A DNA stretch of 64,000 nucleotides from Candidatus Aphodosoma sp. (GTDB lineage Bacteria > Bacteroidota > Bacteroidia > Bacteroidales > Paludibacteraceae), in the NCBI GenBank assembly GCA_045631465.1, contig JAZQUV010000046.1, positions 2,675 to 66,674 on the forward strand, read 5' to 3'. The position numbers were made by a program, and so were the translations under genes. Shown here one piece after another: positions 1-64,000 of this stretch. Position 1 is the stretch's first letter; the number at the start of each line of letters is the position of its first letter. The notes beneath the pieces are model-generated. The model ran no database searches. It saw only the letters and a program-made list of their open reading frames with translations, and was not told the DNA's origin.

Positions 1-92
1 AAATGCTATAACTAATCATTGGGTATCATATGTAAATAAAAAGGAGAGCTTCAGTTTTGAAGTTCTCCTCTTTATTTAATTATAGATTTATT

Positions 93-806
93 TTAATCAA
101 GTAGTCCGAGAGCTACGTCCATCATATTGGTGAATGAAGTTTGACGTTGTTCGGCAGTAGTTGCCTCGCCGGTGAATATACAATCGGAGATAGTGCAAAT
201 GACCAAAGCTTTTTTGCCAGCACGAGCAGCGTTGCAATAGAGAGCTGGAGCTTCCATTTCGACTGCCAATACGCCCATTTTTGCCCATTTTTCGGCAGAA
301 GGGGTATCTTCGTAGAAGACATCGCTAGAATAAATGTTTCCTACCATGTAACGATAGCCAAACTCTTCGGCTTTTTCGACAGCCTTGCGAGCCAAGCCAA
401 AATCGGCAATAGGGGCAAATGTGCCAGGTAGTCCGTATTGAGACGCATAATTGCTATTTGTGCAAGCACCTAGGGCTATGACGATATCGCCAATGTGGAG
501 GTCTTTATGATAGGCTCCAGCCGAACCTACACGAACAATTGTATCGACATCGTAGAAATTGTATAATTCGTAGGTATAAATACCTATAGAAGGGATACCC
601 ATGCCGTGCCCCATGATAGATACGCGATGGCCTTTGTAAGTGCCGGTGAAGCCAAGCATGCCACGCACGTTGTTGAATTGCACTGGATTTTCGAGATAAC
701 GCTCTGCCATGAATTTAGCGCGCAAAGGGTCGCCAGCCATGAAAACTGTTTTGGCAATTTCGCCATATTTTGCCCCAATGTGAGGCGTTGGTGTTTGATT
801 TTCCAT
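93..806 (-). CDS. deoD: purine nucleoside phosphorylase, DeoD type
   Basis: 237-aa ORF with [22 protein letters not shown] and VGSAGA motifs of the hexameric PNP family. Confidence 0.95.
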
Positions 807-866
807 AATATTTAAATTGAAAGTTGAAAATTACTCTTCAGTATTAACTCTACTTTAATCCCCAAA

Positions 867-2690
867 TTATGACTTAAGTATAATCATTTCGCAATTGCGG
901 CAATCGAATTCGAGGTGGAATCGGTCATTGGCGTTTTGAAGATAAAGTTCTTTTACTTGTGATTTTGGATTCTCCTTACGACATAGCCCTAAGGCATAAC
1001 GAATGCAGTGCTTGGTGCGCATTAGTTCGGCATTAGGTTGATGTTGTTGCTCGAAAGCCATTTGTTTGACATGGCAACCATGCTGCTCGTAAAAAGCTTT
1101 AGATTGTGAATTATAGACATTTGCACAATAGTCCAAATCGGTTGTAATATATCTATGCGTTGTTGGTTTTATCTCTATCAACGACCGGTTGTAGGTTTTC
1201 GCACGATTTTGTTCGTGTAATTCAACCAACTCGCGTCGCCACTCAGCGATTTGAGAGACTGGAATAAAGAGTGGGGTGTGTAGCGCTGAGAGGTCGATAT
1301 TTTGTGCTTCAAAAATTGTACCACCTAATTTAAACAATTGTGTACGCCATGTGTCTAACATTTTCTCTGGATTATTGGCTTTATCGCCTGAATATTCCAC
1401 TGTTATTGAGGTTGATACTTTGTCGGTATCGGTCATAGATATGAGCAATTGGTTGTTTGTGGCTTGCAATTGGATATCTACGTGTATTTTTCGTTCGGCA
1501 GTTCTGCCCGCTAAAATACGCTCGAATGCTACATCGGAATTGCGGTAGACGAGGGTGCCTTTTTCTATCTTAGGCATAACGAGTGGTAAAAGACGACCAG
1601 ACTCTACCTTATTGACACGAAAGCCTTCGAACTCGCCTTTTTTGTTGAGAAAGCAGAGTCCATCGCCATTAACAATTTCCGTTTTAGTATTAATTGTCAG
1701 CGCATTACGCCAAATATCTTTGACTTTACCAATTGGTTCGCCCAAAGATTTAGGTGTGTCGAATGACCAAATATCGCGTTTACGTCCTTCGAGGAAATAG
1801 TCGGTTGCGCCACGATAGAATGTTTTCTTTGGGTTGGGTTCGAAGAAGAATGTTGTTTTGCCAGATGATGAGGCTTGACGAGGTGTGCCTTCGAGTATTG
1901 CGTCGAACTTACGGCGATAGTATGATGTGATATTTTTCACATACTCGATGTCTTTTAATCGTCCTTCGATTTTGAATGAAGATATGCCTGCGTCTATCAT
2001 TTCTTTGAGATGACGAGAAGCATCGAAGTCTTTGAGTGACAAAAGATGTTTTTTGTGAACGATGATATTGCCTTCGCCATCTATCAAATCGTATGGTAAA
2101 CGACACATCTGCGCACATGCACCACGATTGGCACTACGTCCGCGAGCAGCTTCGCTCATATAGCATTGTCCGCTATATGAGACGCATAATGCTCCATGGA
2201 CAAAGGCTTCGAGGGCTACGTTGGTTTGCTCGGCCATTTGTCGCATGGTAGCTAATGATGTTTCGCGCGCAAGGACTACTTGCTCGAATCCGCATTGTTC
2301 AAGAAATTTGACTTTTTCGACTGTACGGGTATCGCACTGGGTGCTGGCATGAAGGGCAATAGGGGGCAAGTCCATTTGCAACAATGCCATATCTTGCACA
2401 ATGAGAGCGTCGACGCCAATGTTGTATAAATCATTGACTAAGAGGCGAGCTGGCTCTAGTTCGTCGTCACGAAGGATGGTGTTGAGTGTGACATACACGC
2501 GTGCTCGATACTTGTGGGCATACTGCACCAATTGAGCTATATCGTCAACAGAATTACCGGCAGCCACACGAGCTCCGAACTGCGATGGACCTATATAGAC
2601 CGCATCGGCACCATGATTGATGGCTGCTATACCCACTTCGAGATTTTTGGCTGGGCTTAATAGTTCTATTTTCGGATTTTTTATTGTCAT
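867..2690 (-). CDS. peptidase U32 family protein (collagenase-like, long Bacteroidetes form)
   Basis: 607-aa ORF. N-terminus ELLSPAKNLEVGIAAINHGADAVYIG and a Cys-rich core are typical of the U32 family. Confidence 0.88.
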   Translation of the reverse strand: MTIKNPKIELLSPAKNLEVGIAAINHGADAVYIGPSQFGARVAAGNSVDDIAQLVQYAHKYRARVYVTLNTILRDDELEPARLLVNDLYNIGVDALIVQDMALLQMDLPPIALHASTQCDTRTVEKVKFLEQCGFEQVVLARETSLATMRQMAEQTNVALEAFVHGALCVSYSGQCYMSEAARGRSANRGACAQMCRLPYDLIDGEGNIIVHKKHLLSLKDFDASRHLKEMIDAGISSFKIEGRLKDIEYVKNITSYYRRKFDAILEGTPRQASSSGKTTFFFEPNPKKTFYRGATDYFLEGRKRDIWSFDTPKSLGEPIGKVKDIWRNALTINTKTEIVNGDGLCFLNKKGEFEGFRVNKVESGRLLPLVMPKIEKGTLVYRNSDVAFERILAGRTAERKIHVDIQLQATNNQLLISMTDTDKVSTSITVEYSGDKANNPEKMLDTWRTQLFKLGGTIFEAQNIDLSALHTPLFIPVSQIAEWRRELVELHEQNRAKTYNRSLIEIKPTTHRYITTDLDYCANVYNSQSKAFYEQHGCHVKQMAFEQQHQPNAELMRTKHCIRYALGLCRKENPKSQVKELYLQNANDRFHLEFDCRNCEMIILKS

Positions 2691-2703
2691 TTTTTTGAAT
2701 TAG

Positions 2704-2823
2704 ATACACACTGTGAGTGGGTATTTTTTGGGTTGCTTGAGGGTTGCTTGCAGGTAGCTGTATAGTATATTTAAATTTTGGAATTTTTAGAATCGAATAC
2801 ACACTGAGAGTGTGTATTTTTTT
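2704..2823 (+). repeat. composite hairpin-spacer-hairpin element, copy A
   Basis: Hairpin ATACACACT-GTG-AGTGGGTAT (2704-2724), then spacer GGGTTGCTTGAGGGTTGCTTGCAGGTAGCTGTATAGTATATTTAAATTTTGGAATTT, then hairpin AATACACACT-GAG-AGTGTGTATT plus a T-run (2796-2823). About 85-90 percent identical to 42240-42362. Confidence 0.85.
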
Positions 2824-2832
2824 GAGGTATTT

Positions 2833-4068
2833 TTAGTCGCGTTTGAATATGTCGCGTGTGTAAACTTTTTCGACTACATCGTCGAGTACGCTATCATAAC
2901 GATTGGCAATAATAGAATTGCTCATTGCCTTGAAGCGTGCTAGATCGTTTACGACTAAGCTGCCGAAGAATGTTGTACCATCTTGCAATGTTGGCTCGTA
3001 AATAATCACTTTTGCACCTTTGGCTTTTACGCGTTTCATTACGCCTTGAATAGAACTTTGGCGGAAATTGTCGGAGTTGCTTTTCATTGTCAAGCGATAA
3101 ACTCCTATAACACATTCTTTCTCTTGTGCCGAATTATAGCTATTGTTGGTGTAACTGTAATATCCTGCTAGTTCAAGAACGCGGTCGGAGATGAAGTCTT
3201 TACGTGTACGATTGCTATCGACAATGGCTTTCACAAGATTTTGAGGCACGTCTTCATAGTTGGCTAGGAGTTGTTTGGTGTCTTTAGGCAGACAGTAGCC
3301 GCCGTAGCCGAATGAAGGATTGTTGTAGTGTGCACCTATGCGTGGATCGAGGCATACGCCATCGATTATCTGCTGAGTATTAAGGCCTTTTAGTTCGGCA
3401 TAAGTGTCTAATTCATTGAAAAATGAGACACGTAGAGCCAAATAGGTGTTGGCAAAAAGTTTTACAGCCTCGGCCTCGGTGAATCCCATGAAGAGAGTCT
3501 CTATATCTTGTTTTATTGCGCCTTCTTGAAGCAATGCGGCAAATGTGTGGGCTTTTTCGACTAGATATTCATCTGCCATATCGGTGCCTACGATGATGCG
3601 ACTTGGATATAAATTGTCATATAAAGCTTTTGATTCGCGAAGGAATTCAGGCGAAAATATGATTTTATCTGTTCCATATTTCTGACGTACGTTGGCAGTA
3701 AATCCAACTGGAATGGTCGATTTTATGACCATCACTGCATTAGGATTATACTTTAACACTTGTTGTATTACGCTCTCTACGGCTGATGTATCGAAGAAAT
3801 TCTTCTGGGGATCATAGTTGGTTGGCGCAGCGATTACCACAAAGTCGGCATCACGATATGCCTCTTCGGCATCTAATGTTGCAACTAAATTAAGTTCTTT
3901 CTCGGCAAAAAACTTCTCTATATATTCATCTTGAATAGGAGAAGTGCGTTTATTGACCATATCAACTCGCTCTGACACAATGTCTAGTGCCACGACTTTT
4001 TGATGTTGTGCCAATAGTGTTGCTATTGAAAGGCCTACATATCCTGTGCCAACTACTGATATTTTCAT
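2833..4068 (-). CDS. ugd: UDP-glucose 6-dehydrogenase (nucleotide-sugar dehydrogenase)
   Basis: 411-aa ORF with N-terminal Rossmann motif [10 protein letters not shown] and the catalytic-Cys motif GGYCLPKD. Confidence 0.9.
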
Positions 4069-4173
4069 ACTGATATTTTCAATGATTAGAGAATTTCTAC
4101 AAATTCTCTGTTTAAGTAATATTTATTTAAGACTTCATTCAAAATTTCTTGCCGATGTAAATTTTGTCACTAT

Positions 4174-5307
4174 TTATCTGCCTTTGTACATCTCTTCGTA
4201 ATACTTCTCATATTCGCCTGAGGTGATATTGTCCATCCACTCTTGATGGTCGAGATACCAACGGACAGTGCGTTCGATGCCTTCTTCGAACTGAAGTGAT
4301 GGTTCCCACCCAAGTTCGCGTTGGAGTTTTGTGCTATCGATTGCATATCGCATATCGTGACCTGCACGGTCGGTTACATAAGTGATTAATTCGAGACTTG
4401 ATCCTTCGGGATTGCCTAGAATACGGTCGACTGTGGCAATCATCACTTTTATAAGGTCGATATTTTTCCACTCGTTGAAACCACCTATATTGTAAGTATC
4501 AGCTATTTTGCCTTCGTGGAAAATCAAGTCGATAGCACGTGCGTGGTCTTCGACATAGAGCCAGTCGCGCACGTTCTCGCCTTTACCATACACTGGCAAT
4601 GGTTTGCGATGACGGATATTGTTGATAAAGAGTGGTATCAATTTCTCAGGGAATTGATATGGGCCGTAGTTATTCGAACAATTGGTCACAATTGTTGGCA
4701 TGCCATAAGTATCGTGGAAGGCGCGAACAAAATGATCGGACGATGCTTTTGATGCCGAATATGGCGAGTGAGGATTGTATTTTGTATCTTCATAGAAGAA
4801 GTCTTTGCCATAGGCTTTATGGCCTTCGGATGATGCCACAGTTTTGAACGGAGGCTCGATGCCTTCGGGATTGGTCATTTCTAATGCGCCATAGACTTCG
4901 TCAGTAGAGATGTGATAGAATCGTTTTCCTTTATAGCGTTCTGGCAACGACTCCCAATAAAGTTTTGCGGCTTGAAGAAGCGACAATGTTCCCATCACAT
5001 TGGTGCGCGCAAAGGTGAATGGATCTTTGATACTACGGTCGACATGACTCTCTGCTGCAAGGTGAATGATGCCATCCACTTTCTCGTCTTGCATCAATTG
5101 ATAGAATGCCTCGAAATCGCAAATATCCATTCTGACAAACTTATAATTTGGTTTATCTTCGATATCTTTAAGATTGGCAAGATTGCCTGCGTATGTAAGT
5201 TTGTCTACGTTGATGATGTTATATTCTGGATATTTGTTTACAAACAAACGAACTACGTGTGAACCAATAAAACCTGCTCCACCGGTGATAACTATATTTC
5301 TTTTCAT
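4174..5307 (-). CDS. rfbB: dTDP-glucose 4,6-dehydratase
   Basis: 377-aa ORF with TGGAGFIGSH, ISTDEVYG and YSASKASSD (YxxxK) motifs. Confidence 0.95.
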   Translation of the reverse strand: MKRNIVITGGAGFIGSHVVRLFVNKYPEYNIINVDKLTYAGNLANLKDIEDKPNYKFVRMDICDFEAFYQLMQDEKVDGIIHLAAESHVDRSIKDPFTFARTNVMGTLSLLQAAKLYWESLPERYKGKRFYHISTDEVYGALEMTNPEGIEPPFKTVASSEGHKAYGKDFFYEDTKYNPHSPYSASKASSDHFVRAFHDTYGMPTIVTNCSNNYGPYQFPEKLIPLFINNIRHRKPLPVYGKGENVRDWLYVEDHARAIDLIFHEGKIADTYNIGGFNEWKNIDLIKVMIATVDRILGNPEGSSLELITYVTDRAGHDMRYAIDSTKLQRELGWEPSLQFEEGIERTVRWYLDHQEWMDNITSGEYEKYYEEMYKGR

Positions 5308-5318
5308 AATAATCTAAC

Positions 5319-5900
5319 TTATTCAAATTCAGGATAAAGATTTATATTGTAATCAAATGGCGAATCAAAATCTTTCAAACACAGATGTTTAGTATCTTTC
5401 TCTGAGAGAATTGCATCTTCTAATGATATTTGCCAGTCTATGCCGAGTGTTTCGTCTTTGATATTTATACCTCCATCGGCTTCTGGGGCATAGAAATTAT
5501 CGCATTTGTATTGGAAAACAGCTGTTTCGCTCAACACAACGAATCCATGAGCAAAACCTCGCGGAATAAAGAACTGACGATGATTATCTTCGCTCAATTC
5601 CACTGCAACATGCTGACCATATGTTGGCGAACCTTTGCGTATATCTACCGCCACATCAAGCACTCGACCTTTCACGCAACGCACCAATTTGCTTTGTGCA
5701 AATGGTGGACGCTGAAAATGCAATCCGCGCATTACGCCATAACTAGACATACTTTCGTTGTCTTGAACAAAATTCACTTTACGGACTTTTGCCTCAAACT
5801 CTCGTTGAGAAAAACTCTCAAAGAAGTATCCACGCGCATCGCCAAAGATTTTTGGTTCTATAATAACCAAACCGTCTATATCTGTTTTTATTACTTCCAT
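5319..5900 (-). CDS. rfbC: dTDP-4-dehydrorhamnose 3,5-epimerase
   Basis: The ORF-track start at 5909 is a TTG. The first ATG (5900) gives MEVIKTDIDGLVIIEPKIFGDARGYF, a canonical RmlC N-terminus. RGLHFQ motif present. Confidence 0.92.
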   Translation of the reverse strand: MEVIKTDIDGLVIIEPKIFGDARGYFFESFSQREFEAKVRKVNFVQDNESMSSYGVMRGLHFQRPPFAQSKLVRCVKGRVLDVAVDIRKGSPTYGQHVAVELSEDNHRQFFIPRGFAHGFVVLSETAVFQYKCDNFYAPEADGGINIKDETLGIDWQISLEDAILSEKDTKHLCLKDFDSPFDYNINLYPEFE

Positions 5901-5905
5901 AAATA

Positions 5906-6811
5906 TCAACCTAAATTGGGTTTACCTGTTGTCTTTATTTCGTCAATTACTTTTATCAAATATTGACCATATTGATTTTTAATCATTGGTTGAGCCAACT
6001 GACGCATACGTTCTTCCGAAATCCATCCTTGACGATATGCAATTGCCTCAAGACATGCTATTTTCAAACCTTGACGTTTTTCCAATACTTCTATATATGT
6101 AGATGCTTCGGAAAGCGAATCATGTGTTCCTGTATCAAGCCAAGCAAAGCCACGACCTAATGTTTGAACTTTCAACTCGCCATCTGCCAAAAACTCTTGA
6201 TTAACTGTCGTAATCTCATATTCACCACGTGCCGAAGGTTTGATATTTCGTGCTACTTCTACAACTTTATTTGGATAGAAATAGAGACCTACAACGGCAT
6301 AATTTGATTTTGGTTTTACTGGTTTTTCTTCTATCGAAAGACAATTGCCTTTATCATCAAATTCTGCCACGCCATAACGTTCTGGGTCATTTACCCAATA
6401 ACCAAATACTGTTGCTTTTTGCTCTTCCTCAGCCGTACGCACTGCCTCACGCAACATGCCGGTGAAACCTGCGCCATGGAATATATTGTCTCCTAACACA
6501 AGACAAGCCGTATCATTGCCAATAAAATCTGCACCTATCGTGAATGCTTGTGCCAAACCATCAGGACTTGGTTGTTCGGCATATTCAAAGCGCACTCCAT
6601 AATCCGATCCATCGCCTAACAAACGTTTGAATCCTGGCAAATCATGAGGTGTAGAAATAATCAATATCTCACGAATACCTGCCAACATCAACACCGAGAT
6701 TGGATAATAAACCATTGGTTTATCATAAATTGGCATCAACTGTTTCGAAATACCTTTAGTTATCGGATACAAACGTGTACCACTACCACCTGCTAATACA
6801 ATTCCTTTCAT
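5906..6811 (-). CDS. rfbA: glucose-1-phosphate thymidylyltransferase
   Basis: 301-aa ORF starting [18 protein letters not shown]. Strong RmlA-like sequence throughout. Confidence 0.95.
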
Positions 6812-6838
6812 AATATTATATGTTTTAAGGTTATAAAT

Positions 6839-8185
6839 TTACTTTCTAAATTCTTTCACTACTTCCAATGGCCACTTCCAATTTTGATATAACGCCTGCA
6901 CTATCGTAGGTGCCAATATCATTCCTAATAGGCCCAAGTCCAACCACACTACAAAAACAAGCAACATCACAATCACCCCCAAAGCTGACACCAACGATGC
7001 CTTGAAAAATGGCACTTCGTTACGCGCTAACAAATATTGCGCTGCATTTGCATGATTATATTCTAAATAATACTGTATAAATACCAAAATCAACAATCCC
7101 GTAGGCAACAACATTGTACTGCTTTTCAACACCGCAAGCATCCAGTTTCCCCACAAAACTATGATTACCCCCGACAATGCAAAAACTACTAACATCACCA
7201 CACTCGACGCATAAAACATCTTTTTCACTAAATCTATTCGCCCCTCTACTCGCCACTGAAACACCTTCGGCATATACACTCTCGACACTATCCCTCCCAT
7301 CATTCCTATCACCACTAGCAGTTGCAATGTTATTCCATACGATGCCATCAATTCCAACGACACAAACAACGAACCGATAAACACACTCGACTTATTTATG
7401 ATAAATCCGCCCAACGATGTCAACCCTACCTTAACTGCATTTGGGGTTATTGCCGACAATATTTCTCTATAATCATTACCTTCTGCAACTCTCAAATTAT
7501 CAACAACATCTTTCGTGAAAAACGCTCGTTTACTCAAAAATCTGACTAACAACACCGATATAGCTTGCGACGACACGACAGCCACCAATCCTCCGCCCAT
7601 CATAATCAGCACTATTGCAAAAAGTATATAAACCACATTCCCTGCGAATATAATCTGATGCACTCGTTTCACCAAACCTCGCCCATTCAACAGCGACTCA
7701 TAATAAAGCGTATACAAGTTATAACAATTAATCACTACAACGACAACCCACGCCACATATACCTCTCGCACATTGCCACTATAGTCTGCCATCAACGAAT
7801 GTACATAAATCGTCCCAACCACAGAAAACAACATAAACAACACTATTGCCATTCGCGAATAGAAATAGCGCATTGCCTTAATCGTTCCTGCCAACAGACT
7901 ATAATCCACGCTCTCAACATCATCCACCATCTCATATCCCTCTTTCTTCAATGTCTTAACACCACTAAAAACATACGACACATTGCGTGCAAACGAAGTA
8001 TTAAACCCAAAATCAAATAGATACGTCAACTGAGTTATAGTTGTAAATATAGTCCAAACTCCAACTGTCTCTGCTGGCAACATCCGCAAAATAAATGGAA
8101 AAAGCAACACTCCAGCCCCAATCTTAAAAAAAGTAGCCAAAAGTGTCCACACAAAATCCTTTTTTCCTATATTTTCTACTGCCAT
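6839..8185 (-). CDS. polysaccharide flippase-like polytopic membrane protein (MOP/Wzx-like)
   Basis: 448-aa highly hydrophobic ORF with many predicted TM segments, first gene of the rfb/ugd-containing minus-strand cluster. Confidence 0.7.
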   Translation of the reverse strand: MAVENIGKKDFVWTLLATFFKIGAGVLLFPFILRMLPAETVGVWTIFTTITQLTYLFDFGFNTSFARNVSYVFSGVKTLKKEGYEMVDDVESVDYSLLAGTIKAMRYFYSRMAIVLFMLFSVVGTIYVHSLMADYSGNVREVYVAWVVVVVINCYNLYTLYYESLLNGRGLVKRVHQIIFAGNVVYILFAIVLIMMGGGLVAVVSSQAISVLLVRFLSKRAFFTKDVVDNLRVAEGNDYREILSAITPNAVKVGLTSLGGFIINKSSVFIGSLFVSLELMASYGITLQLLVVIGMMGGIVSRVYMPKVFQWRVEGRIDLVKKMFYASSVVMLVVFALSGVIIVLWGNWMLAVLKSSTMLLPTGLLILVFIQYYLEYNHANAAQYLLARNEVPFFKASLVSALGVIVMLLVFVVWLDLGLLGMILAPTIVQALYQNWKWPLEVVKEFRK

Positions 8186-8274
8186 TTATCGCTATATTTA
8201 CCCTATAAACATTCTGATATTATGCACCTTACACACTATACACCATAACAAAAGCGTACTAATATACTAATCTA

Positions 8275-8282
8275 CAAAGATA
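8275..8282 (-). promoter_or_regulatory. candidate Bacteroidetes -7 box (TATCTTTG)
   Basis: TAnnTTTG match on the - strand about 90 nt upstream of the flippase start. Confidence 0.35.
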
Positions 8283-8419
8283 AATGTTTTTTTTTACATA
8301 AACAAACAAAAAACTCTTTTTTTACTCTATTCTCGTAAACACACCTACTGTTTATCCCCAAAATACATTTTTTTTACAACAAACACACATCAATTTGCTC
8401 TCTTTTCAAAAAAAACTAC

Positions 8420-8427
8420 TATCTTTG
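8420..8427 (+). promoter_or_regulatory. candidate Bacteroidetes -7 box (TATCTTTG)
   Basis: TAnnTTTG match 26 nt upstream of the ATG at 8453. Confidence 0.5.
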
Positions 8428-8452
8428 CAAAAAAATAATAAACTCCACAATT

Positions 8453-9715
8453 ATGAACAAAAAAGTCATACTCTCTATCGCTTGCATCACACTCTTGTGT
8501 CTATGCTCTCTTTCTGCATGTTGCAATAATAATCAACAAGTTACATCTAAAGTCAAAACTGGTATCGAAGTCCTTCGCGACCACAATTTCGACATCCTCA
8601 AAGGCAAACGCGTCGGACTTGTAACCAACCCTACTGGCGTAGATTCTCATCTAAAATCTACTATCGACATTCTCCACGAAGCCGAAGATATCCAACTCGT
8701 TGCTCTTTTCGCACCCGAACATGGCGTGCGTGGCGACGTATATGCTGGCGATCATGTAGATAACACTGTCGACCCTCGCACTGGTGTGCCTATGTACTCT
8801 ATCTTTGGCAAAACGCGCAAACCTACGCCCGAAATGCTCGAAAACGTAGATGTCATCGTCTACGACATCCAAGACATCGGCTGCCGCTCCTACACTTTTA
8901 TCTCTACTATGGGTATGTGCATGATGGCTGCTGCCGAAAATGATAAAGAATTCGTTGTCCTCGATCGTCCTAACCCTCTCGGTGGCAATCGCATCGAAGG
9001 CAACCTTGTCGAAGACGACTACATTTCGTTTGTTTCTCAATTCAAAATCCCTTATCTCTACGGACAAACTCCTGGCGAACTTGCCATCATGCTCAACGAA
9101 GAGGGGATGCTTGGCGAAAAATGTAAACTCACTGTAATACCTATGGAAGGTTGGACTCGCGATATGACTTGGGACGAAACTGGTCTCGAATGGATCCCTG
9201 CTTCACCTCACATCCCTTACCCTCAATCTGCTATCTACTACCCTGTTACTGGCATCCTTGGCGAACTCTACTTCATCAATATGGGCGTTGGCTACCCTCT
9301 CCCATTCCAAACTATCGGTGCCCCTTGGTTCAATGCCGACTCTCTCGCCACTAACCTCAACGCTCTCAATCTCCCTGGCGTTCGCTTCCGCCCTATTCAC
9401 TACAAACCTTACTACTCTACATCTAAAGGCGAACTCTGTGGTGGCATACAAATCTATATCACCGACTACGAAAAGGCTCGCCTCACCGAAATCCAATTCT
9501 ACGTCATGCAAGTCGTAAAAGAGATGTACCCTCATCGCGATATTTTCAAAGAAGCACCTCAAAACCGCTTCCAAATGTTCGACAAAGTGTGTGGCACCAA
9601 CTTCATCCGCGAGAAATTCTCCGAAACTTACCGTTGGTCAGATGTTAAAGAATATTTCGAAAAAGACGAGGCTGCATATCGCCAACTTTCATCAAAATAT
9701 TACCTCTATAAATAA
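8453..9715 (+). CDS. DUF1343 family protein (NamZ-like exo-beta-N-acetylmuramidase), lipoprotein
   Basis: 420-aa ORF with a signal peptide containing Cys (LSACC). KRVGLVTNPTGVD and LFAPEHGVRGD motifs are typical of DUF1343. Confidence 0.85.
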   Translation: MNKKVILSIACITLLCLCSLSACCNNNQQVTSKVKTGIEVLRDHNFDILKGKRVGLVTNPTGVDSHLKSTIDILHEAEDIQLVALFAPEHGVRGDVYAGDHVDNTVDPRTGVPMYSIFGKTRKPTPEMLENVDVIVYDIQDIGCRSYTFISTMGMCMMAAAENDKEFVVLDRPNPLGGNRIEGNLVEDDYISFVSQFKIPYLYGQTPGELAIMLNEEGMLGEKCKLTVIPMEGWTRDMTWDETGLEWIPASPHIPYPQSAIYYPVTGILGELYFINMGVGYPLPFQTIGAPWFNADSLATNLNALNLPGVRFRPIHYKPYYSTSKGELCGGIQIYITDYEKARLTEIQFYVMQVVKEMYPHRDIFKEAPQNRFQMFDKVCGTNFIREKFSETYRWSDVKEYFEKDEAAYRQLSSKYYLYK

Positions 9716-9722
9716 CCCCACT

Positions 9723-9838
9723 GAATACACACTCTCAGTGTGTATTCCCTTTTTCTCCAACCATCACTTCACCCTATCTTTACCCTACCTTCTTCATAGG
9801 ATAACCATAGGTTCACCATACCCACTCTCAGTGGGTAT
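9723..9838 (-). repeat. pair of ATACACAC-type palindromic hairpins. The first also serves as terminator of the DUF1343 gene
   Basis: GAATACACACT-CTC-AGTGTGTATTC (9723-9747) is followed by CCCTTTTTC. ATACCCACT-CTC-AGTGGGTAT lies at 9818-9838. Same hairpin family as 2704-2823 in opposite orientation, with a different spacer. Confidence 0.7.
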
Positions 9839-9870
9839 CCCTCAAAAAAAACACACACCAAACCAACATT

Positions 9871-12702
9871 ATGTCAAAACAAAAAAATAATGAATTAATA
9901 AACTCCCTCGCATGGGGTACCGATGCTGGATTCTATCGCCTACTACCCCAAACCGTAGTGCACCCCGACTCTGAATCCGACATCATTCGTCTCATCCAAC
10001 AAGCCAACAACGAGCATCGCCACATCACTTGGCGCGCTGCTGGCACGAGTCTTTCTGGCCAAGCCATCAGCGACGATATCCTTGCCGTAGTAGGCAAAAA
10101 ATGGGAGAAATACACCATACTCGACAACGGCAAACGCATTGTGCTTCAACCTGGTATCATCGGCCAACGCGTCAACGAACTCCTTGCCCCTTTCGGTCGC
10201 AAGTTCGGTCCCGACCCTGCCTCTATCAAGAGTGCTATGGTGGGTGGCATCATCTCCAACAATGCTTCGGGTATGTCGTGTGGCATCCATGCCAATAGCG
10301 ACAAAATGTTGCAATCGGTGCGCATAATTCTCTCCGATGGCACTATTCTCGACACTGGCGATGCTCAAAGCCGCGATGCTTTCTGCCAATCTCATCCCGA
10401 ATTCATTGCGCGCATCGAGGCTCTTCGCGACCAAACTCGTGCCAATCAAGCTCTTACCGACCGTATTCGCTCTAAATATAGCATCAAGAATGTGACGGGT
10501 CTCAACATACTTCCGTTCATCGAACACAACGACCCATTCGACATCATTGCCCACCTTATGGTTGGCTCCGAAGGCACTCTCGCCTTCCTCTCCGAAGCCA
10601 CTATGACCACTCTGCCTATCCTACCATATTCGGCTAGTGCGCTCATCTATTTCACTGATACTCAAAATGCTTGTGGTGCTGTCATCAGTCTCAAACAAAA
10701 CCCAGTTTCTGCCGTCGAACTCTTCGACTATAAGGCGCTTTGCTCTGTCAAAGATAGCGTAGAAGATTTCGAGCAACTCCCTGCCACCACAATGGCGCTT
10801 CTCATCAAGGTGGAAGCTGAAACCGAGAGCGAACTCAACTCGCAAATCGACACAGTCAACCAAACTGTTGCTCGTTTCCAAACTCTTCGTCCTCACGCCT
10901 TTACGTCCGACCCTGCCACTGTTACTCAATATTGGGCTATCCGTTCTGGTATCTTCCCTTCGGTGGGTAGCATGCGTCCCGTTGGCACTACTTGTCTCAT
11001 CGAAGATGTGGCTTTCCCTATCCACCATCTTGTCGAGGCTACCGAAGAACTACAACAACTCCTTGAGCATCACCACTACGACGATGCCGTCATCTATGGT
11101 CATGCCCTCGAAGGCAACTACCACTTCATCATCAACCAACGCTTCGACTCGCAAGCCGAAATCAATCGCTACGAGGCTCTTATGGACGACGTAGCCACTA
11201 TGGTGGTCGACCACTACGATGGTTCGCTCAAAGCCGAGCACGGCACTGGGCGCAATATGGCTCCTTATGTCGAACGCGAATGGGGCACCGATGCCTACAA
11301 TCTAATGAAAGAGGTGAAACAACTTTTCGACCCTCGCAATATATTCAATCCTGGCGTTATTTTCAACGACGACCCTAAGTGCCACATATCCAATCTCAAA
11401 CCACTCCCTCAATGCCATCCACTCATCGACCGATGCATCGAATGTGGCTTCTGCGAGGTCAACTGCGTCACTTGTGGGTTCTCGCTATCGTCTCGCCAAC
11501 GCATTGTGGTTCAGCGCGAAATTGCTCGTCTACAACAATCTCACGAAGACGACAACCGTCTCAATCAACTCATCAAGGAGTTCCGATATTTAGGCAATGT
11601 CACTTGTGCTGGTGACGGACTCTGTTCTACTTCGTGCCCTATCAAAATCAACACAGGCGAACTCATCCACGTTGTCCGCGAACGCGAAATCGAACAAAGC
11701 CGTATGGCTCAGTCTATTGGCAAATTTGCCGCCAACCATCTCGGTGCTATCGAGTCTACTCTCGGCGTCGGACTGCGTCTTGTCTCTGCAGCGCACTGGC
11801 TATTAGGCGACAAACTTATGTCATCCATTGCCCGTGGCCTCCACTATGGCACAAGCCAACTCATCCCACTCTGGACACTAGCCATGCCTCGCGCCACTCG
11901 CCGCCCAAAATTAAAGTCCACAACAAAGTCAAATATGGTCCACGAAGGAGAAAAGGATACACAAAATTCCTCACTCCTCATTCCTCATTCCTCATTAAAA
12001 GTTGTCTACTTCCCTTCGTGCATCAATCAAACTATGGGCACTGCTAAGCACGACCCCGACCAAACTCCGTTGATGCAAAAAACTGTGCAACTACTCGAAA
12101 AGGCTGGTTTCGAAGTCATCTTCCCTGAGAATATGAAGAATCTCTGCTGTGGCACAATATGGGAAAGTAAAGGTATGCCCGAACTTGCCGACCAAAAGTC
12201 AGCCGAACTCGAACGTGCACTACTCAAAGCCTCCGACAATGGCAAATACCCTGTGCTTTGCGACCAATCGCCTTGCCTCTACCGTATGCGCCACACTATC
12301 AAGGGTGTAGATATGTACGAACCAGTCGAATTCATACTCAAATTCGTTGCCGACCGACTCCACTTCACGCCTATCAACGACACTATCACCGTGCACACCA
12401 CCTGCTCTACCACCAAGATGGGCTTGAAATCCGACCTCATCCGCCTTGCCGAAATGTGCTCTACATCGGTCGTAGTGCCACAAGAGGTAGGTTGCTGTGG
12501 CTTTGCAGGCGACAAAGGCTTCACCCATCCCGAAGTTAACGCATGGGCACTCCGCAAACTGCGTCCACAAATCGAAAAGCACGGAATCACAGCAGGTTAC
12601 TCCAACTCTCGCACGTGCGAAATTGGTCTAACAACCAACAGTGGCGTCCCATTCCAAAATATTATTTATCTAGTTGACAAAGTAACAACAAAAAAACAAT
12701 AA
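9871..12702 (+). CDS. FAD-linked oxidase fused to Fe-S and CCG domains (Dld-II / YdiJ-like putative D-lactate or 2-hydroxyacid dehydrogenase)
   Basis: 943-aa ORF with an N-terminal FAD-binding PCMH-type region. CIECGFCEVNC and CAGDGLCSTSCP ferredoxin-like motifs, and two CCG motifs (NLCCGT, GCCGFAGDKG). Confidence 0.85.
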   Translation: MSKQKNNELINSLAWGTDAGFYRLLPQTVVHPDSESDIIRLIQQANNEHRHITWRAAGTSLSGQAISDDILAVVGKKWEKYTILDNGKRIVLQPGIIGQRVNELLAPFGRKFGPDPASIKSAMVGGIISNNASGMSCGIHANSDKMLQSVRIILSDGTILDTGDAQSRDAFCQSHPEFIARIEALRDQTRANQALTDRIRSKYSIKNVTGLNILPFIEHNDPFDIIAHLMVGSEGTLAFLSEATMTTLPILPYSASALIYFTDTQNACGAVISLKQNPVSAVELFDYKALCSVKDSVEDFEQLPATTMALLIKVEAETESELNSQIDTVNQTVARFQTLRPHAFTSDPATVTQYWAIRSGIFPSVGSMRPVGTTCLIEDVAFPIHHLVEATEELQQLLEHHHYDDAVIYGHALEGNYHFIINQRFDSQAEINRYEALMDDVATMVVDHYDGSLKAEHGTGRNMAPYVEREWGTDAYNLMKEVKQLFDPRNIFNPGVIFNDDPKCHISNLKPLPQCHPLIDRCIECGFCEVNCVTCGFSLSSRQRIVVQREIARLQQSHEDDNRLNQLIKEFRYLGNVTCAGDGLCSTSCPIKINTGELIHVVREREIEQSRMAQSIGKFAANHLGAIESTLGVGLRLVSAAHWLLGDKLMSSIARGLHYGTSQLIPLWTLAMPRATRRPKLKSTTKSNMVHEGEKDTQNSSLLIPHSSLKVVYFPSCINQTMGTAKHDPDQTPLMQKTVQLLEKAGFEVIFPENMKNLCCGTIWESKGMPELADQKSAELERALLKASDNGKYPVLCDQSPCLYRMRHTIKGVDMYEPVEFILKFVADRLHFTPINDTITVHTTCSTTKMGLKSDLIRLAEMCSTSVVVPQEVGCCGFAGDKGFTHPEVNAWALRKLRPQIEKHGITAGYSNSRTCEIGLTTNSGVPFQNIIYLVDKVTTKKQ
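11966..11996 (-). repeat. heptamer repeat (GAGGAAT-type, reverse orientation) embedded in frame in a coding region
   Basis: ATTCCTC ACTCCTC ATTCCTC ATTCCTC ATT. Translated in frame as NSSLLIPHSSL in the interdomain linker. Confidence 0.8.
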
Positions 12703-12706
12703 CAAC

Positions 12707-13417
12707 ATGAAAAAAGCAGACATTATTTTCATCATCTGTGCCGTAGCATTCTTGGCACCTTTCTTTATTTTCGACTCTGTCTATCAAGCATTCCTTTGGG
12801 CTACAGCTAACTACCCATTCGTGATGAGTTTCCTCAAATTCGGCATACTCTCAACTGCCGGCGAATGCATCGGTCTCCGCATCAAAACTGGTTCTTACAA
12901 TGCTCCTGGTTTCGGTGTGCTCCCTCGTGGCATCACTTGGGGTTTCCTCGGTATGCTCATATCGGCTGCTATGACTATCTTCTCAACTGGTGTGCCTAAC
13001 GTACTCAACACTATCGGCATTGCTCCTGCCGACGTAACATACGGTGAACTCATCCGCCAAAGTATCCTCGCTTCTCAATCGTGGTATCACCTACTCGCTG
13101 CATTCATGATCTCTACTTTCATGAACTGCATCTTCGCCCCTGTATTCATGGTGCTCCACAAAGTGAGCGACACTCACATTATGAACAACGGTGGCACTCT
13201 CCGTGGCTATTTCTCTAAACTCCACTTCCAACAAATATTCGTGAATCTCGATTGGGCAACTATCTGGGGCTTCCTCTTCAAAAAAACAATCCCACTCTTC
13301 TGGATTCCTGCCCACACTATCACATTCATGCTCCCACCAGAATATCGCATTCTCTTCGCTGCTCTACTTGGTGTGATGCTCGGAGTATTCATGTCACTTG
13401 CAACTCGCAAAAAATAA
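12707..13417 (+). CDS. hypothetical integral membrane protein
   Basis: 236-aa hydrophobic ORF starting 4 nt after the stop of the upstream dehydrogenase gene. Same G-poor codon style as its neighbours. Confidence 0.6.
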   Translation: MKKADIIFIICAVAFLAPFFIFDSVYQAFLWATANYPFVMSFLKFGILSTAGECIGLRIKTGSYNAPGFGVLPRGITWGFLGMLISAAMTIFSTGVPNVLNTIGIAPADVTYGELIRQSILASQSWYHLLAAFMISTFMNCIFAPVFMVLHKVSDTHIMNNGGTLRGYFSKLHFQQIFVNLDWATIWGFLFKKTIPLFWIPAHTITFMLPPEYRILFAALLGVMLGVFMSLATRKK

Positions 13418-13424
13418 AAAATTT

Positions 13425-13561
13425 CAAGACAGGAAGACAAGAATACACGAAATAAAAAAGACATAAGAAGATAATAACAAAATTTATTATACCATATTTT
13501 TATGTTCTTCTGTTATTCTGTCTTCTAAAAAAAATCATGTTCTCATGTCTTCATGTCTAAA
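13425..13561. repeat. AAGACAT-word repeat region (long imperfect hairpin) upstream of fetA
   Basis: AAGACAGGAAGACAAGAATAC...AAGACATAAGAAGATAATAAC faces TTATGTTCTTCTGTTATTCTGTCTTC, then CATGTTCTCATGTCTTCATGTCTAAA. Confidence 0.7.
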
Positions 13562-14191
13562 TCCAATCAATATATGATTCGTTTCAATAACACATATTTC
13601 AGTTACGACAGAAAGCCACTAATCAGTGGCTTTTCTGTCAATATTGCCCGTGGCGAAAAGGTGGTCATCTACGGTCCATCAGGCTCTGGCAAGTCAACCC
13701 TCGTGCACTCAATTCTCGGATTCGTACAACCCGAACAAGGCGAAATCACCATCAACAACCTACGCCTATCGCACGACACTATAAATGAAATCCGCCAACT
13801 AACCTCTTGGCTACCACAGGATATCTCTTTGCCTTATAACACTATTCGCGAAATGATACTCGCCCCATTCGAATTCAAAGCCAACCATTCGCACAAACCA
13901 TCCGACCAAGAGATACTTGCCGAATTCGACAAACTCGCTCTCGAACACTCTCTGCTCGAAAAAGCCATTACCGAAATATCAGGCGGACAAAAACAACGCA
14001 TACTGCTCATAACTACCGCACTACTTCGCCGCCCAATCCTATTGCTCGACGAACCTACATCTGCGCTTGATGCACAATCGGTCGACCTCGTGATTGACTA
14101 CCTCCGCTCCCTCACCGACACCACAATCATAGCCATCTCGCACGACCAAAAACTCATCAACTCCCTCGACACCAAAATCAAAATCGGATAA
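13553..14191 (+). CDS. fetA: ABC transporter ATP-binding protein, FetA/YbbL-like
   Basis: Walker A GPSGSGKST, signature SGGQKQR, Walker B LLLDEPTSALD. Paired with a FetB-like permease. The ATG at 13553 lies inside a repeat word, so the alternative start at 13574 (MIRFNN) is possible. Confidence 0.8.
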   Translation: MSKSNQYMIRFNNTYFSYDRKPLISGFSVNIARGEKVVIYGPSGSGKSTLVHSILGFVQPEQGEITINNLRLSHDTINEIRQLTSWLPQDISLPYNTIREMILAPFEFKANHSHKPSDQEILAEFDKLALEHSLLEKAITEISGGQKQRILLITTALLRRPILLLDEPTSALDAQSVDLVIDYLRSLTDTTIIAISHDQKLINSLDTKIKIG

Positions 14192-14204
14192 ATTTTTAGA
14201 TAAA

Positions 14205-14260
14205 AAAAGACAGAAGAACATAAAAACATAAAATCTTGTACTCTTGTCTTCATGTCTAAA
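14205..14260. repeat. AAGACAT-word repeat between fetA and fetB
   Basis: AAGACAGAAGAACATAAAAACATAAAATCTTGTACTCTTGTCTTCATGTCTAAA. Its last 19 nt are nearly identical to 13543-13561. Confidence 0.7.
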
Positions 14261-14275
14261 GAAACAAATTAAACT

Positions 14276-15040
14276 ATGGATATTTCATTCACCTCACTAC
14301 TTTGGGGATTTTTACTTATCATAATCCCTACATATTTCCTTCACCACTACCGCACTGGTTTGGTGAAAGACACCATCATTGCTGCCCTACGCATGACAGC
14401 GCAACTCTTCCTCATCGGCTTCTACCTCAAATATATGTTCGACCTCAACCTTTGGTGGCTCAATGTGTTGTGGGTAGTCATCATGGCTGGCGTGGCATCG
14501 CAAACCATCATCAAGCGCACCAACCTCTCGCTCAAGCAGATGTTCGTGCCTATCACTGTGGCACTACTCTGCTCCGTAGCAATCATCGACCTCTATTTCA
14601 TGGGACTCATCGTGCGCCAAGACAACCTATTCGAAACTCGCTATTTCATCCCTATCAGTGGTATGATACTCGGCAATATGCTCTCTGCTAATGTCATTGC
14701 TATGAACACCTACTATGGTGCACTCCGTCGCGAACGCACCCACTATCTCTTCCGCCTCGCTAATGGTGCCACAGCCCACGAAGCTCGCTCGCCATTTATG
14801 CGCGATGCCCTCATCAAGAGCTTCAACCCCACAATCGCCTCAATGGCAGTGATGGGCCTCATTGCCCTACCAGGCACAATGACCGGACAAATCCTCGGAG
14901 GCTCCGACCCCGATGTGGCTATCAAATACCAAATCATGCTCATGATTTCAATCTTCGCCTCATCCCTTATCTCAGTCCTCCTCACCCTCGCCCTCACCCG
15001 ACACAAGATATTCGACAAATACGAAATGCCACAAATATAA
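14276..15040 (+). CDS. fetB: iron-export ABC permease FetB/YbbM (UPF0014)
   Basis: 254-aa polytopic ORF. IPISGMILGNM, NGAT and ALPGTMTGQILGGSDPDVAIKYQIM resemble E. coli FetB as I recall it. Confidence 0.85.
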   Translation: MDISFTSLLWGFLLIIIPTYFLHHYRTGLVKDTIIAALRMTAQLFLIGFYLKYMFDLNLWWLNVLWVVIMAGVASQTIIKRTNLSLKQMFVPITVALLCSVAIIDLYFMGLIVRQDNLFETRYFIPISGMILGNMLSANVIAMNTYYGALRRERTHYLFRLANGATAHEARSPFMRDALIKSFNPTIASMAVMGLIALPGTMTGQILGGSDPDVAIKYQIMLMISIFASSLISVLLTLALTRHKIFDKYEMPQI

Positions 15041-15052
15041 AAACAAAAAGAA

Positions 15053-15105
15053 AAGACATAAGAACATAATTACATAATTTTTTGTTATTATGTTCTTATC
15101 GTCTT
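15053..15105. repeat. AAGACAT-word hairpin downstream of fetB
   Basis: AAGACATAAGAACATAAT pairs with ATTATGTTCTTATCGTCTT (18 bp with one bulge). Confidence 0.7.
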
Positions 15106-15139
15106 TAAAAAAGTATTATTATCATCTTCTAAACAAAAA

Positions 15140-15175
15140 AGAGACACAATTACTTGTGTCTCTTTCTATTTTATA
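15140..15175. terminator. bidirectional intrinsic terminator between fetB and glyQS
   Basis: AGAGACACAA-TTAC-TTGTGTCTCT, flanked by an A-run upstream and TTCTATTTT downstream. Confidence 0.6.
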
Positions 15176-15269
15176 TTTTTTCTTTTAACGTAAATATCCG
15201 TTAATTATTCATTAATTTTTAACAATCAATAATTTATGATTTATTTACGATAATTTACGTTGAAAACTA

Positions 15270-16817
15270 TTATTCAACAATTTTCTTGAACAAGTTTTTC
15301 ATATTCACTTCGGCACCGATGATAGCGTGCAAGTCGCTGATTGCTACACGTTGTTGTTCCATTGTGTCGCGGTGACGGATTGTTACGCAGTTGTCTTCCA
15401 AAGTTTGGTGGTCGACTGTGACACAGAATGGTGTACCAACTGCATCTTGACGACGATAGCGTTTACCGATTGAGTCTTTTTCGTCGTAAGCACATTTATA
15501 ATCGAATTTCAAGTCGTTCATAATTTCACGTGCTTTTTCAGGAAGACCATCTTTCTTAACCAATGGCATAACGCACACTTTCACTGGAGCCAACACTGCA
15601 GGCAATTTCAATACCACGCGGCTATCGCCACCTTCTAGTTGCTCTTCGTTGTAAGCAGCCGACATAATTGACAAGAACATACGGTCAACACCGATTGAAG
15701 TTTCGATTACGTATGGAGTGTAGCTTTCGTTGATTTCAGGGTCGAAATATTTGATGTTTTTACCTGAATATTTTTCGTGGCTCGACAAGTCGAAATCAGT
15801 ACGAGAGTGGATACCCTCTACCTCTTTGAAGCCGAATGGCATTTGGAATTCGATGTCAGTAGCAGCATTCGCATAGTGAGCCAATTTGTCGTGGTCGTGG
15901 AAACGATATTTTTCATCGCCAAGACCAAGAGCTTTGTGCCAACGGAGGCGGAATTGTTTCCAGTGCTCAAACCATTTCAACTCTTCGCCTGGACGAACAA
16001 AGAATTGCATCTCCATTTGTTCGAACTCACGCATACGGAAGATGAATTGACGAGCAACGATTTCGTTACGGAATGCTTTACCGATTTGGCAAATACCGAA
16101 AGGCACTTTCATACGACCTGTTTTTTGCACGTTGAGGTAGTTAACAAAAATACCTTGTGCAGTTTCAGGACGAAGATAGATTTTCATTGCACCATCAGCA
16201 GTAGAACCCATGTCAGTAGAGAACATAAGGTTGAATTGACGCACGTCAGTCCAGTTTTTAGTACCAGAGATAGGACAAACAATTTCGCAATCGACGATGA
16301 TTTGTTTCAACTCAACCAAGTCGTTAGCCTCCAATGCAGCTACGAAACGAGCGTGGATAGCATCGCGTTTAGCCACATTCTCCAACACGCGTGGGTTGGT
16401 TTGGCAGAACATTTCGCGGTCGAACGATTCGCCAAAGCGTTTAGCTGCTTTTTCACACTCTTTGTTGATTTTCTCATCGAACTTAGCCAAGTGGTCTTCG
16501 ATCAACACATCGGCACGATAACGTTTTTTAGAATCTTTATTGTCGATCAATGGGTCATTGAACGCATCAACGTGACCAGAAGCTTTCCATGTAGTTGGGT
16601 GCATGAAAATAGCAGCATCGATACCTACCACATTTTCGTGAAGGAGCACCATGCTATCCCACCAATATTTTTTGATGTTATTTTTGAGTTCAACACCATT
16701 TTGTCCGTAATCATACACGGCACCAAGTCCATCATAAATCTCACTTGATGGAAAAACGAATCCATACTCTTTGCAGTGAGCAACCAATTTTTTAAATACC
16801 TCTTCTTGTGAAGCCAT
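15270..16817 (-). CDS. glyQS: glycine--tRNA ligase (dimeric class II form)
   Basis: 515-aa ORF. FVFPSSEIYDGLGAVYDYGQNGVELKNNIKKYWW and the rest are typical GlyRS. Confidence 0.95.
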   Translation of the reverse strand: MASQEEVFKKLVAHCKEYGFVFPSSEIYDGLGAVYDYGQNGVELKNNIKKYWWDSMVLLHENVVGIDAAIFMHPTTWKASGHVDAFNDPLIDNKDSKKRYRADVLIEDHLAKFDEKINKECEKAAKRFGESFDREMFCQTNPRVLENVAKRDAIHARFVAALEANDLVELKQIIVDCEIVCPISGTKNWTDVRQFNLMFSTDMGSTADGAMKIYLRPETAQGIFVNYLNVQKTGRMKVPFGICQIGKAFRNEIVARQFIFRMREFEQMEMQFFVRPGEELKWFEHWKQFRLRWHKALGLGDEKYRFHDHDKLAHYANAATDIEFQMPFGFKEVEGIHSRTDFDLSSHEKYSGKNIKYFDPEINESYTPYVIETSIGVDRMFLSIMSAAYNEEQLEGGDSRVVLKLPAVLAPVKVCVMPLVKKDGLPEKAREIMNDLKFDYKCAYDEKDSIGKRYRRQDAVGTPFCVTVDHQTLEDNCVTIRHRDTMEQQRVAISDLHAIIGAEVNMKNLFKKIVE

Positions 16818-16965
16818 AAATCTAGTTGAAATTTGAGAGTTGAGAGTTGAAATTTAATATTTTCACCACCAACTTATTTTATACTTATTTTGTTAATTAT
16901 CTGATAATTACAACACAAACACAACAATAAATTTAGTGTTGTGTATTGCGCACTAAACAGAACTA

Positions 16966-16973
16966 CAAAGTTA
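16966..16973 (-). promoter_or_regulatory. candidate -7 box (TAACTTTG)
   Basis: TAnnTTTG on the - strand about 150 nt upstream of the glyQS start. Confidence 0.35.
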
Positions 16974-17072
16974 CAAAAATTATGTCGTATATGCAATAGT
17001 ACGCAAAAAATATTAATTACACAAATTTAAGCAATAGATAAGTTTGCGAACTATGGCAGTTTTCTTCGGCAT

Positions 17073-17130
17073 AGGTTGCTTGAAGGTTGCTTGAGGGTAA
17101 GGCAAAAAATAGACAATGAGAGTGTGGTTG
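17073..17130 (+). repeat. partial copy of the GGTTGCTTG spacer plus a degenerate half hairpin
   Basis: GGTTGCTTGAAGGTTGCTTGAGGG...AGACAATGAGAGTGTGGTT resembles parts of 2704-2823 and 42240-42362. Confidence 0.55.
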
Positions 17131-17208
17131 TTAATAGTAAAAAATGGAGAATTGAATCAATAAAAAAATGGCCGAATCGTTGTTTATTTTTGACTCAGCC
17201 ATTTTGAT

Positions 17209-17937
17209 TTATAATTTCAACCAAGAGACTTTGCGGTCCCATTTGGGTTTTGCGAGTTCGATTGCGGCATAATCGTTGAAATAACTATGCAATAATGCTT
17301 TGAATCGTGGTCCGTGGTTCATCTCGCGAGTGTGGCAGAGTTCGTGCACAATCACATAATCGATTAAACGCTCGGGCAAAAGCAAAAGATAATAACTCAA
17401 TTTTATATCTTTTGAAGTAGAACAACACCCCCAACGCGATTTTGCAGTATCAATTTTCAGTGTTCTATAAGGTAACTGACATTGTGCCGACCAATACTCC
17501 ATTTTTTCGGGTAAAACTCGCTCGGCTTCTTGACGTAGAAATTTCAATAATATACGTTTGAGTGACTTCTGCGCTATATCATCATTGATATCAACACTTT
17601 GTGGCATAGAAATTTGCAATACGCTATCCGCCAATTGAGCAGAATAGATGCGTAAACGAGGATTAGTTTGGTAGCCTATCTTTACTGAAAAAGTTAAAGT
17701 ATTAATTGTTTCGTCAAGTTTAAATCTACCATCTCCACTACGGGCAACTACCTTACCGCGCAATTGCAATATTTTTTCAATAGTATCTTGTGAAAGTGGA
17801 AATACCCTATCTTCAAATCCTAGTGGCACAGTGATAATAACAAGATTTTGCGTAACCTTAATTATTTGGCGACGTACATTGGAACGTGTACGCAATTGCA
17901 CCAAACCCAAGTCGGGATGATTGATAGAGACTGCCAT
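17209..17937 (-). CDS. YgjP-like (DUF45) zinc metallohydrolase
   Basis: 242-aa ORF with HELCHTREMNHGPRF (HExxH). The start overlaps the upstream stop by 1 nt (TAATG). Confidence 0.8.
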   Translation of the reverse strand: MAVSINHPDLGLVQLRTRSNVRRQIIKVTQNLVIITVPLGFEDRVFPLSQDTIEKILQLRGKVVARSGDGRFKLDETINTLTFSVKIGYQTNPRLRIYSAQLADSVLQISMPQSVDINDDIAQKSLKRILLKFLRQEAERVLPEKMEYWSAQCQLPYRTLKIDTAKSRWGCCSTSKDIKLSYYLLLLPERLIDYVIVHELCHTREMNHGPRFKALLHSYFNDYAAIELAKPKWDRKVSWLKL

Positions 17938-20114
17938 TATTTCACAACCAAAAGGCGGAATGTTTCATTTATATTTTCGCCTGAAACTTTCACTATATAC
18001 GCACCATTCTCGATGCTTACAAGATTGAATTGGCTATCCATACCAGGAGTTACCGCACCTACATATTCAGACATAATCAACTGACCATTAACTCCATAGA
18101 CTTTAACATCAACATTTTCGCTATTGCGTACAAAACCGATGTTAAATGCACCACTTGTTGGATTAGGATACAACATCATAGCACCAGCTCGCTCAACATC
18201 TTCTACGCCAGTATATAACTCTAACAATTTCAACAGACCTTTGTAGGCATCCACTTTACCATAACCCATCTCATTGTTAGGCAACTCGGAACCAGTAAAT
18301 TCGTCAGTGCGCGCAGTTTGAGCCAAGATATCCATAGCCTCCTCTGGGGTAAGTTTCCAATTATGCTCAAGCCAAGTAGCAATAATACCTGTAATGTATG
18401 GAGTAGCCATAGATGTGCCATCCATATAGCCATAATAGTGAGTATCACCATTATATTTTACAGATGCTGCTTCGATAAAAGCTGTAGTATTTGGCATAAC
18501 TTGTGGACTATTAGTGATAGACGAAACAATAGCCGAGCCAGGAGCCAAAATGTTTGGTTTGATACGACCATCAGGAGTAGGTCCTATATTAGAGAAATTG
18601 CAACGATGACCAAGAGTTTCTTTGAACTTTTCATGCTCACGAGTAGTATATGCACCTACCGAAATCACGCGTTTAGCTGTACCACCAATCTCATTTACAG
18701 TATATTGATTATCACCATCAATCCAACCTTCAAGACCTTTATTGCTCAAACCACCATATTGTCCATCTGCCCAAGCATGCACAATGCCAGCATCTTTAGA
18801 TTTCAATTCAAAACCAACAAAGACATTGCCTTCTGGCAATTTTGTCACATTAGGAATGAACATAATGTGAGGTTTTTGATTCAAAGGACTGATTTCGGTT
18901 GTAACTGTGAATTTCACTTGCACAATATTTTTTCCATTCTCATCCTTCATCAAACCAAAGAAAGACTTGCCAACAGCATCGGCTGTAGAGAAATAGTCGG
19001 ATTGATACAAAATAGTATCGTTATCCGCATCATAAACCAAAGCTTTGATTTCGAAATTATTATTCACTTCGCCCCACATATCGAGAGTAACTTGACGCAT
19101 TGATTTAAAATAGAAATCAGCGATTGAACGACCAAGAGTATCTTCTTCAGTAAAGACTTTAGACATATGAATTTTGCGTTTGCCATCGTTGCCCACAGCA
19201 CCACAAATAATTTTACCCTCACCTTGTAATTCATCCAAGATTTTGTCAAGAGTAGAAGTACCATCGTGAGGACCAGATTGTTGTCCGAGACTCATATTGA
19301 TTACAGCAGGACGACCTACTTCATCGGCATATTTAAATATATATTCAACTGCATTTGCCAACGAAGTAGAAACTTGTTGCATACGATAAGAAACCAACAC
19401 AACATCGGCATTAGGAGCAACACCGCTATAGCCGCAATTGTATTGATTATTAGAACCAGTAGCAATACCAGCCACGTGCATACCATGACCAATATTATCA
19501 ACTTGAGAATCGTATTTTTTATTTACCAATTCTGTAGGATTAGAATATTCGCGACCATAAGAATAACCTTCGGGGGTCACTCCACCGTAAGACTCTTGCT
19601 CCCATACGCGCACAATACGCGAAGCCGAAGCATTGCTATTCATAAAAGCAGGGTGAGTGTACTGAAAACCATAGTCGATAATACCAACAATCACATTACT
19701 ACCAAGATATGGACGAGTAGATTGGTCGGTACCCATATGGATTTTATCAACTCCACTCTCGGCATGAGCCACATTGAGTTGAGGATATACTGGTGTTGCC
19801 ATTTCGATATAGTAGATAGCCTCTTCCTTACCAAGAGCCTCAAGTTGAGAGACAGGTATAGTAGCAGTTACCACCTTCAACGATTCGAATTTACTCTCAA
19901 CCGACGCACCATACTTCTCTAACAAGGCAATATCAATAGCATCGTTGAAATGCACAAAAGCCGAGACAACCGAAGCCTCGCGATCGCCTTGAACCTCACG
20001 ACGAGTATTCTCGGCACCTAGCAAGTAGGCACGCGTGTAGTTAGACAGTTTGCTTTGAGAATATGCCACCAACGAGCATACACACATTAATAACAAAAAT
20101 AGATTTTTTTTCAT
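17937..20114 (-). CDS. S8 (subtilisin-like) serine peptidase with T9SS C-terminal sorting domain
   Basis: Signal peptide. Catalytic triad contexts VGIIDYG, HGMHVAGIATG and GTSMATPYITG. C-terminal YPNPTSGAFNI...VKVYGVNGQLI...GAYIVKV resembles a T9SS CTD. Confidence 0.9.
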   Translation of the reverse strand: MKKNLFLLLMCVCSLVAYSQSKLSNYTRAYLLGAENTRREVQGDREASVVSAFVHFNDAIDIALLEKYGASVESKFESLKVVTATIPVSQLEALGKEEAIYYIEMATPVYPQLNVAHAESGVDKIHMGTDQSTRPYLGSNVIVGIIDYGFQYTHPAFMNSNASASRIVRVWEQESYGGVTPEGYSYGREYSNPTELVNKKYDSQVDNIGHGMHVAGIATGSNNQYNCGYSGVAPNADVVLVSYRMQQVSTSLANAVEYIFKYADEVGRPAVINMSLGQQSGPHDGTSTLDKILDELQGEGKIICGAVGNDGKRKIHMSKVFTEEDTLGRSIADFYFKSMRQVTLDMWGEVNNNFEIKALVYDADNDTILYQSDYFSTADAVGKSFFGLMKDENGKNIVQVKFTVTTEISPLNQKPHIMFIPNVTKLPEGNVFVGFELKSKDAGIVHAWADGQYGGLSNKGLEGWIDGDNQYTVNEIGGTAKRVISVGAYTTREHEKFKETLGHRCNFSNIGPTPDGRIKPNILAPGSAIVSSITNSPQVMPNTTAFIEAASVKYNGDTHYYGYMDGTSMATPYITGIIATWLEHNWKLTPEEAMDILAQTARTDEFTGSELPNNEMGYGKVDAYKGLLKLLELYTGVEDVERAGAMMLYPNPTSGAFNIGFVRNSENVDVKVYGVNGQLIMSEYVGAVTPGMDSQFNLVSIENGAYIVKVSGENINETFRLLVVK

Positions 20115-21430
20115 GATATAAATATTTTTACTTTTTTCGTTTTATCTGTAACTGCATAACGAGCATCAACTCGATGCCCAACAACCCACACAATATCATC
20201 ACCCGAAGTGAGCAACCAAAGTTGCTCCTTTTCGCTTGTAGAGAATTTCTTGTCCACAAAAAAATCGCTCAATTTTTTACGCCCTTTCATTCCAAAAGGG
20301 ATGAACCAATCGCCTTGTTGCCAACGTCTTAATCGCAATGGATATTGCAACTTGTCAGCATCGAGACAGGCTACATTCGATGACTTAATGAGTTGGAAAT
20401 CGGCAATATCGACCTCTTTTATTTCTATACGGATTGGAGATTCAAGAATAGTATCTGTTTTTGAGATTGAGACGCAATGTATTGCGTCTCTACTTTTAAT
20501 AGTGCTTAACTCCAAATATTCGCGTTCGACCACAATGCGATGAGTTGTAGAATAGAACTGTTTGCCTGATATATTATCATCAAGACTGCGATATAGCTGC
20601 ATGACCACATCAGACGAAAAGCCATATGGGGTCAACCAAAGGAACAACAAAGTGTCAATACCGTGACATTTTTTCAACTCTTGCAAATCAAACACAACTT
20701 GCTCATTATCAATCGCGACAACTCGTTGATACGCCTCGGTGGCATAAGCCTCGACAATAGTATGCGCAGAGGAAATAAATCGCATGTTATTGGCCATTGT
20801 GTCAAGGAATGAGGGATTTATCTCTTCAAACTGTGGGAGAATTTTATGACGCAATTTATTACGAGTATAGATAGTTTCGAGATTGGTGGCATCAATGCGA
20901 TATTGCAACTCAAACTCGGCAATATACTCCATAATTTGCTTGCGCGACACCTTTAGCAAAGGGCGCACCACCCTACCACGCAACTCTGCCATACCCGACA
21001 AACCTTGTAGGCCAGAACCTCGAGTGAGATTAAGAAAGAAAGTTTCGACAACATCATCGGCATTGTGAGCCACAGCAATCAAATCGCAATTATGCTCATC
21101 TGCCATCTGTTCAAACCACTCGTAACGCAAATCGCGAGCAGCCATTTCGATAGAAACTTTGCGTTCTGCGGCATCCTTTTCTGTATCAAAATCGACCTGA
21201 CAATAAGGAAGTTGATACTTAGTTGCAAGAGACTTTACAAAGTCGGCATCTTCGTTAGACGCATCGCCACGAAGGTGGAAATTACAATGTGCCACAACAA
21301 TAGAAAACCCCTCTCGATGTAGTACATCAAGCAAAACAATCGAGTCAGGTCCTCCACTAACCGCCACAAGCAGACGTCTCGTGCCTTGTAGCGGCGCACA
21401 TTGTTGTATTTGTCGACGAATATATTTCAA
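20111..21430 (-). CDS. tilS: tRNA lysidine(34) synthetase
   Basis: 439-aa ORF with PP-loop VAVSGGPDSIVLL. Its stop overlaps the S8 peptidase start (ATGA). Confidence 0.92.
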   Translation of the reverse strand: MKYIRRQIQQCAPLQGTRRLLVAVSGGPDSIVLLDVLHREGFSIVVAHCNFHLRGDASNEDADFVKSLATKYQLPYCQVDFDTEKDAAERKVSIEMAARDLRYEWFEQMADEHNCDLIAVAHNADDVVETFFLNLTRGSGLQGLSGMAELRGRVVRPLLKVSRKQIMEYIAEFELQYRIDATNLETIYTRNKLRHKILPQFEEINPSFLDTMANNMRFISSAHTIVEAYATEAYQRVVAIDNEQVVFDLQELKKCHGIDTLLFLWLTPYGFSSDVVMQLYRSLDDNISGKQFYSTTHRIVVEREYLELSTIKSRDAIHCVSISKTDTILESPIRIEIKEVDIADFQLIKSSNVACLDADKLQYPLRLRRWQQGDWFIPFGMKGRKKLSDFFVDKKFSTSEKEQLWLLTSGDDIVWVVGHRVDARYAVTDKTKKVKIFIS

Positions 21431-21748
21431 TTACGCTTCACCACCGCCAAACATTGGAGGGATATAAGTACCACCATTGTTTGAACCATTATCAGTTTTG
21501 ATTTTACCAAATTGATTTTCGTATCGTGCAACATTATCTTGCAAAGCAAACAAAAGACGTTTTGCGTGCTCAGGAGTCAAGATAATACGAGATTTCACAT
21601 TTGCTTTTGGTGCACCAGGCATGATGCGCACAAAATCAACAACAAATTCGCTTGACGAATGAGAAATAATCGCCAAGTTAGAATAAATACCTTCAGCCAC
21701 TTCGGGAGTAAGCTCGATTTTCAATTGATTTTTATCTTTATTTTCCAT
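21431..21748 (-). CDS. DUF3467 domain protein
   Basis: 105-aa ORF. YSNLAIISHSSSEFVVDF...LTPEHAKRLLFAL pattern typical of DUF3467 as I recall it. Abuts the tilS start. Confidence 0.75.
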   Translation of the reverse strand: MENKDKNQLKIELTPEVAEGIYSNLAIISHSSSEFVVDFVRIMPGAPKANVKSRIILTPEHAKRLLFALQDNVARYENQFGKIKTDNGSNNGGTYIPPMFGGGEA

Positions 21749-21785
21749 TGTATTTATTTTTTAAAGACAAAATAACATGATAACA

Positions 21786-21793
21786 CAAATTTA
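21786..21793 (-). promoter_or_regulatory. candidate -7 box (TAAATTTG)
   Basis: TAnnTTTG on the - strand 38 nt upstream of the DUF3467 start, inside the loop of a 13-bp inverted repeat (AAAGACAAAATAA / TTATTTTGTCTTT). Confidence 0.35.
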
Positions 21794-21839
21794 TCTTATT
21801 TAATTATTTTGTCTTTTTTATATTATCCTTCTATCTTTA

Positions 21840-22259
21840 TTATAATTCATCGAAATCAAAGTCGTCTTCATCAACAAAAAAAGGAGTGTCGTCGAAAAAC
21901 TCATCAAGGTCGCGACGATCTTTTTTAGTTGGACGACCAAGACCTTTTGCTCTGTTATTAGCCTTATCGAGTTTGAGCATTTCCCAAAGTTCGAGTTGAT
22001 CTGGCGTAGTAACTTGCTGCATATATTCAGGCACAAGTTTTGCGCCAAGTCGATTTTGAGAAAGAGCTAACACCTTGAACGAGAAGATAACAGGCTGACG
22101 ACGCACTTGTATGACATCACCCACCTTAATCATTCGAGAAGGTTTCATTGGCATACCATCAATCATAATATGCCCTTTTTTACACGCTTCGGTAGCAATA
22201 GAACGCGTTTTGAACAAACGCATAGCCCACAACCATTTATCTATACGAACTTCAGACAT
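21840..22259 (-). CDS. hslR: RNA-binding S4 domain protein (Hsp15/HslR-like)
   Basis: 139-aa ORF with VRIDKWLWAMRLFKTRSIATEACKKGHIMIDG S4 motif. Confidence 0.8.
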   Translation of the reverse strand: MSEVRIDKWLWAMRLFKTRSIATEACKKGHIMIDGMPMKPSRMIKVGDVIQVRRQPVIFSFKVLALSQNRLGAKLVPEYMQQVTTPDQLELWEMLKLDKANNRAKGLGRPTKKDRRDLDEFFDDTPFFVDEDDFDFDEL

Positions 22260-22315
22260 ATCTTGTAAGTTGGAAGTTGAAAATTAATAGCTGATAGAAA
22301 CTTCCAAATTTCAAA

Positions 22316-22879
22316 TTATTTATTATTATATTGGTTCATTGTGATATTGAGTCCAGCAAGACAAAAGCTTTTGATTATATCGCAAGCAACAGCGATACGC
22401 TTGCCTTTTTCGGCTTCTTGCTCGGCAGAAAACCTACCCAACACATAATCAACTTGTCCGCCTGGATGGAAATCGTTGCCAATACCAAAACGAAGACGGG
22501 CATAATTTTGAGTGCCAATAAGTTCTTGAATATTTTTCAAACCATTGTGGCCTGCATCACTACCCTTACCTTTCAAACGCAGAGCACCAAAAGGGAGAGC
22601 TAAATCATCGACAATGACCAATACTTGCTCGACTGGAATATTCTCTTGTTGCATCCAATATCGCACAGCATTGCCCGAAAGATTCATGTATGTAGATGGT
22701 TTGAGTAGGATAAGTTGGTGACCTTTAACCTTAGCAGTAGCGACAGCACCATAACGCTTATCCTCAAAAACAACATTGGACGCTTCAGCAAAAGCGTCCA
22801 ATGTGTCGAATCCTATATTATGACGAGTATGAGCATATTCGCTACCGATATTGCCTAACCCGACAATTAAATATTTCAT
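22316..22879 (-). CDS. pth: peptidyl-tRNA hydrolase
   Basis: 187-aa ORF with [21 protein letters not shown] and GHNGLKNI motifs. Confidence 0.95.
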
Positions 22880-22885
22880 AGATTA

Positions 22886-23461
22886 TTATTTACCGCTTTT
22901 AGCTTGAGCACCACGAGCAGCACGAGTCAATTTAACAGCACATACTACTGCGTTAGCAGCGTTAAGGATTTCGAGGTTTTCGAATTCGAGAGCACGTACT
23001 TGGATAGTTTTACCAAGTTCGAGAGACTCAACGTTGATAGTAAGGATTTCTGGGATGTGGTTGTAAAGAGCTTTAACGCGAAGTTTACGCATTTCGAGAG
23101 CCAATTTACCACCGGCACGTACACCAGCTGCAAGACCTTCGAGTTTAACAGGAACTTCCATAACAACTGGTTTATCTTCAGTTACTTGATAGAAGTCGAT
23201 GTGGAGAACTTGGTCAGATACTGGGTGGAATTGGATTTCACGCATAACAGCTTTCACTTCTTTACCATCGATGTTAAGAGCTACAACGAAGATTTCTGGA
23301 GTGTAGATCAATTTACGAAGGTCAGCCATTGTAGAAGAGAAGTGAATATTTTCACCTACACCATAAAGTTCACAAGGGATGCTACCGTTTGCACGAACTG
23401 CTTTTGTTGCTTTTTTGCCAAGGTCAGTACGAACTGTACCTTTCAATTCAAATGTTTTCAT
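22886..23461 (-). CDS. rplY: 50S ribosomal protein L25 / general stress protein Ctc
   Basis: 191-aa ORF. The R..G.IP...YG pattern and QFHPV..QVLHIDF are typical of L25/Ctc. Confidence 0.92.
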   Translation of the reverse strand: MKTFELKGTVRTDLGKKATKAVRANGSIPCELYGVGENIHFSSTMADLRKLIYTPEIFVVALNIDGKEVKAVMREIQFHPVSDQVLHIDFYQVTEDKPVVMEVPVKLEGLAAGVRAGGKLALEMRKLRVKALYNHIPEILTINVESLELGKTIQVRALEFENLEILNAANAVVCAVKLTRAARGAQAKSGK

Positions 23462-23558
23462 TCTGTTTGTTTTGTTTTTAAAAATGTGTTACTCAAAATT
23501 TTAGCTTTCTTTTGGAGGGCTAAATTTCCCATCACACGACTAGCGTGAAAAGCGGATG

Positions 23559-23566
23559 CAAAGTTA
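23559..23566 (-). promoter_or_regulatory. candidate -7 box (TAACTTTG)
   Basis: TAnnTTTG on the - strand about 95 nt upstream of the rplY start. Confidence 0.4.
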
Positions 23567-23605
23567 CAATTTTTTTTTTATTCCACAAAGTTTTTATATA
23601 ACTTT

Positions 23606-24739
23606 TTAATCAACTATCATAAAATCACTTATAATCGAGTCGGATATATAGATTCCTTTATGAGTCAGACTGAGTCGACCATTGAGAATGTGCATATTAC
23701 CTGCATCGATATATTTCTTGGCTTGGCGCAAGAGTTGGTTATAACGAAATTCGCCAAAGCGGATGCGGAGGTCTTGCAAATCAACGCCTATCTTTGTGCG
23801 CAAAGCTGTAAAAACTAACTCATTAAACCGTTCGTCGGGGCTCAATACCTCCTCACTCTTAAAGTTTAATTTATCACTCGTAAGTAAATTATTATATTTA
23901 ATAGTGTGAGCAATATTGTACCAGCGCTTTTCGCCATCAAAAGAGTGAGCACTTGGACCAAGACCTAGATAGCGCATACCATGCCAATAGCCTGAATTGT
24001 GGAGAGAATAAAAACCTGGTTTAGCATAATTTGAGATTTCGTATTGCTCATAGCCAGCAGAGGTCAAGCGAGTAGATAGTAGTTCGAACATATCGGCAGC
24101 AACATCTTCATCGAGAGGTTGCAAGCGATTAAGCTCCATAAGTTTGGTTATTTTGGAGTCGGGCTCAAACATGAGAGAATAGGCAGAGATGTGTTGTACA
24201 CCTAATTCAAGAGCTTTATCGATTGAATAGTTGAGCGACTCAAGTGTTTGCACAGGGAGGGCAAACATGAGGTCGATAGTTATATTCTCGAAACCCGCCT
24301 TTTGTGCTCTGAGCACAACATCGAATGCTTCTTGCGATGTATGTCGACGATTGAGCCATTGGAGTTCGTCGTCGCAAAAACTCTGCACTCCAATACTCAA
24401 ACGATTGATAGGAAGAGAGCGCAATTGAAATAGATATTCCTCCGTGAGATCGTCGGGATTGCATTCGACAGTAAACTCCTCGACTGCAGATATATCCCAT
24501 CGTTGAGCGATGGCATCGTATATTCGCTGAAGTTCATCAACAGATAATAGAGAAGGTGTGCCACCGCCAAAATAGATAGTACGCATAGGGTCTGAATCGA
24601 AAAAGTCGAGATAGTGGTCCATCTCTGCAATGAGAGAGGCAACAAAATCTTGTCGGAGAGAAAGATTGGTTCCCGACATAAAATCGCAATAGATACACTT
24701 TTGCGTACAGAATGGGATGTGAATATAAAGTCCTGCCAT
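23606..24739 (-). CDS. hemW: radical SAM family haem chaperone HemW
   Basis: 377-aa ORF starting MAGLYIHIPFCTQKCIYCDF (CxxxCxxC radical SAM cluster). Confidence 0.9.
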   Translation of the reverse strand: MAGLYIHIPFCTQKCIYCDFMSGTNLSLRQDFVASLIAEMDHYLDFFDSDPMRTIYFGGGTPSLLSVDELQRIYDAIAQRWDISAVEEFTVECNPDDLTEEYLFQLRSLPINRLSIGVQSFCDDELQWLNRRHTSQEAFDVVLRAQKAGFENITIDLMFALPVQTLESLNYSIDKALELGVQHISAYSLMFEPDSKITKLMELNRLQPLDEDVAADMFELLSTRLTSAGYEQYEISNYAKPGFYSLHNSGYWHGMRYLGLGPSAHSFDGEKRWYNIAHTIKYNNLLTSDKLNFKSEEVLSPDERFNELVFTALRTKIGVDLQDLRIRFGEFRYNQLLRQAKKYIDAGNMHILNGRLSLTHKGIYISDSIISDFMIVD

Positions 24740-24747
24740 AGCGACAA

Positions 24748-24755
24748 CAAAGTTA
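24748..24755 (-). promoter_or_regulatory. candidate -7 box (TAACTTTG) very close to the hemW ATG
   Basis: TAnnTTTG on the - strand ending 8 nt before the ATG (24739-24737). Confidence 0.35.
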
Positions 24756-24800
24756 CAACAAAAAGGCGGATAAATAAAATAGAATTAAAAAAAACAGAAA

Positions 24801-24834
24801 AAACTTCATTCACTATAGTAAATGAAGTTTTTTT
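24801..24834. terminator. bidirectional intrinsic terminator downstream of ridA
   Basis: AAACTTCATT-(10 nt)-AATGAAGTTT, flanked by A-runs and T-runs on both sides. Confidence 0.65.
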
Positions 24835-24860
24835 GGAAGGGATTGCTGTATAAAATATTA

Positions 24861-25238
24861 TTATTTACCAGCGATAGTTTCGATTTCAACGAGAGCACCC
24901 ATTGGAAGAGCTTTTACTGCGAAAGCAGAACGAGCTGGGCATTCTGTTTGATAGTATTGTTTGTAAACTTCGTTCATAGCTGCAAAGTCAGCAATATCTG
25001 AAAGAAATACAGTAGTTTTTACTACGTCGCAAAAATCGTAACCAGCTTCGTTGAGGATAGCTTTTACGTTTTTGAGAGATTGATGAGTTTGTTCAGCTAC
25101 GCCACCTTCTACGAATTTGCCAGTAGCAGGGTCGATTGGAAGTTGACCAGAGATGAACAACATACCATTTACTTGGTTAGCTTGGCTGTAAGGACCAATT
25201 GCTGCAGGAGCATTGCTAGATGCGATAATTTTTTTCAT
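24861..25238 (-). CDS. ridA: RidA family reactive-intermediate deaminase
   Basis: 125-aa ORF with APAAIGPYSQA...ISGQLP and VEIE motifs of the YjgF/RidA family. Confidence 0.92.
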   Translation of the reverse strand: MKKIIASSNAPAAIGPYSQANQVNGMLFISGQLPIDPATGKFVEGGVAEQTHQSLKNVKAILNEAGYDFCDVVKTTVFLSDIADFAAMNEVYKQYYQTECPARSAFAVKALPMGALVEIETIAGK

Positions 25239-25297
25239 AGTTGTTTGTTTTTTTTGAATGATACATTATATAATATAGATGATCTATATTCTAAAAA

Positions 25298-27439
25298 TTA
25301 CATTATTATTTGATTTATAAGAATAACAATATCTTCGTCGGAAAGGCCGAGAGCTTGTAGATATGAGGCATGAGCAATCATTTTTTCGGCAAACTTTATA
25401 TCGTTATCTAAAAGAGACTTAGCACGGCGATAATAGTCGCGAGCAATATCTTTGGCTTGCAAAGCCCAAAAAGTGTGACCAGCGAAGAATGCATCGTCGA
25501 TTGAAAAATCTTTGTGCTGAGAAAGACGATCATAGTAGGTCATTGCCTTATCATAGTCGGCTAAGAGGAAGGCACATTGAGCGATGCCAGACTGAGCCTT
25601 GTAATTATTTGGTCGAAGATACTCTACTTTGTGATAAAGAGCCCGAGCTCGATTGTAATCCGACAGAGAGAGATGATAATTGGCATAATTAAGCATCGTG
25701 ACGAAATCGTCGTCTTTTAGGCGTAGAATTGCCTCATAGCAATTGACTAGCTGGTCATTAAGGTTCAACTCGCGGTAGCATAGAGCCTTACGTTTGAGAG
25801 TCCAAATATCGTCGGCTTCGAGGAGGTCGGCTTTCTCATAGCAATCGAGAGCCTCACGCCAACGAGTAAGTTGCTGATAGCAATAGCCCATTTGCTGATA
25901 GAAATAAGCGTCCCACACTTGCTGAGCATCGAGATATTCGAATAGAGGCAAAGCCTCGAGAAAATGTTCGACCTCGAAGAGATATTTGCAGATTGATTTT
26001 TTCAACTCTTGAGGCAATAGAGAAAATACAAATGTATTTTTGTCGAACTTATCGATAGAATTGAATGGATTGACGAAATCGGCACGACGTGGGTATAGAC
26101 GATAAAAACGGAAAATATCGAGCACATAGTTGCGCAGCTCGACAGCATAAATATTATGGTTATTTTGCTTCCAATTTTCAGAGTCGATATCTTCGCGTAT
26201 AGCCTCGGCATCAGCCCCCATGCCAGACATCATAGATTTGAAATTGGCGGCTGGGATTTGAGCGATGCTATAGAAGAAAGAGTATTTGTCGGAACTACAG
26301 ATGTGGGTAGATTCGGCAAAAAAGCGCAATAGATCTGGCATATCGGACATTTGACGGGCGACATCTATCTGCTTGACATCGAAAGGCATGAACCAATGAG
26401 CAATATTATTGAAAAAGGTGTAACCTTTCATACTTGAGAAGGTGCTCATATAGACATCGGCCCCTTGTTGTTGCATATCGCCGAACTCGCGAAGTTTGGC
26501 AGAGACACCTTCGTCGTCCATCAGCGCCTTCTCCCACTTAGGGTTGAACTCCTCGTCGTTGAGAGGGTCGGCCCCTTCGTCTTGAAGGATTTGTTGTAAC
26601 TTGGCACCTGACTTAAAGATTTCGGGATAGATTTCGGTAGTAATCTTTTTTGTGACCTTATCGGTGCCAAAGGTGTTGATTATGTGTTTATAAGCTCTTT
26701 CGACATCGGTAATAAATAGCTCGTCGGCAAAGAGGATTTGAAGTTTTGACGAGAGTTTGGAATCGCGCGCAACACGAGATGAGAAGTGAGACAGAATCAT
26801 TAAGAGACCCACTACGGCACGTGCACGCAGGCGCGGTTCGTCAGCACGAGATAGCTCGATGAAAATATTGAGAACCGCAGCATCGTAGACACGTAGACCT
26901 TTGAGCATCAGGGCAGAAAGAAGCATTTGTTGGGCAGTGGTCTCGATTGCGGGATCGGAAAAGAAGGCGATTAACTGATTGTATCGTTCGCCTGAGATTC
27001 GTGATTCGAGCCATACGAAGCGAAAAGCACAACTCAAAGTCTCGGTTTTTTGCTCGGTATAGGTAGTGTCTGCTAGTTGTAAAACATCGGTTATAGTTTT
27101 CCAATCGATAGTAGAAATATTTTCGATGCGGCGCTGCTGATAGTCGTAAGTAACACTAAGTTTGGCATATAAGGCATCTTGTATGTCATCGAGCAAGAGG
27201 TAGAGGTCGTCTTGCAGTTGAGCAACAATACGAGAACGGTCGGGGTCGTAGTAATCGCCAAGTGCATAATGTAGCATTTGACTAAAAAGACCCTCTAATT
27301 CATCGCAACGAGAAATAGCCCACCACTGTTGTAGCTCTTTGAGAAGGATGCGTATACGCACAAAAACGAGAGCGAATAATTTGGTGTCGATTAGCCGCGA
27401 TGTCTCTTTAATAATTTTTTGTATTTCTTTGTTGCTCAT
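25298..27439 (-). CDS. TPR-repeat protein of unknown function
   Basis: 713-aa ORF. The C-terminal third has recurring TPR-like A..Y..A... repeats (WREALDCYEKA, ARALYHKV, YDKAMTYYDRL, ARDYYRRA). 26-nt gap to the upstream crp-like gene. Confidence 0.7.
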   Translation of the reverse strand: MSNKEIQKIIKETSRLIDTKLFALVFVRIRILLKELQQWWAISRCDELEGLFSQMLHYALGDYYDPDRSRIVAQLQDDLYLLLDDIQDALYAKLSVTYDYQQRRIENISTIDWKTITDVLQLADTTYTEQKTETLSCAFRFVWLESRISGERYNQLIAFFSDPAIETTAQQMLLSALMLKGLRVYDAAVLNIFIELSRADEPRLRARAVVGLLMILSHFSSRVARDSKLSSKLQILFADELFITDVERAYKHIINTFGTDKVTKKITTEIYPEIFKSGAKLQQILQDEGADPLNDEEFNPKWEKALMDDEGVSAKLREFGDMQQQGADVYMSTFSSMKGYTFFNNIAHWFMPFDVKQIDVARQMSDMPDLLRFFAESTHICSSDKYSFFYSIAQIPAANFKSMMSGMGADAEAIREDIDSENWKQNNHNIYAVELRNYVLDIFRFYRLYPRRADFVNPFNSIDKFDKNTFVFSLLPQELKKSICKYLFEVEHFLEALPLFEYLDAQQVWDAYFYQQMGYCYQQLTRWREALDCYEKADLLEADDIWTLKRKALCYRELNLNDQLVNCYEAILRLKDDDFVTMLNYANYHLSLSDYNRARALYHKVEYLRPNNYKAQSGIAQCAFLLADYDKAMTYYDRLSQHKDFSIDDAFFAGHTFWALQAKDIARDYYRRAKSLLDNDIKFAEKMIAHASYLQALGLSDEDIVILINQIIM

Positions 27440-27465
27440 ATAAGCAGTGTGTAAGCAATTAAGGT

Positions 27466-28167
27466 TTAACCTAATATACTAACTTTACGCAAGGTTGATT
27501 CGTTAAGAATTTTGATTTTTTTTCCGACCAATTCGATCATTTCCTCGTTGTTGAAAGCTGCGAGGGTGCGAATTGCATTAGAAGCAGTCATATTGGCAAA
27601 TCCAGCAAGGTCTTCACGAGAAAGGAAGCCTTTGAGGAATTTAGTTTCGGGATCGATGCCATAGGTTTCGATTAGGATAACCAAAGCTTCGGCAAGACGA
27701 CCACGAATGTGCTTTTGTGTTAGGCTAACGATTCGCGAATCTATATCACCAAGGTCGGCAGAAAGATTTGTTATAAATGTCATAGCAAGGCGATTGTTAG
27801 ACTCAAGAATCTGACGAATAACATTCAAAGGGACAGCATAAGCCTTGACGCTTTCGAGCGCAGAGGCAGAAGTTACGTATTTTCCTCCTGCAAAATAGGC
27901 GCGATATGCGAAATTTTCGCCCTCTTTGACAAAGCGCAAAATCTGCTGACGGCTGCCTACTCCATCCTTGAAAATTTTGATTTTTCCGGCTATTACACAG
28001 TAAAGGAATTCTGGAATTTCGCCTTCTTTATAAATAAGTTCATTTTTCTTAAACTCCTGATATTTAGTATTTTCGCGAAGATACATACGTTCTTCATGTG
28101 TAAGTGCAGACCATATATCCGACATCTCGTCGATAGGCCGCAAGCCCTTGAGTGAACTTTTTACCAT
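27466..28167 (-). CDS. Crp/Fnr family transcriptional regulator
   Basis: 233-aa ORF with a cNMP-binding-like N-domain and a C-terminal HTH (SREDLAGFANMTASNAIRTL). Confidence 0.85.
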   Translation of the reverse strand: MVKSSLKGLRPIDEMSDIWSALTHEERMYLRENTKYQEFKKNELIYKEGEIPEFLYCVIAGKIKIFKDGVGSRQQILRFVKEGENFAYRAYFAGGKYVTSASALESVKAYAVPLNVIRQILESNNRLAMTFITNLSADLGDIDSRIVSLTQKHIRGRLAEALVILIETYGIDPETKFLKGFLSREDLAGFANMTASNAIRTLAAFNNEEMIELVGKKIKILNESTLRKVSILG

Positions 28168-28173
28168 TAAAAT

Positions 28174-28212
28174 ATGTTTTATAACTATGTTTTATAACTA
28201 TGTTTTAGAGCA
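28174..28212. repeat. 13-bp AT-rich tandem repeat, 3 units
   Basis: ATGTTTTATAACT ATGTTTTATAACT ATGTTTTAGAGCA, directly next to the crp-like start codon. Confidence 0.85.
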
Positions 28213-28220
28213 CAAAATTA
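28213..28220 (-). promoter_or_regulatory. candidate -7 box (TAATTTTG)
   Basis: TAnnTTTG on the - strand 46 nt upstream of the crp-like ATG. The 13-bp repeats would lie in the leader. Confidence 0.35.
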
Positions 28221-28387
28221 CTACATTTTCTTGATATACACAAACTTTAGGCGAGATTTTTTTGCTTTTTTTATTTAAGTTTAGAGATTTAATTTGAAAA
28301 AAAATCAAAAAACATGGCCTTTATTGGAAATAAGAAATTGAAATGCTCAAGAAGAGAGAGAGATGAGAATAGGCGAAGATTGAGTTA

Positions 28388-28453
28388 TAGTATGTTTATA
28401 GTATATTTATCCTATATTTATAGTATATTTATCATATATTTATAGTATATTGA
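28388..28453 (+). repeat. 11-bp tandem array (TAGTATRTTTA), 6 units
   Basis: TAGTATGTTTA TAGTATATTTA TCCTATATTTA TAGTATATTTA TCATATATTTA TAGTATATTGA. A near-identical array lies on the opposite strand at 53267-53342. Confidence 0.9.
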
Positions 28454-28535
28454 AGGTAGGGAGTGACTACGAAGTACTTTATGTTAACATTAGTTAAATT
28501 TAGTATTTTGTATTGCAAAGTACAAAGTTTTGTTG

Positions 28536-28543
28536 TAACTTTG
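28536..28543 (+). promoter_or_regulatory. candidate -7 box (TAACTTTG)
   Basis: TAnnTTTG 130 nt upstream of the padR ATG. The heptamer array would be in the 5' leader. Confidence 0.4.
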
Positions 28544-28556
28544 CAAAAAAAAATAA

Positions 28557-28623
28557 GAGAATGGGGAATGGGGAATGGAGAATGAGGAATGAGGAATGAG
28601 GGATGGGGAATGGGGAATGGAAT
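28557..28623 (+). repeat. heptamer tandem array (GRGGAAT), about 9.5 units
   Basis: GAGAATG GGGAATG GGGAATG GAGAATG AGGAATG AGGAATG AGGGATG GGGAATG GGGAATG GAAT. Confidence 0.9.
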
Positions 28624-28673
28624 ATACTTTTCAAATATATATTTTTAATCATAAATTCTAAATTGTACATAAT

Positions 28674-29048
28674 ATGACTGGAGATAATAACATTAAAGCA
28701 CAGATGCGTAAGGGTATTTTGGAATACTTGGTTATGCTTTGCTTGAAGGACCATCCTGCATATTCGTCGGATTTGATTAATATGCTAAAAGAGGGTGAGT
28801 TTATTGTGGTGGAAGGTGCACTCTACCCTCTACTAATGAGATTAAAACTGAATGAGTTGGTGAACTATGTTTGGGTGGAGTCGACATTGGGTCCGCCACG
28901 AAAATATTATAGTCTCACAGAAAAAGGTTTGGAGTTTTTGAACGAACTAGAAGAGGCTTATAGTGAAATAGAAAAGGCTGTGAAATATGTAAAAAACACA
29001 CCTATGAAAGAATGTACGTTGGACAATGATAAAATTATTACAAAATGA
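28674..29048 (+). CDS. PadR family transcriptional regulator
   Basis: 124-aa ORF. GILEYLVMLCL...AYSSDLI...EGALYPLLMRL and PPRKYYSLTEKG are typical of the PadR winged helix. Confidence 0.88.
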   Translation: MTGDNNIKAQMRKGILEYLVMLCLKDHPAYSSDLINMLKEGEFIVVEGALYPLLMRLKLNELVNYVWVESTLGPPRKYYSLTEKGLEFLNELEEAYSEIEKAVKYVKNTPMKECTLDNDKIITK

Positions 29049-30628
29049 AAAAGACATTGACTATCAACTTATCGGGCGTTGTGTTTAATATAGACGAAGA
29101 CGCTTATGATACACTAAAAGGGTATCTTGTGAAATTGGAGACTAAGTTTAAGACAGAAGAGGTAAAAGAAGTGATGAATGATATTGAGGCTCGCTTGGCA
29201 GAATTGTTTGGAGAGGGATTGCAACGTGAGCACAAAAATGTAGTCACAATTGAGCATGTAGAAGGTGCAATAGAACAACTTGGTACGGCAGAAGAGATTG
29301 GTGATGATGCTAACGATATGTCAGGAGAAGAGTCATCGGAAAATAAACGTAAACAACATCGTAAGTTCTACCGCGATAGCGAGAATAAGGTGTTGGGTGG
29401 AGTTGCAGCAGGTTTGGCGGCTTATTTAGGTTTTGACGTGACAATTGTTCGTTTAGTATTTGTATTGTTGGCAATCACTATTTTAGGATGGTTGATTCCT
29501 ATCTATTTATTGGTATGGTTGATTGCTCCAGAGGCTAAGACTACAGCGCAAAAACTTGAGATGCAAGGCATTGAACCTTCGATTGAAAATATTAAGGAGT
29601 ATTTGAATAGCGAAAGATTCAAAGAATCGGCAGGTAGAATTGGTTCGAGATTGGGTGATGTGGTGATGTGGTTGTTCAGAATTGCTGCGATTGTAGTAGG
29701 TTTGTTTTTTATTGTGATTGGAGCGTTTGTGATTGGAGCATTAATAATTGCTCTTGTGGGAATTGTGGTAGGCGGCGGTAGTGCGTTGGGTGCAGTATTG
29801 GGAAGTTTTATGCCTATGAGTCAAGGCAATAGTATGTTGATAGTGTTTATAACTTCGACGTTGGTGGCATGCTTGATTCCGATAGTTTCGATAATTATTG
29901 CAACAGCGAGATTGATTCGCAGAGATAACACTCCTCGCAAGAAAGGCTGGGGTTGGTTTTGGTTTGCTATATGGATTGTGGCTGTAATAATGTCGATAAA
30001 CGCATTGGCGTTGAATGTGCCTAACGTGGTGAATGCGTTGAGAAATTGGGAGGAAAATGACTTTGTGCTTTTGTTGGACGATGATATTGTTACGGAGGAG
30101 AGACTGAGAGGTGTAATGTTTAATGAGATTGACATTGACGAGGCAATGAATGTGCATCTTGTGACTGATACTTGCAACTACATAGAAGTTAAAGGATTAG
30201 CTACAAATATGCGCAATACGAAAGTTGCTATTGAAGAGGGAAAATTGAAAATAGGCAGTGAGATGCCTATTGAACCACTCAATAAAAAACAAACAATTGT
30301 GGTGCACTATTGCTCGGAACTGTACAAAATAGAGGTGGGAAATGCAAGTGTATTGTCAAACTATGACAATATACTGACAACAAGCAATTTAGAACTAGAC
30401 ATTGCATCAGCTGCAGTGGTGAGCATAGGAGTAAAATGCTCTAAATTAGACATAGATGCATCATCGGCTGCAGTGGTGAATGTGTGGGGAGAATGTGAGA
30501 TGCTAGAAGCAAAATTAGCCTCGGCTGCAGTGGTGAATATGAAAGACTTAAAAGCCAATAGTGCGGTAATTGATGCTTCGCCGGCTGCGGTGGTTGATGC
30601 TCCAAGGTGCGAAAACATAAAAGATTAG
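29045..30628 (+). CDS. PspC domain membrane protein with C-terminal beta-repeat region
   Basis: 527-aa ORF whose ATG overlaps the padR stop (ATGA). PspC motif NKVLGGVAAGLAAYLGFDVTIVRLVFVL, several TM segments, and a C-terminal repeat of S-A-A-V-V every ~20 aa. Confidence 0.85.
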   Translation: MKKTLTINLSGVVFNIDEDAYDTLKGYLVKLETKFKTEEVKEVMNDIEARLAELFGEGLQREHKNVVTIEHVEGAIEQLGTAEEIGDDANDMSGEESSENKRKQHRKFYRDSENKVLGGVAAGLAAYLGFDVTIVRLVFVLLAITILGWLIPIYLLVWLIAPEAKTTAQKLEMQGIEPSIENIKEYLNSERFKESAGRIGSRLGDVVMWLFRIAAIVVGLFFIVIGAFVIGALIIALVGIVVGGGSALGAVLGSFMPMSQGNSMLIVFITSTLVACLIPIVSIIIATARLIRRDNTPRKKGWGWFWFAIWIVAVIMSINALALNVPNVVNALRNWEENDFVLLLDDDIVTEERLRGVMFNEIDIDEAMNVHLVTDTCNYIEVKGLATNMRNTKVAIEEGKLKIGSEMPIEPLNKKQTIVVHYCSELYKIEVGNASVLSNYDNILTTSNLELDIASAAVVSIGVKCSKLDIDASSAAVVNVWGECEMLEAKLASAAVVNMKDLKANSAVIDASPAAVVDAPRCENIKD

Positions 30629-30701
30629 AAGATTAAGGATTAAGGATTGAAAAATATTGAAAATTATAGTGGAAATATTTGTATAAATGAAATATTTCCA
30701 C

Positions 30702-30709
30702 TATTTTTG
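30702..30709 (+). promoter_or_regulatory. candidate -7 box (TATTTTTG)
   Basis: TAnnTTTG 34 nt upstream of the ATG at 30743. Confidence 0.5.
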
Positions 30710-30742
30710 CATCAGAATTATAATCTAAAACATTATTTAGGT

Positions 30743-32098
30743 ATGAAAATCAAAACAATCTTAGGTATTACCCTACTTTTGGCAGTTGCAATAGTATTGG
30801 GGTATAAATTTGCCAACACAGCACCTGACAAATCGTTAGATGCTAATGCACAAGCACATAAAGTATTGGAATTGGGACAATGTATGGCTTGCCATGCTCA
30901 CGCACCAGAATTGCCATTCTATGCAAAATTTCCTGTTATTGGACCAGTTGTAAAAGACGATGCAGCAAGGGCCATACGTGAATTTGACGCAGAAGCGGTA
31001 ATAAAAGCAATTGAAAACGGAGAAAAGATTGATGAAGTTACCCTTAACAAATTGGAATACTCATTTGTTAACGGCACTATGCCTTTGGCTAAATATTATT
31101 TAGTGCATTGGGGCTCTGAAGTGAATGATGTAGAAAAAGATATGATGCTAAATTGGATTGAATCATATCGAACAGAACATCATTATAATGGATTGGCAAC
31201 TGCAGAATATGCAAATGAACCGGTGCAAGTGATACCAGATGCATTGCCAGTTGACCTTGCAAAAGTAGAATTAGGACGTATGTTGTATAACGACGTTCGA
31301 CTCTCGGTGGATAATACTATCTCTTGTGCATCGTGCCACGATTTGAGCAAAGGGGGAACAGACAATAAACCATTCTCGGAAGGTGTGGATGGACAATTTG
31401 GAGGTATTAATGCACCTACGGTATTTAATGCAGTATTCAACTTTGTACAATTCTGGGATGGACGCGCTGCCGACTTGGCTGCTCAAGCAGCTGGACCTCC
31501 GACTAACCCAGTAGAAATGGGACATAAAAGTTGGAGAGATATTGAGGCAATATTGTCGGCTGACAACGAATTTGCAAAAGCATTCACTGAAGTGTATCCT
31601 TCGGGGGTAACAGAAGAGAATATTTGTAATGCTATAGCAGAATTTGAAAAAACATTAATCACACCAAATTCGGCATTTGACCTATACCTCAAAGGTAATG
31701 CGGAAGCTATGACAGCAGAGCAGATAGCTGGCTATGAACTATTTAAAGAAAATAGTTGTGCTACTTGCCATGCAGGTGTAAACTTTGGCGGTTTGACATA
31801 CGAATATATGGGTACACGCGCTGAATATTTTGCAGATCGAGGTACAGAACTTACAGTAGAAGATTATGGCCGAGGCAAACAAGAGGAGTGCGCATTCTTT
31901 GATCATAGATTCAAGACTCCTGGTTTGCGTAATGTAGCCCTTACGGCTCCATACTTCCATGATGCAACACAAGCTACTCTACTTGATGCAGTGAACGCAA
32001 TGGTGAAATATCAAACTAGCGAAACTATTAGTGAAAAAGAAGCTGAACAAATAGTTGATTTCTTGAATGCATTGACAGGAGAAATACCAGTGAAATAA
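30743..32098 (+). CDS. tri-haem cytochrome c peroxidase (CCP/MauG family, YhjA-like)
   Basis: The ORF-track start at 30647 is a TTG. The ATG at 30743 gives MKIKTILGITLLLAVA (signal/anchor). Three CxxCH motifs (CMACH, CASCH, CATCH) and CCP-like core motifs (FWDGRA, PYFHD). Confidence 0.87.
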   Translation: MKIKTILGITLLLAVAIVLGYKFANTAPDKSLDANAQAHKVLELGQCMACHAHAPELPFYAKFPVIGPVVKDDAARAIREFDAEAVIKAIENGEKIDEVTLNKLEYSFVNGTMPLAKYYLVHWGSEVNDVEKDMMLNWIESYRTEHHYNGLATAEYANEPVQVIPDALPVDLAKVELGRMLYNDVRLSVDNTISCASCHDLSKGGTDNKPFSEGVDGQFGGINAPTVFNAVFNFVQFWDGRAADLAAQAAGPPTNPVEMGHKSWRDIEAILSADNEFAKAFTEVYPSGVTEENICNAIAEFEKTLITPNSAFDLYLKGNAEAMTAEQIAGYELFKENSCATCHAGVNFGGLTYEYMGTRAEYFADRGTELTVEDYGRGKQEECAFFDHRFKTPGLRNVALTAPYFHDATQATLLDAVNAMVKYQTSETISEKEAEQIVDFLNALTGEIPVK

Positions 32099-32122
32099 TT
32101 GATAATTGACAATTGATAATTG

Positions 32123-32159
32123 CTCGACTACTGAATATCAGTGGTCGAGTTTTTTTTTT
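32123..32159 (+). terminator. intrinsic terminator of the peroxidase gene
   Basis: CTCGACTACTGA-ATA-TCAGTGGTCGAG followed by T10. Confidence 0.75.
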
Positions 32160-32472
32160 GAGCCATTACTAATATTTTTTATTTACATACGCTAAGATTA
32201 TAAACAACTAAGATAGCATTGTAGTTAGACTAGAATAGATGGTAGATTCTATTTTGATATTGACAAAGCAAATTAACATAATGGTATAAATTATAGGGAT
32301 TACAGTAAGGAGATTGTAGGATTGACTGTAGGAATAACTATAGTCTAACGGAAATATAATTTATTATAGAGATGAACAAATATATTTTTGAAATTTATAT
32401 AAAAAAAACTATCTATAAATGGATATACTTATAGTAACATTCTCTCAGTAGAGCATTGATATATATAAAAGA

Positions 32473-32720
32473 AAGACGATGTGTCATAATACCCAAATTG
32501 CTGCGTTGTTCTCAATATTAAGCTTCAGTCATGTACTTCAGTACACTCCTTTCAGCTTAAATTTCAACGCCTTGCACTTTAGGCATTCTTTAGATTCTTG
32601 CTTCGTTCATCAAAATAAGTAAAACTTCTTTTGCTTTCGCTTATCGCAAGAATTCTTACACATCTAAAAGAGGCTGAGCCAAAACTAGTGTTTTGACACA
32701 GCCTCTTGAATTATTTATAA
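32473..32720. repeat. ~240-bp multi-helix element, copy 1 (candidate structured RNA), including terminal hairpin 32669-32706
   Basis: Aligns end to end with 44274-44520 at about 94-95 percent identity by hand. Nested complementary segments and two compensatory changes between copies. Lies 25 nt beyond the stop of the 1858-aa gene. Confidence 0.85.
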
Positions 32721-32730
32721 CCTTAAAAGA

Positions 32731-35700
32731 TTATTTTACAGAAACTTTAACAGTGTTGCCGTTAACGCGAACGAGAACAACATCAGAGTTAAGAGCGTTG
32801 ATAGCAGTAACATTAGCAGCAGCTTCGGCAGCAAAGATACATTGACCTTGAACTGTGAATACTTCAACCATGTTGCCTTCTGCAGTTTCAACATAGATCA
32901 TACCGTTGTTAGCATAAACAAGAGCAGCAAGTTCTACATTTTCAACGCCAACCTCAGGGTTAAGAGTATAGATAGCAGTTACTACTTCTGATTCTACATA
33001 ACCACCATTGTAGTCGAATGCATTAGTCAAGCGAGCATAAGCTGTAACAGTTGCAGTTTCGCTCAATTCGAATGGAGCAGTATAAAGAACTTCACCGTCG
33101 AGAACGAATGGTGCAATATCACCATTATTATCTTCGCTACCTTCTTCGCCACCTTCTTCATTGTTTGCATAAGCAATAGTATAAAGAATTTCAGTGTTTT
33201 CAGTAGCACAAGAGAGAGCAACAGAAATAACATTAGCAAATTCGCAAGCATCTGGAGTGAATACTGGAGCAGCTGGAGCAGCTGGAGCTACATAAGCCTC
33301 GTGAGAGATGTAGTTGAGTTGGCGAGTGCCTTTGTAATCACTTACAGTAGCGATAACAGATACTTTAACTTTAGCATCGCAAGTAGCTTCGAGTTTGAAG
33401 TTGTTGTAAACATCAATAGTTGCACTATCAGGATTCATAACTTTAGCATTGCGATTATTGCTTGTAAATGCAAGAGCTTCAGTAAACTCTACATTGTGGA
33501 GAACAACATATTCGCTGATTTGAGCGCTAGTCTTAACTTCTTTGATAGTAACAAGACGAGGAGCAACAGCTTCGCCAGCAACAGCTTCAGGAAGAACAGC
33601 GTCAACCATTTCTGGGATGTTGCCATACAATTCGTAAGTACCTTTAACGCCAGTCAAACGATCGCCATTTTTGAGTTCAGTTTCTTTATAGTCATAGTCG
33701 AAAATCAACAATGAACCTGTTTCGTCTTGAACATAGATATTAGCACCATTTTTGTAAGTTACAGTAACTTCGCCAGCGATAGTAACTTCTGCAGTTGGGT
33801 GTGCGAGATCGAGGAATTCAGCGATATTTTTAACCACAGCATTGTCGATCAAGATATCTTTAGCATCAACAACAGAGAAAGAAGGAAGGTCTTCTACTGC
33901 ATAACCGATGTCGAAGTTACCTTTAACAGTTACTTCTTGGTTTGCAAACATAGCAAAGTTGACAGCGCCAACAAGACGAATTTGTTTTTCGCCAACTTTG
34001 AGGTAATTTTGATAAGATACATCAACTTGACCATCCCATTCTGAGACGATAGTATCTACAATAACAGTACCTGTCACTTGATAGTTTTTAGCTTGATATT
34101 CAACAGAACCTGGGCCAAAGAAACCATCGATATTATCGATTTCTGTATAGTTAAGAGCATTACCAGAGTTGATTTTCTTGATAAGAGTACCAAGTTGAAC
34201 TTCAACGATAGAAGGCAAAGTCATAGTACCATCATCCATTTTGATAGAATCGACATTTGTTGGATAATCGATATCACCAATATGATAGTCGTAACGATAA
34301 GCTTGGAGAGCACGACCTTCGGCATAACCTTCTTTACCATATGTGCTAGTAAGGTCGCGGTAAGGATAATAACCACCTTTACAGAAGTAGATAGAGTCAC
34401 CAGCTGCAAATGTTTCAGAAGTTTCCATAGCCCAAACAGTAAGACCAGTGATTGTACCATCGGCGTTAGTTTGTTGTACATTAAGAGCAGTACCACCTTC
34501 AGAAGAGAATGCACGGTTTACAAGAACAGGAGAAGTGAAACCAGAGATAGAATATTGTTCAGAAGTTTCTTGACCCCAGCGAGCCATATAGTCTTTAAGT
34601 TCGTGGAACATAAGAACGCGGCTTGAACCAGTGTGATATAAATCGTAAGCAGTAACAGTGAATGCATTAGCTTGGTCTGCGTTTACGTGATAGATGAGAC
34701 CAGTAAGTTTAGCATCAGCAGGGACAACTTCGCCTACAACATCGATTTTCACTGAATCAGTAGTCATCATGTAATAAACACCTTCAGCAATGCGATAAGT
34801 TTTAGCAACAGCGATATCAACGATTTCGCCTTCGAAGTTAGCTGCGAAATTAACAAGAGAGTCGATAGTCACTGTTTCTTTAGAAAGACGACCACGACCT
34901 TTATCTTCGAGGGATGTAGGGACGATACGAGCCATACAATCTGCTGTAGATGGATAATATGTACCTTCAATGTTAGAAATTTTTCTATCAAGAGCCAATG
35001 TATCAACACCATCGAGGAGGATAGCACCTGTACCATCTTGGATAATAATACCTCTTTCTGTGAGATAAGTTGTTGTAGCATCACCAGTGAATTTAACGAG
35101 TTTAGATTCAGTGTTATTGCGGATGCTGATGATAGTAGCACCTTCTTCAGTAGAAACTGCGTTTTCGATAGCTTCTTGGCTGATTGGCATGAAACCATAT
35201 TGAGAAGTCATCCAAGATTTATCAGCAATAGCAGTGATATTGTTAACTGGATAGAATGTAAAGAGACCGAGATTATCTTCGAAGTTAGAACGAGTATAAG
35301 TAATTTTATAATCTCCTTGGATAAAGTCGCGGTCTTTACGAGTTACAGAATAAACAGTAGTATCACGTTCAACAAATTCAACACCTTCGAAACGAACAAG
35401 CATACCGTTGTAAGTACCAGCAGTTTGAGCTTCGAGATATTCTTGAATAGTGATTACTTTAGGAATGAGAGGGTTGTTAGAGTTTTTAACTGTGTAAGTA
35501 TTTTCTGTACCTGTAATACCGAAACCAGTATATTGGTTATAAATACCTTTAAGACCAACGATAGAGTCACCTACCGCAAGAGAGCAAACGCGAGTTGCTG
35601 CAGTGTCGAGTTGAACACGCATTGCACCAGTAGCATCTTGAACATAGAGGAAGTTTTGTGGAATATCTTCCATTGTGTTCCAATCTGTTTGAACTGCTTG

Positions 35701-38307
35701 TTGGATATAAGTCAAAATAACTGGTTTTACAAGTTCGTAAGTGATACCAGAAGCAGGAGCGCCAGCAGCAACCAAATCAGCAATAGATTCGAATTTAACA
35801 TTAGAAGAAACGAAACCATTACGATCTGGGATAATCAATTGTACTTTATCACCTGAGTTTTTAACATCGGCATAAGCTTTGAGACCTACGCGTTCAGTAA
35901 GATACGCAGCAGGAACAGTGAAGCCTGGAGTAACAAGAAGGATTGAATCGCCTTTATCGCTGAAGAAATAGTAGTCAGAACCAACAGCTTTAATTTGACC
36001 AACTGCAATAGTCAAATATTTTGTATCATAAGAACCTGCACTACGTTTGCTTGAACCAACAAGGTAAGCAAGGTCATAAAGAGAAGAGATAGCAGGAATG
36101 TTAGCTGTATGACCAGAAGAGATAATTTCGATATTACCAGCTTCTACATCAAGGTGGTTACCTGCAATGATTGCATCAGAAGCTTGGTCATAACCAAATA
36201 CGGTCAAAATACCTTTCACGCCTTTAATGCTATCACCTGCCGCATATGCTTTACCATTTTTGTCTGTAGCTGTTGTGCGGATAGCTGAATAGTATGTAGA
36301 ATAACCTGATTTTTGAGAAACGAAGAGAGTTGTATTTTCACCTTCAGTATAAACGTAAGAGATAAGCATAGGCTCTGCAAGAGCAGCAGCTTTTGTAGCA
36401 GTGTTACCTGCACCTACAGCAGTTTTGTATTCGTTGATATTTGAATAACCTGTAGCTTCGGCAGTGAGAACCCAGAAGAAAGTGTTAATACCAGAAGAAG
36501 AACCTACTTCGATGAAATAACCAGTTACTGTACCCATACCTGGAATAGTAACACCATAAGGAGCATTAAGGAATACTTTTTCGCCGTTATAAGTTACACA
36601 TTTATAAGAAGAGTAACCCACTTTTTCAGTTGTAGCAACGAAATCGGCAATAGTAACAGTTTCGTAAGTAAATTCAACAACTACGAATACTTCACGAGAC
36701 ATTTGGATTTCATTCCAGTTATCGTCATATTCATAATATGTTTCAGATGCTTTATAACCTTTGAGAGTTGTAGCAAGTTTAGGAAGTTTGTTTTCGCCAT
36801 CGTAAGAGATACGCATTTTTTCTTCACCAATCATTACATATTTCACTTCGGCATAGTCGTCAGCGCTATATTCAGTAATGATATTTGCATTAGTGAGAGT
36901 TGTGTATTCGATTTCAGCTTCAACTGCGACGAACACCTTACCACGAGCTTCGCCATAAGGATGAGGACCATAATAACCAACAAGAGCAGCTTCGCCAGGA
37001 AGAGCACCACCCTCGTAGTAAACAGGAAGAGTTGATTCACCTGCAGCTACATAATAATTGCCACTTTCATCAGTATTGATTGTTGTTTTTGCAATTTTCA
37101 CTGCTTTATATTTATAACCTTCGTAATCGGCTACAAGAGCAGCAGGAGTTACAGTTTGATAAGTAACTGTTGATTCAGCACCAAGAGTATAAGTTAATTT
37201 TTCTGTATCAGGAGAATAAAGAACGCCAGGATAATTTTCTTCTTGAACATAGTAACCATAATCGATAGTTTGATTAAAGTTCCAATATGCATTAAGAGAT
37301 GTAAGTTTCATACCTGGTTTTACTGCAGTTTCCTCTCTCCAAGCATAACTTTGTGCTTTCATTGCACCAGTTGCATCTTCGATGATGATACCATCATTAA
37401 GAGCAAAAGTGATAACAGCATCAGAAGAAGTAAATTCTACAGGAATATTTTCGCCAGTGAGAGCTTTAACTTGAGCTACGGTTGTGCATTGAGCAGTTGC
37501 AACAGGAGCAGCAGCTACAGTATAGTTCAAAGTGATAGCTTTATTAACGCCATCAGCAAAAGTAACAACACCAGCAGGGATTTCGAGAATATATTGACCT
37601 GCAATATTAACAGAAGTCAAACCTCCCATATATGCTGGATCGATATAAAGACGAAGACCATTAGATGAAAGAGAGTCTGCTTTGAACATCATATAACCTG
37701 CAGGCATAGTCATGTCATAGTCAGGCATATAAGTAGAAAGCACAGGAATGTTTGTACCTTTTGCCAAATCTGGTTCAGCAACTGTGATAGTTTGATAATC
37801 AGTAAAGTTAATAACAATTTCTTTGATTTCAGATACAGTTGCGTTGTTGGCTGGATTAGCAGTGAATGCAGCATCTACGCCAGGAGCAACAGGTGCGCCA
37901 CCAGCAATAGTGAAATTCAACACATAATCAACAGTGCTGAGATCTGTACCATTAAATTTAACAGTACCAGCTGCAAGAACAATACGATAGTTGCCTGCAG
38001 TGATTTTGTCTCCATAACAACCACCATCTACAGTAAGAGTAATTTGTGAGCCAGAAGCAGTACGATCAAGCATACCAGCAGTACAATAGTTTTCTACAGG
38101 AGCAGCGTTTCCATCTTCTGCTACTTTGTAGAAGCAGATTGGATACATCGATGTTGTAGTAGCTTTTTCTACCCCCGTAAAAGTGATAGTAGCCTCTGTG
38201 AAAGACTCAAGAGTAGCACCCTCGGTGATACTCCATGTTGCCGTAATTTGGGCAAACATTGTCACTGATAAGAACAATGACATAAAAAAAAGAGTAATCT
38301 TTTTCAT
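32731..38307 (-). CDS. giant secreted surface protein (1858 aa), probable T9SS cargo, unknown function
   Basis: Signal peptide MKKITLFFMSLFLSVTMFAQ, acidic T/V/Y/G-rich sequence with repeated modules, and a C-terminal ~70 aa resembling a T9SS sorting domain. Uninterrupted 5.6-kb ORF. Confidence 0.85.
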   Translation of the reverse strand: MKKITLFFMSLFLSVTMFAQITATWSITEGATLESFTEATITFTGVEKATTTSMYPICFYKVAEDGNAAPVENYCTAGMLDRTASGSQITLTVDGGCYGDKITAGNYRIVLAAGTVKFNGTDLSTVDYVLNFTIAGGAPVAPGVDAAFTANPANNATVSEIKEIVINFTDYQTITVAEPDLAKGTNIPVLSTYMPDYDMTMPAGYMMFKADSLSSNGLRLYIDPAYMGGLTSVNIAGQYILEIPAGVVTFADGVNKAITLNYTVAAAPVATAQCTTVAQVKALTGENIPVEFTSSDAVITFALNDGIIIEDATGAMKAQSYAWREETAVKPGMKLTSLNAYWNFNQTIDYGYYVQEENYPGVLYSPDTEKLTYTLGAESTVTYQTVTPAALVADYEGYKYKAVKIAKTTINTDESGNYYVAAGESTLPVYYEGGALPGEAALVGYYGPHPYGEARGKVFVAVEAEIEYTTLTNANIITEYSADDYAEVKYVMIGEEKMRISYDGENKLPKLATTLKGYKASETYYEYDDNWNEIQMSREVFVVVEFTYETVTIADFVATTEKVGYSSYKCVTYNGEKVFLNAPYGVTIPGMGTVTGYFIEVGSSSGINTFFWVLTAEATGYSNINEYKTAVGAGNTATKAAALAEPMLISYVYTEGENTTLFVSQKSGYSTYYSAIRTTATDKNGKAYAAGDSIKGVKGILTVFGYDQASDAIIAGNHLDVEAGNIEIISSGHTANIPAISSLYDLAYLVGSSKRSAGSYDTKYLTIAVGQIKAVGSDYYFFSDKGDSILLVTPGFTVPAAYLTERVGLKAYADVKNSGDKVQLIIPDRNGFVSSNVKFESIADLVAAGAPASGITYELVKPVILTYIQQAVQTDWNTMEDIPQNFLYVQDATGAMRVQLDTAATRVCSLAVGDSIVGLKGIYNQYTGFGITGTENTYTVKNSNNPLIPKVITIQEYLEAQTAGTYNGMLVRFEGVEFVERDTTVYSVTRKDRDFIQGDYKITYTRSNFEDNLGLFTFYPVNNITAIADKSWMTSQYGFMPISQEAIENAVSTEEGATIISIRNNTESKLVKFTGDATTTYLTERGIIIQDGTGAILLDGVDTLALDRKISNIEGTYYPSTADCMARIVPTSLEDKGRGRLSKETVTIDSLVNFAANFEGEIVDIAVAKTYRIAEGVYYMMTTDSVKIDVVGEVVPADAKLTGLIYHVNADQANAFTVTAYDLYHTGSSRVLMFHELKDYMARWGQETSEQYSISGFTSPVLVNRAFSSEGGTALNVQQTNADGTITGLTVWAMETSETFAAGDSIYFCKGGYYPYRDLTSTYGKEGYAEGRALQAYRYDYHIGDIDYPTNVDSIKMDDGTMTLPSIVEVQLGTLIKKINSGNALNYTEIDNIDGFFGPGSVEYQAKNYQVTGTVIVDTIVSEWDGQVDVSYQNYLKVGEKQIRLVGAVNFAMFANQEVTVKGNFDIGYAVEDLPSFSVVDAKDILIDNAVVKNIAEFLDLAHPTAEVTIAGEVTVTYKNGANIYVQDETGSLLIFDYDYKETELKNGDRLTGVKGTYELYGNIPEMVDAVLPEAVAGEAVAPRLVTIKEVKTSAQISEYVVLHNVEFTEALAFTSNNRNAKVMNPDSATIDVYNNFKLEATCDAKVKVSVIATVSDYKGTRQLNYISHEAYVAPAAPAAPVFTPDACEFANVISVALSCATENTEILYTIAYANNEEGGEEGSEDNNGDIAPFVLDGEVLYTAPFELSETATVTAYARLTNAFDYNGGYVESEVVTAIYTLNPEVGVENVELAALVYANNGMIYVETAEGNMVEVFTVQGQCIFAAEAAANVTAINALNSDVVLVRVNGNTVKVSVK

Positions 38308-38386
38308 AAAATTGAGTTTTTTGGTTAAAAAATAAAGTTAATTATATTGTATTTTTCTATCAATTTTACAATAGACAATAACGTGG

Positions 38387-38394
38387 CAAAGATA
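38387..38394 (-). promoter_or_regulatory. candidate -7 box (TATCTTTG)
   Basis: TAnnTTTG on the - strand about 80 nt upstream of the 1858-aa ORF start. Confidence 0.4.
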
Positions 38395-38563
38395 CAAAAA
38401 TTTTTTATATTAGACAAATGTTTTGTGTTTTTTTGTTTTTTGTAAAAGAAATTATACGGATTCACCTTGTAATATATATAGGTGTATACTACACTAAAAT
38501 TTATCTCAAACACTTTTGATAAAAATTATTCGAAAAATAATTGGCAATATAAATAATTATCAT

Positions 38564-38571
38564 TAACTTTG
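38564..38571 (+). promoter_or_regulatory. candidate -7 box (TAACTTTG)
   Basis: TAnnTTTG 113 nt upstream of the pepD ATG. Confidence 0.4.
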
Positions 38572-38684
38572 CCGAGAAAATGTGTACTGCATAAAGTATA
38601 GGGTTTAGATAAATATTATATCATAGCAAACTCTACCTAACAATGTTAATAACCAATAATTAATAACTAATAACTCTGAAAATT

Positions 38685-40139
38685 ATGGCAAATTGTATTT
38701 GTGAACTTCAACCAACTGCATTATGGAAAAATTTCTATAATCTTTGTCAAGTTCCACACCCATCGCATCATCTCGAAGCAATTACTAAGTTGATTGTTGA
38801 CTTTGGTAAAGGTCTTGGTCTTGAAACAATTGTAGATAAAGCTGGTAACGTGCTTATCCGCAAACCTGCTACTCCTGGTATGGAAAATGTGACTCCTGTG
38901 ATTCTTCAAGCTCACATGGACATGGTGCCACAAAAAAATAACGATAAGGTACATAACTTTGAAACTGACCCTATTGAAACTATCATAGATGGCGATTGGG
39001 TACGTGCTAACGGCACTACACTCGGCGCAGACAACTGTATTGGTGTGGCTGCAGGTATGGCTATTCTTGAGAGCAAAGAGATTCAACATGGACCTATTGA
39101 ACTTTTCATTACTGCAGATGAAGAGACTGGTATGTATGGTGCATTTGGTCTTGAACCTGGTTTGTTGCAAGGCAAGTTGTTGATGAACATGGACTCTGAA
39201 GACTTCGGCGAACTCTATGTGGGTTGTGCTGGTGGTATGGATGCTACTATGGAGTGGAAATATCAGGGTGTTGCTCTTCCTGTTGGCGATATCGCGTTGA
39301 AAGTGAATATCACAGGATTGAAAGGTGGTCACTCTGGTTTGGAAATCAACCTTGGTCGTGCTAATGCAAACAAACTCTTGTTCCGTTTCTTGAAAGAAGC
39401 AGTATCGCAATATGAAGCTCGTTTGGCAAAAGTAGAAGGTGGTAATATGCGCAATGCTATCCCACGCGAAGCATATGCTATCATCACAGTGCCTGCTGAG
39501 GCTCGCGAAGAAATTGAAAAACTCGTTGAAGAATATCGCGACTTGTTCAACGAAGAATATAAAGTAACAGAAAACCCTATCATCTTCACTTGCGAAGAGG
39601 TAGAGGCTCCTGAAATGCTCATCCCTGAAGAAATTCAAGATGACTTGATCAATGCTGTAACTGCTTGTCCTAATGGTGTATTCCGCATGATTCCTGCAAT
39701 TCCTGACACTGTAGAGACTTCGATGAACCTCTCTATCGTTGAGGCTAATGCAGAAGAAATCTCTATCAAATGCTTGCTCCGCTCATCGGTTGATAGCAAA
39801 AAATATGAGTTGGCAGAGATGGTGGAAAGTGTGTTTACATTGGCTGGTGCTAAAGTTGAGTTCTCTGGTTCTTACTCTGGTTGGAATCCTAACCTAGACT
39901 CAAAAATCCTCAAAGCAATGAGCGAAACATACGAACAACTTTACGGCGAAAAACCTGCTGTTAAAGTTATTCACGCGGGTTTGGAATGTGGTATCCTCGG
40001 CGCTATCGAACCAGGTCTTGATATGGTTTCTTATGGACCAACTATCCGCCACCCACACTCACCAGACGAAAAAGTGAATATCCCTAGTGTTGCTAAATTC
40101 TGGGATTTCACAGTGGCTACTCTTGCTAATATTAAATAA
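38685..40139 (+). CDS. pepD: aminoacyl-histidine dipeptidase (M20C)
   Basis: 484-aa ORF. LWKNFYNLCQVPHPSHH, LQAHMDMV and TADEETGM motifs typical of PepD. Confidence 0.93.
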   Translation: MANCICELQPTALWKNFYNLCQVPHPSHHLEAITKLIVDFGKGLGLETIVDKAGNVLIRKPATPGMENVTPVILQAHMDMVPQKNNDKVHNFETDPIETIIDGDWVRANGTTLGADNCIGVAAGMAILESKEIQHGPIELFITADEETGMYGAFGLEPGLLQGKLLMNMDSEDFGELYVGCAGGMDATMEWKYQGVALPVGDIALKVNITGLKGGHSGLEINLGRANANKLLFRFLKEAVSQYEARLAKVEGGNMRNAIPREAYAIITVPAEAREEIEKLVEEYRDLFNEEYKVTENPIIFTCEEVEAPEMLIPEEIQDDLINAVTACPNGVFRMIPAIPDTVETSMNLSIVEANAEEISIKCLLRSSVDSKKYELAEMVESVFTLAGAKVEFSGSYSGWNPNLDSKILKAMSETYEQLYGEKPAVKVIHAGLECGILGAIEPGLDMVSYGPTIRHPHSPDEKVNIPSVAKFWDFTVATLANIK

Positions 40140-40167
40140 TCTTTTTTTAAAAGACACAAGATATGAG

Positions 40168-40211
40168 ACACGAGACATAAGACATCACACTTGTCTTGTG
40201 TCTCGTGTTTC
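40168..40211 (+). terminator. hairpin terminator of pepD built from heptamer words
   Basis: ACACGAGACATAAGACA-(7 nt)-TGTCTTGTGTCTCGTGT (16 of 17 paired) followed by TTTCG. Confidence 0.5.
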
Positions 40212-40230
40212 GCATCTAAATATCTCTCTC

Positions 40231-41187
40231 ATGAAAAAATTAACTATCCTACTCGCAATAGCCTCTGTATTCATGGCATGCGAACCTAAAAATCCTATTG
40301 GTGGGGGTGAAACGCCAAACGATACAACCGAAAATGCCACAGGTGTTACTCTTTTACCAGAAGGTGCTCTTTGCGGTTCTATCTCGATTAGCGAAAACAA
40401 ACGAATAGTTTTCTCGCAAGGCAATCTGCAATATCAAGCATCGACTGATAGTTGGAGGTTTGCCGAAGAGCAATATACTCTCATAGGAAAAGATAATGAA
40501 AAGATATCTGCTACATACGATGGTTGGATTGACCTATTCGGTTGGGGTACGTCGGGCCATAATGAGAAATTCCCTTATCTTTGGGATGCTGCACATACAT
40601 TTTTTGGAGATGGCATGAATACGATTAGTGGGACAGAGTATGATTGGGGCAATAATGCTATCAGTAATGGAGAAAATAAGGTGGGCATTTGGCGCACATT
40701 GACAGCAGAGGAATGGGGTTATCTATTATTTGACCGTCCGAACGCAACCAAACTTGTGGGGACAGGCACAGTGAATGGTCAGAACGGACTATTTATATTG
40801 CCTGATGATGAAACAGATGGAGTATTTAGAGATTACACCGGAAAAGAAGTTTATTTCGTATCATTTGCTGACAAAGGAGCTCAAAATGATGGCGACTATT
40901 GGTACTACGGCATATCGGGAGCATTTACGCACAATGCGTATAGCATTGAGGAATTTAAGATATTAGAGAGTAAAGGTGTTGTGTTTCTACCCTCTTCGGC
41001 TTTCCGTGCTGCAGATGTGTTTATGACAGGTATGGGCTCGACTATGGTTGAGGGATATTATTGGACTGGCACTCCTCATGATGAAGAGAAGGCCTATATT
41101 GTGTATATATTTGGCAATGGATTACGCTCTCGTACAGAGAATTTCCGTTCGAATGGATTCTCGGTAAGATTGGTTTATGAGATTTAA
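40231..41187 (+). CDS. lipoprotein with a C-terminal GFSVR-type domain (FISUMP/DUF1566-like)
   Basis: The ORF-track start at 40087 is a GTG overlapping pepD and its terminator. The ATG at 40231 gives MKKLTILLAIASVFMAC (lipobox). WRTLTAEEWGYLL, YYWTGTP and NGFSVRLV motifs. Confidence 0.65.
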   Translation: MKKLTILLAIASVFMACEPKNPIGGGETPNDTTENATGVTLLPEGALCGSISISENKRIVFSQGNLQYQASTDSWRFAEEQYTLIGKDNEKISATYDGWIDLFGWGTSGHNEKFPYLWDAAHTFFGDGMNTISGTEYDWGNNAISNGENKVGIWRTLTAEEWGYLLFDRPNATKLVGTGTVNGQNGLFILPDDETDGVFRDYTGKEVYFVSFADKGAQNDGDYWYYGISGAFTHNAYSIEEFKILESKGVVFLPSSAFRAADVFMTGMGSTMVEGYYWTGTPHDEEKAYIVYIFGNGLRSRTENFRSNGFSVRLVYEI

Positions 41188-41224
41188 TCGTTGTGGTTAC
41201 TAGAAAATAAATAACATAATTATT

Positions 41225-41581
41225 ATGCAAACATCTGAAATATTGGTTGAAGGAATGGAGTTTTTTGCCTATCATGGATTTTATCATGAGGAGGAGTTGA
41301 TTGGGTGTAAATATACTGTAGATTTGCGTCTTACGCTCCCTCTTGAGAGACCTGGCGAAAGTGATGACCTTGCGCATACGGTGAATTATGAAGGGGTTTA
41401 TGCTATTGTGCGCAAAGAGATGGAGATAAATTCTAAATTGATAGAGCATGTGGCTCAGCGTATTATGTCGGCTCTTTGGGAACGATATCCTCAATTGGAG
41501 CATATTGATTTGAGGTTGTATAAATATAATCCGCCTCTTGGAGGACAGGTGGGGCGCGTGGGGATACATCTTTATGAATGA
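41225..41581 (+). CDS. folB: dihydroneopterin aldolase
   Basis: 118-aa ORF. FFAYHGFYHEEELIG and VNYEGVY motifs typical of FolB. Confidence 0.88.
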   Translation: MQTSEILVEGMEFFAYHGFYHEEELIGCKYTVDLRLTLPLERPGESDDLAHTVNYEGVYAIVRKEMEINSKLIEHVAQRIMSALWERYPQLEHIDLRLYKYNPPLGGQVGRVGIHLYE

Positions 41582-41601
41582 GGAATGTAATTTGATTTTT
41601 T

Positions 41602-42216
41602 ATGGATTTGGAGTTTTATATTGAGAATTGTATTATTCCGCAGTATGCATTGTTTGATGAGGCGCATAATGTGGAACATGTGAGTCGTGTGATTGAGGTG
41701 AGTTTGTTATTGGCAGAGGAGTATGGTGTGAATCCGATAATGTGCTATACGATTGCGGCGTATCATGATATAGGATTGCCTCTGGGACGAGAGGAACATC
41801 ACTTGACATCGGCGCAGATATTGCGTGAAGATAAAGCTTTGAGGAATTGGTGTAGCGAGGAGACTATACGCATTATGGCTGAGGCGATTGAAGATCATCG
41901 TGCGTCGGCAGAGAATCCTCCTCGCTCGATATATGGCGCAATTGTGGCTGAAGCAGATAGAGATTTAAGGCCTGAGGTGCCTCTTCGTCGTGCTATACAA
42001 TATGGCCTAAATAAATATCCGAATGAATCGTATGAGTTTCATAGAGAGCGAGCTTTTGATCATTTGGTGCGCAAATATGGTCCTGAAGGATATTTGAAAT
42101 TGCCTTTGAATAGCCGCATAAATGTGGAGGGGTTGGAACAATTGCGAAAAATATTGGTTTCGAGAGAGGTATTTGAAGAGAAATTTAGAGAGATATGGGG
42201 GAAATTGAAGGGGTGA
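41602..42216 (+). CDS. HD domain phosphohydrolase
   Basis: 204-aa ORF with H...HD signature (NVEHVSRV, AAYHDIGL) and a downstream EDH/EADR. Confidence 0.78.
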   Translation: MDLEFYIENCIIPQYALFDEAHNVEHVSRVIEVSLLLAEEYGVNPIMCYTIAAYHDIGLPLGREEHHLTSAQILREDKALRNWCSEETIRIMAEAIEDHRASAENPPRSIYGAIVAEADRDLRPEVPLRRAIQYGLNKYPNESYEFHRERAFDHLVRKYGPEGYLKLPLNSRINVEGLEQLRKILVSREVFEEKFREIWGKLKG

Positions 42217-42239
42217 TATATATTGTGATTTTCATGGGC

Positions 42240-42362
42240 AATACACACTGAGAGTGTGTATTTTTAAGGTTGCTTGCACCTTGCTTGCAGGTTGCTGTAT
42301 AGTATATTTAAATTTTGGAATTTTGAAATCCGAATACACACTGAGAGTGTGTATTCGGATTT
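42240..42362 (+). repeat. composite hairpin-spacer-hairpin element, copy B. The first hairpin plus T-run acts as terminator of the HD gene
   Basis: AATACACACT-GAG-AGTGTGTATT plus TTT (42240-42265), then a GGTTGCTTGC...GCTGTATAGTATATTTAAATTTTGGAATTTT spacer, then the 17-bp-stem hairpin AAATCCGAATACACACT-GAG-AGTGTGTATTCGGATTT (42326-42362). Confidence 0.85.
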
Positions 42363-42444
42363 TAGTATATTTTGGGTATAAATGATAAAAAAAACTGAGC
42401 CCAAATGTAGATTTTGACTCAGTCGATATGAATTATAAATTGGA

Positions 42445-43560
42445 CTAACTTCCACCTAAAACTTTTCCGCCTTTCACACTTTTGTTTTCGGCTATTTCGG
42501 CTAGATGAAGTTGCCACTTCCAAATGGATTTAACGGTATCTTCAAGCGATGTTTCGGCTTTCCATTTGAGCATTTTATTGGCATATGTTGGATCGGCCCA
42601 AACTTGCTCAATATCTCCTGCACGACGACCGATTATTTCATGTGGGACTTTCACATCGTTGACAGTTTCGAATGCGTTAAGTATTTCGAGGACAGAGAGA
42701 CCTCGCCCTGTTCCGACATTATATGTTTCGACTTTTTCTACTTTGCCTTCGAAGATACGGTGCATTGCTGCTATGTGTGCTTTGGCTAGATCGACGACAT
42801 TGATATAGTCGCGAATGCAAGAACCATCGGGTGTGTTATAGTCATTGCCAAAGATGCTGAGTTTTTTGCGAATACCGGCTGCAGTTTGTGCGATAAATGG
42901 CAATAAATTATTAGGTGTTCCGTTTGGCAATTCGCCTATCAATGCAGATGGATGCGCTCCTATTGGATTGAAATAACGCAAGACTATACTTTTTATCGAT
43001 GGATTTGATGTTGTTGTATCATTGATTATGTCTTCGCAAATTTGTTTTGTATTGCCATAAGGAGAAAGTGCTTTTTGTAGTGGTGCAGATTCTGTTACAG
43101 GCAAGACCTCGGGCTGACCATAGACTGTGCATGATGATGAGAAAACAATGCCTTCGATCTTGTGTATAGGCATAAGTTCGAGTATGTTGATTAACGAAAC
43201 GACATTGTTGCGATAATACATCAATGGTTTTTCGACTGATTCGCCTACAGCTTTGGATGCGGCAAAGTGGATTACGGCACGAATTCCTTCGTTCTTTGAA
43301 AGGAATTTATCCATTGCTACATAGTCGGTACAATCAATATTCTCAAAAATAGGTTTTACTCCTGTGATTTTTTCAATGCCTTTGAGTACGTCAATATTTG
43401 AATTTGATAGATTGTCTACAATACAAATTTCGTAACCAGCCTCGATTAACTCAACCACTGTGTGAGATCCGATATAACCTAAGCCACCTGTAACAAGAAT
43501 TTTATCTTTGCTAGTAGTTGAAGATTTGAACAACTTTTTAATCTTTTTAGTTACCCCCAT
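42445..43560 (-). CDS. galE: UDP-glucose 4-epimerase
   Basis: 371-aa ORF. ILVTGGLGYIGSHT Rossmann motif and a YGNTK (YxxxK) context. GalE-like throughout, with short N- and C-terminal extensions. Confidence 0.9.
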   Translation of the reverse strand: MGVTKKIKKLFKSSTTSKDKILVTGGLGYIGSHTVVELIEAGYEICIVDNLSNSNIDVLKGIEKITGVKPIFENIDCTDYVAMDKFLSKNEGIRAVIHFAASKAVGESVEKPLMYYRNNVVSLINILELMPIHKIEGIVFSSSCTVYGQPEVLPVTESAPLQKALSPYGNTKQICEDIINDTTTSNPSIKSIVLRYFNPIGAHPSALIGELPNGTPNNLLPFIAQTAAGIRKKLSIFGNDYNTPDGSCIRDYINVVDLAKAHIAAMHRIFEGKVEKVETYNVGTGRGLSVLEILNAFETVNDVKVPHEIIGRRAGDIEQVWADPTYANKMLKWKAETSLEDTVKSIWKWQLHLAEIAENKSVKGGKVLGGS

Positions 43561-43604
43561 AATATTTTAAAACTTTATTCTTTTTCTGATTTCGAATTTG
43601 GTTG

Positions 43605-43612
43605 CAAATATA
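43605..43612 (-). promoter_or_regulatory. candidate -7 box (TATATTTG)
   Basis: TAnnTTTG on the - strand 45 nt upstream of the galE start. Confidence 0.4.
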
Positions 43613-43694
43613 CTAAAAAAAAATTACATGAACAAAGAATAAAGTTTTTTTTATTTTTAACCTAAATCATGACAGATATACAAAAAAAATATTG

Positions 43695-43702
43695 TACCTT
43701 TG
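43695..43702 (+). promoter_or_regulatory. candidate -7 box (TACCTTTG)
   Basis: TAnnTTTG 72 nt upstream of the asnC-like ATG. Confidence 0.45.
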
Positions 43703-43774
43703 CGGAAAATACGAGAACATTATTGTTGCTAGAAAAAATGCTTAACCTTATTAAATCATTCCACACATTTTTAT

Positions 43775-44275
43775 ATGAAACACGAAATTGACAATCTTGA
43801 CAAAAAAATCCTAAAACTTATCTCCCAAAATGCACGTATTCCGTTTTTGGAAGTTGCTCGCGAGTGCAATGTTTCTGGTGCCGCTATCCACCAACGCGTA
43901 CAAAAACTCAGTAATATTGGAGTTGTAAGGGGGTCGGAATTTATCATTAACACCTACAAAGTGGGATTCCAAACATGCGCCTATATCGGCATATGTGTCA
44001 AAGACTTAAGCAAATTAGAGGGTATAGTTAATTCGCTTAAGGATATACCCGAAATAGTAGAATGTCACTATACAACGGGTAAATATGCTATTTTTGTGAA
44101 AGTATATGCTCGCGATAATCGTCATTTGCTCGATATTACGCTCAATAAAATAAGTTCTATTTCAGGCATTGTGAGTGCAGAAACATTCTTGATGTCGCTT
44201 GATGAGGTGTTTCATCGTCAATTAGCGGCTTTTGATATAACGGAAGATGATGATAATCACGATTCAAATGAATAA
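43775..44275 (+). CDS. Lrp/AsnC family transcriptional regulator
   Basis: 166-aa ORF. LDKKILKLISQNARIPFLEVARECNVSGAAIHQRVQKL HTH plus a RAM-like C-domain. Confidence 0.9.
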   Translation: MKHEIDNLDKKILKLISQNARIPFLEVARECNVSGAAIHQRVQKLSNIGVVRGSEFIINTYKVGFQTCAYIGICVKDLSKLEGIVNSLKDIPEIVECHYTTGKYAIFVKVYARDNRHLLDITLNKISSISGIVSAETFLMSLDEVFHRQLAAFDITEDDDNHDSNE

Positions 44276-44520
44276 GGACGATGTGTAATAACGCCCAAAT
44301 TGCTGCGTTGTTCTCAATATTAAGCCTCAGTCATGTACTTTAGTACACTCCTTTCGGCTTAAATTTCAACGCCTTGCACTTTAGGCATTCTTTAGATTCT
44401 TGCTTCGCTCATCAAAATAAGTAAAACTTCTTTTGCTTTCGCTTATCGCAAGAATTCTAACACATCTAAAAGAGGCTGAGCCAAAATTTTAATTTTGACA
44501 CAGCCTCTTTTTATTTATTC
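44274..44520. repeat. ~240-bp multi-helix element, copy 2, including terminal hairpin 44470-44508
   Basis: Same orientation as copy 1. It begins on the asnC-like stop codon, and the hairpin ends 3 nt from the stop codon of the 2084-aa gene. Confidence 0.85.
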
Positions 44521-47500
44521 AAGCCATCGACACTTTTCAGTTTTTGACCAGATATAGTATATATTTGATTATCTTTTAATATATATATACGTCCATCAAT
44601 AAGTATCTTATAGGCTTTATTTTTCTTATTATCTGAAAATATTACGTCGTCTTCGGATATAATAATTGGTTCGAAATAACCCGATAATACAATGTTGTGA
44701 TTAGGCATTATTGTAGGAAGTACTGACAATTCGCCATTTTCATCAAGGTAATTCCAGCCAATAAAATTATGATTCTCTTTTGTTGGTGCCTCTAATAATG
44801 TTATAGTGTCTCCAACTTCATATGTTTGAATTTGCCAAATTGTGTCATCAAGCATATATGTTATTGTATATTCTTCGACGTCAATAATTATTTGTTCGAA
44901 ATAACCATACAATGCTATATCGTGGCTTGGCATTATCGTTGGAATTGTAGTTGTATCACCTTCTTCATTTATAAATGTCCAACCAACAAAATTATACCCT
45001 TCTTTGGTTGGGGTTTCTAGTAGTTCTATAGCATCTCCTTCTTTGCAAGCTTGAGTTTGCCATACCTCATTATCAAGATAATATATAATATTATATGTTT
45101 TTTTGAATCCGCTAACATTGATAGTTGTTTCGCCATAAACACCAGAACCATCCAATGCGTAAGCTCGAACCACAATGATTCCATTCGTTTCGCCATCAAC
45201 CGACAATAATCCATCTTTGCTGATTGTTGCAAAGTCATTACCTTGCTCTATTACCCAATTCACGCTCTTATAAGTTGAATAATAAGGGTAGACATATGCT
45301 TTCAATTGAGATGTTAGATTGATACCAGCCACAATGTCTAGGCCTTGTACGTCAATAGTTTCGACAAAAGAGACTCTATGTGCTACGTCGGTTGAAACAA
45401 TATTAGATATTGATGCACTTGATAGAGATTTTGTTTTTCTATGTTTTAGAATATTTTTTTGTCCTGCAAATACAACTTCTACAGCATAATAATTTACACC
45501 GTCGTTTGCAGTCAAATCTGTATATGTATTCATGTTGCCAGAAACCTCACCGATTAAGGTCATTTTATCTATATCGGATCCTCTTAGTATACGATATTGA
45601 CTAACGTCACGACCTTCGTACTTAGTCCACACCAAATTCCAAGCGCCATTCATACCTCCATTTATCATCACGTGTGGTGCTTGATGTACGTTTGTTCTTT
45701 GTGATTCGCCGTAAGTAGTAATATAACTAATAGCATAGCGCGAAGCTTGTACATTTGAATTAGACATTAAATCAATATATTCTTGATTATCTACGCCAAC
45801 CTCTCCTATCACATTGAACACATTGGCAAAAGACGTCTCCTTGTAGATCCTGATTCCTACCACATCTGTAGGCATTGTGGCTGATTTTTCCCATACAACC
45901 TTATTGTGACCGTCGATAGTAGTCACATGAAGTATATTAGGTGTGATGTGATCGCCAGTCACGGTAATAATTCTGTCAAAAACAACATTACCAAAACCAC
46001 TATATACAATACGGCGTACTTTGTATGTTCCGACTTGATTGAATACGAATATTGCTGTATCTCCTTTTGTAGATAATAGGTCGACAATATCGCTATACTC
46101 AATAGCCGTAAATGCCTCTTCGCCAGAAGCAACAAACCATTCGTCATTATTTACACTTTCAATAACACATCCTACTGTGGCATATTGCATTACAGATGAT
46201 GGCAAGTAGAATGATGCATTAGGCAATGGTGATACATAAATCGAATGCTTGTAGTCGCCCATAGTAATAGTTTTGACTCCGACACTATCCCATGCAACTA
46301 TATAACAATCATTTTCGGCAAGAATAACTTGTCCGCCACCCCAATCAATGGTGTCTTGAGTGTTGGCTACTATTTTAATTTGCGTTTCTATGCCTACGCC
46401 AGTCACTGCTGGAGCATCAACAATTACCTTTTCGTTCACAACAAATTCTAATACTTCAGAAAAATCAGATTCTTGATTTTGCATATCAACACCTTGTACA
46501 CACACTTCATACTCACCTACAGGAATTGAGGTAATAGGAATCGAAATACGATTTGTTTCTAATAAATTTAAAGAAGTAGGGAGATGCACTCCATTTTTGG
46601 TGCTATTGCAAGGAGATATGAAATATGCACCTTCGCCATCTTTGCCTTTATGTTTCAAACTAATATTATAACGCATACGACACTCAGGGGTTTCGGCATC
46701 ACGGCTATGATTCCAAACTATCTCAATCGCTTTCTCTCTATACCCTACATTTAAGTTAGATGGAGCATTAGGGCGCATGTTGGCAATACGCATAAGTGTA
46801 TTATCAAAACGCATCTCACCTTGTGGGGTAATAAATGGAGCTTTTTCCATATAAACCTCTACACCTTCGACAAAATCATAAGCTCTATTTGGCAAAATCA
46901 ACAACACTCCATCCACATCATTTATGCCACCAGTTGCCACAACATCAAGATATCCGTCATTATTAAAGTCAAACAACGAATTTTTCACACTTGTTATTCC
47001 GTCCAAATAATCTATTCTACCATCGCTCCACGCAATATAATATTTTGATTCTGACTTATATATCAAATCCAAAGTCCCATCATTATCCAGATCTTCAATT
47101 ATCGACACCAACTCATTGCGTGTATGCGTAAATAGAGTATCTTTTTTAGTAAAACTAAAATTGCCATTATTTTCGTATAATTCATAAATGTATTGTGTTC
47201 CCTCTGTGTTTTTCACCAAAATATCGACCAATCCATCTTTTGTCAAATCTCTATATAACATCGGTTCTCCAATATTCAATGGATAATTCTGATATTCAGT
47301 ATAATTACCGAGATTGCGACATAAATAATAGATTGTAATACCAGTTTGCATATCTCTAAATACTGATGTATAATCTATATTGCCATCATTATCAAAATCA
47401 ATAAAATATTCAGGCCTAAAAGACAAAGATATCTCATCTGTATTTACCATCATATTTTTATTACCACTATTCAAAATAGTGGCATATGCTGCACCAGCAC

Positions 47501-50500
47501 CATAAGATTGCACTGCTATTTGCTTATAAACATCAACCTGTCCGTCCTTATTAACGTCTAATACATAGCCTACTGTTCCTGAATTAGAGAGATAATTATG
47601 ATTATTCCACATCTTGTTAATTTTGATAGCCTCACCATCGACGCCATAGCTATAAAAACCTTCTGACTTAACTAGATATTCCATCAAACCATCCTCATCC
47701 AAATCGACATCGAGATATGCCATTTGAGTAATTTTTCGACCTGCAGATATAGCCCCTACTTCGATATATTTTTCTAACACATTAAATCCGCCATTGGTAT
47801 ACAACGATATCAATTTCTCACCTCCGCCAGTAAACACAACTTTATAGACTCTGCCATCATTGCTCTTATCAACAACTATAGCATCTTCACAACGTAAATA
47901 GTGAGTAGTATCTAACAATACATTTTCGTGAAGATGTATTTCACAAGTATCTCCTACTCCAAAAGGCATCTTGTAAAGCATCTCAAATGCCGATGCACAA
48001 TTCTCCTTCTCAAATACCACCTCTTCACTAAACAACGATCCCAAATCATTTAAGTCCACAACTTGAATAGATATATAATATTTTCCTGCCTTCCAAGTAT
48101 TTGTATTTAGCAATCTATATCTATTCACATTTTGATTTCCACCCAAACGATTACGACGAGTACCATCTGACATAGCATGAGCATAGACCACATCGCCTTT
48201 ACCAGGCTCAGTTCCTATACGCAGTGCGTATGTAAGATCGACACTAGATGTCTCTTTGTCCTCACCTTGCTCCCAAGTAATTGAAAGCAAACTCGCTGAT
48301 GCATCGTACACTACCGATGGAGCTTGTGGCTGTGTAGGTCTTTCGTTTACTACTTCCGACAAAATCATATATTTATTATTGCCAAGCACCTCCAACCTAC
48401 CATCGTTATTCAAATCTACGACATCATAAGCACCACCACGTGATAAAATAAAATTCAAATCTTTTGGAGTTTCACTTATTTGCACTCCATCCACGTCAAA
48501 AGAAACTAATCTGTTTTCGTTACTCGACACAAGATATTTTGCAATAATTTCATAGTATCCGTCAGCATCATAATCCACACAACAATCAAAATTATATGAT
48601 TTTTCATAGAAATATTCGTGACTTGTATACTTGCCCGCTTTATTTTCTAGCAAAATCAAATAACTACCGGCTAATTTGTCTGAATAATTAAATACCAACA
48701 ATATATCTTTGTCATTATCTTTATCAAAGTCATAACACCACAATTTTGTATATTGTGCACTCGCATATATCTTTTGTTCTGCATATGTTCCATCATTTTG
48801 TTTTGTATATATCACCACATTAGCTCCATCAAAAGCCACACCATCTAGCACACCATCATCGTTCAACTCAACAAAATCAAGACCTTCTGGAAACTCATCA
48901 TATACAATCATTCCCTCACCTTTATTGAAATATACATTACCCTCTTCGAAATAATCCATCACACCATCGCCATCAATATCCATATTCATGTTCGACATGG
49001 CTTTTGTTATAGGTTTACCCCCTTTAATTATCATTCCATTTCTCAACGAAGGTATACCCGACGTTTTCATAAAACTCCCCCTATACTTACGTAGCGATTT
49101 ACCTCCATATTCATCTATAGTCATAACACTTACTCTATTTTCCTCTACCCCATTGTTTCGCAATGTGAATGCTCTATCATTGTCCAAATCACTACCATTA
49201 TCGAGATATGAAATTAAATCCATATAACCATCATTGTCATAATCCATTGGAAATACAACACCAGATGTAGGTGCATTAATAAGTAGTTCTTCTAAATTAT
49301 AATTAGCATCTGCTTTATAAACATAATGCTTGCTATATGTATCATTAGAATAAGCATCCAACATAGCATCGTTGGTCAAATTCATCCATTTTATCAAATA
49401 ACCATTCTTATCACCCTCAAATTTCACATCTTCGCAAGAAGCAAAGTTCAACCAGTCCATACCTAACCATAATGTTGAACTACTACCTTTTAGCCACTCC
49501 ATCTCTCCATCGCCATCTACATCATAGTAGTTTTCTTTACCATTAGCAATCGACAACGACATATCCACTTGTTCCAATGGTGCTATTGGGCGTATTTCCA
49601 ACCCTCCTATTATATAGTCACTCATAACATTCACGTTTCCAATTTCCTCAAAACCAAATTCGTCGGATACAACATCGTTAACAAATTGAATAGTATGACT
49701 ACCTGCTGGCAAAGCAAATTTGATTTTCGAATTCCAATATTCTTTACGGAAATTACAATATTTACCATCTACATACAATTTACAATCATCTCTATTAAAA
49801 TCGAATGATACAATTGACACTTCTGGTAAATTATATTTCACCATCAAAGTAATGCTATCACAATCGGCATATACCATACCCTGAGAAACGATACTATCCG
49901 TACCCAACAATACCAATGGCACTCTTGTATCATTCACAATCTCCACTTCCACATCAGAATTCGCTTCGATCACATTCTTTATATCTTCACTGACACACAC
50001 ATTTCTTACCGACAACTCCTCTATAGTATAATCCCAATAAGCATCACATCTCACCTCTATGGTATATTCACCTGGATATAAATAGATAAAACTATTTCTA
50101 ACCCCTATAAGTGTATCTACCCTATTCACTATCATCTCCCATGTACTATATCTTCCTCCTCTCAAATCACACATAAATTTCACAATGCTATCCGACTTGA
50201 AGCTTAACACAAAGCCATGATATCCATTTTTAAACATAGTTTCATCGCCTTGACACACCATCTCACCTGTCTCTGTCAAATACCATGGAGATAGGCTATC
50301 ATTCTTAAAACTCAATATTTCAACATCCGATTTTTCTTGAATAAATCTTATCAAATCTTCATTCCCCACAACACCATTAACCCCCAAACCTATTATATCA
50401 TTCCTACGACTATTATTAAATTCAAGTTTCAACCAATGTTTTCCAATAGGCAAATAAACATCACTATTAGCACGTTCCACTCCATCTACATAAAATGTAG

Positions 50501-50765
50501 AATACGACAGTTTAGTGTAATCCATCAAACAAATACTATCCGATTCATAACACAACATAAGAGTTGATACACCACACGTACTTTTCAAAGAGTCTTTGCC
50601 AACAATCTCAAATGGGCACGAAGCATCGTTTACTACCTCCAAAATTCTCACATTACTATTAGCTTCTATCATTGCTCTAATGGCCTCTGTTGCATTAACC
50701 ACAACAGACGAAATAACATAAAAACTAAGTACAAAAAACAATCTTAACATTTTATTCATAAACAT
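44511..50765 (-). CDS. giant secreted FG-GAP/VCBS-repeat protein (2084 aa) with FN3-like, Big_2-like and Listeria-Bacteroides repeat modules
   Basis: Signal peptide and three N-terminal ~120-aa modules. 13 Dx[DN]xDGxx[DE] calcium-loop motifs, FN3-like segments and one Ig-like segment. Two tandem ~70-aa repeats (Y.I.Y.LD...W...GD.I.LLE.PTKE.[YH]NF.GW). Confidence 0.85.
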   Translation of the reverse strand: MFMNKMLRLFFVLSFYVISSVVVNATEAIRAMIEANSNVRILEVVNDASCPFEIVGKDSLKSTCGVSTLMLCYESDSICLMDYTKLSYSTFYVDGVERANSDVYLPIGKHWLKLEFNNSRRNDIIGLGVNGVVGNEDLIRFIQEKSDVEILSFKNDSLSPWYLTETGEMVCQGDETMFKNGYHGFVLSFKSDSIVKFMCDLRGGRYSTWEMIVNRVDTLIGVRNSFIYLYPGEYTIEVRCDAYWDYTIEELSVRNVCVSEDIKNVIEANSDVEVEIVNDTRVPLVLLGTDSIVSQGMVYADCDSITLMVKYNLPEVSIVSFDFNRDDCKLYVDGKYCNFRKEYWNSKIKFALPAGSHTIQFVNDVVSDEFGFEEIGNVNVMSDYIIGGLEIRPIAPLEQVDMSLSIANGKENYYDVDGDGEMEWLKGSSSTLWLGMDWLNFASCEDVKFEGDKNGYLIKWMNLTNDAMLDAYSNDTYSKHYVYKADANYNLEELLINAPTSGVVFPMDYDNDGYMDLISYLDNGSDLDNDRAFTLRNNGVEENRVSVMTIDEYGGKSLRKYRGSFMKTSGIPSLRNGMIIKGGKPITKAMSNMNMDIDGDGVMDYFEEGNVYFNKGEGMIVYDEFPEGLDFVELNDDGVLDGVAFDGANVVIYTKQNDGTYAEQKIYASAQYTKLWCYDFDKDNDKDILLVFNYSDKLAGSYLILLENKAGKYTSHEYFYEKSYNFDCCVDYDADGYYEIIAKYLVSSNENRLVSFDVDGVQISETPKDLNFILSRGGAYDVVDLNNDGRLEVLGNNKYMILSEVVNERPTQPQAPSVVYDASASLLSITWEQGEDKETSSVDLTYALRIGTEPGKGDVVYAHAMSDGTRRNRLGGNQNVNRYRLLNTNTWKAGKYYISIQVVDLNDLGSLFSEEVVFEKENCASAFEMLYKMPFGVGDTCEIHLHENVLLDTTHYLRCEDAIVVDKSNDGRVYKVVFTGGGEKLISLYTNGGFNVLEKYIEVGAISAGRKITQMAYLDVDLDEDGLMEYLVKSEGFYSYGVDGEAIKINKMWNNHNYLSNSGTVGYVLDVNKDGQVDVYKQIAVQSYGAGAAYATILNSGNKNMMVNTDEISLSFRPEYFIDFDNDGNIDYTSVFRDMQTGITIYYLCRNLGNYTEYQNYPLNIGEPMLYRDLTKDGLVDILVKNTEGTQYIYELYENNGNFSFTKKDTLFTHTRNELVSIIEDLDNDGTLDLIYKSESKYYIAWSDGRIDYLDGITSVKNSLFDFNNDGYLDVVATGGINDVDGVLLILPNRAYDFVEGVEVYMEKAPFITPQGEMRFDNTLMRIANMRPNAPSNLNVGYREKAIEIVWNHSRDAETPECRMRYNISLKHKGKDGEGAYFISPCNSTKNGVHLPTSLNLLETNRISIPITSIPVGEYEVCVQGVDMQNQESDFSEVLEFVVNEKVIVDAPAVTGVGIETQIKIVANTQDTIDWGGGQVILAENDCYIVAWDSVGVKTITMGDYKHSIYVSPLPNASFYLPSSVMQYATVGCVIESVNNDEWFVASGEEAFTAIEYSDIVDLLSTKGDTAIFVFNQVGTYKVRRIVYSGFGNVVFDRIITVTGDHITPNILHVTTIDGHNKVVWEKSATMPTDVVGIRIYKETSFANVFNVIGEVGVDNQEYIDLMSNSNVQASRYAISYITTYGESQRTNVHQAPHVMINGGMNGAWNLVWTKYEGRDVSQYRILRGSDIDKMTLIGEVSGNMNTYTDLTANDGVNYYAVEVVFAGQKNILKHRKTKSLSSASISNIVSTDVAHRVSFVETIDVQGLDIVAGINLTSQLKAYVYPYYSTYKSVNWVIEQGNDFATISKDGLLSVDGETNGIIVVRAYALDGSGVYGETTINVSGFKKTYNIIYYLDNEVWQTQACKEGDAIELLETPTKEGYNFVGWTFINEEGDTTTIPTIMPSHDIALYGYFEQIIIDVEEYTITYMLDDTIWQIQTYEVGDTITLLEAPTKENHNFIGWNYLDENGELSVLPTIMPNHNIVLSGYFEPIIISEDDVIFSDNKKNKAYKILIDGRIYILKDNQIYTISGQKLKSVDGLNK

Positions 50766-50820
50766 ATTACTTTTTTATGGTCTATATTCTTTATCTAAAA
50801 ACAACAACTTTAGTAAGACG

Positions 50821-50828
50821 CAAAGTTA
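50821..50828 (-). promoter_or_regulatory. candidate -7 box (TAACTTTG)
   Basis: TAnnTTTG on the - strand 56 nt upstream of the 2084-aa ORF start. Confidence 0.45.
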
Positions 50829-50853
50829 CACAAAAAATAGATAATAAACAAAG

Positions 50854-50881
50854 AAAAGAGATACTTTTTTGTATCTCTTTT
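50854..50881. terminator. intrinsic terminator downstream of clpB
   Basis: AAAAGAGATAC-TTTTTT-GTATCTCTTTT, 11 nt beyond the clpB stop. Confidence 0.6.
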
Positions 50882-50891
50882 TCTTCATCAT

Positions 50892-53039
50892 CTATTTGTT
50901 AATAAATAAAAGTTTATTATCTTCTACATCAATCAAAATCTCCCCATCGGTATTTACCTCTCCAGCTATTATTCGTTTTGATAATTCATTGAGCAACATT
51001 CGTTGTAACACTCTCTTCACAGGTCGAGCCCCAAATTGTGGGTCATACCCCTCTTCGGCAAACAAATCTACTGCAGCAGGTGTCACTTCGAGTTGCACTC
51101 CGTTGCGCTCAAGGAGTTTTTGCACTTGACGAATTTGCAATTCCACTATATCACGAATTTCGGATTGTTGCAATGGGGTGAACATAATAAGTTCGTCAAT
51201 ACGATTGAGAAATTCAGGACGAATTGTCTGTTTCAACATCTCAAAAACCTCATTTTTAGTGCGAGTCAAGATTTCGTCTCGATTATTATCATTAAGATTC
51301 TCACAATTTTCGCGAATGAGTTGCGAACCGAGATTCGATGTCATAATAATAATCGTATTCTTAAAATTCACCACCCTACCCTTATTGTCGGTCAATCGGC
51401 CATCGTCCAACACTTGTAGCAATACGTTGAACACGTCAGGGTGAGCCTTCTCTATTTCGTCGAACAACACAACCGAATAAGGTTTACGGCGAATTGCCTC
51501 TGTGAGTTGACCGCCTTCATCATAACCCACATACCCCGGAGGAGCACCAATAAGGCGAGTAGCGGCAAATTTCTCTTGATATTCACTCATATCTATGCGT
51601 GTAATCATATTCTCATCATCAAACAAATAGTCCGCCAATGCCTTCGCCAACTCTGTTTTACCCACACCCGTAGTGCCTAAAAATATAAACGAACCTATCG
51701 GGCGCTTAGGGTCTTGCAATCCTGCACGACTACGACGTATCGCATCCGACACCGCTACAATTGCCTCATCCTGACCTATCACGCGTTTATGCAATTCATC
51801 TTCAAGATGTAGCAATTTATCTTTTTCGCTTTGCATCATCTTGCGCACAGGGATGCCAGTCCAACGCGATACAATGTCGGCAATATCATCTGCATCTATC
51901 TCTTCTTTTATCATTGCATGCCCTTGTTGCAATTCCGCCAACTTAGCCTTAGCCGCTTCTATAGCCTCTTCAGCCACTTTTATTTTGCCATAACGAATTT
52001 CCGCCACACGACCATAATCACCTTCACGCTCAGCGCGTTCTGCTTCATATTTCAACTCCTCTATCTCTATCTTCTTTTGCTGAATCACATTGATTTGCTC
52101 CTTCTCGCTACTCCACTTTTTGCGCATCACTTCTCCCTCTGCTTTCAATGCATCAATCTCTTCGCTGAGTTGAGCCAATTTTTGTTTATCATTTTCGCGT
52201 TTAATAGCTGCGCGTTCAATCTCCAACTGCTTGATGTTACGCTCAATCGTATCAAGTTCTTCAGGCACCGAGTCCACTTCAAGACGCTGTTTTGCTGCCG
52301 CCTCGTCTATCAAGTCAATCGCTTTATCTGGCAAAAATCTATCCGTAATATAACGAGTCGACAGTTCGACCGCCGCAATGATAGCATCGTCTTTGATTCG
52401 CACTTTATGATGATTTTCATATCTCTCTTTCAACCCACGCAAAATAGATATCGTAGCTGCCTCATCTGGTTCATTCACCATAACCATCTGAAAACGACGC
52501 TCTAACGCCTTATCTGTCTCAAAATATTTCTGAAATTCATCTAGCGTAGTAGCGCCTACAGCACGCAATTCACCACGAGCCAATGCCGGTTTTAGGATAT
52601 TGGCCGCATCCATTGCACCCGACGACTTGCCTGCCCCAACAAGAGTATGGATTTCGTCGATAAAGAGAATTATCTCTCCTTCGGCTTTAACCACCTCGTT
52701 TACAACTCCTTTTAATCGTTCTTCAAACTCGCCTTGATACTTAGCTCCTGCAATAAGGGCACCCATATCAAGCGAAAAAATCTGTTTCGAACGCAAATTT
52801 TCAGGCACGTCGCCACGCACGATACGGTGAGCCAATCCCTCGGCAATAGCAGTTTTACCCGTACCTGGTTCACCCACAAGTATAGGATTATTTTTTGTAC
52901 GACGTGAAAGAATTTGCAACACACGACGTATCTCATCATCACGACCAATCACTGGGTCAAGTTTTCCATTGCGCGCACGCTCATTAAGATTTATTGCATA
53001 ACGACTAAGCGCCTCCTGATTGTTGTTTTGTTTATTCAT
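50892..53039 (-). CDS. clpB: ClpB-type AAA+ disaggregase lacking the N-terminal domain
   Basis: 715-aa ORF with two Walker A sites ([24 protein letters not shown]) and a long coiled-coil M-domain between them. It begins at the ...[24 protein letters not shown] linker. An in-frame stop lies 27 nt upstream of the ATG. Confidence 0.9.
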
Positions 53040-53135
53040 AATTTCGTTTTTGGTTAAAATGTTTTTTTATAATAATAAGATGCTACAAACACTACAAATA
53101 TCATACAAAACAACAAAAAGTGCCAATTTGACCGA

Positions 53136-53143
53136 CAAACATA
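53136..53143 (-). promoter_or_regulatory. candidate -7 box (TATGTTTG)
   Basis: TAnnTTTG on the - strand about 97 nt upstream of the clpB ATG. Confidence 0.3.
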
Positions 53144-53266
53144 CAATATTCAGCCAAATTGACACAATAGAAGATATTATAACAAACTATATTTCTATCT
53201 CTTCTACAACCGCTACCTCCAGTTCTAGGATGCTCGAAATATTCTTTAATCTAAACTAACGAATAA

Positions 53267-53342
53267 CCCATACTACAATATACTATAAATATACTATAAA
53301 TATAGGATAAATATACTATAAACATACTATAAACATACTATA
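53267..53342 (-). repeat. 11-bp tandem array (TAGTATRTTTA on the - strand), 7 units
   Basis: The + strand reads CCCATACTA CAATATACTA TAAATATACTA TAAATATAGGA TAAATATACTA TAAACATACTA TAAACATACTA. Its reverse complement matches the array at 28388-28453, including the TCCTATATTTA variant. Confidence 0.9.
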
Positions 53343-53392
53343 GTGCTAACTTGGCAAAAACTGTATTCCCCGTTAGTTTAATAAAAAAAAAG

Positions 53393-53426
53393 CCTCGAGA
53401 TGTTGATATTCTCGAGACTTTATTTT
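53393..53426. terminator. orphan terminator-like hairpin
   Basis: A9 run, then CCTCGAGA-(9 nt)-TCTCGAG, then TTTATTTT. No annotated gene ends here on either strand. Confidence 0.4.
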
Positions 53427-53434
53427 GAAGTGGG

Positions 53435-53477
53435 ATTTTATGTAATTTTGCAGTGTCACTGCAAAATTACATAAAAT
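53435..53477. other. perfect 19-bp inverted repeat with 5-nt loop
   Basis: ATTTTATGTAATTTTGCAG-TGTCA-CTGCAAAATTACATAAAAT, in the clpB-dxs intergenic region. Confidence 0.8.
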
Positions 53478-53532
53478 ACTTTCGACTCGCAATCTTTTTA
53501 GATGTTTTTTTTGTTTAGTTATGTTTTTTTTG

Positions 53533-53540
53533 TATCTTTG
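53533..53540 (+). promoter_or_regulatory. candidate -7 box (TATCTTTG)
   Basis: TAnnTTTG 28 nt upstream of the ATG at 53568. Confidence 0.5.
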
Positions 53541-53567
53541 CAGATTAAAATAAAATGCGATAGGAAG

Positions 53568-55472
53568 ATGAACGAAGAAAAATATTCGCTACTTAATAAA
53601 ATTGATAGTCCGGCTGACTTAAAGAATTTAGGTTCAGAAAGTTTGCCTCAGGTGTGCGATGAGTTGCGCCAATATATTATTGAACAGTTGGCAACGAACC
53701 CGGGACACTTGGGGTCGTCGCTCGGTGTGGTGGAGTTGACCGTTGCACTACATTATGTGTTCAACACGCCATACGACCGCATCGTGTGGGACGTAGGACA
53801 CCAAGCGTATGGACACAAAATATTGACAGGACGACGCGAGGCATTCAAAACAAATAGAATGTTCAAGGGATTGTGTGGTTTCCCGAATCCGAAAGAGAGC
53901 GAATATGACTCGTTCGGCACAGGACACTCGTCGACCTCGATATCGGCTGCATTAGGCATGTCGATTGCCGCAAAGTTGAAGGGTGAGAACAGAGAGGTGG
54001 TGGCTGTGATTGGCGATGGTTCGATGACAGGAGGATTGGCTTTCGAGGGATTGAATAATGCATCGACTAATCCGAACAACTTGCTTATCGTATTGAACGA
54101 CAACAATATGGCTATCGACCCTATTAAGGGTGGATTGAGCCACTATTTGACTTCGATACACTATTCGAAAACATACAACGACATAAGACATGGAGTGTAT
54201 AAAGGATTGAAAAAGGTGGGATTGATGTCGGAGGCGAATAGGAATAGATTGTTGCGATTGGGCAATTCGTTGAAGAGTCTGCAAGCGAACGCGACACAAA
54301 ACAATATTTTCGAAGGATTGAATATCAGATACTTTGGTCCGGTGGATGGGCACGATGTGTTGGAATTGACACATGTGTTGTCGCAACTGAAAAAATATAG
54401 TGGTCCGAAGGTGTTGCACATCATCACTAAGAAAGGCAAAGGATATAAACCTGCAGAAGAGGAGGTTACGACATGGCATGCACCTGGGGTGTTTGACGTC
54501 AAAACCGGTGAGCGCATAAAGAAACGCGCAGAGGGCGAACCTCCACTATTTCAAGAGGTGTTTGGACACACACTATTGGAATTGGCTCGCATGAACGAGA
54601 AAATAGTGGGGATTACGCCTGCGATGCCATCGGGATGCTCGATGAACATTATGATGAATGCAATGCCAGAGAGAACATTCGATGTGGGAATTGCTGAAGG
54701 TCATGCAGTTACATTCTCGGCTGGATTGGCAAAAGAGGGCATGATGCCGTTCTGCAACATATATTCGAGCTTTATGCAAAGGGCATACGACAACGTGATA
54801 CACGATGTGGCATTGCAAAACTTGAATGTGGTATTCTGCTTGGATAGAGCAGGTGTTGTGGGCAACGATGGGGCTACGCATCAAGGGCAATTCGACTTGA
54901 CAATGTTCCGCTGCATACCGAATATGACAATCGGAGTGCCACGTAACGAGCACGAATTGAGAAACTTGATGTACACAGCTCAACAGAAAGATATGGGTCC
55001 GTTCATGATACGATACCCTCGTGGCAAAGGCATTCTTGCTGATTGGAAAAACAAGATGAAAGAGGTGGAAATAGGCAAAGGAGAAGAGATGCGTAAGGGC
55101 AAAAAGATTGCGATTGTGGGCGTGGGACCTATACTCTACACTGCTCAGAAAGCCATCGAACAGATTGAGGCAGAAAACGAGAAATTGAAAGTGGGGCTTT
55201 ACGACTTAAGATTCTTGAAACCAATGGATAATGAATTGCTCCATGAGATAGGCAAACAATATGACTTGATATATACAATCGAAGATGGCACAATTATTGG
55301 TGGTGTAGGTTCGGCTGTTGAGGAATGGATGATGGACAATGGTTATCAGCCTAAGATTGTGAGACTTGGATTGCCTGATGAATTCGTTGAACATGGATCG
55401 CAAGCAGAATTGTTCAGAATGCTTGAATTGGATGCTGAAGGAATAGTGAAGAGAATGAGGAATGAGGAATGA
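53568..55472 (+). CDS. dxs: 1-deoxy-D-xylulose-5-phosphate synthase
   Basis: The start is moved to the ATG at 53568 ([19 protein letters not shown]) because the -7 box lies inside the longer [31 protein letters not shown] and GDGSMTGG (TPP) motifs. Confidence 0.95.
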
Positions 55473-55477
55473 GGAAT
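55451..55477 (+). repeat. heptamer repeat (GAGGAAT-type) spanning the dxs stop codon
   Basis: GAGAATG AGGAATG AGGAATG AGGAAT. It encodes the last residues RMRNEE and the TGA stop. Confidence 0.8.
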
Positions 55478-55563
55478 TAAAACTTAAAAATTTTTATCGA
55501 ACAAAAGAATGTGCGAAGCGGATAGGTCTTATATCTCGTTACTCGCTACTATAAATCTAAAAT

Positions 55564-56895
55564 ATGAAAATTATTATTGTTGGAGCTGGTGAAGTGGGCC
55601 GTTATGTGGCCAAAATGCTATCGAACGAAAGCCATGATATCACGATAATGGATGAATCGGAAGAGCAACTACAGGACCTTGCCTCGAACTATGATGTTAT
55701 GTCGCGCGTTGGGTCGCCAACCTCGATAAACGACCTGCAAATGTGTGGGGTGAGAAATTGTGATTTGTTCATTGCAGTAACTCCATCGGAGAGCGTGAAC
55801 TCGTCGGCTTGCATGATTGCCCACAACCTTGGCGCGCGAAAAACTGTTGCCAGAATAGACAACTACGAATACCTACAAATAAAGAACAAAGAGTTATTCA
55901 AAAGAATGGGTATCAACAAGTTGATATACCCAGAGGTGCTTGCTGCTACGGAGATTGTGCAATCGTTGCAAAGAAGTTGGATACGCGAATATCGCACATT
56001 CAGCAACGAGGCATTAGTGCTTGTGTGTGTGAAGGTTAGAGAAAACTCGGAGATTATCAACAAGGTGTTCAATACTGGGTATTTCAACCACAGCATGTTC
56101 AGAATTGTAGCAGTAAAACGCCACACAACAACTATTATACCTAGTGGTAATGACCAAATATTGGCAAACGACTTGGTATATTTTATCTGCACAAAAGAGA
56201 ATTTGGAATATGTGAGAAATGCAGCAGGTAAGACAAATTTTGACATCAAGAATATAATCATTATGGGCGGATCGAAAATTGCACTAAAAACTGTGCAATA
56301 CCTACCAAATGACATCAATGTGAAAATAATAGAGAGCGATAGAGATAAATGCTATAAGCTTGCAGATAAAACAGATACGCTCATCATTCATGGCGATGGT
56401 AGAAATATAGATTTGTTGAAAGATGAGGGAATTGAAGATGCCGACGCTTTTATCGCATTAACCGATAATTCGGAAACAAATGTGTTGGCTTGTCTTGCCG
56501 CCAAACGATTTGGTATTAGAAAAACTATTGCCGAAGTAGAAAACATTGACTACATCGACTTGGCTGATAATCTTGATATAGGCACACTTATTAACAAAAA
56601 ATTGATTGCTGCTTCATACATATATCAAGAGACATTGGACGAGGATGCATACGATGTACAATGCTTGACATACTCGGATGCCGAGGTAGTGGAATTTGTA
56701 GTGAAAGCTGGCGATAGAATTACTCGCGATAGGGTTAGAAACTTAAATTTGCCTGAAGATGTGAATATTGGAGGCGTTGTGCGCAATGGCAAAGGATATA
56801 TTGTGAACGGAAATACAGTGATATTGCCAGGAGACCATGTTGTGATATTCTGCAAGGCTACAGGCGTGCAAAAATTGGCAAAATTCTTCAACTAA
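55564..56895 (+). CDS. trkA: Trk potassium uptake protein TrkA
   Basis: 443-aa ORF with two Rossmann-like RCK-N halves (IIVGAGEVG, IMGGSKIAL). Confidence 0.92.
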   Translation: MKIIIVGAGEVGRYVAKMLSNESHDITIMDESEEQLQDLASNYDVMSRVGSPTSINDLQMCGVRNCDLFIAVTPSESVNSSACMIAHNLGARKTVARIDNYEYLQIKNKELFKRMGINKLIYPEVLAATEIVQSLQRSWIREYRTFSNEALVLVCVKVRENSEIINKVFNTGYFNHSMFRIVAVKRHTTTIIPSGNDQILANDLVYFICTKENLEYVRNAAGKTNFDIKNIIIMGGSKIALKTVQYLPNDINVKIIESDRDKCYKLADKTDTLIIHGDGRNIDLLKDEGIEDADAFIALTDNSETNVLACLAAKRFGIRKTIAEVENIDYIDLADNLDIGTLINKKLIAASYIYQETLDEDAYDVQCLTYSDAEVVEFVVKAGDRITRDRVRNLNLPEDVNIGGVVRNGKGYIVNGNTVILPGDHVVIFCKATGVQKLAKFFN

Positions 56896-56918
56896 TAAAG
56901 ATTTAATAACTTCGAGAA

Positions 56919-58388
56919 ATGACAAAAGCTTTTAATTGGGGACAAGTTTTTAGAATATTGGGGGTGCTTCTGCTAACAGAGGCATTTCTGATGTCGTTGT
57001 CGGCAATTGTGGCGTATATATATGGCGAAAATGACTTAAAAGCAATTGTTGAATCGTCGGTAATTACTGCTGTTTCGGGTATTGCAGGCATGCTGATAGG
57101 AGGAAAAACAACCAAACATTTCGGAACTCGCGAGGGGTATCTTGTTGTGGGATTGGTTTGGATTGTTTTTTCGCTATTTGGGATGTTGCCTTTCAAGTTA
57201 AGTCACTACATACCAAGCATAACAGATGCTTTTTTTGAGACCATGTCGGGATTTACGACAACAGGGGCTACGATATTGACAGATATAGAGGTTCTGCCCC
57301 ATGGTTTGTTGTTTTGGCGAAGTATGATGCAATGGATGGGCGGCATGGGAATCGTGGTGCTTTCGCTAGCAATATTGCCAATGTTCGGCGCTGGGATGCA
57401 GCTATTTGCAGCCGAAGTGCCTGGCATCACATACGACAAACTGCAACCTCGCATAACAGATACGGCTCGCAGATTGTGGGAGTTATATTCTATATTAACA
57501 GCGATTTGTGCAATATTGCTCTATCTGGGAGGGATGGATGCTTTCGATGCTATTTGCCATTCACTAACAACATTAGCATCAGGTGGTTATTCAACCAAAA
57601 ATGCTTCTATTGCATATTGGTCGTCGCCTATTATTCACTATATAATCATAATTTTTATGATTATTTCGGGAACAAACTTCTCTTTACTATATGGGGCTAT
57701 AGTGCGCCGACAAGGCAAAAAATTGATTCGTGATGAAGAATTTCGAACCTATGTGATAAGCTTAATCATAGTTGCTCTTGCTATATTCGTTGGATTAATG
57801 GCTACACGCAATATCGAGAATTGGGGTGATGCTGAGAAGAGTTTCAGAGATGCCACGTTCCAAACTATTGCAACTATCACTACTACAGGATTTTCGTCAT
57901 CGGACTATATGACTTGGCATCCAATTTTATGGTTTATTATTTTGCTTCTTATTCCTCTTGGAGCTTCGGCAGGGTCCACCTCTGGTGGGGTAAAAATCAT
58001 CCGCATACACATCATATTGAAAAATATATACTATGAATTCAAACGCGTGATGCACCCAAAAGCTATCAGACCTGTGAGGGTGAACAAACGAATTATATCA
58101 GAAAATACACTATCAAATATATATGTATTTATATCTATTTTCATTATTACTTTGATTGTGTCAACAATAATTTTAATGGCTACAGGCTTATCAACAAGCG
58201 AAGCTTTTGGTTGTTCGATTGCTTCAATTGCAAATGTAGGTCCTGCTATTGGAGACTTTGGTCCTACTGGCACATACGCTGCCCTACCCGATTTGGCTAA
58301 ATGGTATCTTTCGATATTGATGCTAATAGGTCGTTTGGAGTTATTTACAATATTGATACTATTCTTACCTGCCTTTTGGAAGAAATAA
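56919..58388 (+). CDS. trkH: TrkH family potassium transporter
   Basis: 489-aa polytopic ORF with selectivity-filter-like MSGFTTTGAT, LASGGYS, ITTTGFS and SAGSTSGGVK. Confidence 0.9.
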   Translation: MTKAFNWGQVFRILGVLLLTEAFLMSLSAIVAYIYGENDLKAIVESSVITAVSGIAGMLIGGKTTKHFGTREGYLVVGLVWIVFSLFGMLPFKLSHYIPSITDAFFETMSGFTTTGATILTDIEVLPHGLLFWRSMMQWMGGMGIVVLSLAILPMFGAGMQLFAAEVPGITYDKLQPRITDTARRLWELYSILTAICAILLYLGGMDAFDAICHSLTTLASGGYSTKNASIAYWSSPIIHYIIIIFMIISGTNFSLLYGAIVRRQGKKLIRDEEFRTYVISLIIVALAIFVGLMATRNIENWGDAEKSFRDATFQTIATITTTGFSSSDYMTWHPILWFIILLLIPLGASAGSTSGGVKIIRIHIILKNIYYEFKRVMHPKAIRPVRVNKRIISENTLSNIYVFISIFIITLIVSTIILMATGLSTSEAFGCSIASIANVGPAIGDFGPTGTYAALPDLAKWYLSILMLIGRLELFTILILFLPAFWKK

Positions 58389-58392
58389 AAAA

Positions 58393-58424
58393 AACGGCAA
58401 ACTCTTGCGAGTTGCCGTTTTTTC
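58393..58424. terminator. bidirectional intrinsic terminator between trkH and rubrerythrin
   Basis: A-run, then AACGGCAAACTC-TTGC-GAGTTGCCGTT, then TTTTT. Confidence 0.7.
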
Positions 58425-58438
58425 ATATAACTAAATAA

Positions 58439-59017
58439 TTAATAGTTAGTTTTCTTTACTTCGAAGTGAGCTTGTGGATGAGCGCATGCTGGGCATTCAA
58501 CTGGAGCTTCTTTGCCTTCCATGATGTAGCCACAGTTGCGACATTGCCATGTAACTGATTCGTCTTTAATGAATACTTTGCCTTCTTCGATGTTGCGAAC
58601 AAATGCTTGATAGCGTTCTTCGTGACCGCGCTCTGCTACAGCGATATTGCGATACATACGAGCGATTTCTGGGAAACCTTCTTCATCTGCGATATCAGCA
58701 AATTTTGGATAGTCGAGTGACCACTCTTCGTGCTCACCTGCAGCAGCAGCTTTGAGGTTGTCGAGAGTTTTACCGATTACGCCAGCAGGGAATGATGCTG
58801 TGATTTCGCACATACCACCTTCGAGATGTTTGAACATACGTTTTGCGTGTTCTTTTTCTTGGTCGGCAGTTTCAGTGAAGATAGCTGCGATTTGTTCGTA
58901 ACCCTCTTTTTTTGCTACAGAAGCGAAATAAGTGTAACGCATACGTGCTTGACTTTCGCCTGCGAAAGAGCACATGAGATTTTTTTCGGTACGTGTACCT
59001 TTAATTGATTTTGACAT
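58439..59017 (-). CDS. rbr: rubrerythrin
   Basis: 192-aa ORF with di-iron ExxH motifs (EKEHAKRM, ERGHEERY) and a C-terminal rubredoxin-like CRNCG...CPAC. Confidence 0.93.
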   Translation of the reverse strand: MSKSIKGTRTEKNLMCSFAGESQARMRYTYFASVAKKEGYEQIAAIFTETADQEKEHAKRMFKHLEGGMCEITASFPAGVIGKTLDNLKAAAAGEHEEWSLDYPKFADIADEEGFPEIARMYRNIAVAERGHEERYQAFVRNIEEGKVFIKDESVTWQCRNCGYIMEGKEAPVECPACAHPQAHFEVKKTNY

Positions 59018-59073
59018 AATTGTATGATTTAATAGTTAGTAATTATTTTATTTTTTTTCGAATATTAATAATG

Positions 59074-59081
59074 CAAAGATA
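59074..59081 (-). promoter_or_regulatory. candidate -7 box (TATCTTTG)
   Basis: TAnnTTTG on the - strand 57 nt upstream of the rubrerythrin start. Confidence 0.45.
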
Positions 59082-59172
59082 ATACAAAATATTCAAATTT
59101 AGAAGAGTTTTTTATTTTTTTTATAGAAATTATTTTTTTGTATTTTTTCACCATATATTATACTTTTTTTAT

Positions 59173-59180
59173 TATCTTTG
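59173..59180 (+). promoter_or_regulatory. candidate -7 box (TATCTTTG)
   Basis: TAnnTTTG 91 nt upstream of the leuS ATG. Confidence 0.45.
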
Positions 59181-59270
59181 TAGGTTAAATAATTATGCCC
59201 CTTTGATTAGTTGCAATGATTTGACAATCAAAGGTTTTAATGTTGTATAATACAAACACTAGATATAAAT

Positions 59271-62096
59271 ATGGAATACAAATTTCAGGAAATTGAGAAA
59301 AAATGGCAACAATATTGGATTGAGCATGCCACTTATAAGGTAGAGATTGACGAATCTCGCCCTAAATTCTATGTGCTTGATATGTTCCCATACCCATCGG
59401 GAGCGGGATTGCACGTGGGTCACCCTCTTGGTTATATTGCTTCGGACATTTATAGCCGTTACAAAAGATTGAAGGGCTTCAATGTGTTGCACCCAATGGG
59501 TTATGATGCATATGGTTTGCCTGCAGAGCAATATGCTATTCAAACAGGTCAACACCCTGCTATTACTACAGAAAAAAATATCGCTCGCTATCGTGAGCAA
59601 TTGGATAAAATAGGTTTCTGCTACGACTGGAGTCGTGAAGTGCGCACTTGTGAGCCTGGTTACTACAAATGGACTCAATGGGCTTTTGTACAAATGTTTA
59701 ACCACTGGTATTGCAATCGTGCGAATGCTGCGAAACCAATTTCGATGCTTGTTGACATATTCAAAGAGCAAGGTAATGCTAAAGTGAAGGCAGCATGTAG
59801 CGAAACTGCGGTGTTCACTGCAGATGAGTGGAACTCGTGGGATGAAAAACGCCAACAAGAGGTGTTGATGAACTATCGTATTGCTTATTTGGCAGACTTG
59901 AAAGTGAACTGGTGTCCTGCATTGGGAACAGTGTTAGCAAATGATGAGGTGAGTGAAGGTTTGTCGGTGCGCGGTGGTCACCCAGTGGAACAACGCGTTA
60001 TGCGTCAATGGAGCCTCCGTGTGAGCGCATACGCACAACGTTTGTTGGATGGATTGGACCAAGTGGATTGGACAGACTCTTTGAAAGAGACACAAAAGAA
60101 CTGGATTGGTCGTTCGGAAGGTGCAGAAATGCGATTCAAAGTGGCTGATTCGGATATCGAACTTGAAATATTTACTACTCGCGCGGATACTGTGTTCGGT
60201 GTAACATTTATGGTGCTTGCTCCTGAGAGCGAATATGTTGCACAATTGACAACAGATGAACAACGCGCTGAAGTAGAGGCATATCTCGACCAAGTGAAAC
60301 GTAGAACAGAGCGTGAGCGTATTGCTGACCGCCGTGTGACTGGTGTGTTCTCAGGCTCGTATGCAGTGAATCCATTGACAGGGGATAAAATTCCAGTATG
60401 GATTTCGGACTATGTATTAGCAGGTTATGGTACTGGTGCTATTATGGCTGTGCCTGCACACGATAGTCGCGACTATGCGTTTGCTCGCCACTTCAACTTG
60501 CCTATTATTCCACTTATCGAGGGCGCAGATGTAAGCGAAGAGAGCTACGATGCAAAAGAGGGCGTAGTTTGCAACTCGGGATTCTTGAATGGTTTGCAAG
60601 TGAAAGAGGCTATCGCTAAGATGAAAGAGTATATCTCGGAACAAGGTCTTGGTCAAGTGAAGGTTAACTACCGTTTGCGCGATGCTATCTTCAGCCGTCA
60701 ACGCTATTGGGGCGAGCCATTCCCTGTATATTATAAAGATGGTATGCCTTATATGTTGGATGAGAGCAAATTGCCACTTCAATTGCCAGAAATTGATAAA
60801 TATCTTCCTACAGAAACAGGCGAACCACCACTTGGTCGTGCTGCAAAATGGGAAACAGAAGAGGGTTATAAATTGGAATTGAACACAATGCCAGGTTTTG
60901 CTGGTTCGTCGGCTTACTATCTCCGCTACATGGACCCACACAATACAGAGGCATTGGTTGGCAAATTGGCTAATAACTATTGGGGCAATGTTGACCTCTA
61001 TATTGGTGGTACAGAGCATGCTACAGGTCACTTGATTTATAGCCGTTTCTGGAATAAATTCTTGTTTGACTTGGGCGTTGTATGCAAAGAAGAGCCATTC
61101 CAAAAGTTGATTAACCAAGGTATGATTCAAGGTCGCTCGAACTTTGTATATCGCTATATTGGCGAAGATGCAACTGGTAATCTTTACGTTAGCTATAATT
61201 TGATTGACTCGCCTGAATATAAAGATAAAGTGCAACCTATCCATGTGGATGTGAATATTGTGAAAAACGATATTTTGGACATTGAAGCATTCCGCAATTG
61301 GATGCCTGAATATAAAAATGCTCAATTTATCTATTCTGATGGTTCGAACGACATTGACAATCCATATTTGGGTCAAGCTACAGATAAACAATATATCTGC
61401 GGTTGGGCAGTAGAAAAGATGTCAAAATCTATGTTCAACGTAGTGAACCCAGATACTATTGTAGAACGTTATGGTGCTGACACATTGCGACTTTATGAAA
61501 TGTTCCTCGGCCCACTTGAACAATCAAAACCTTGGGATACAAATGGTATTGATGGTGTACACCGTTTCTTGAAAAAATTCTGGGGATTATATACCGAAGG
61601 TGAAGAGTTCTGCACTACTGACGATGCACCAACGGCAGAAGAGTTGAAAACATTGCACAAAACAATCAAAAAAATCACTTACGATATCGAAAACTTCTCG
61701 TTCAACACATCAGTATCGGCATTTATGATTTGTGTGAACGAATTGACTTCAGCTAAATGTCGTAAACGCGCAATACTTGAACCATTGGCAATATTGATTG
61801 CACCATATGCTCCACACATTGCAGAAGAGGTTTGGGCAGCAATGGGCCATGAGACATCAATTTGCGATGCAGAATTCCCTGTTTGCAACGAGGCTTATTT
61901 GGTAGAAAGCAATACAAAATACCCTATTTCGTTCAACGGCAAAGTGCGTTTCACAATGGAATTGCCAGCCGACATGAGCAAAGAGGATGTGGAAAAAACA
62001 GTATTGTCAAACGAACAAACTGCGAAATATCTTGATGGTAAAGCTCCTAAAAAGGTGATTGTTGTGCCAGGTAAAATTGTTAATATTGTAATGTAA
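59271..62096 (+). CDS. leuS: leucine--tRNA ligase
   Basis: 941-aa ORF with class I HIGH-type motif ([13 protein letters not shown]) and KMSKS. Confidence 0.97.
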
Positions 62097-62105
62097 TAAT
62101 AACTG

Positions 62106-62210
62106 GTAGCGAGTCATGAGTAACGAGAATTAGTTACTCTCTACTCGTTATCAATAATCAAAAAAACGAAGCGACGCCGAGTACAAATATCTTGCTACTC
62201 GCTACTCGCA
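62106..62210. repeat. nested hairpins built from CTACTCG-type heptamer words
   Basis: GTAGCGAGT (62106-14) pairs with ACTCGCTAC (62197-205). Inner hairpin is GAGTAAC (62118-24) / GTTACTC (62133-39). CTCGTTACTCGCTACT recurs at 55535-55550. Confidence 0.7.
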
Positions 62211-62225
62211 CTAATAGTCTATAAG

Positions 62226-63176
62226 ATGAAAAATAATGTAGTTTTCAAAACTATTTGGGAGCACCTTGCAATTGCATTTGGATTGCTCTGTTATGCTTGG
62301 GGTTGGCAATTTTTTCTTAACCCTCACGAAGTAGTAGGCGGTGCAGTGACAGGTCTTGCTACTGTAATTATGTATGGCACACGCGGCCTTTTGCCTGAGT
62401 CTATTCAAGGATTCTTTGACATGCTCGGCATGGCATCGCAAGGTGGTGGTATTCCTGTATCATTCACTTTCTTCCTCATCAACGGAATCTTGCTTATAAT
62501 GTCAATCCGCATCTTCGGATGGCAATTCAGTCTCCGTTCGATTTTCGGCGTAATCATGCTTACTATCTGGTTGTGGATTCCATTCCCAGAACTCTACATC
62601 AAAGCATTTGGCACTGCATTCCCTAAATTCGACATCTTCCCATCTGTTATCATGGCGGGTATTTTAACTGGATTTGGTCTTGCACTTACATTTGTGAATA
62701 ATGGTTCGTCTGGAGGTACTGATATTGTAGCAAAAATCATCAATAAATATAAAGATGTATCGCTTGGTCGTGCATTGATGCTCAGCGATGTGGCTATTAT
62801 CTTCTCGGCTATTTTACTTCCAGAATCAACTCTCGAAAAAGTAATTTATGGTCTCATCGTGATGGTTATCTCTACTCAAACAGTTGATATGTACATCAAT
62901 AGCTTGCGCCAATCAGTTCAATTCTTCATTTTCTCGAAAAAATACGAAGAGATTGGTCAGGCTATCAATACAGAACTCAATCGTGGAGTAACATTGCTTG
63001 ATGCTAAAGGTTTTTATACAAAAGAGCAAATACAAGTTATGACTGTAATTGCACGAAAAAACCAATCACCTGATTTATTCAATATTATCAAACGCATCGA
63101 CCCAGAAGCGTTCATCTCTCAAACACAAACTATCGGTGTATACGGCCGAGGTTTTGAAGTAATCGGAACAAAATAA
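62226..63176 (+). CDS. YitT family membrane protein (DUF2179 C-terminal domain)
   Basis: 316-aa ORF. GGAVTGLA, NNGSSGGTDIVAKII and a C-terminal RGVTLLDAKGFY...QVMTVI pattern typical of YitT/DUF2179. Confidence 0.85.
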   Translation: MKNNVVFKTIWEHLAIAFGLLCYAWGWQFFLNPHEVVGGAVTGLATVIMYGTRGLLPESIQGFFDMLGMASQGGGIPVSFTFFLINGILLIMSIRIFGWQFSLRSIFGVIMLTIWLWIPFPELYIKAFGTAFPKFDIFPSVIMAGILTGFGLALTFVNNGSSGGTDIVAKIINKYKDVSLGRALMLSDVAIIFSAILLPESTLEKVIYGLIVMVISTQTVDMYINSLRQSVQFFIFSKKYEEIGQAINTELNRGVTLLDAKGFYTKEQIQVMTVIARKNQSPDLFNIIKRIDPEAFISQTQTIGVYGRGFEVIGTK

Positions 63177-63194
63177 CAATAAAATCTATTAAAT

Positions 63195-64000
63195 ATGACA
63201 AAAAATCAAAAACTAGCAACCGTAGTGCGTGAGCATGTGGTTATTGCATTCGGTTTATTGCTCTATGCTTTGGCATGGAACTTCTTCTTGTTTCCTCACC
63301 AAGTAGCAGGTGGTGGTGCAACTGGTATTGCAGCACTCGTCATGTATGCAACACAAGGCTTGTTGCCTGAAGGTGTACAAGATTTCTTTGGAAATCTCGG
63401 TATGGCATCTATTGGCGGAGGTATCCCTGTGTCTGTAACTTTCTTCATTATGAATGGTGCATTATTGCTTTTATCTGTAAAAGAATTAGGACTTTCTTTT
63501 AGTCTTCGCTCTATTTATGGTGTATTTGCACTTACTGCATGGTTGTGGATTCCTTACCGCGATATCTACGAAAAATTTGCAGGTCACCCTTTCCCTGAAT
63601 TTGATCCTTTCATGTCATCTATCTTGGCAGGTTTGATTGCAGGTTTCGGTCTTGCACTTACATTCGTTAACAATGGTTCATCAGGTGGTACTGATATCAT
63701 TGCAAAAGTAATCAACAAATACCGCACTATTTCTCTCGGTCGTGCTTTATTACTTTGCGACGTAATCATTATCTGTTCTACAGGTTTCTTACCAGATGGT
63801 AGCATCAAAAATATCGTATATGGTCTTATTGTAATGGTTGTTATGACTACTACTATAGATATGTATATCAATGGTGTTCGTCAATCAGTTCAATTCTTCA
63901 TATTCTCTAAAAAATATGCCGAAATTGCCGATGCTATCACATATCAAGCTCATCGCGGAGTAACAGTGATGGATGGACAAGGTTGGTACTCAAAAGAACC
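63195..64000 (+). CDS. second YitT family paralog, 3'-truncated by the window end
   Basis: Not in the ORF track because it is open at the window end. My translation from the ATG at 63195 gives MTKNQKLATVVREHVVIAFGLLLYALAWNFFLFPHQVAGGGATGIAAL...NNGSSGGTDIIAKVINKY..., colinear with the upstream paralog. Confidence 0.8.
   Translation, partial: MTKNQKLATVVREHVVIAFGLLLYALAWNFFLFPHQVAGGGATGIAALVMYATQGLLPEGVQDFFGNLGMASIGGGIPVSVTFFIMNGALLLLSVKELGLSFSLRSIYGVFALTAWLWIPYRDIYEKFAGHPFPEFDPFMSSILAGLIAGFGLALTFVNNGSSGGTDIIAKVINKYRTISLGRALLLCDVIIICSTGFLPDGSIKNIVYGLIVMVVMTTTIDMYINGVRQSVQFFIFSKKYAEIADAITYQAHRGVTVMDGQGWYSKE

Follow-up and report, generated by a model that had tools for sequence, protein, structure and literature searches.

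A structured repeat family with a terminator-like hairpin at gene 3' ends in Candidatus Aphodosoma (Bacteroidales)

In Escherichia coli, REP/BIME hairpins can act as terminators of transcription or as stabilizers of mRNA. The REP, BIME and REPIN repeats of Proteobacteria are mobilized by RAYT transposases (PMC3116915, PMC3337134), and REPINs are described as persisting and remaining conserved over long periods (bioRxiv 10.1101/2022.05.22.493013). The element described here, which occurs twice in a 64,000-nucleotide stretch of Candidatus Aphodosoma DNA (termed the window; contig JAZQUV010000046.1), resembles these repeats in that a short palindromic motif is arranged in inverted pairs with a spacer, in that it forms hairpins, and in its extragenic position at gene 3' ends or between convergent genes. 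It differs from REPINs in that the spacer of its second motif pair is a conserved, independently folded body of ~180 nt and not a short linker, in the 2-5 copies per genome found here (a lower bound) versus tens to hundreds for REPINs, in the phylum of its host, and in that no RAYT gene was found in the 325 kb searched.

The Correia elements of Neisseria, the ERIC sequences of enterobacteria, and the BOX and RUP elements of pneumococci are MITEs with regulatory cargo, which are co-transcribed with their neighbors, fold stably, and can supply terminators or promoters. The Aphodosoma element is likewise small, non-coding, bounded by terminal inverted repeats, intergenic, and present in some strains and absent from others; unlike these MITEs, it has no clear target-site duplication, replaces a native terminator at one site, and is strongly biased in orientation relative to the upstream gene. 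The bcr4-6 repeats of the Bacillus cereus group have a conserved secondary structure with compensatory changes. They too are interspersed (100-400 nt) and keep their fold through compensatory substitutions, suggesting selection on the single-stranded form, whereas their sequence and host are unrelated to those described here and they lack the combination of a terminator hairpin and nested inverted motif copies. Group IIC introns insert right behind the hairpins of intrinsic terminators, co-oriented with the upstream gene, are at least ~600 nt long with six ribozyme domains, and usually encode a reverse transcriptase. The element shares both their location at terminator-type hairpins and their orientation, but here the hairpin is part of the element and travels with it, and no intron domains were detected in Rfam searches, on which grounds a group II intron was rejected.

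Set beside these systems, the element is a new repeat family of a known kind, absent from Rfam, and is unusual in three respects: its folded body is conserved, it replaces native terminators, and its conservation exceeds that of a neighboring coding gene.

Anatomy of the unit in the window

The conserved unit spans 32475-32707 (copy 1) and 44277-44509 (copy 2), at an offset of 11802, and the two copies align end to end without gaps at ~95% identity, with 8 substitutions outside the loop of the terminal hairpin. A preliminary description, made from the sequence alone, had aligned 32473-32720 with 44274-44520 in the same orientation at ~94-95% identity; the alignment agrees, except that the start given for the second copy is one base off. 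Similarity ends abruptly on both sides. The flanks are unrelated, as had been proposed, and the giant genes beside the two copies have no detectable similarity to each other. A 32-mer from the element has two exact occurrences in the window (0 expected), and a profile search (nhmmer) matched copy 1 from 32706 to 32469 (E = 8e-83) and copy 2 from 44508 to 44271 (E = 3e-84).

Each copy sits just 3' of one giant minus-strand gene, 32731..38307 (1858 aa) for copy 1 and 44511..50765 (2084 aa) for copy 2, and the window neighbors of the copies are otherwise housekeeping genes; an exact database look-up of two window proteins returned no record. In copy 1, 23 nt separate the stop codon of the giant gene from the hairpin, and copy 2 occupies the entire gap between the stop of an AsnC-family gene (44275) and that of the giant gene (44511). 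On the strand of the giant genes the order is stop codon, hairpin, UUUU, and multi-helix body, and the hairpin (H1) is the gene-proximal end of the element. The terminal hairpin of the preliminary description (32669-32706) is thus present, but on the minus strand of the genes it is the part nearest the stop codon and not the far end. The features of both copies are as follows.

32475..32707, minus strand (read 5' to 3' from 32707 to 32475): whole unit of copy 1, comprising H1, UUUU, the P1-closed body and GTC, as delimited by the family alignment and nhmmer
32668..32707 (core 32670-32705), minus strand: hairpin H1 of copy 1, whose arms are motif copies m1 and m2'
32666..32669, minus strand (AAAA on the plus strand): UUUU of copy 1, directly 3' of the H1 core stem and overlapping the AA bases at the edge of the H1 range given above
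32652..32665, minus strand: motif m3 of copy 1, the 5' strand of P1, AGAUGUGUAAGAAU, which pairs with 32478-32486 and resembles an H1 arm
32592..32651, minus strand: arm A of copy 1, an outer stem (UUCUUGC/GCAAGAA) and an inner hairpin, nearly invariant across the family
32488..32587, minus strand: arm B of copy 1, a long irregular stem with an apical hairpin, where most compensatory changes lie
32475..32490, minus strand: motif m4' of copy 1, AUUAUGACACAUCGUC, which is both the 3' strand of P1 and the terminal inverted repeat at the distal end
44277..44509, minus strand: whole unit of copy 2, with H1 at 44470-44509 and UUUU at 44468-44471
44280-44286 with 44460-44466, minus strand: P1 of copy 2, with arm A at ~44394-44453 and arm B at ~44290-44389
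32478-84 and 32658-64: complementary segments of copy 1, GATGTGT and ACACATC, checked against the sequence
32503-08 and 32565-70: complementary segments, GCGTTG and CAACGC, likewise checked
32518-24 and 32554-60: complementary segments, TTAAGCT and AGCTTAA, likewise checked
32532-36 and 32541-45: complementary segments, TGTAC and GTACA, likewise checked
32595-601 and 32646-52: complementary segments, TTCTTGC and GCAAGAA, likewise checked

All of these complementary segments had been listed in the preliminary description and lie where it placed them, and the two compensatory differences that it reported between the copies are real (TTAAGCT/AGCTTAA to TTAAGCC/GGCTTAA, and CAAAAC/GTTTTG to CAAAAT/ATTTTG).

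On the minus strand, the family consensus reads AAGAGGCUGUGUCAAAAU-loop-AUUUUGGCUCAGCCUCUU (H1), UUUU, A, GAUGUGUCA (5' strand of P1), arm A, arm B, UGACACAUC (3' strand of P1), and GUC; the unit ends read GAGGC... and ...CATCGTC. P1 closes a two-armed body of ~180-190 nt. One 13-16-nt motif occurs four times, as the two arms of H1 and the two strands of P1, forming two inverted pairs: m1, GAGGCTGTGTCAAAAT; m2, given as its reverse complement, GAGGCTGAGCCAAAAT; m3, AGATGTGTCAGAAT; and m4, also as its reverse complement, GACGATGTGTCATAAT. The terminal inverted repeats (GAGGCTGTGTCAAAAT versus the reverse complement of ATTATGACACATCGTC) agree at 13/16 positions and the inner pair (GATGTGTCA/TGACACATC) at 9/9; equally, the reverse complement of m4', GACGATGTGTCATAAT, matches the 5' arm of H1, GAGGCTGTGTCAAAAT, at 13/16 positions. 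Conservation across the family ends at m4' (32475..32490 in copy 1). Unit length ranges from 233 to 310 nt, and three copies of one genome have an extra stem-loop of 72-73 nt inside arm B; one of the three (L003) is chimeric, with other sequence in place of H1 and of the body's first part. A diverged, stand-alone version of arm A occurs at L010:28-130, and no solitary unit ends were found in the related sequence searched.

The consensus H1 alone folds at -23.9 kcal/mol into a 15-pair stem with one mismatch, followed by UUUU, which is invariant in 19/19 aligned copies; the plus-strand counterpart, a T-run, lies outside the conserved unit and is missing in 5/18 copies. A simple terminator consensus scan did not call H1, because of the stem mismatch and the presence of only four U. 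H1, a putative terminator of transcription, occupies the place of the native terminators of two related loci (L038 and L041).

The element is non-coding. The sole internal open reading frame of the preliminary description, a 47-aa plus-strand frame said to be broken in copy 2, indeed has a stop there and in the copies that read ACCTAAA; a 17-aa minus-strand frame (MCQNSCDKRKQKKFYLF) has a stop at codon 3 in copy 2, L002, and L027, and no open reading frame is conserved across the family. The Bacteroidetes promoter consensus (TAnnTTTG / TTTG) is absent from both strands of the family consensus, and a scan of the element for sigma-70 type sites found no more than in shuffles, on which two grounds an independent sRNA gene was rejected. 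The convergent plus-strand sRNA that had been suggested is also unlikely, as the left flank has no conserved promoter and is a coding end in two copies, and the suggested 3'-derived sRNA is unlikely in its classical form, as the terminator-like hairpin lies upstream of the body on the gene strand. Rfam 15 gave no match for the whole window at gathering thresholds, and for the element at E <= 10 it gave chance matches only (bit scores of 8-22 versus thresholds of 50-289), in keeping with the earlier remark that the element was not recognized as any named RNA family. A retron ncRNA (msr-msd) is similar in shape (P1, a short arm, and a long arm) and was rejected because the downstream genes are unrelated, often convergent, and share no long co-oriented reading frame. 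An integron attC site was rejected as well: the ends have no GTTRRRY core, and the copies are single and dispersed and not in arrays.

Family, host genes and sites without the element

The family as recovered here numbers 21 copies, window copies included, which come from four Candidatus Aphodosoma genomes and one metagenome. Thirteen of these are in four Ca. Aphodosoma MAGs of a species-representative genome collection, at 2-5 per genome, which is a lower bound because the genome scan required an exact match to a degenerate pattern. On metagenome contigs, a gapped pattern found 14 loci, 6 of which are true copies by profile search, all from one assembly; the other pattern loci, on marine and other contigs, proved to be chance matches in the same search. 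Phage and plasmid collections gave no match with blastn, and four scans of viral contigs gave only chance matches, checked with nhmmer, which recovers every copy in the sequence searched. Copies are 89% identical pairwise at the median, and within the data searched the family is confined to Candidatus Aphodosoma (Bacteroidales).

In 16/18 evaluable copies, H1 follows the stop of a same-strand gene at a distance of 0-146 nt, and all 17 independent loci adjoin a gene 3' end; the two exceptions (L012 and L015) have a divergent gene upstream and, next to the opposite end of the element, the 3' end of a convergent gene. From their protein sequences, we take the upstream genes to encode SecG, the K subunit of a V-type ATPase, TrmB, a branched-chain aminotransferase, carboxynorspermidine decarboxylase, an ABC substrate-binding protein, a choloylglycine-hydrolase-like protein, and a leucine-rich-repeat surface protein, and these are functionally unrelated to each other. 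The downstream neighbors are also unrelated genes, convergent in about half of the loci, which led us to reject the idea that the element is a 5' leader of the gene that follows. The left flank shows no conservation and, in copy 2 and L006, is the coding end of a convergent gene. The coupling to very long secreted-protein genes that had been considered for the window therefore does not extend to the family, whose copies elsewhere follow SecG, TrmB, V-ATPase, and other genes; because the upstream genes share nothing, the link with the two giant surface-protein genes is coincidental and reflects two independent insertions in the window. In annotation, members of the family should not be taken for regulators or signals specific to giant surface-protein or T9SS-cargo genes.

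Related strains provide sites without the element at both window loci. At L038, the AsnC-family gene is 95% identical to that of the window in protein and the giant-gene 3' end is 98.3% identical in DNA, and the gap between the two stops holds only CAGAAAGGGGTTAGCTTAGACTAACCCCTTTCTTTT, a plain two-way terminator hairpin of 30 nt that is unrelated to the element. The 233-nt unit of copy 2 fills the exact gap of this hairpin, which is gone from the window; there is no target-site duplication at copy 2, and 30 nt of native sequence have been replaced. Since more distant relatives (L030-L037) have a homologous hairpin (GGTTAGC...GCTAACC) after the AsnC-family gene, the plain hairpin is the older state and copy 2 a later arrival that replaced it.

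For copy 1, a 9.3-kb metagenome contig (L018) that is 95.7% identical to window positions 30870-40129 has the element at the same place. L041, where the giant gene 32731..38307 has an 89% orthologue, contains nothing of the element and has an unrelated terminator. At L040, both flanks of copy 1 are 94-95% identical to the window, and H1 is retained there without the body; the missing stretch begins right after GCCTC, where H1 ends, and runs exactly to CATC at the end of P1: L040 reads ...GGCTCAGCCTC|GTTCTTTTATATATATC, and the window reads ...GGCTCAGCCTC[TTTTAGATGTGT...GACACATC]GTCTTTCTTTTATATATATC. TCTTT borders the body of copy 1 at either end, in a T-rich region, and L040 is compatible with an empty site if one substitution is allowed. 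A loss between the two TCTTT repeats plus one substitution would describe the difference as well, and hairpin-stimulated slippage would give such a loss. In 242 kb of related sequence, solo H1-type hairpins occur only at L040 and L003, and because they are otherwise almost absent, we read L040, from these comparisons, as a probable loss of the body and not as a target awaiting insertion; insertion of the body into pre-existing H1-type hairpins was rejected on the same observation. Written as a TCTTT-repeat deletion, the difference between copy 1 and L040 would need no transposition enzyme. The family alignment shows no consistent target-site duplication at the other copies.

The spread of 21 copies over unrelated loci, together with related strains that lack the element, indicates mobile or duplicative behavior, and of the two interpretations offered in the preliminary description, a conserved structured RNA and a mobile module, the latter is the better supported. 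The copies are small, non-coding, dispersed, and present or absent between strains (element-free at L038, L040, and L041), as in MITEs. We consider it probable that the element is a MITE-like or REPIN/BIME-like structured repeat, non-coding and mobile or duplicative, that supplies a terminator. The units sit right behind the stop codons of unrelated genes, in most cases with H1 facing the gene, and stand in for its own terminator; their movement would depend on a protein supplied in trans that recognizes the motif copies, and the minus-strand fold may serve a DNA intermediate in single-stranded form or else the 3' end of the upstream mRNA after read-through. No transposase or recombinase gene adjoins any copy, and a weak tblastn test of 325 kb for a Y1 transposase (queries E. 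coli RAYT and IS200 TnpA) gave nothing below E = 0.08.

With this family, the few interspersed repeats known in Bacteroidales gain a structured member that carries a putative terminator, and sites that have and lack the element are now documented in related strains. If the nested four-motif design marks the site of a recombinase or transposase, it would be a lead to an uncharacterized mobility system in gut Bacteroidales. Because the element is more conserved than a neighboring coding gene and replaces native terminators, the question also arises of whether such repeats are kept for their use to the host as terminators or 3'-end structures, or are copied by some enzyme.

Fold, strand and alternative readings

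The alternative that survives best is a structured RNA module under selection at the 3' ends of mRNAs, in which leaky read-through of H1 would allow the P1-closed body to stabilize or regulate the mRNA, or to be released as an sRNA, and which has been duplicated to several genes. We judge this unlikely, although far from negligible, and the fold itself speaks for it. The folding energy is -84 kcal/mol (z = -8.2 versus shuffles) for the minus strand, which has the sense of the upstream gene, and -61 kcal/mol (z = -4.7) for the plus strand, and the same pairs yield 72 G.U and 34 mismatch cells on the minus strand versus 23 and 83 on the plus strand; four pairs of the consensus are G.U on the minus strand. 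As the minus strand folds better and with fewer mismatches, the folded strand is the one in the sense of the upstream gene. A U-rich stretch follows P1 in most copies, which is also in line with a 3'-end module.

The consensus structure has 74 pairs, and over 19 copies 97.6% of the cells are paired; pairing is destroyed when the partners are slid by 1-3 columns. Six pairs change on both sides, a number reached by 2/500 shuffles, and changes on both sides occupy 13 cells versus 3.9 expected, reached by 0/500 shuffles, which upholds the multi-helix structure originally proposed from two copies and adds to the case for a selected RNA. Arm B holds 5/6 of the pairs changed on both sides; across the family, H1 has one pair changed on both sides and one U.G pair that varies to C-G or U-A, and the change from TTAAGCT/AGCTTAA to TTAAGCC/GGCTTAA recurs in 6/19 family members. 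In the helices of arm A, 24 to 26 of 28 columns never vary, and this arm is therefore uninformative on pairing either way. Taken together, these alignments show a conserved multi-helix fold whose covariation support is real, though modest because the copies are so alike.

The main fact that keeps the selected-RNA reading open, and one that is poorly explained by a purely selfish repeat, comes from L001 and L009, copies in two species that follow the same ABC-binding-protein gene. Their distal flanks can also be aligned over about 30 nt, and at this apparently orthologous locus the element is 96% identical between the species while the adjoining coding sequence is ~78% identical. Strong constraint, exchange between co-resident species, or independent insertions are possible sources of this difference; passive junk DNA would not stay so conserved, which argues for selection or for recent exchange between species.

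Several observations weigh against an RNA module at mRNA 3' ends. A hairpin of -23.9 kcal/mol and UUUU precede the body, and most transcripts should stop before reaching it; the element has no promoter consensus of its own; close relatives do without it at both window loci; two copies lack an upstream gene in the same orientation; the host genes have no common function; and Rfam holds no relative. In addition, singleton stem substitutions on the minus strand give A.C at 19 positions versus G.U at 9 (manual count), and because A.C singletons outnumber G.U, individual copies show no evident recent selection for minus-strand pairing.

A further proposal, which we put forward only tentatively and hold to be rather doubtful, is that the ~190-nt body is a functional single-stranded nucleic acid, either a read-through RNA or a DNA intermediate, under strong purifying selection across Aphodosoma, and that it directs the element to terminators or acts on the 3' end of the host mRNA. 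If this were true, Bacteroidota would have a type of element not described there before, a 3'-end RNA module that is mobile and self-terminating.

The arrangement of the motif copies also allows for a body that is a guide-type RNA of a non-autonomous insertion sequence, similar to the omega-RNA of TnpB or the bridge RNA of IS110, with the protein encoded elsewhere and the H1-like ends of the body directing insertion beside H1-type hairpins. Motif m3 is similar to m1 and hence complementary to the 3' arm of H1, and m4' is complementary to m1 at 13/16 positions; furthermore, the body has a suitable form, with ~190 nt and several helices exactly at the element end, and its boundaries are precise with no obvious target duplication. 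We nevertheless find a guide RNA quite improbable, given that a TnpB, IscB, or IS110-type gene is near 0/21 loci, whose immediate neighbors are housekeeping genes, that Rfam at E <= 10 returned only weak chance matches to unrelated families, that solo H1 target hairpins are nearly absent (only L040 and L003 in 242 kb), and that the alternative pairing of m1 with m4' and of m2' with m3 is 21 kcal/mol worse than the native fold. This difference from H1 plus P1, and the fact that H1 is transcribed first, also led us to reject an attenuator-like switch among the four motif copies. An IS200/IS605 derivative (PATE) or a TnpB omega-RNA was rejected because only one end has a local hairpin (H1) and the other pairs at long range, with no tnpA-like sequence in the 325 kb searched and no IS605-type RNA match in Rfam.

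Local duplication or gene conversion between the 3' regions of paralogous giant genes, which the window by itself could suggest, with two copies only and both behind giant genes, has against it the lack of detectable similarity between these genes and the unrelated flanks, and is already refuted by the 19 further copies at other loci in other genomes and by the closest relatives of the window copies. The nearest relative of each window copy is a metagenome copy and not the other window copy. As a sign of recent copying, copy 2 and L027 differ at 5 of ~232 positions yet occupy different loci. In the phylogeny of the family, the copies of one MAG (JAZLDO) form a clade of their own, and those of the other genomes are intermixed.

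The giant gene beside element copy 2

In more distant relatives (L030-L037), which share 88% identity with the window in the AsnC protein, a convergent ClpB-like AAA+ gene lies directly beside the AsnC-family gene, with 40 nt between the two. In the window the same genes are separated by a 6.2-kb giant FG-GAP/Listeria-Bacteroides-repeat gene (44511-50765), so the giant gene has itself been inserted in the window lineage.

The junction was further compared with L038, a metagenome contig that carries the AsnC/giant-gene junction and is element-free. Over window positions 43112-45726, the AsnC side has a DNA identity of 75.6% to this contig (88% within the AsnC coding sequence, where the differences are nearly all at third positions), and the giant-gene side of copy 2 has an identity of 98.3%. 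This step in identity is located at element copy 2, and it suggests that the 3' part of the giant gene was recently recombined or transferred between lineages.

Variant forms and relatives of element parts

An Aphodosoma MAG, JAZLDO, is the source of all three long-form copies of the element, each of which has an additional 72-73-nt stem-loop, GAGTCAAGTTCACTC...GAGTGTTGACTGACTC, within arm B:

L003, 373-709: long-form copy
L004, 680-1004: long-form copy
L008, 2992-3313: long-form copy

In L003, unrelated sequence with its own hairpin takes the place of H1 (the hairpin that opens the element on the minus strand) and of approximately the first 40 nt of the body. The inner portion of H1, CUGUGUCAAAAU...AUUUUGGCUCAG, has a close look-alike within the window in the terminator of an epimerase gene (42445..43560), and the replacement hairpin of L003 also shows similarity:

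42395-42424, minus strand: epimerase-gene terminator, CUGAGUCAAAAUCUACAUUUGGGCUCAG, then eight U

H1 may have descended from a terminator type that is widespread in the genus, or the H1-like hairpins may be decayed solo copies of H1.

Arm A also occurs alone, in a diverged form (UUUUUGC...AAUAAGCGAGCGCAAGGAAGUUUACUUCAGUUGCCGAGCGAAGCAAAAA), directly 3' of a small lipoprotein gene:

L010, 28-130, minus strand: stand-alone arm A

Here the outer stem is preserved by a compensatory C-G to U-A change, the inner hairpin is likewise preserved, and short GAGGAAT- and TCAACTT-type repeats border the arm. Arm A may be a separate motif of greater age.

Rfam search and a second repeat family

A search of the entire window (1-64000) against Rfam returned no families at the gathering threshold; riboswitches, tRNA, rRNA, and others were all absent from the matches. 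Another repeat family, of ∼120 nt and unrelated to the element, is likewise without an Rfam match; its copies lie at:

Window, 2704-2823: ∼120-nt repeat
Window, 42240-42355: ∼120-nt repeat
L007 (another Aphodosoma genome), 4991-5109: ∼120-nt repeat

In this family, the hairpin AATACACACTGAGAGTGTGTATT occurs twice, once on each side of a conserved ∼60-nt core (GGTTGCTTG...GCTGTATAGTATATTTAAATTTTGG), and the copies share ∼80% identity, both within the window and with L007.
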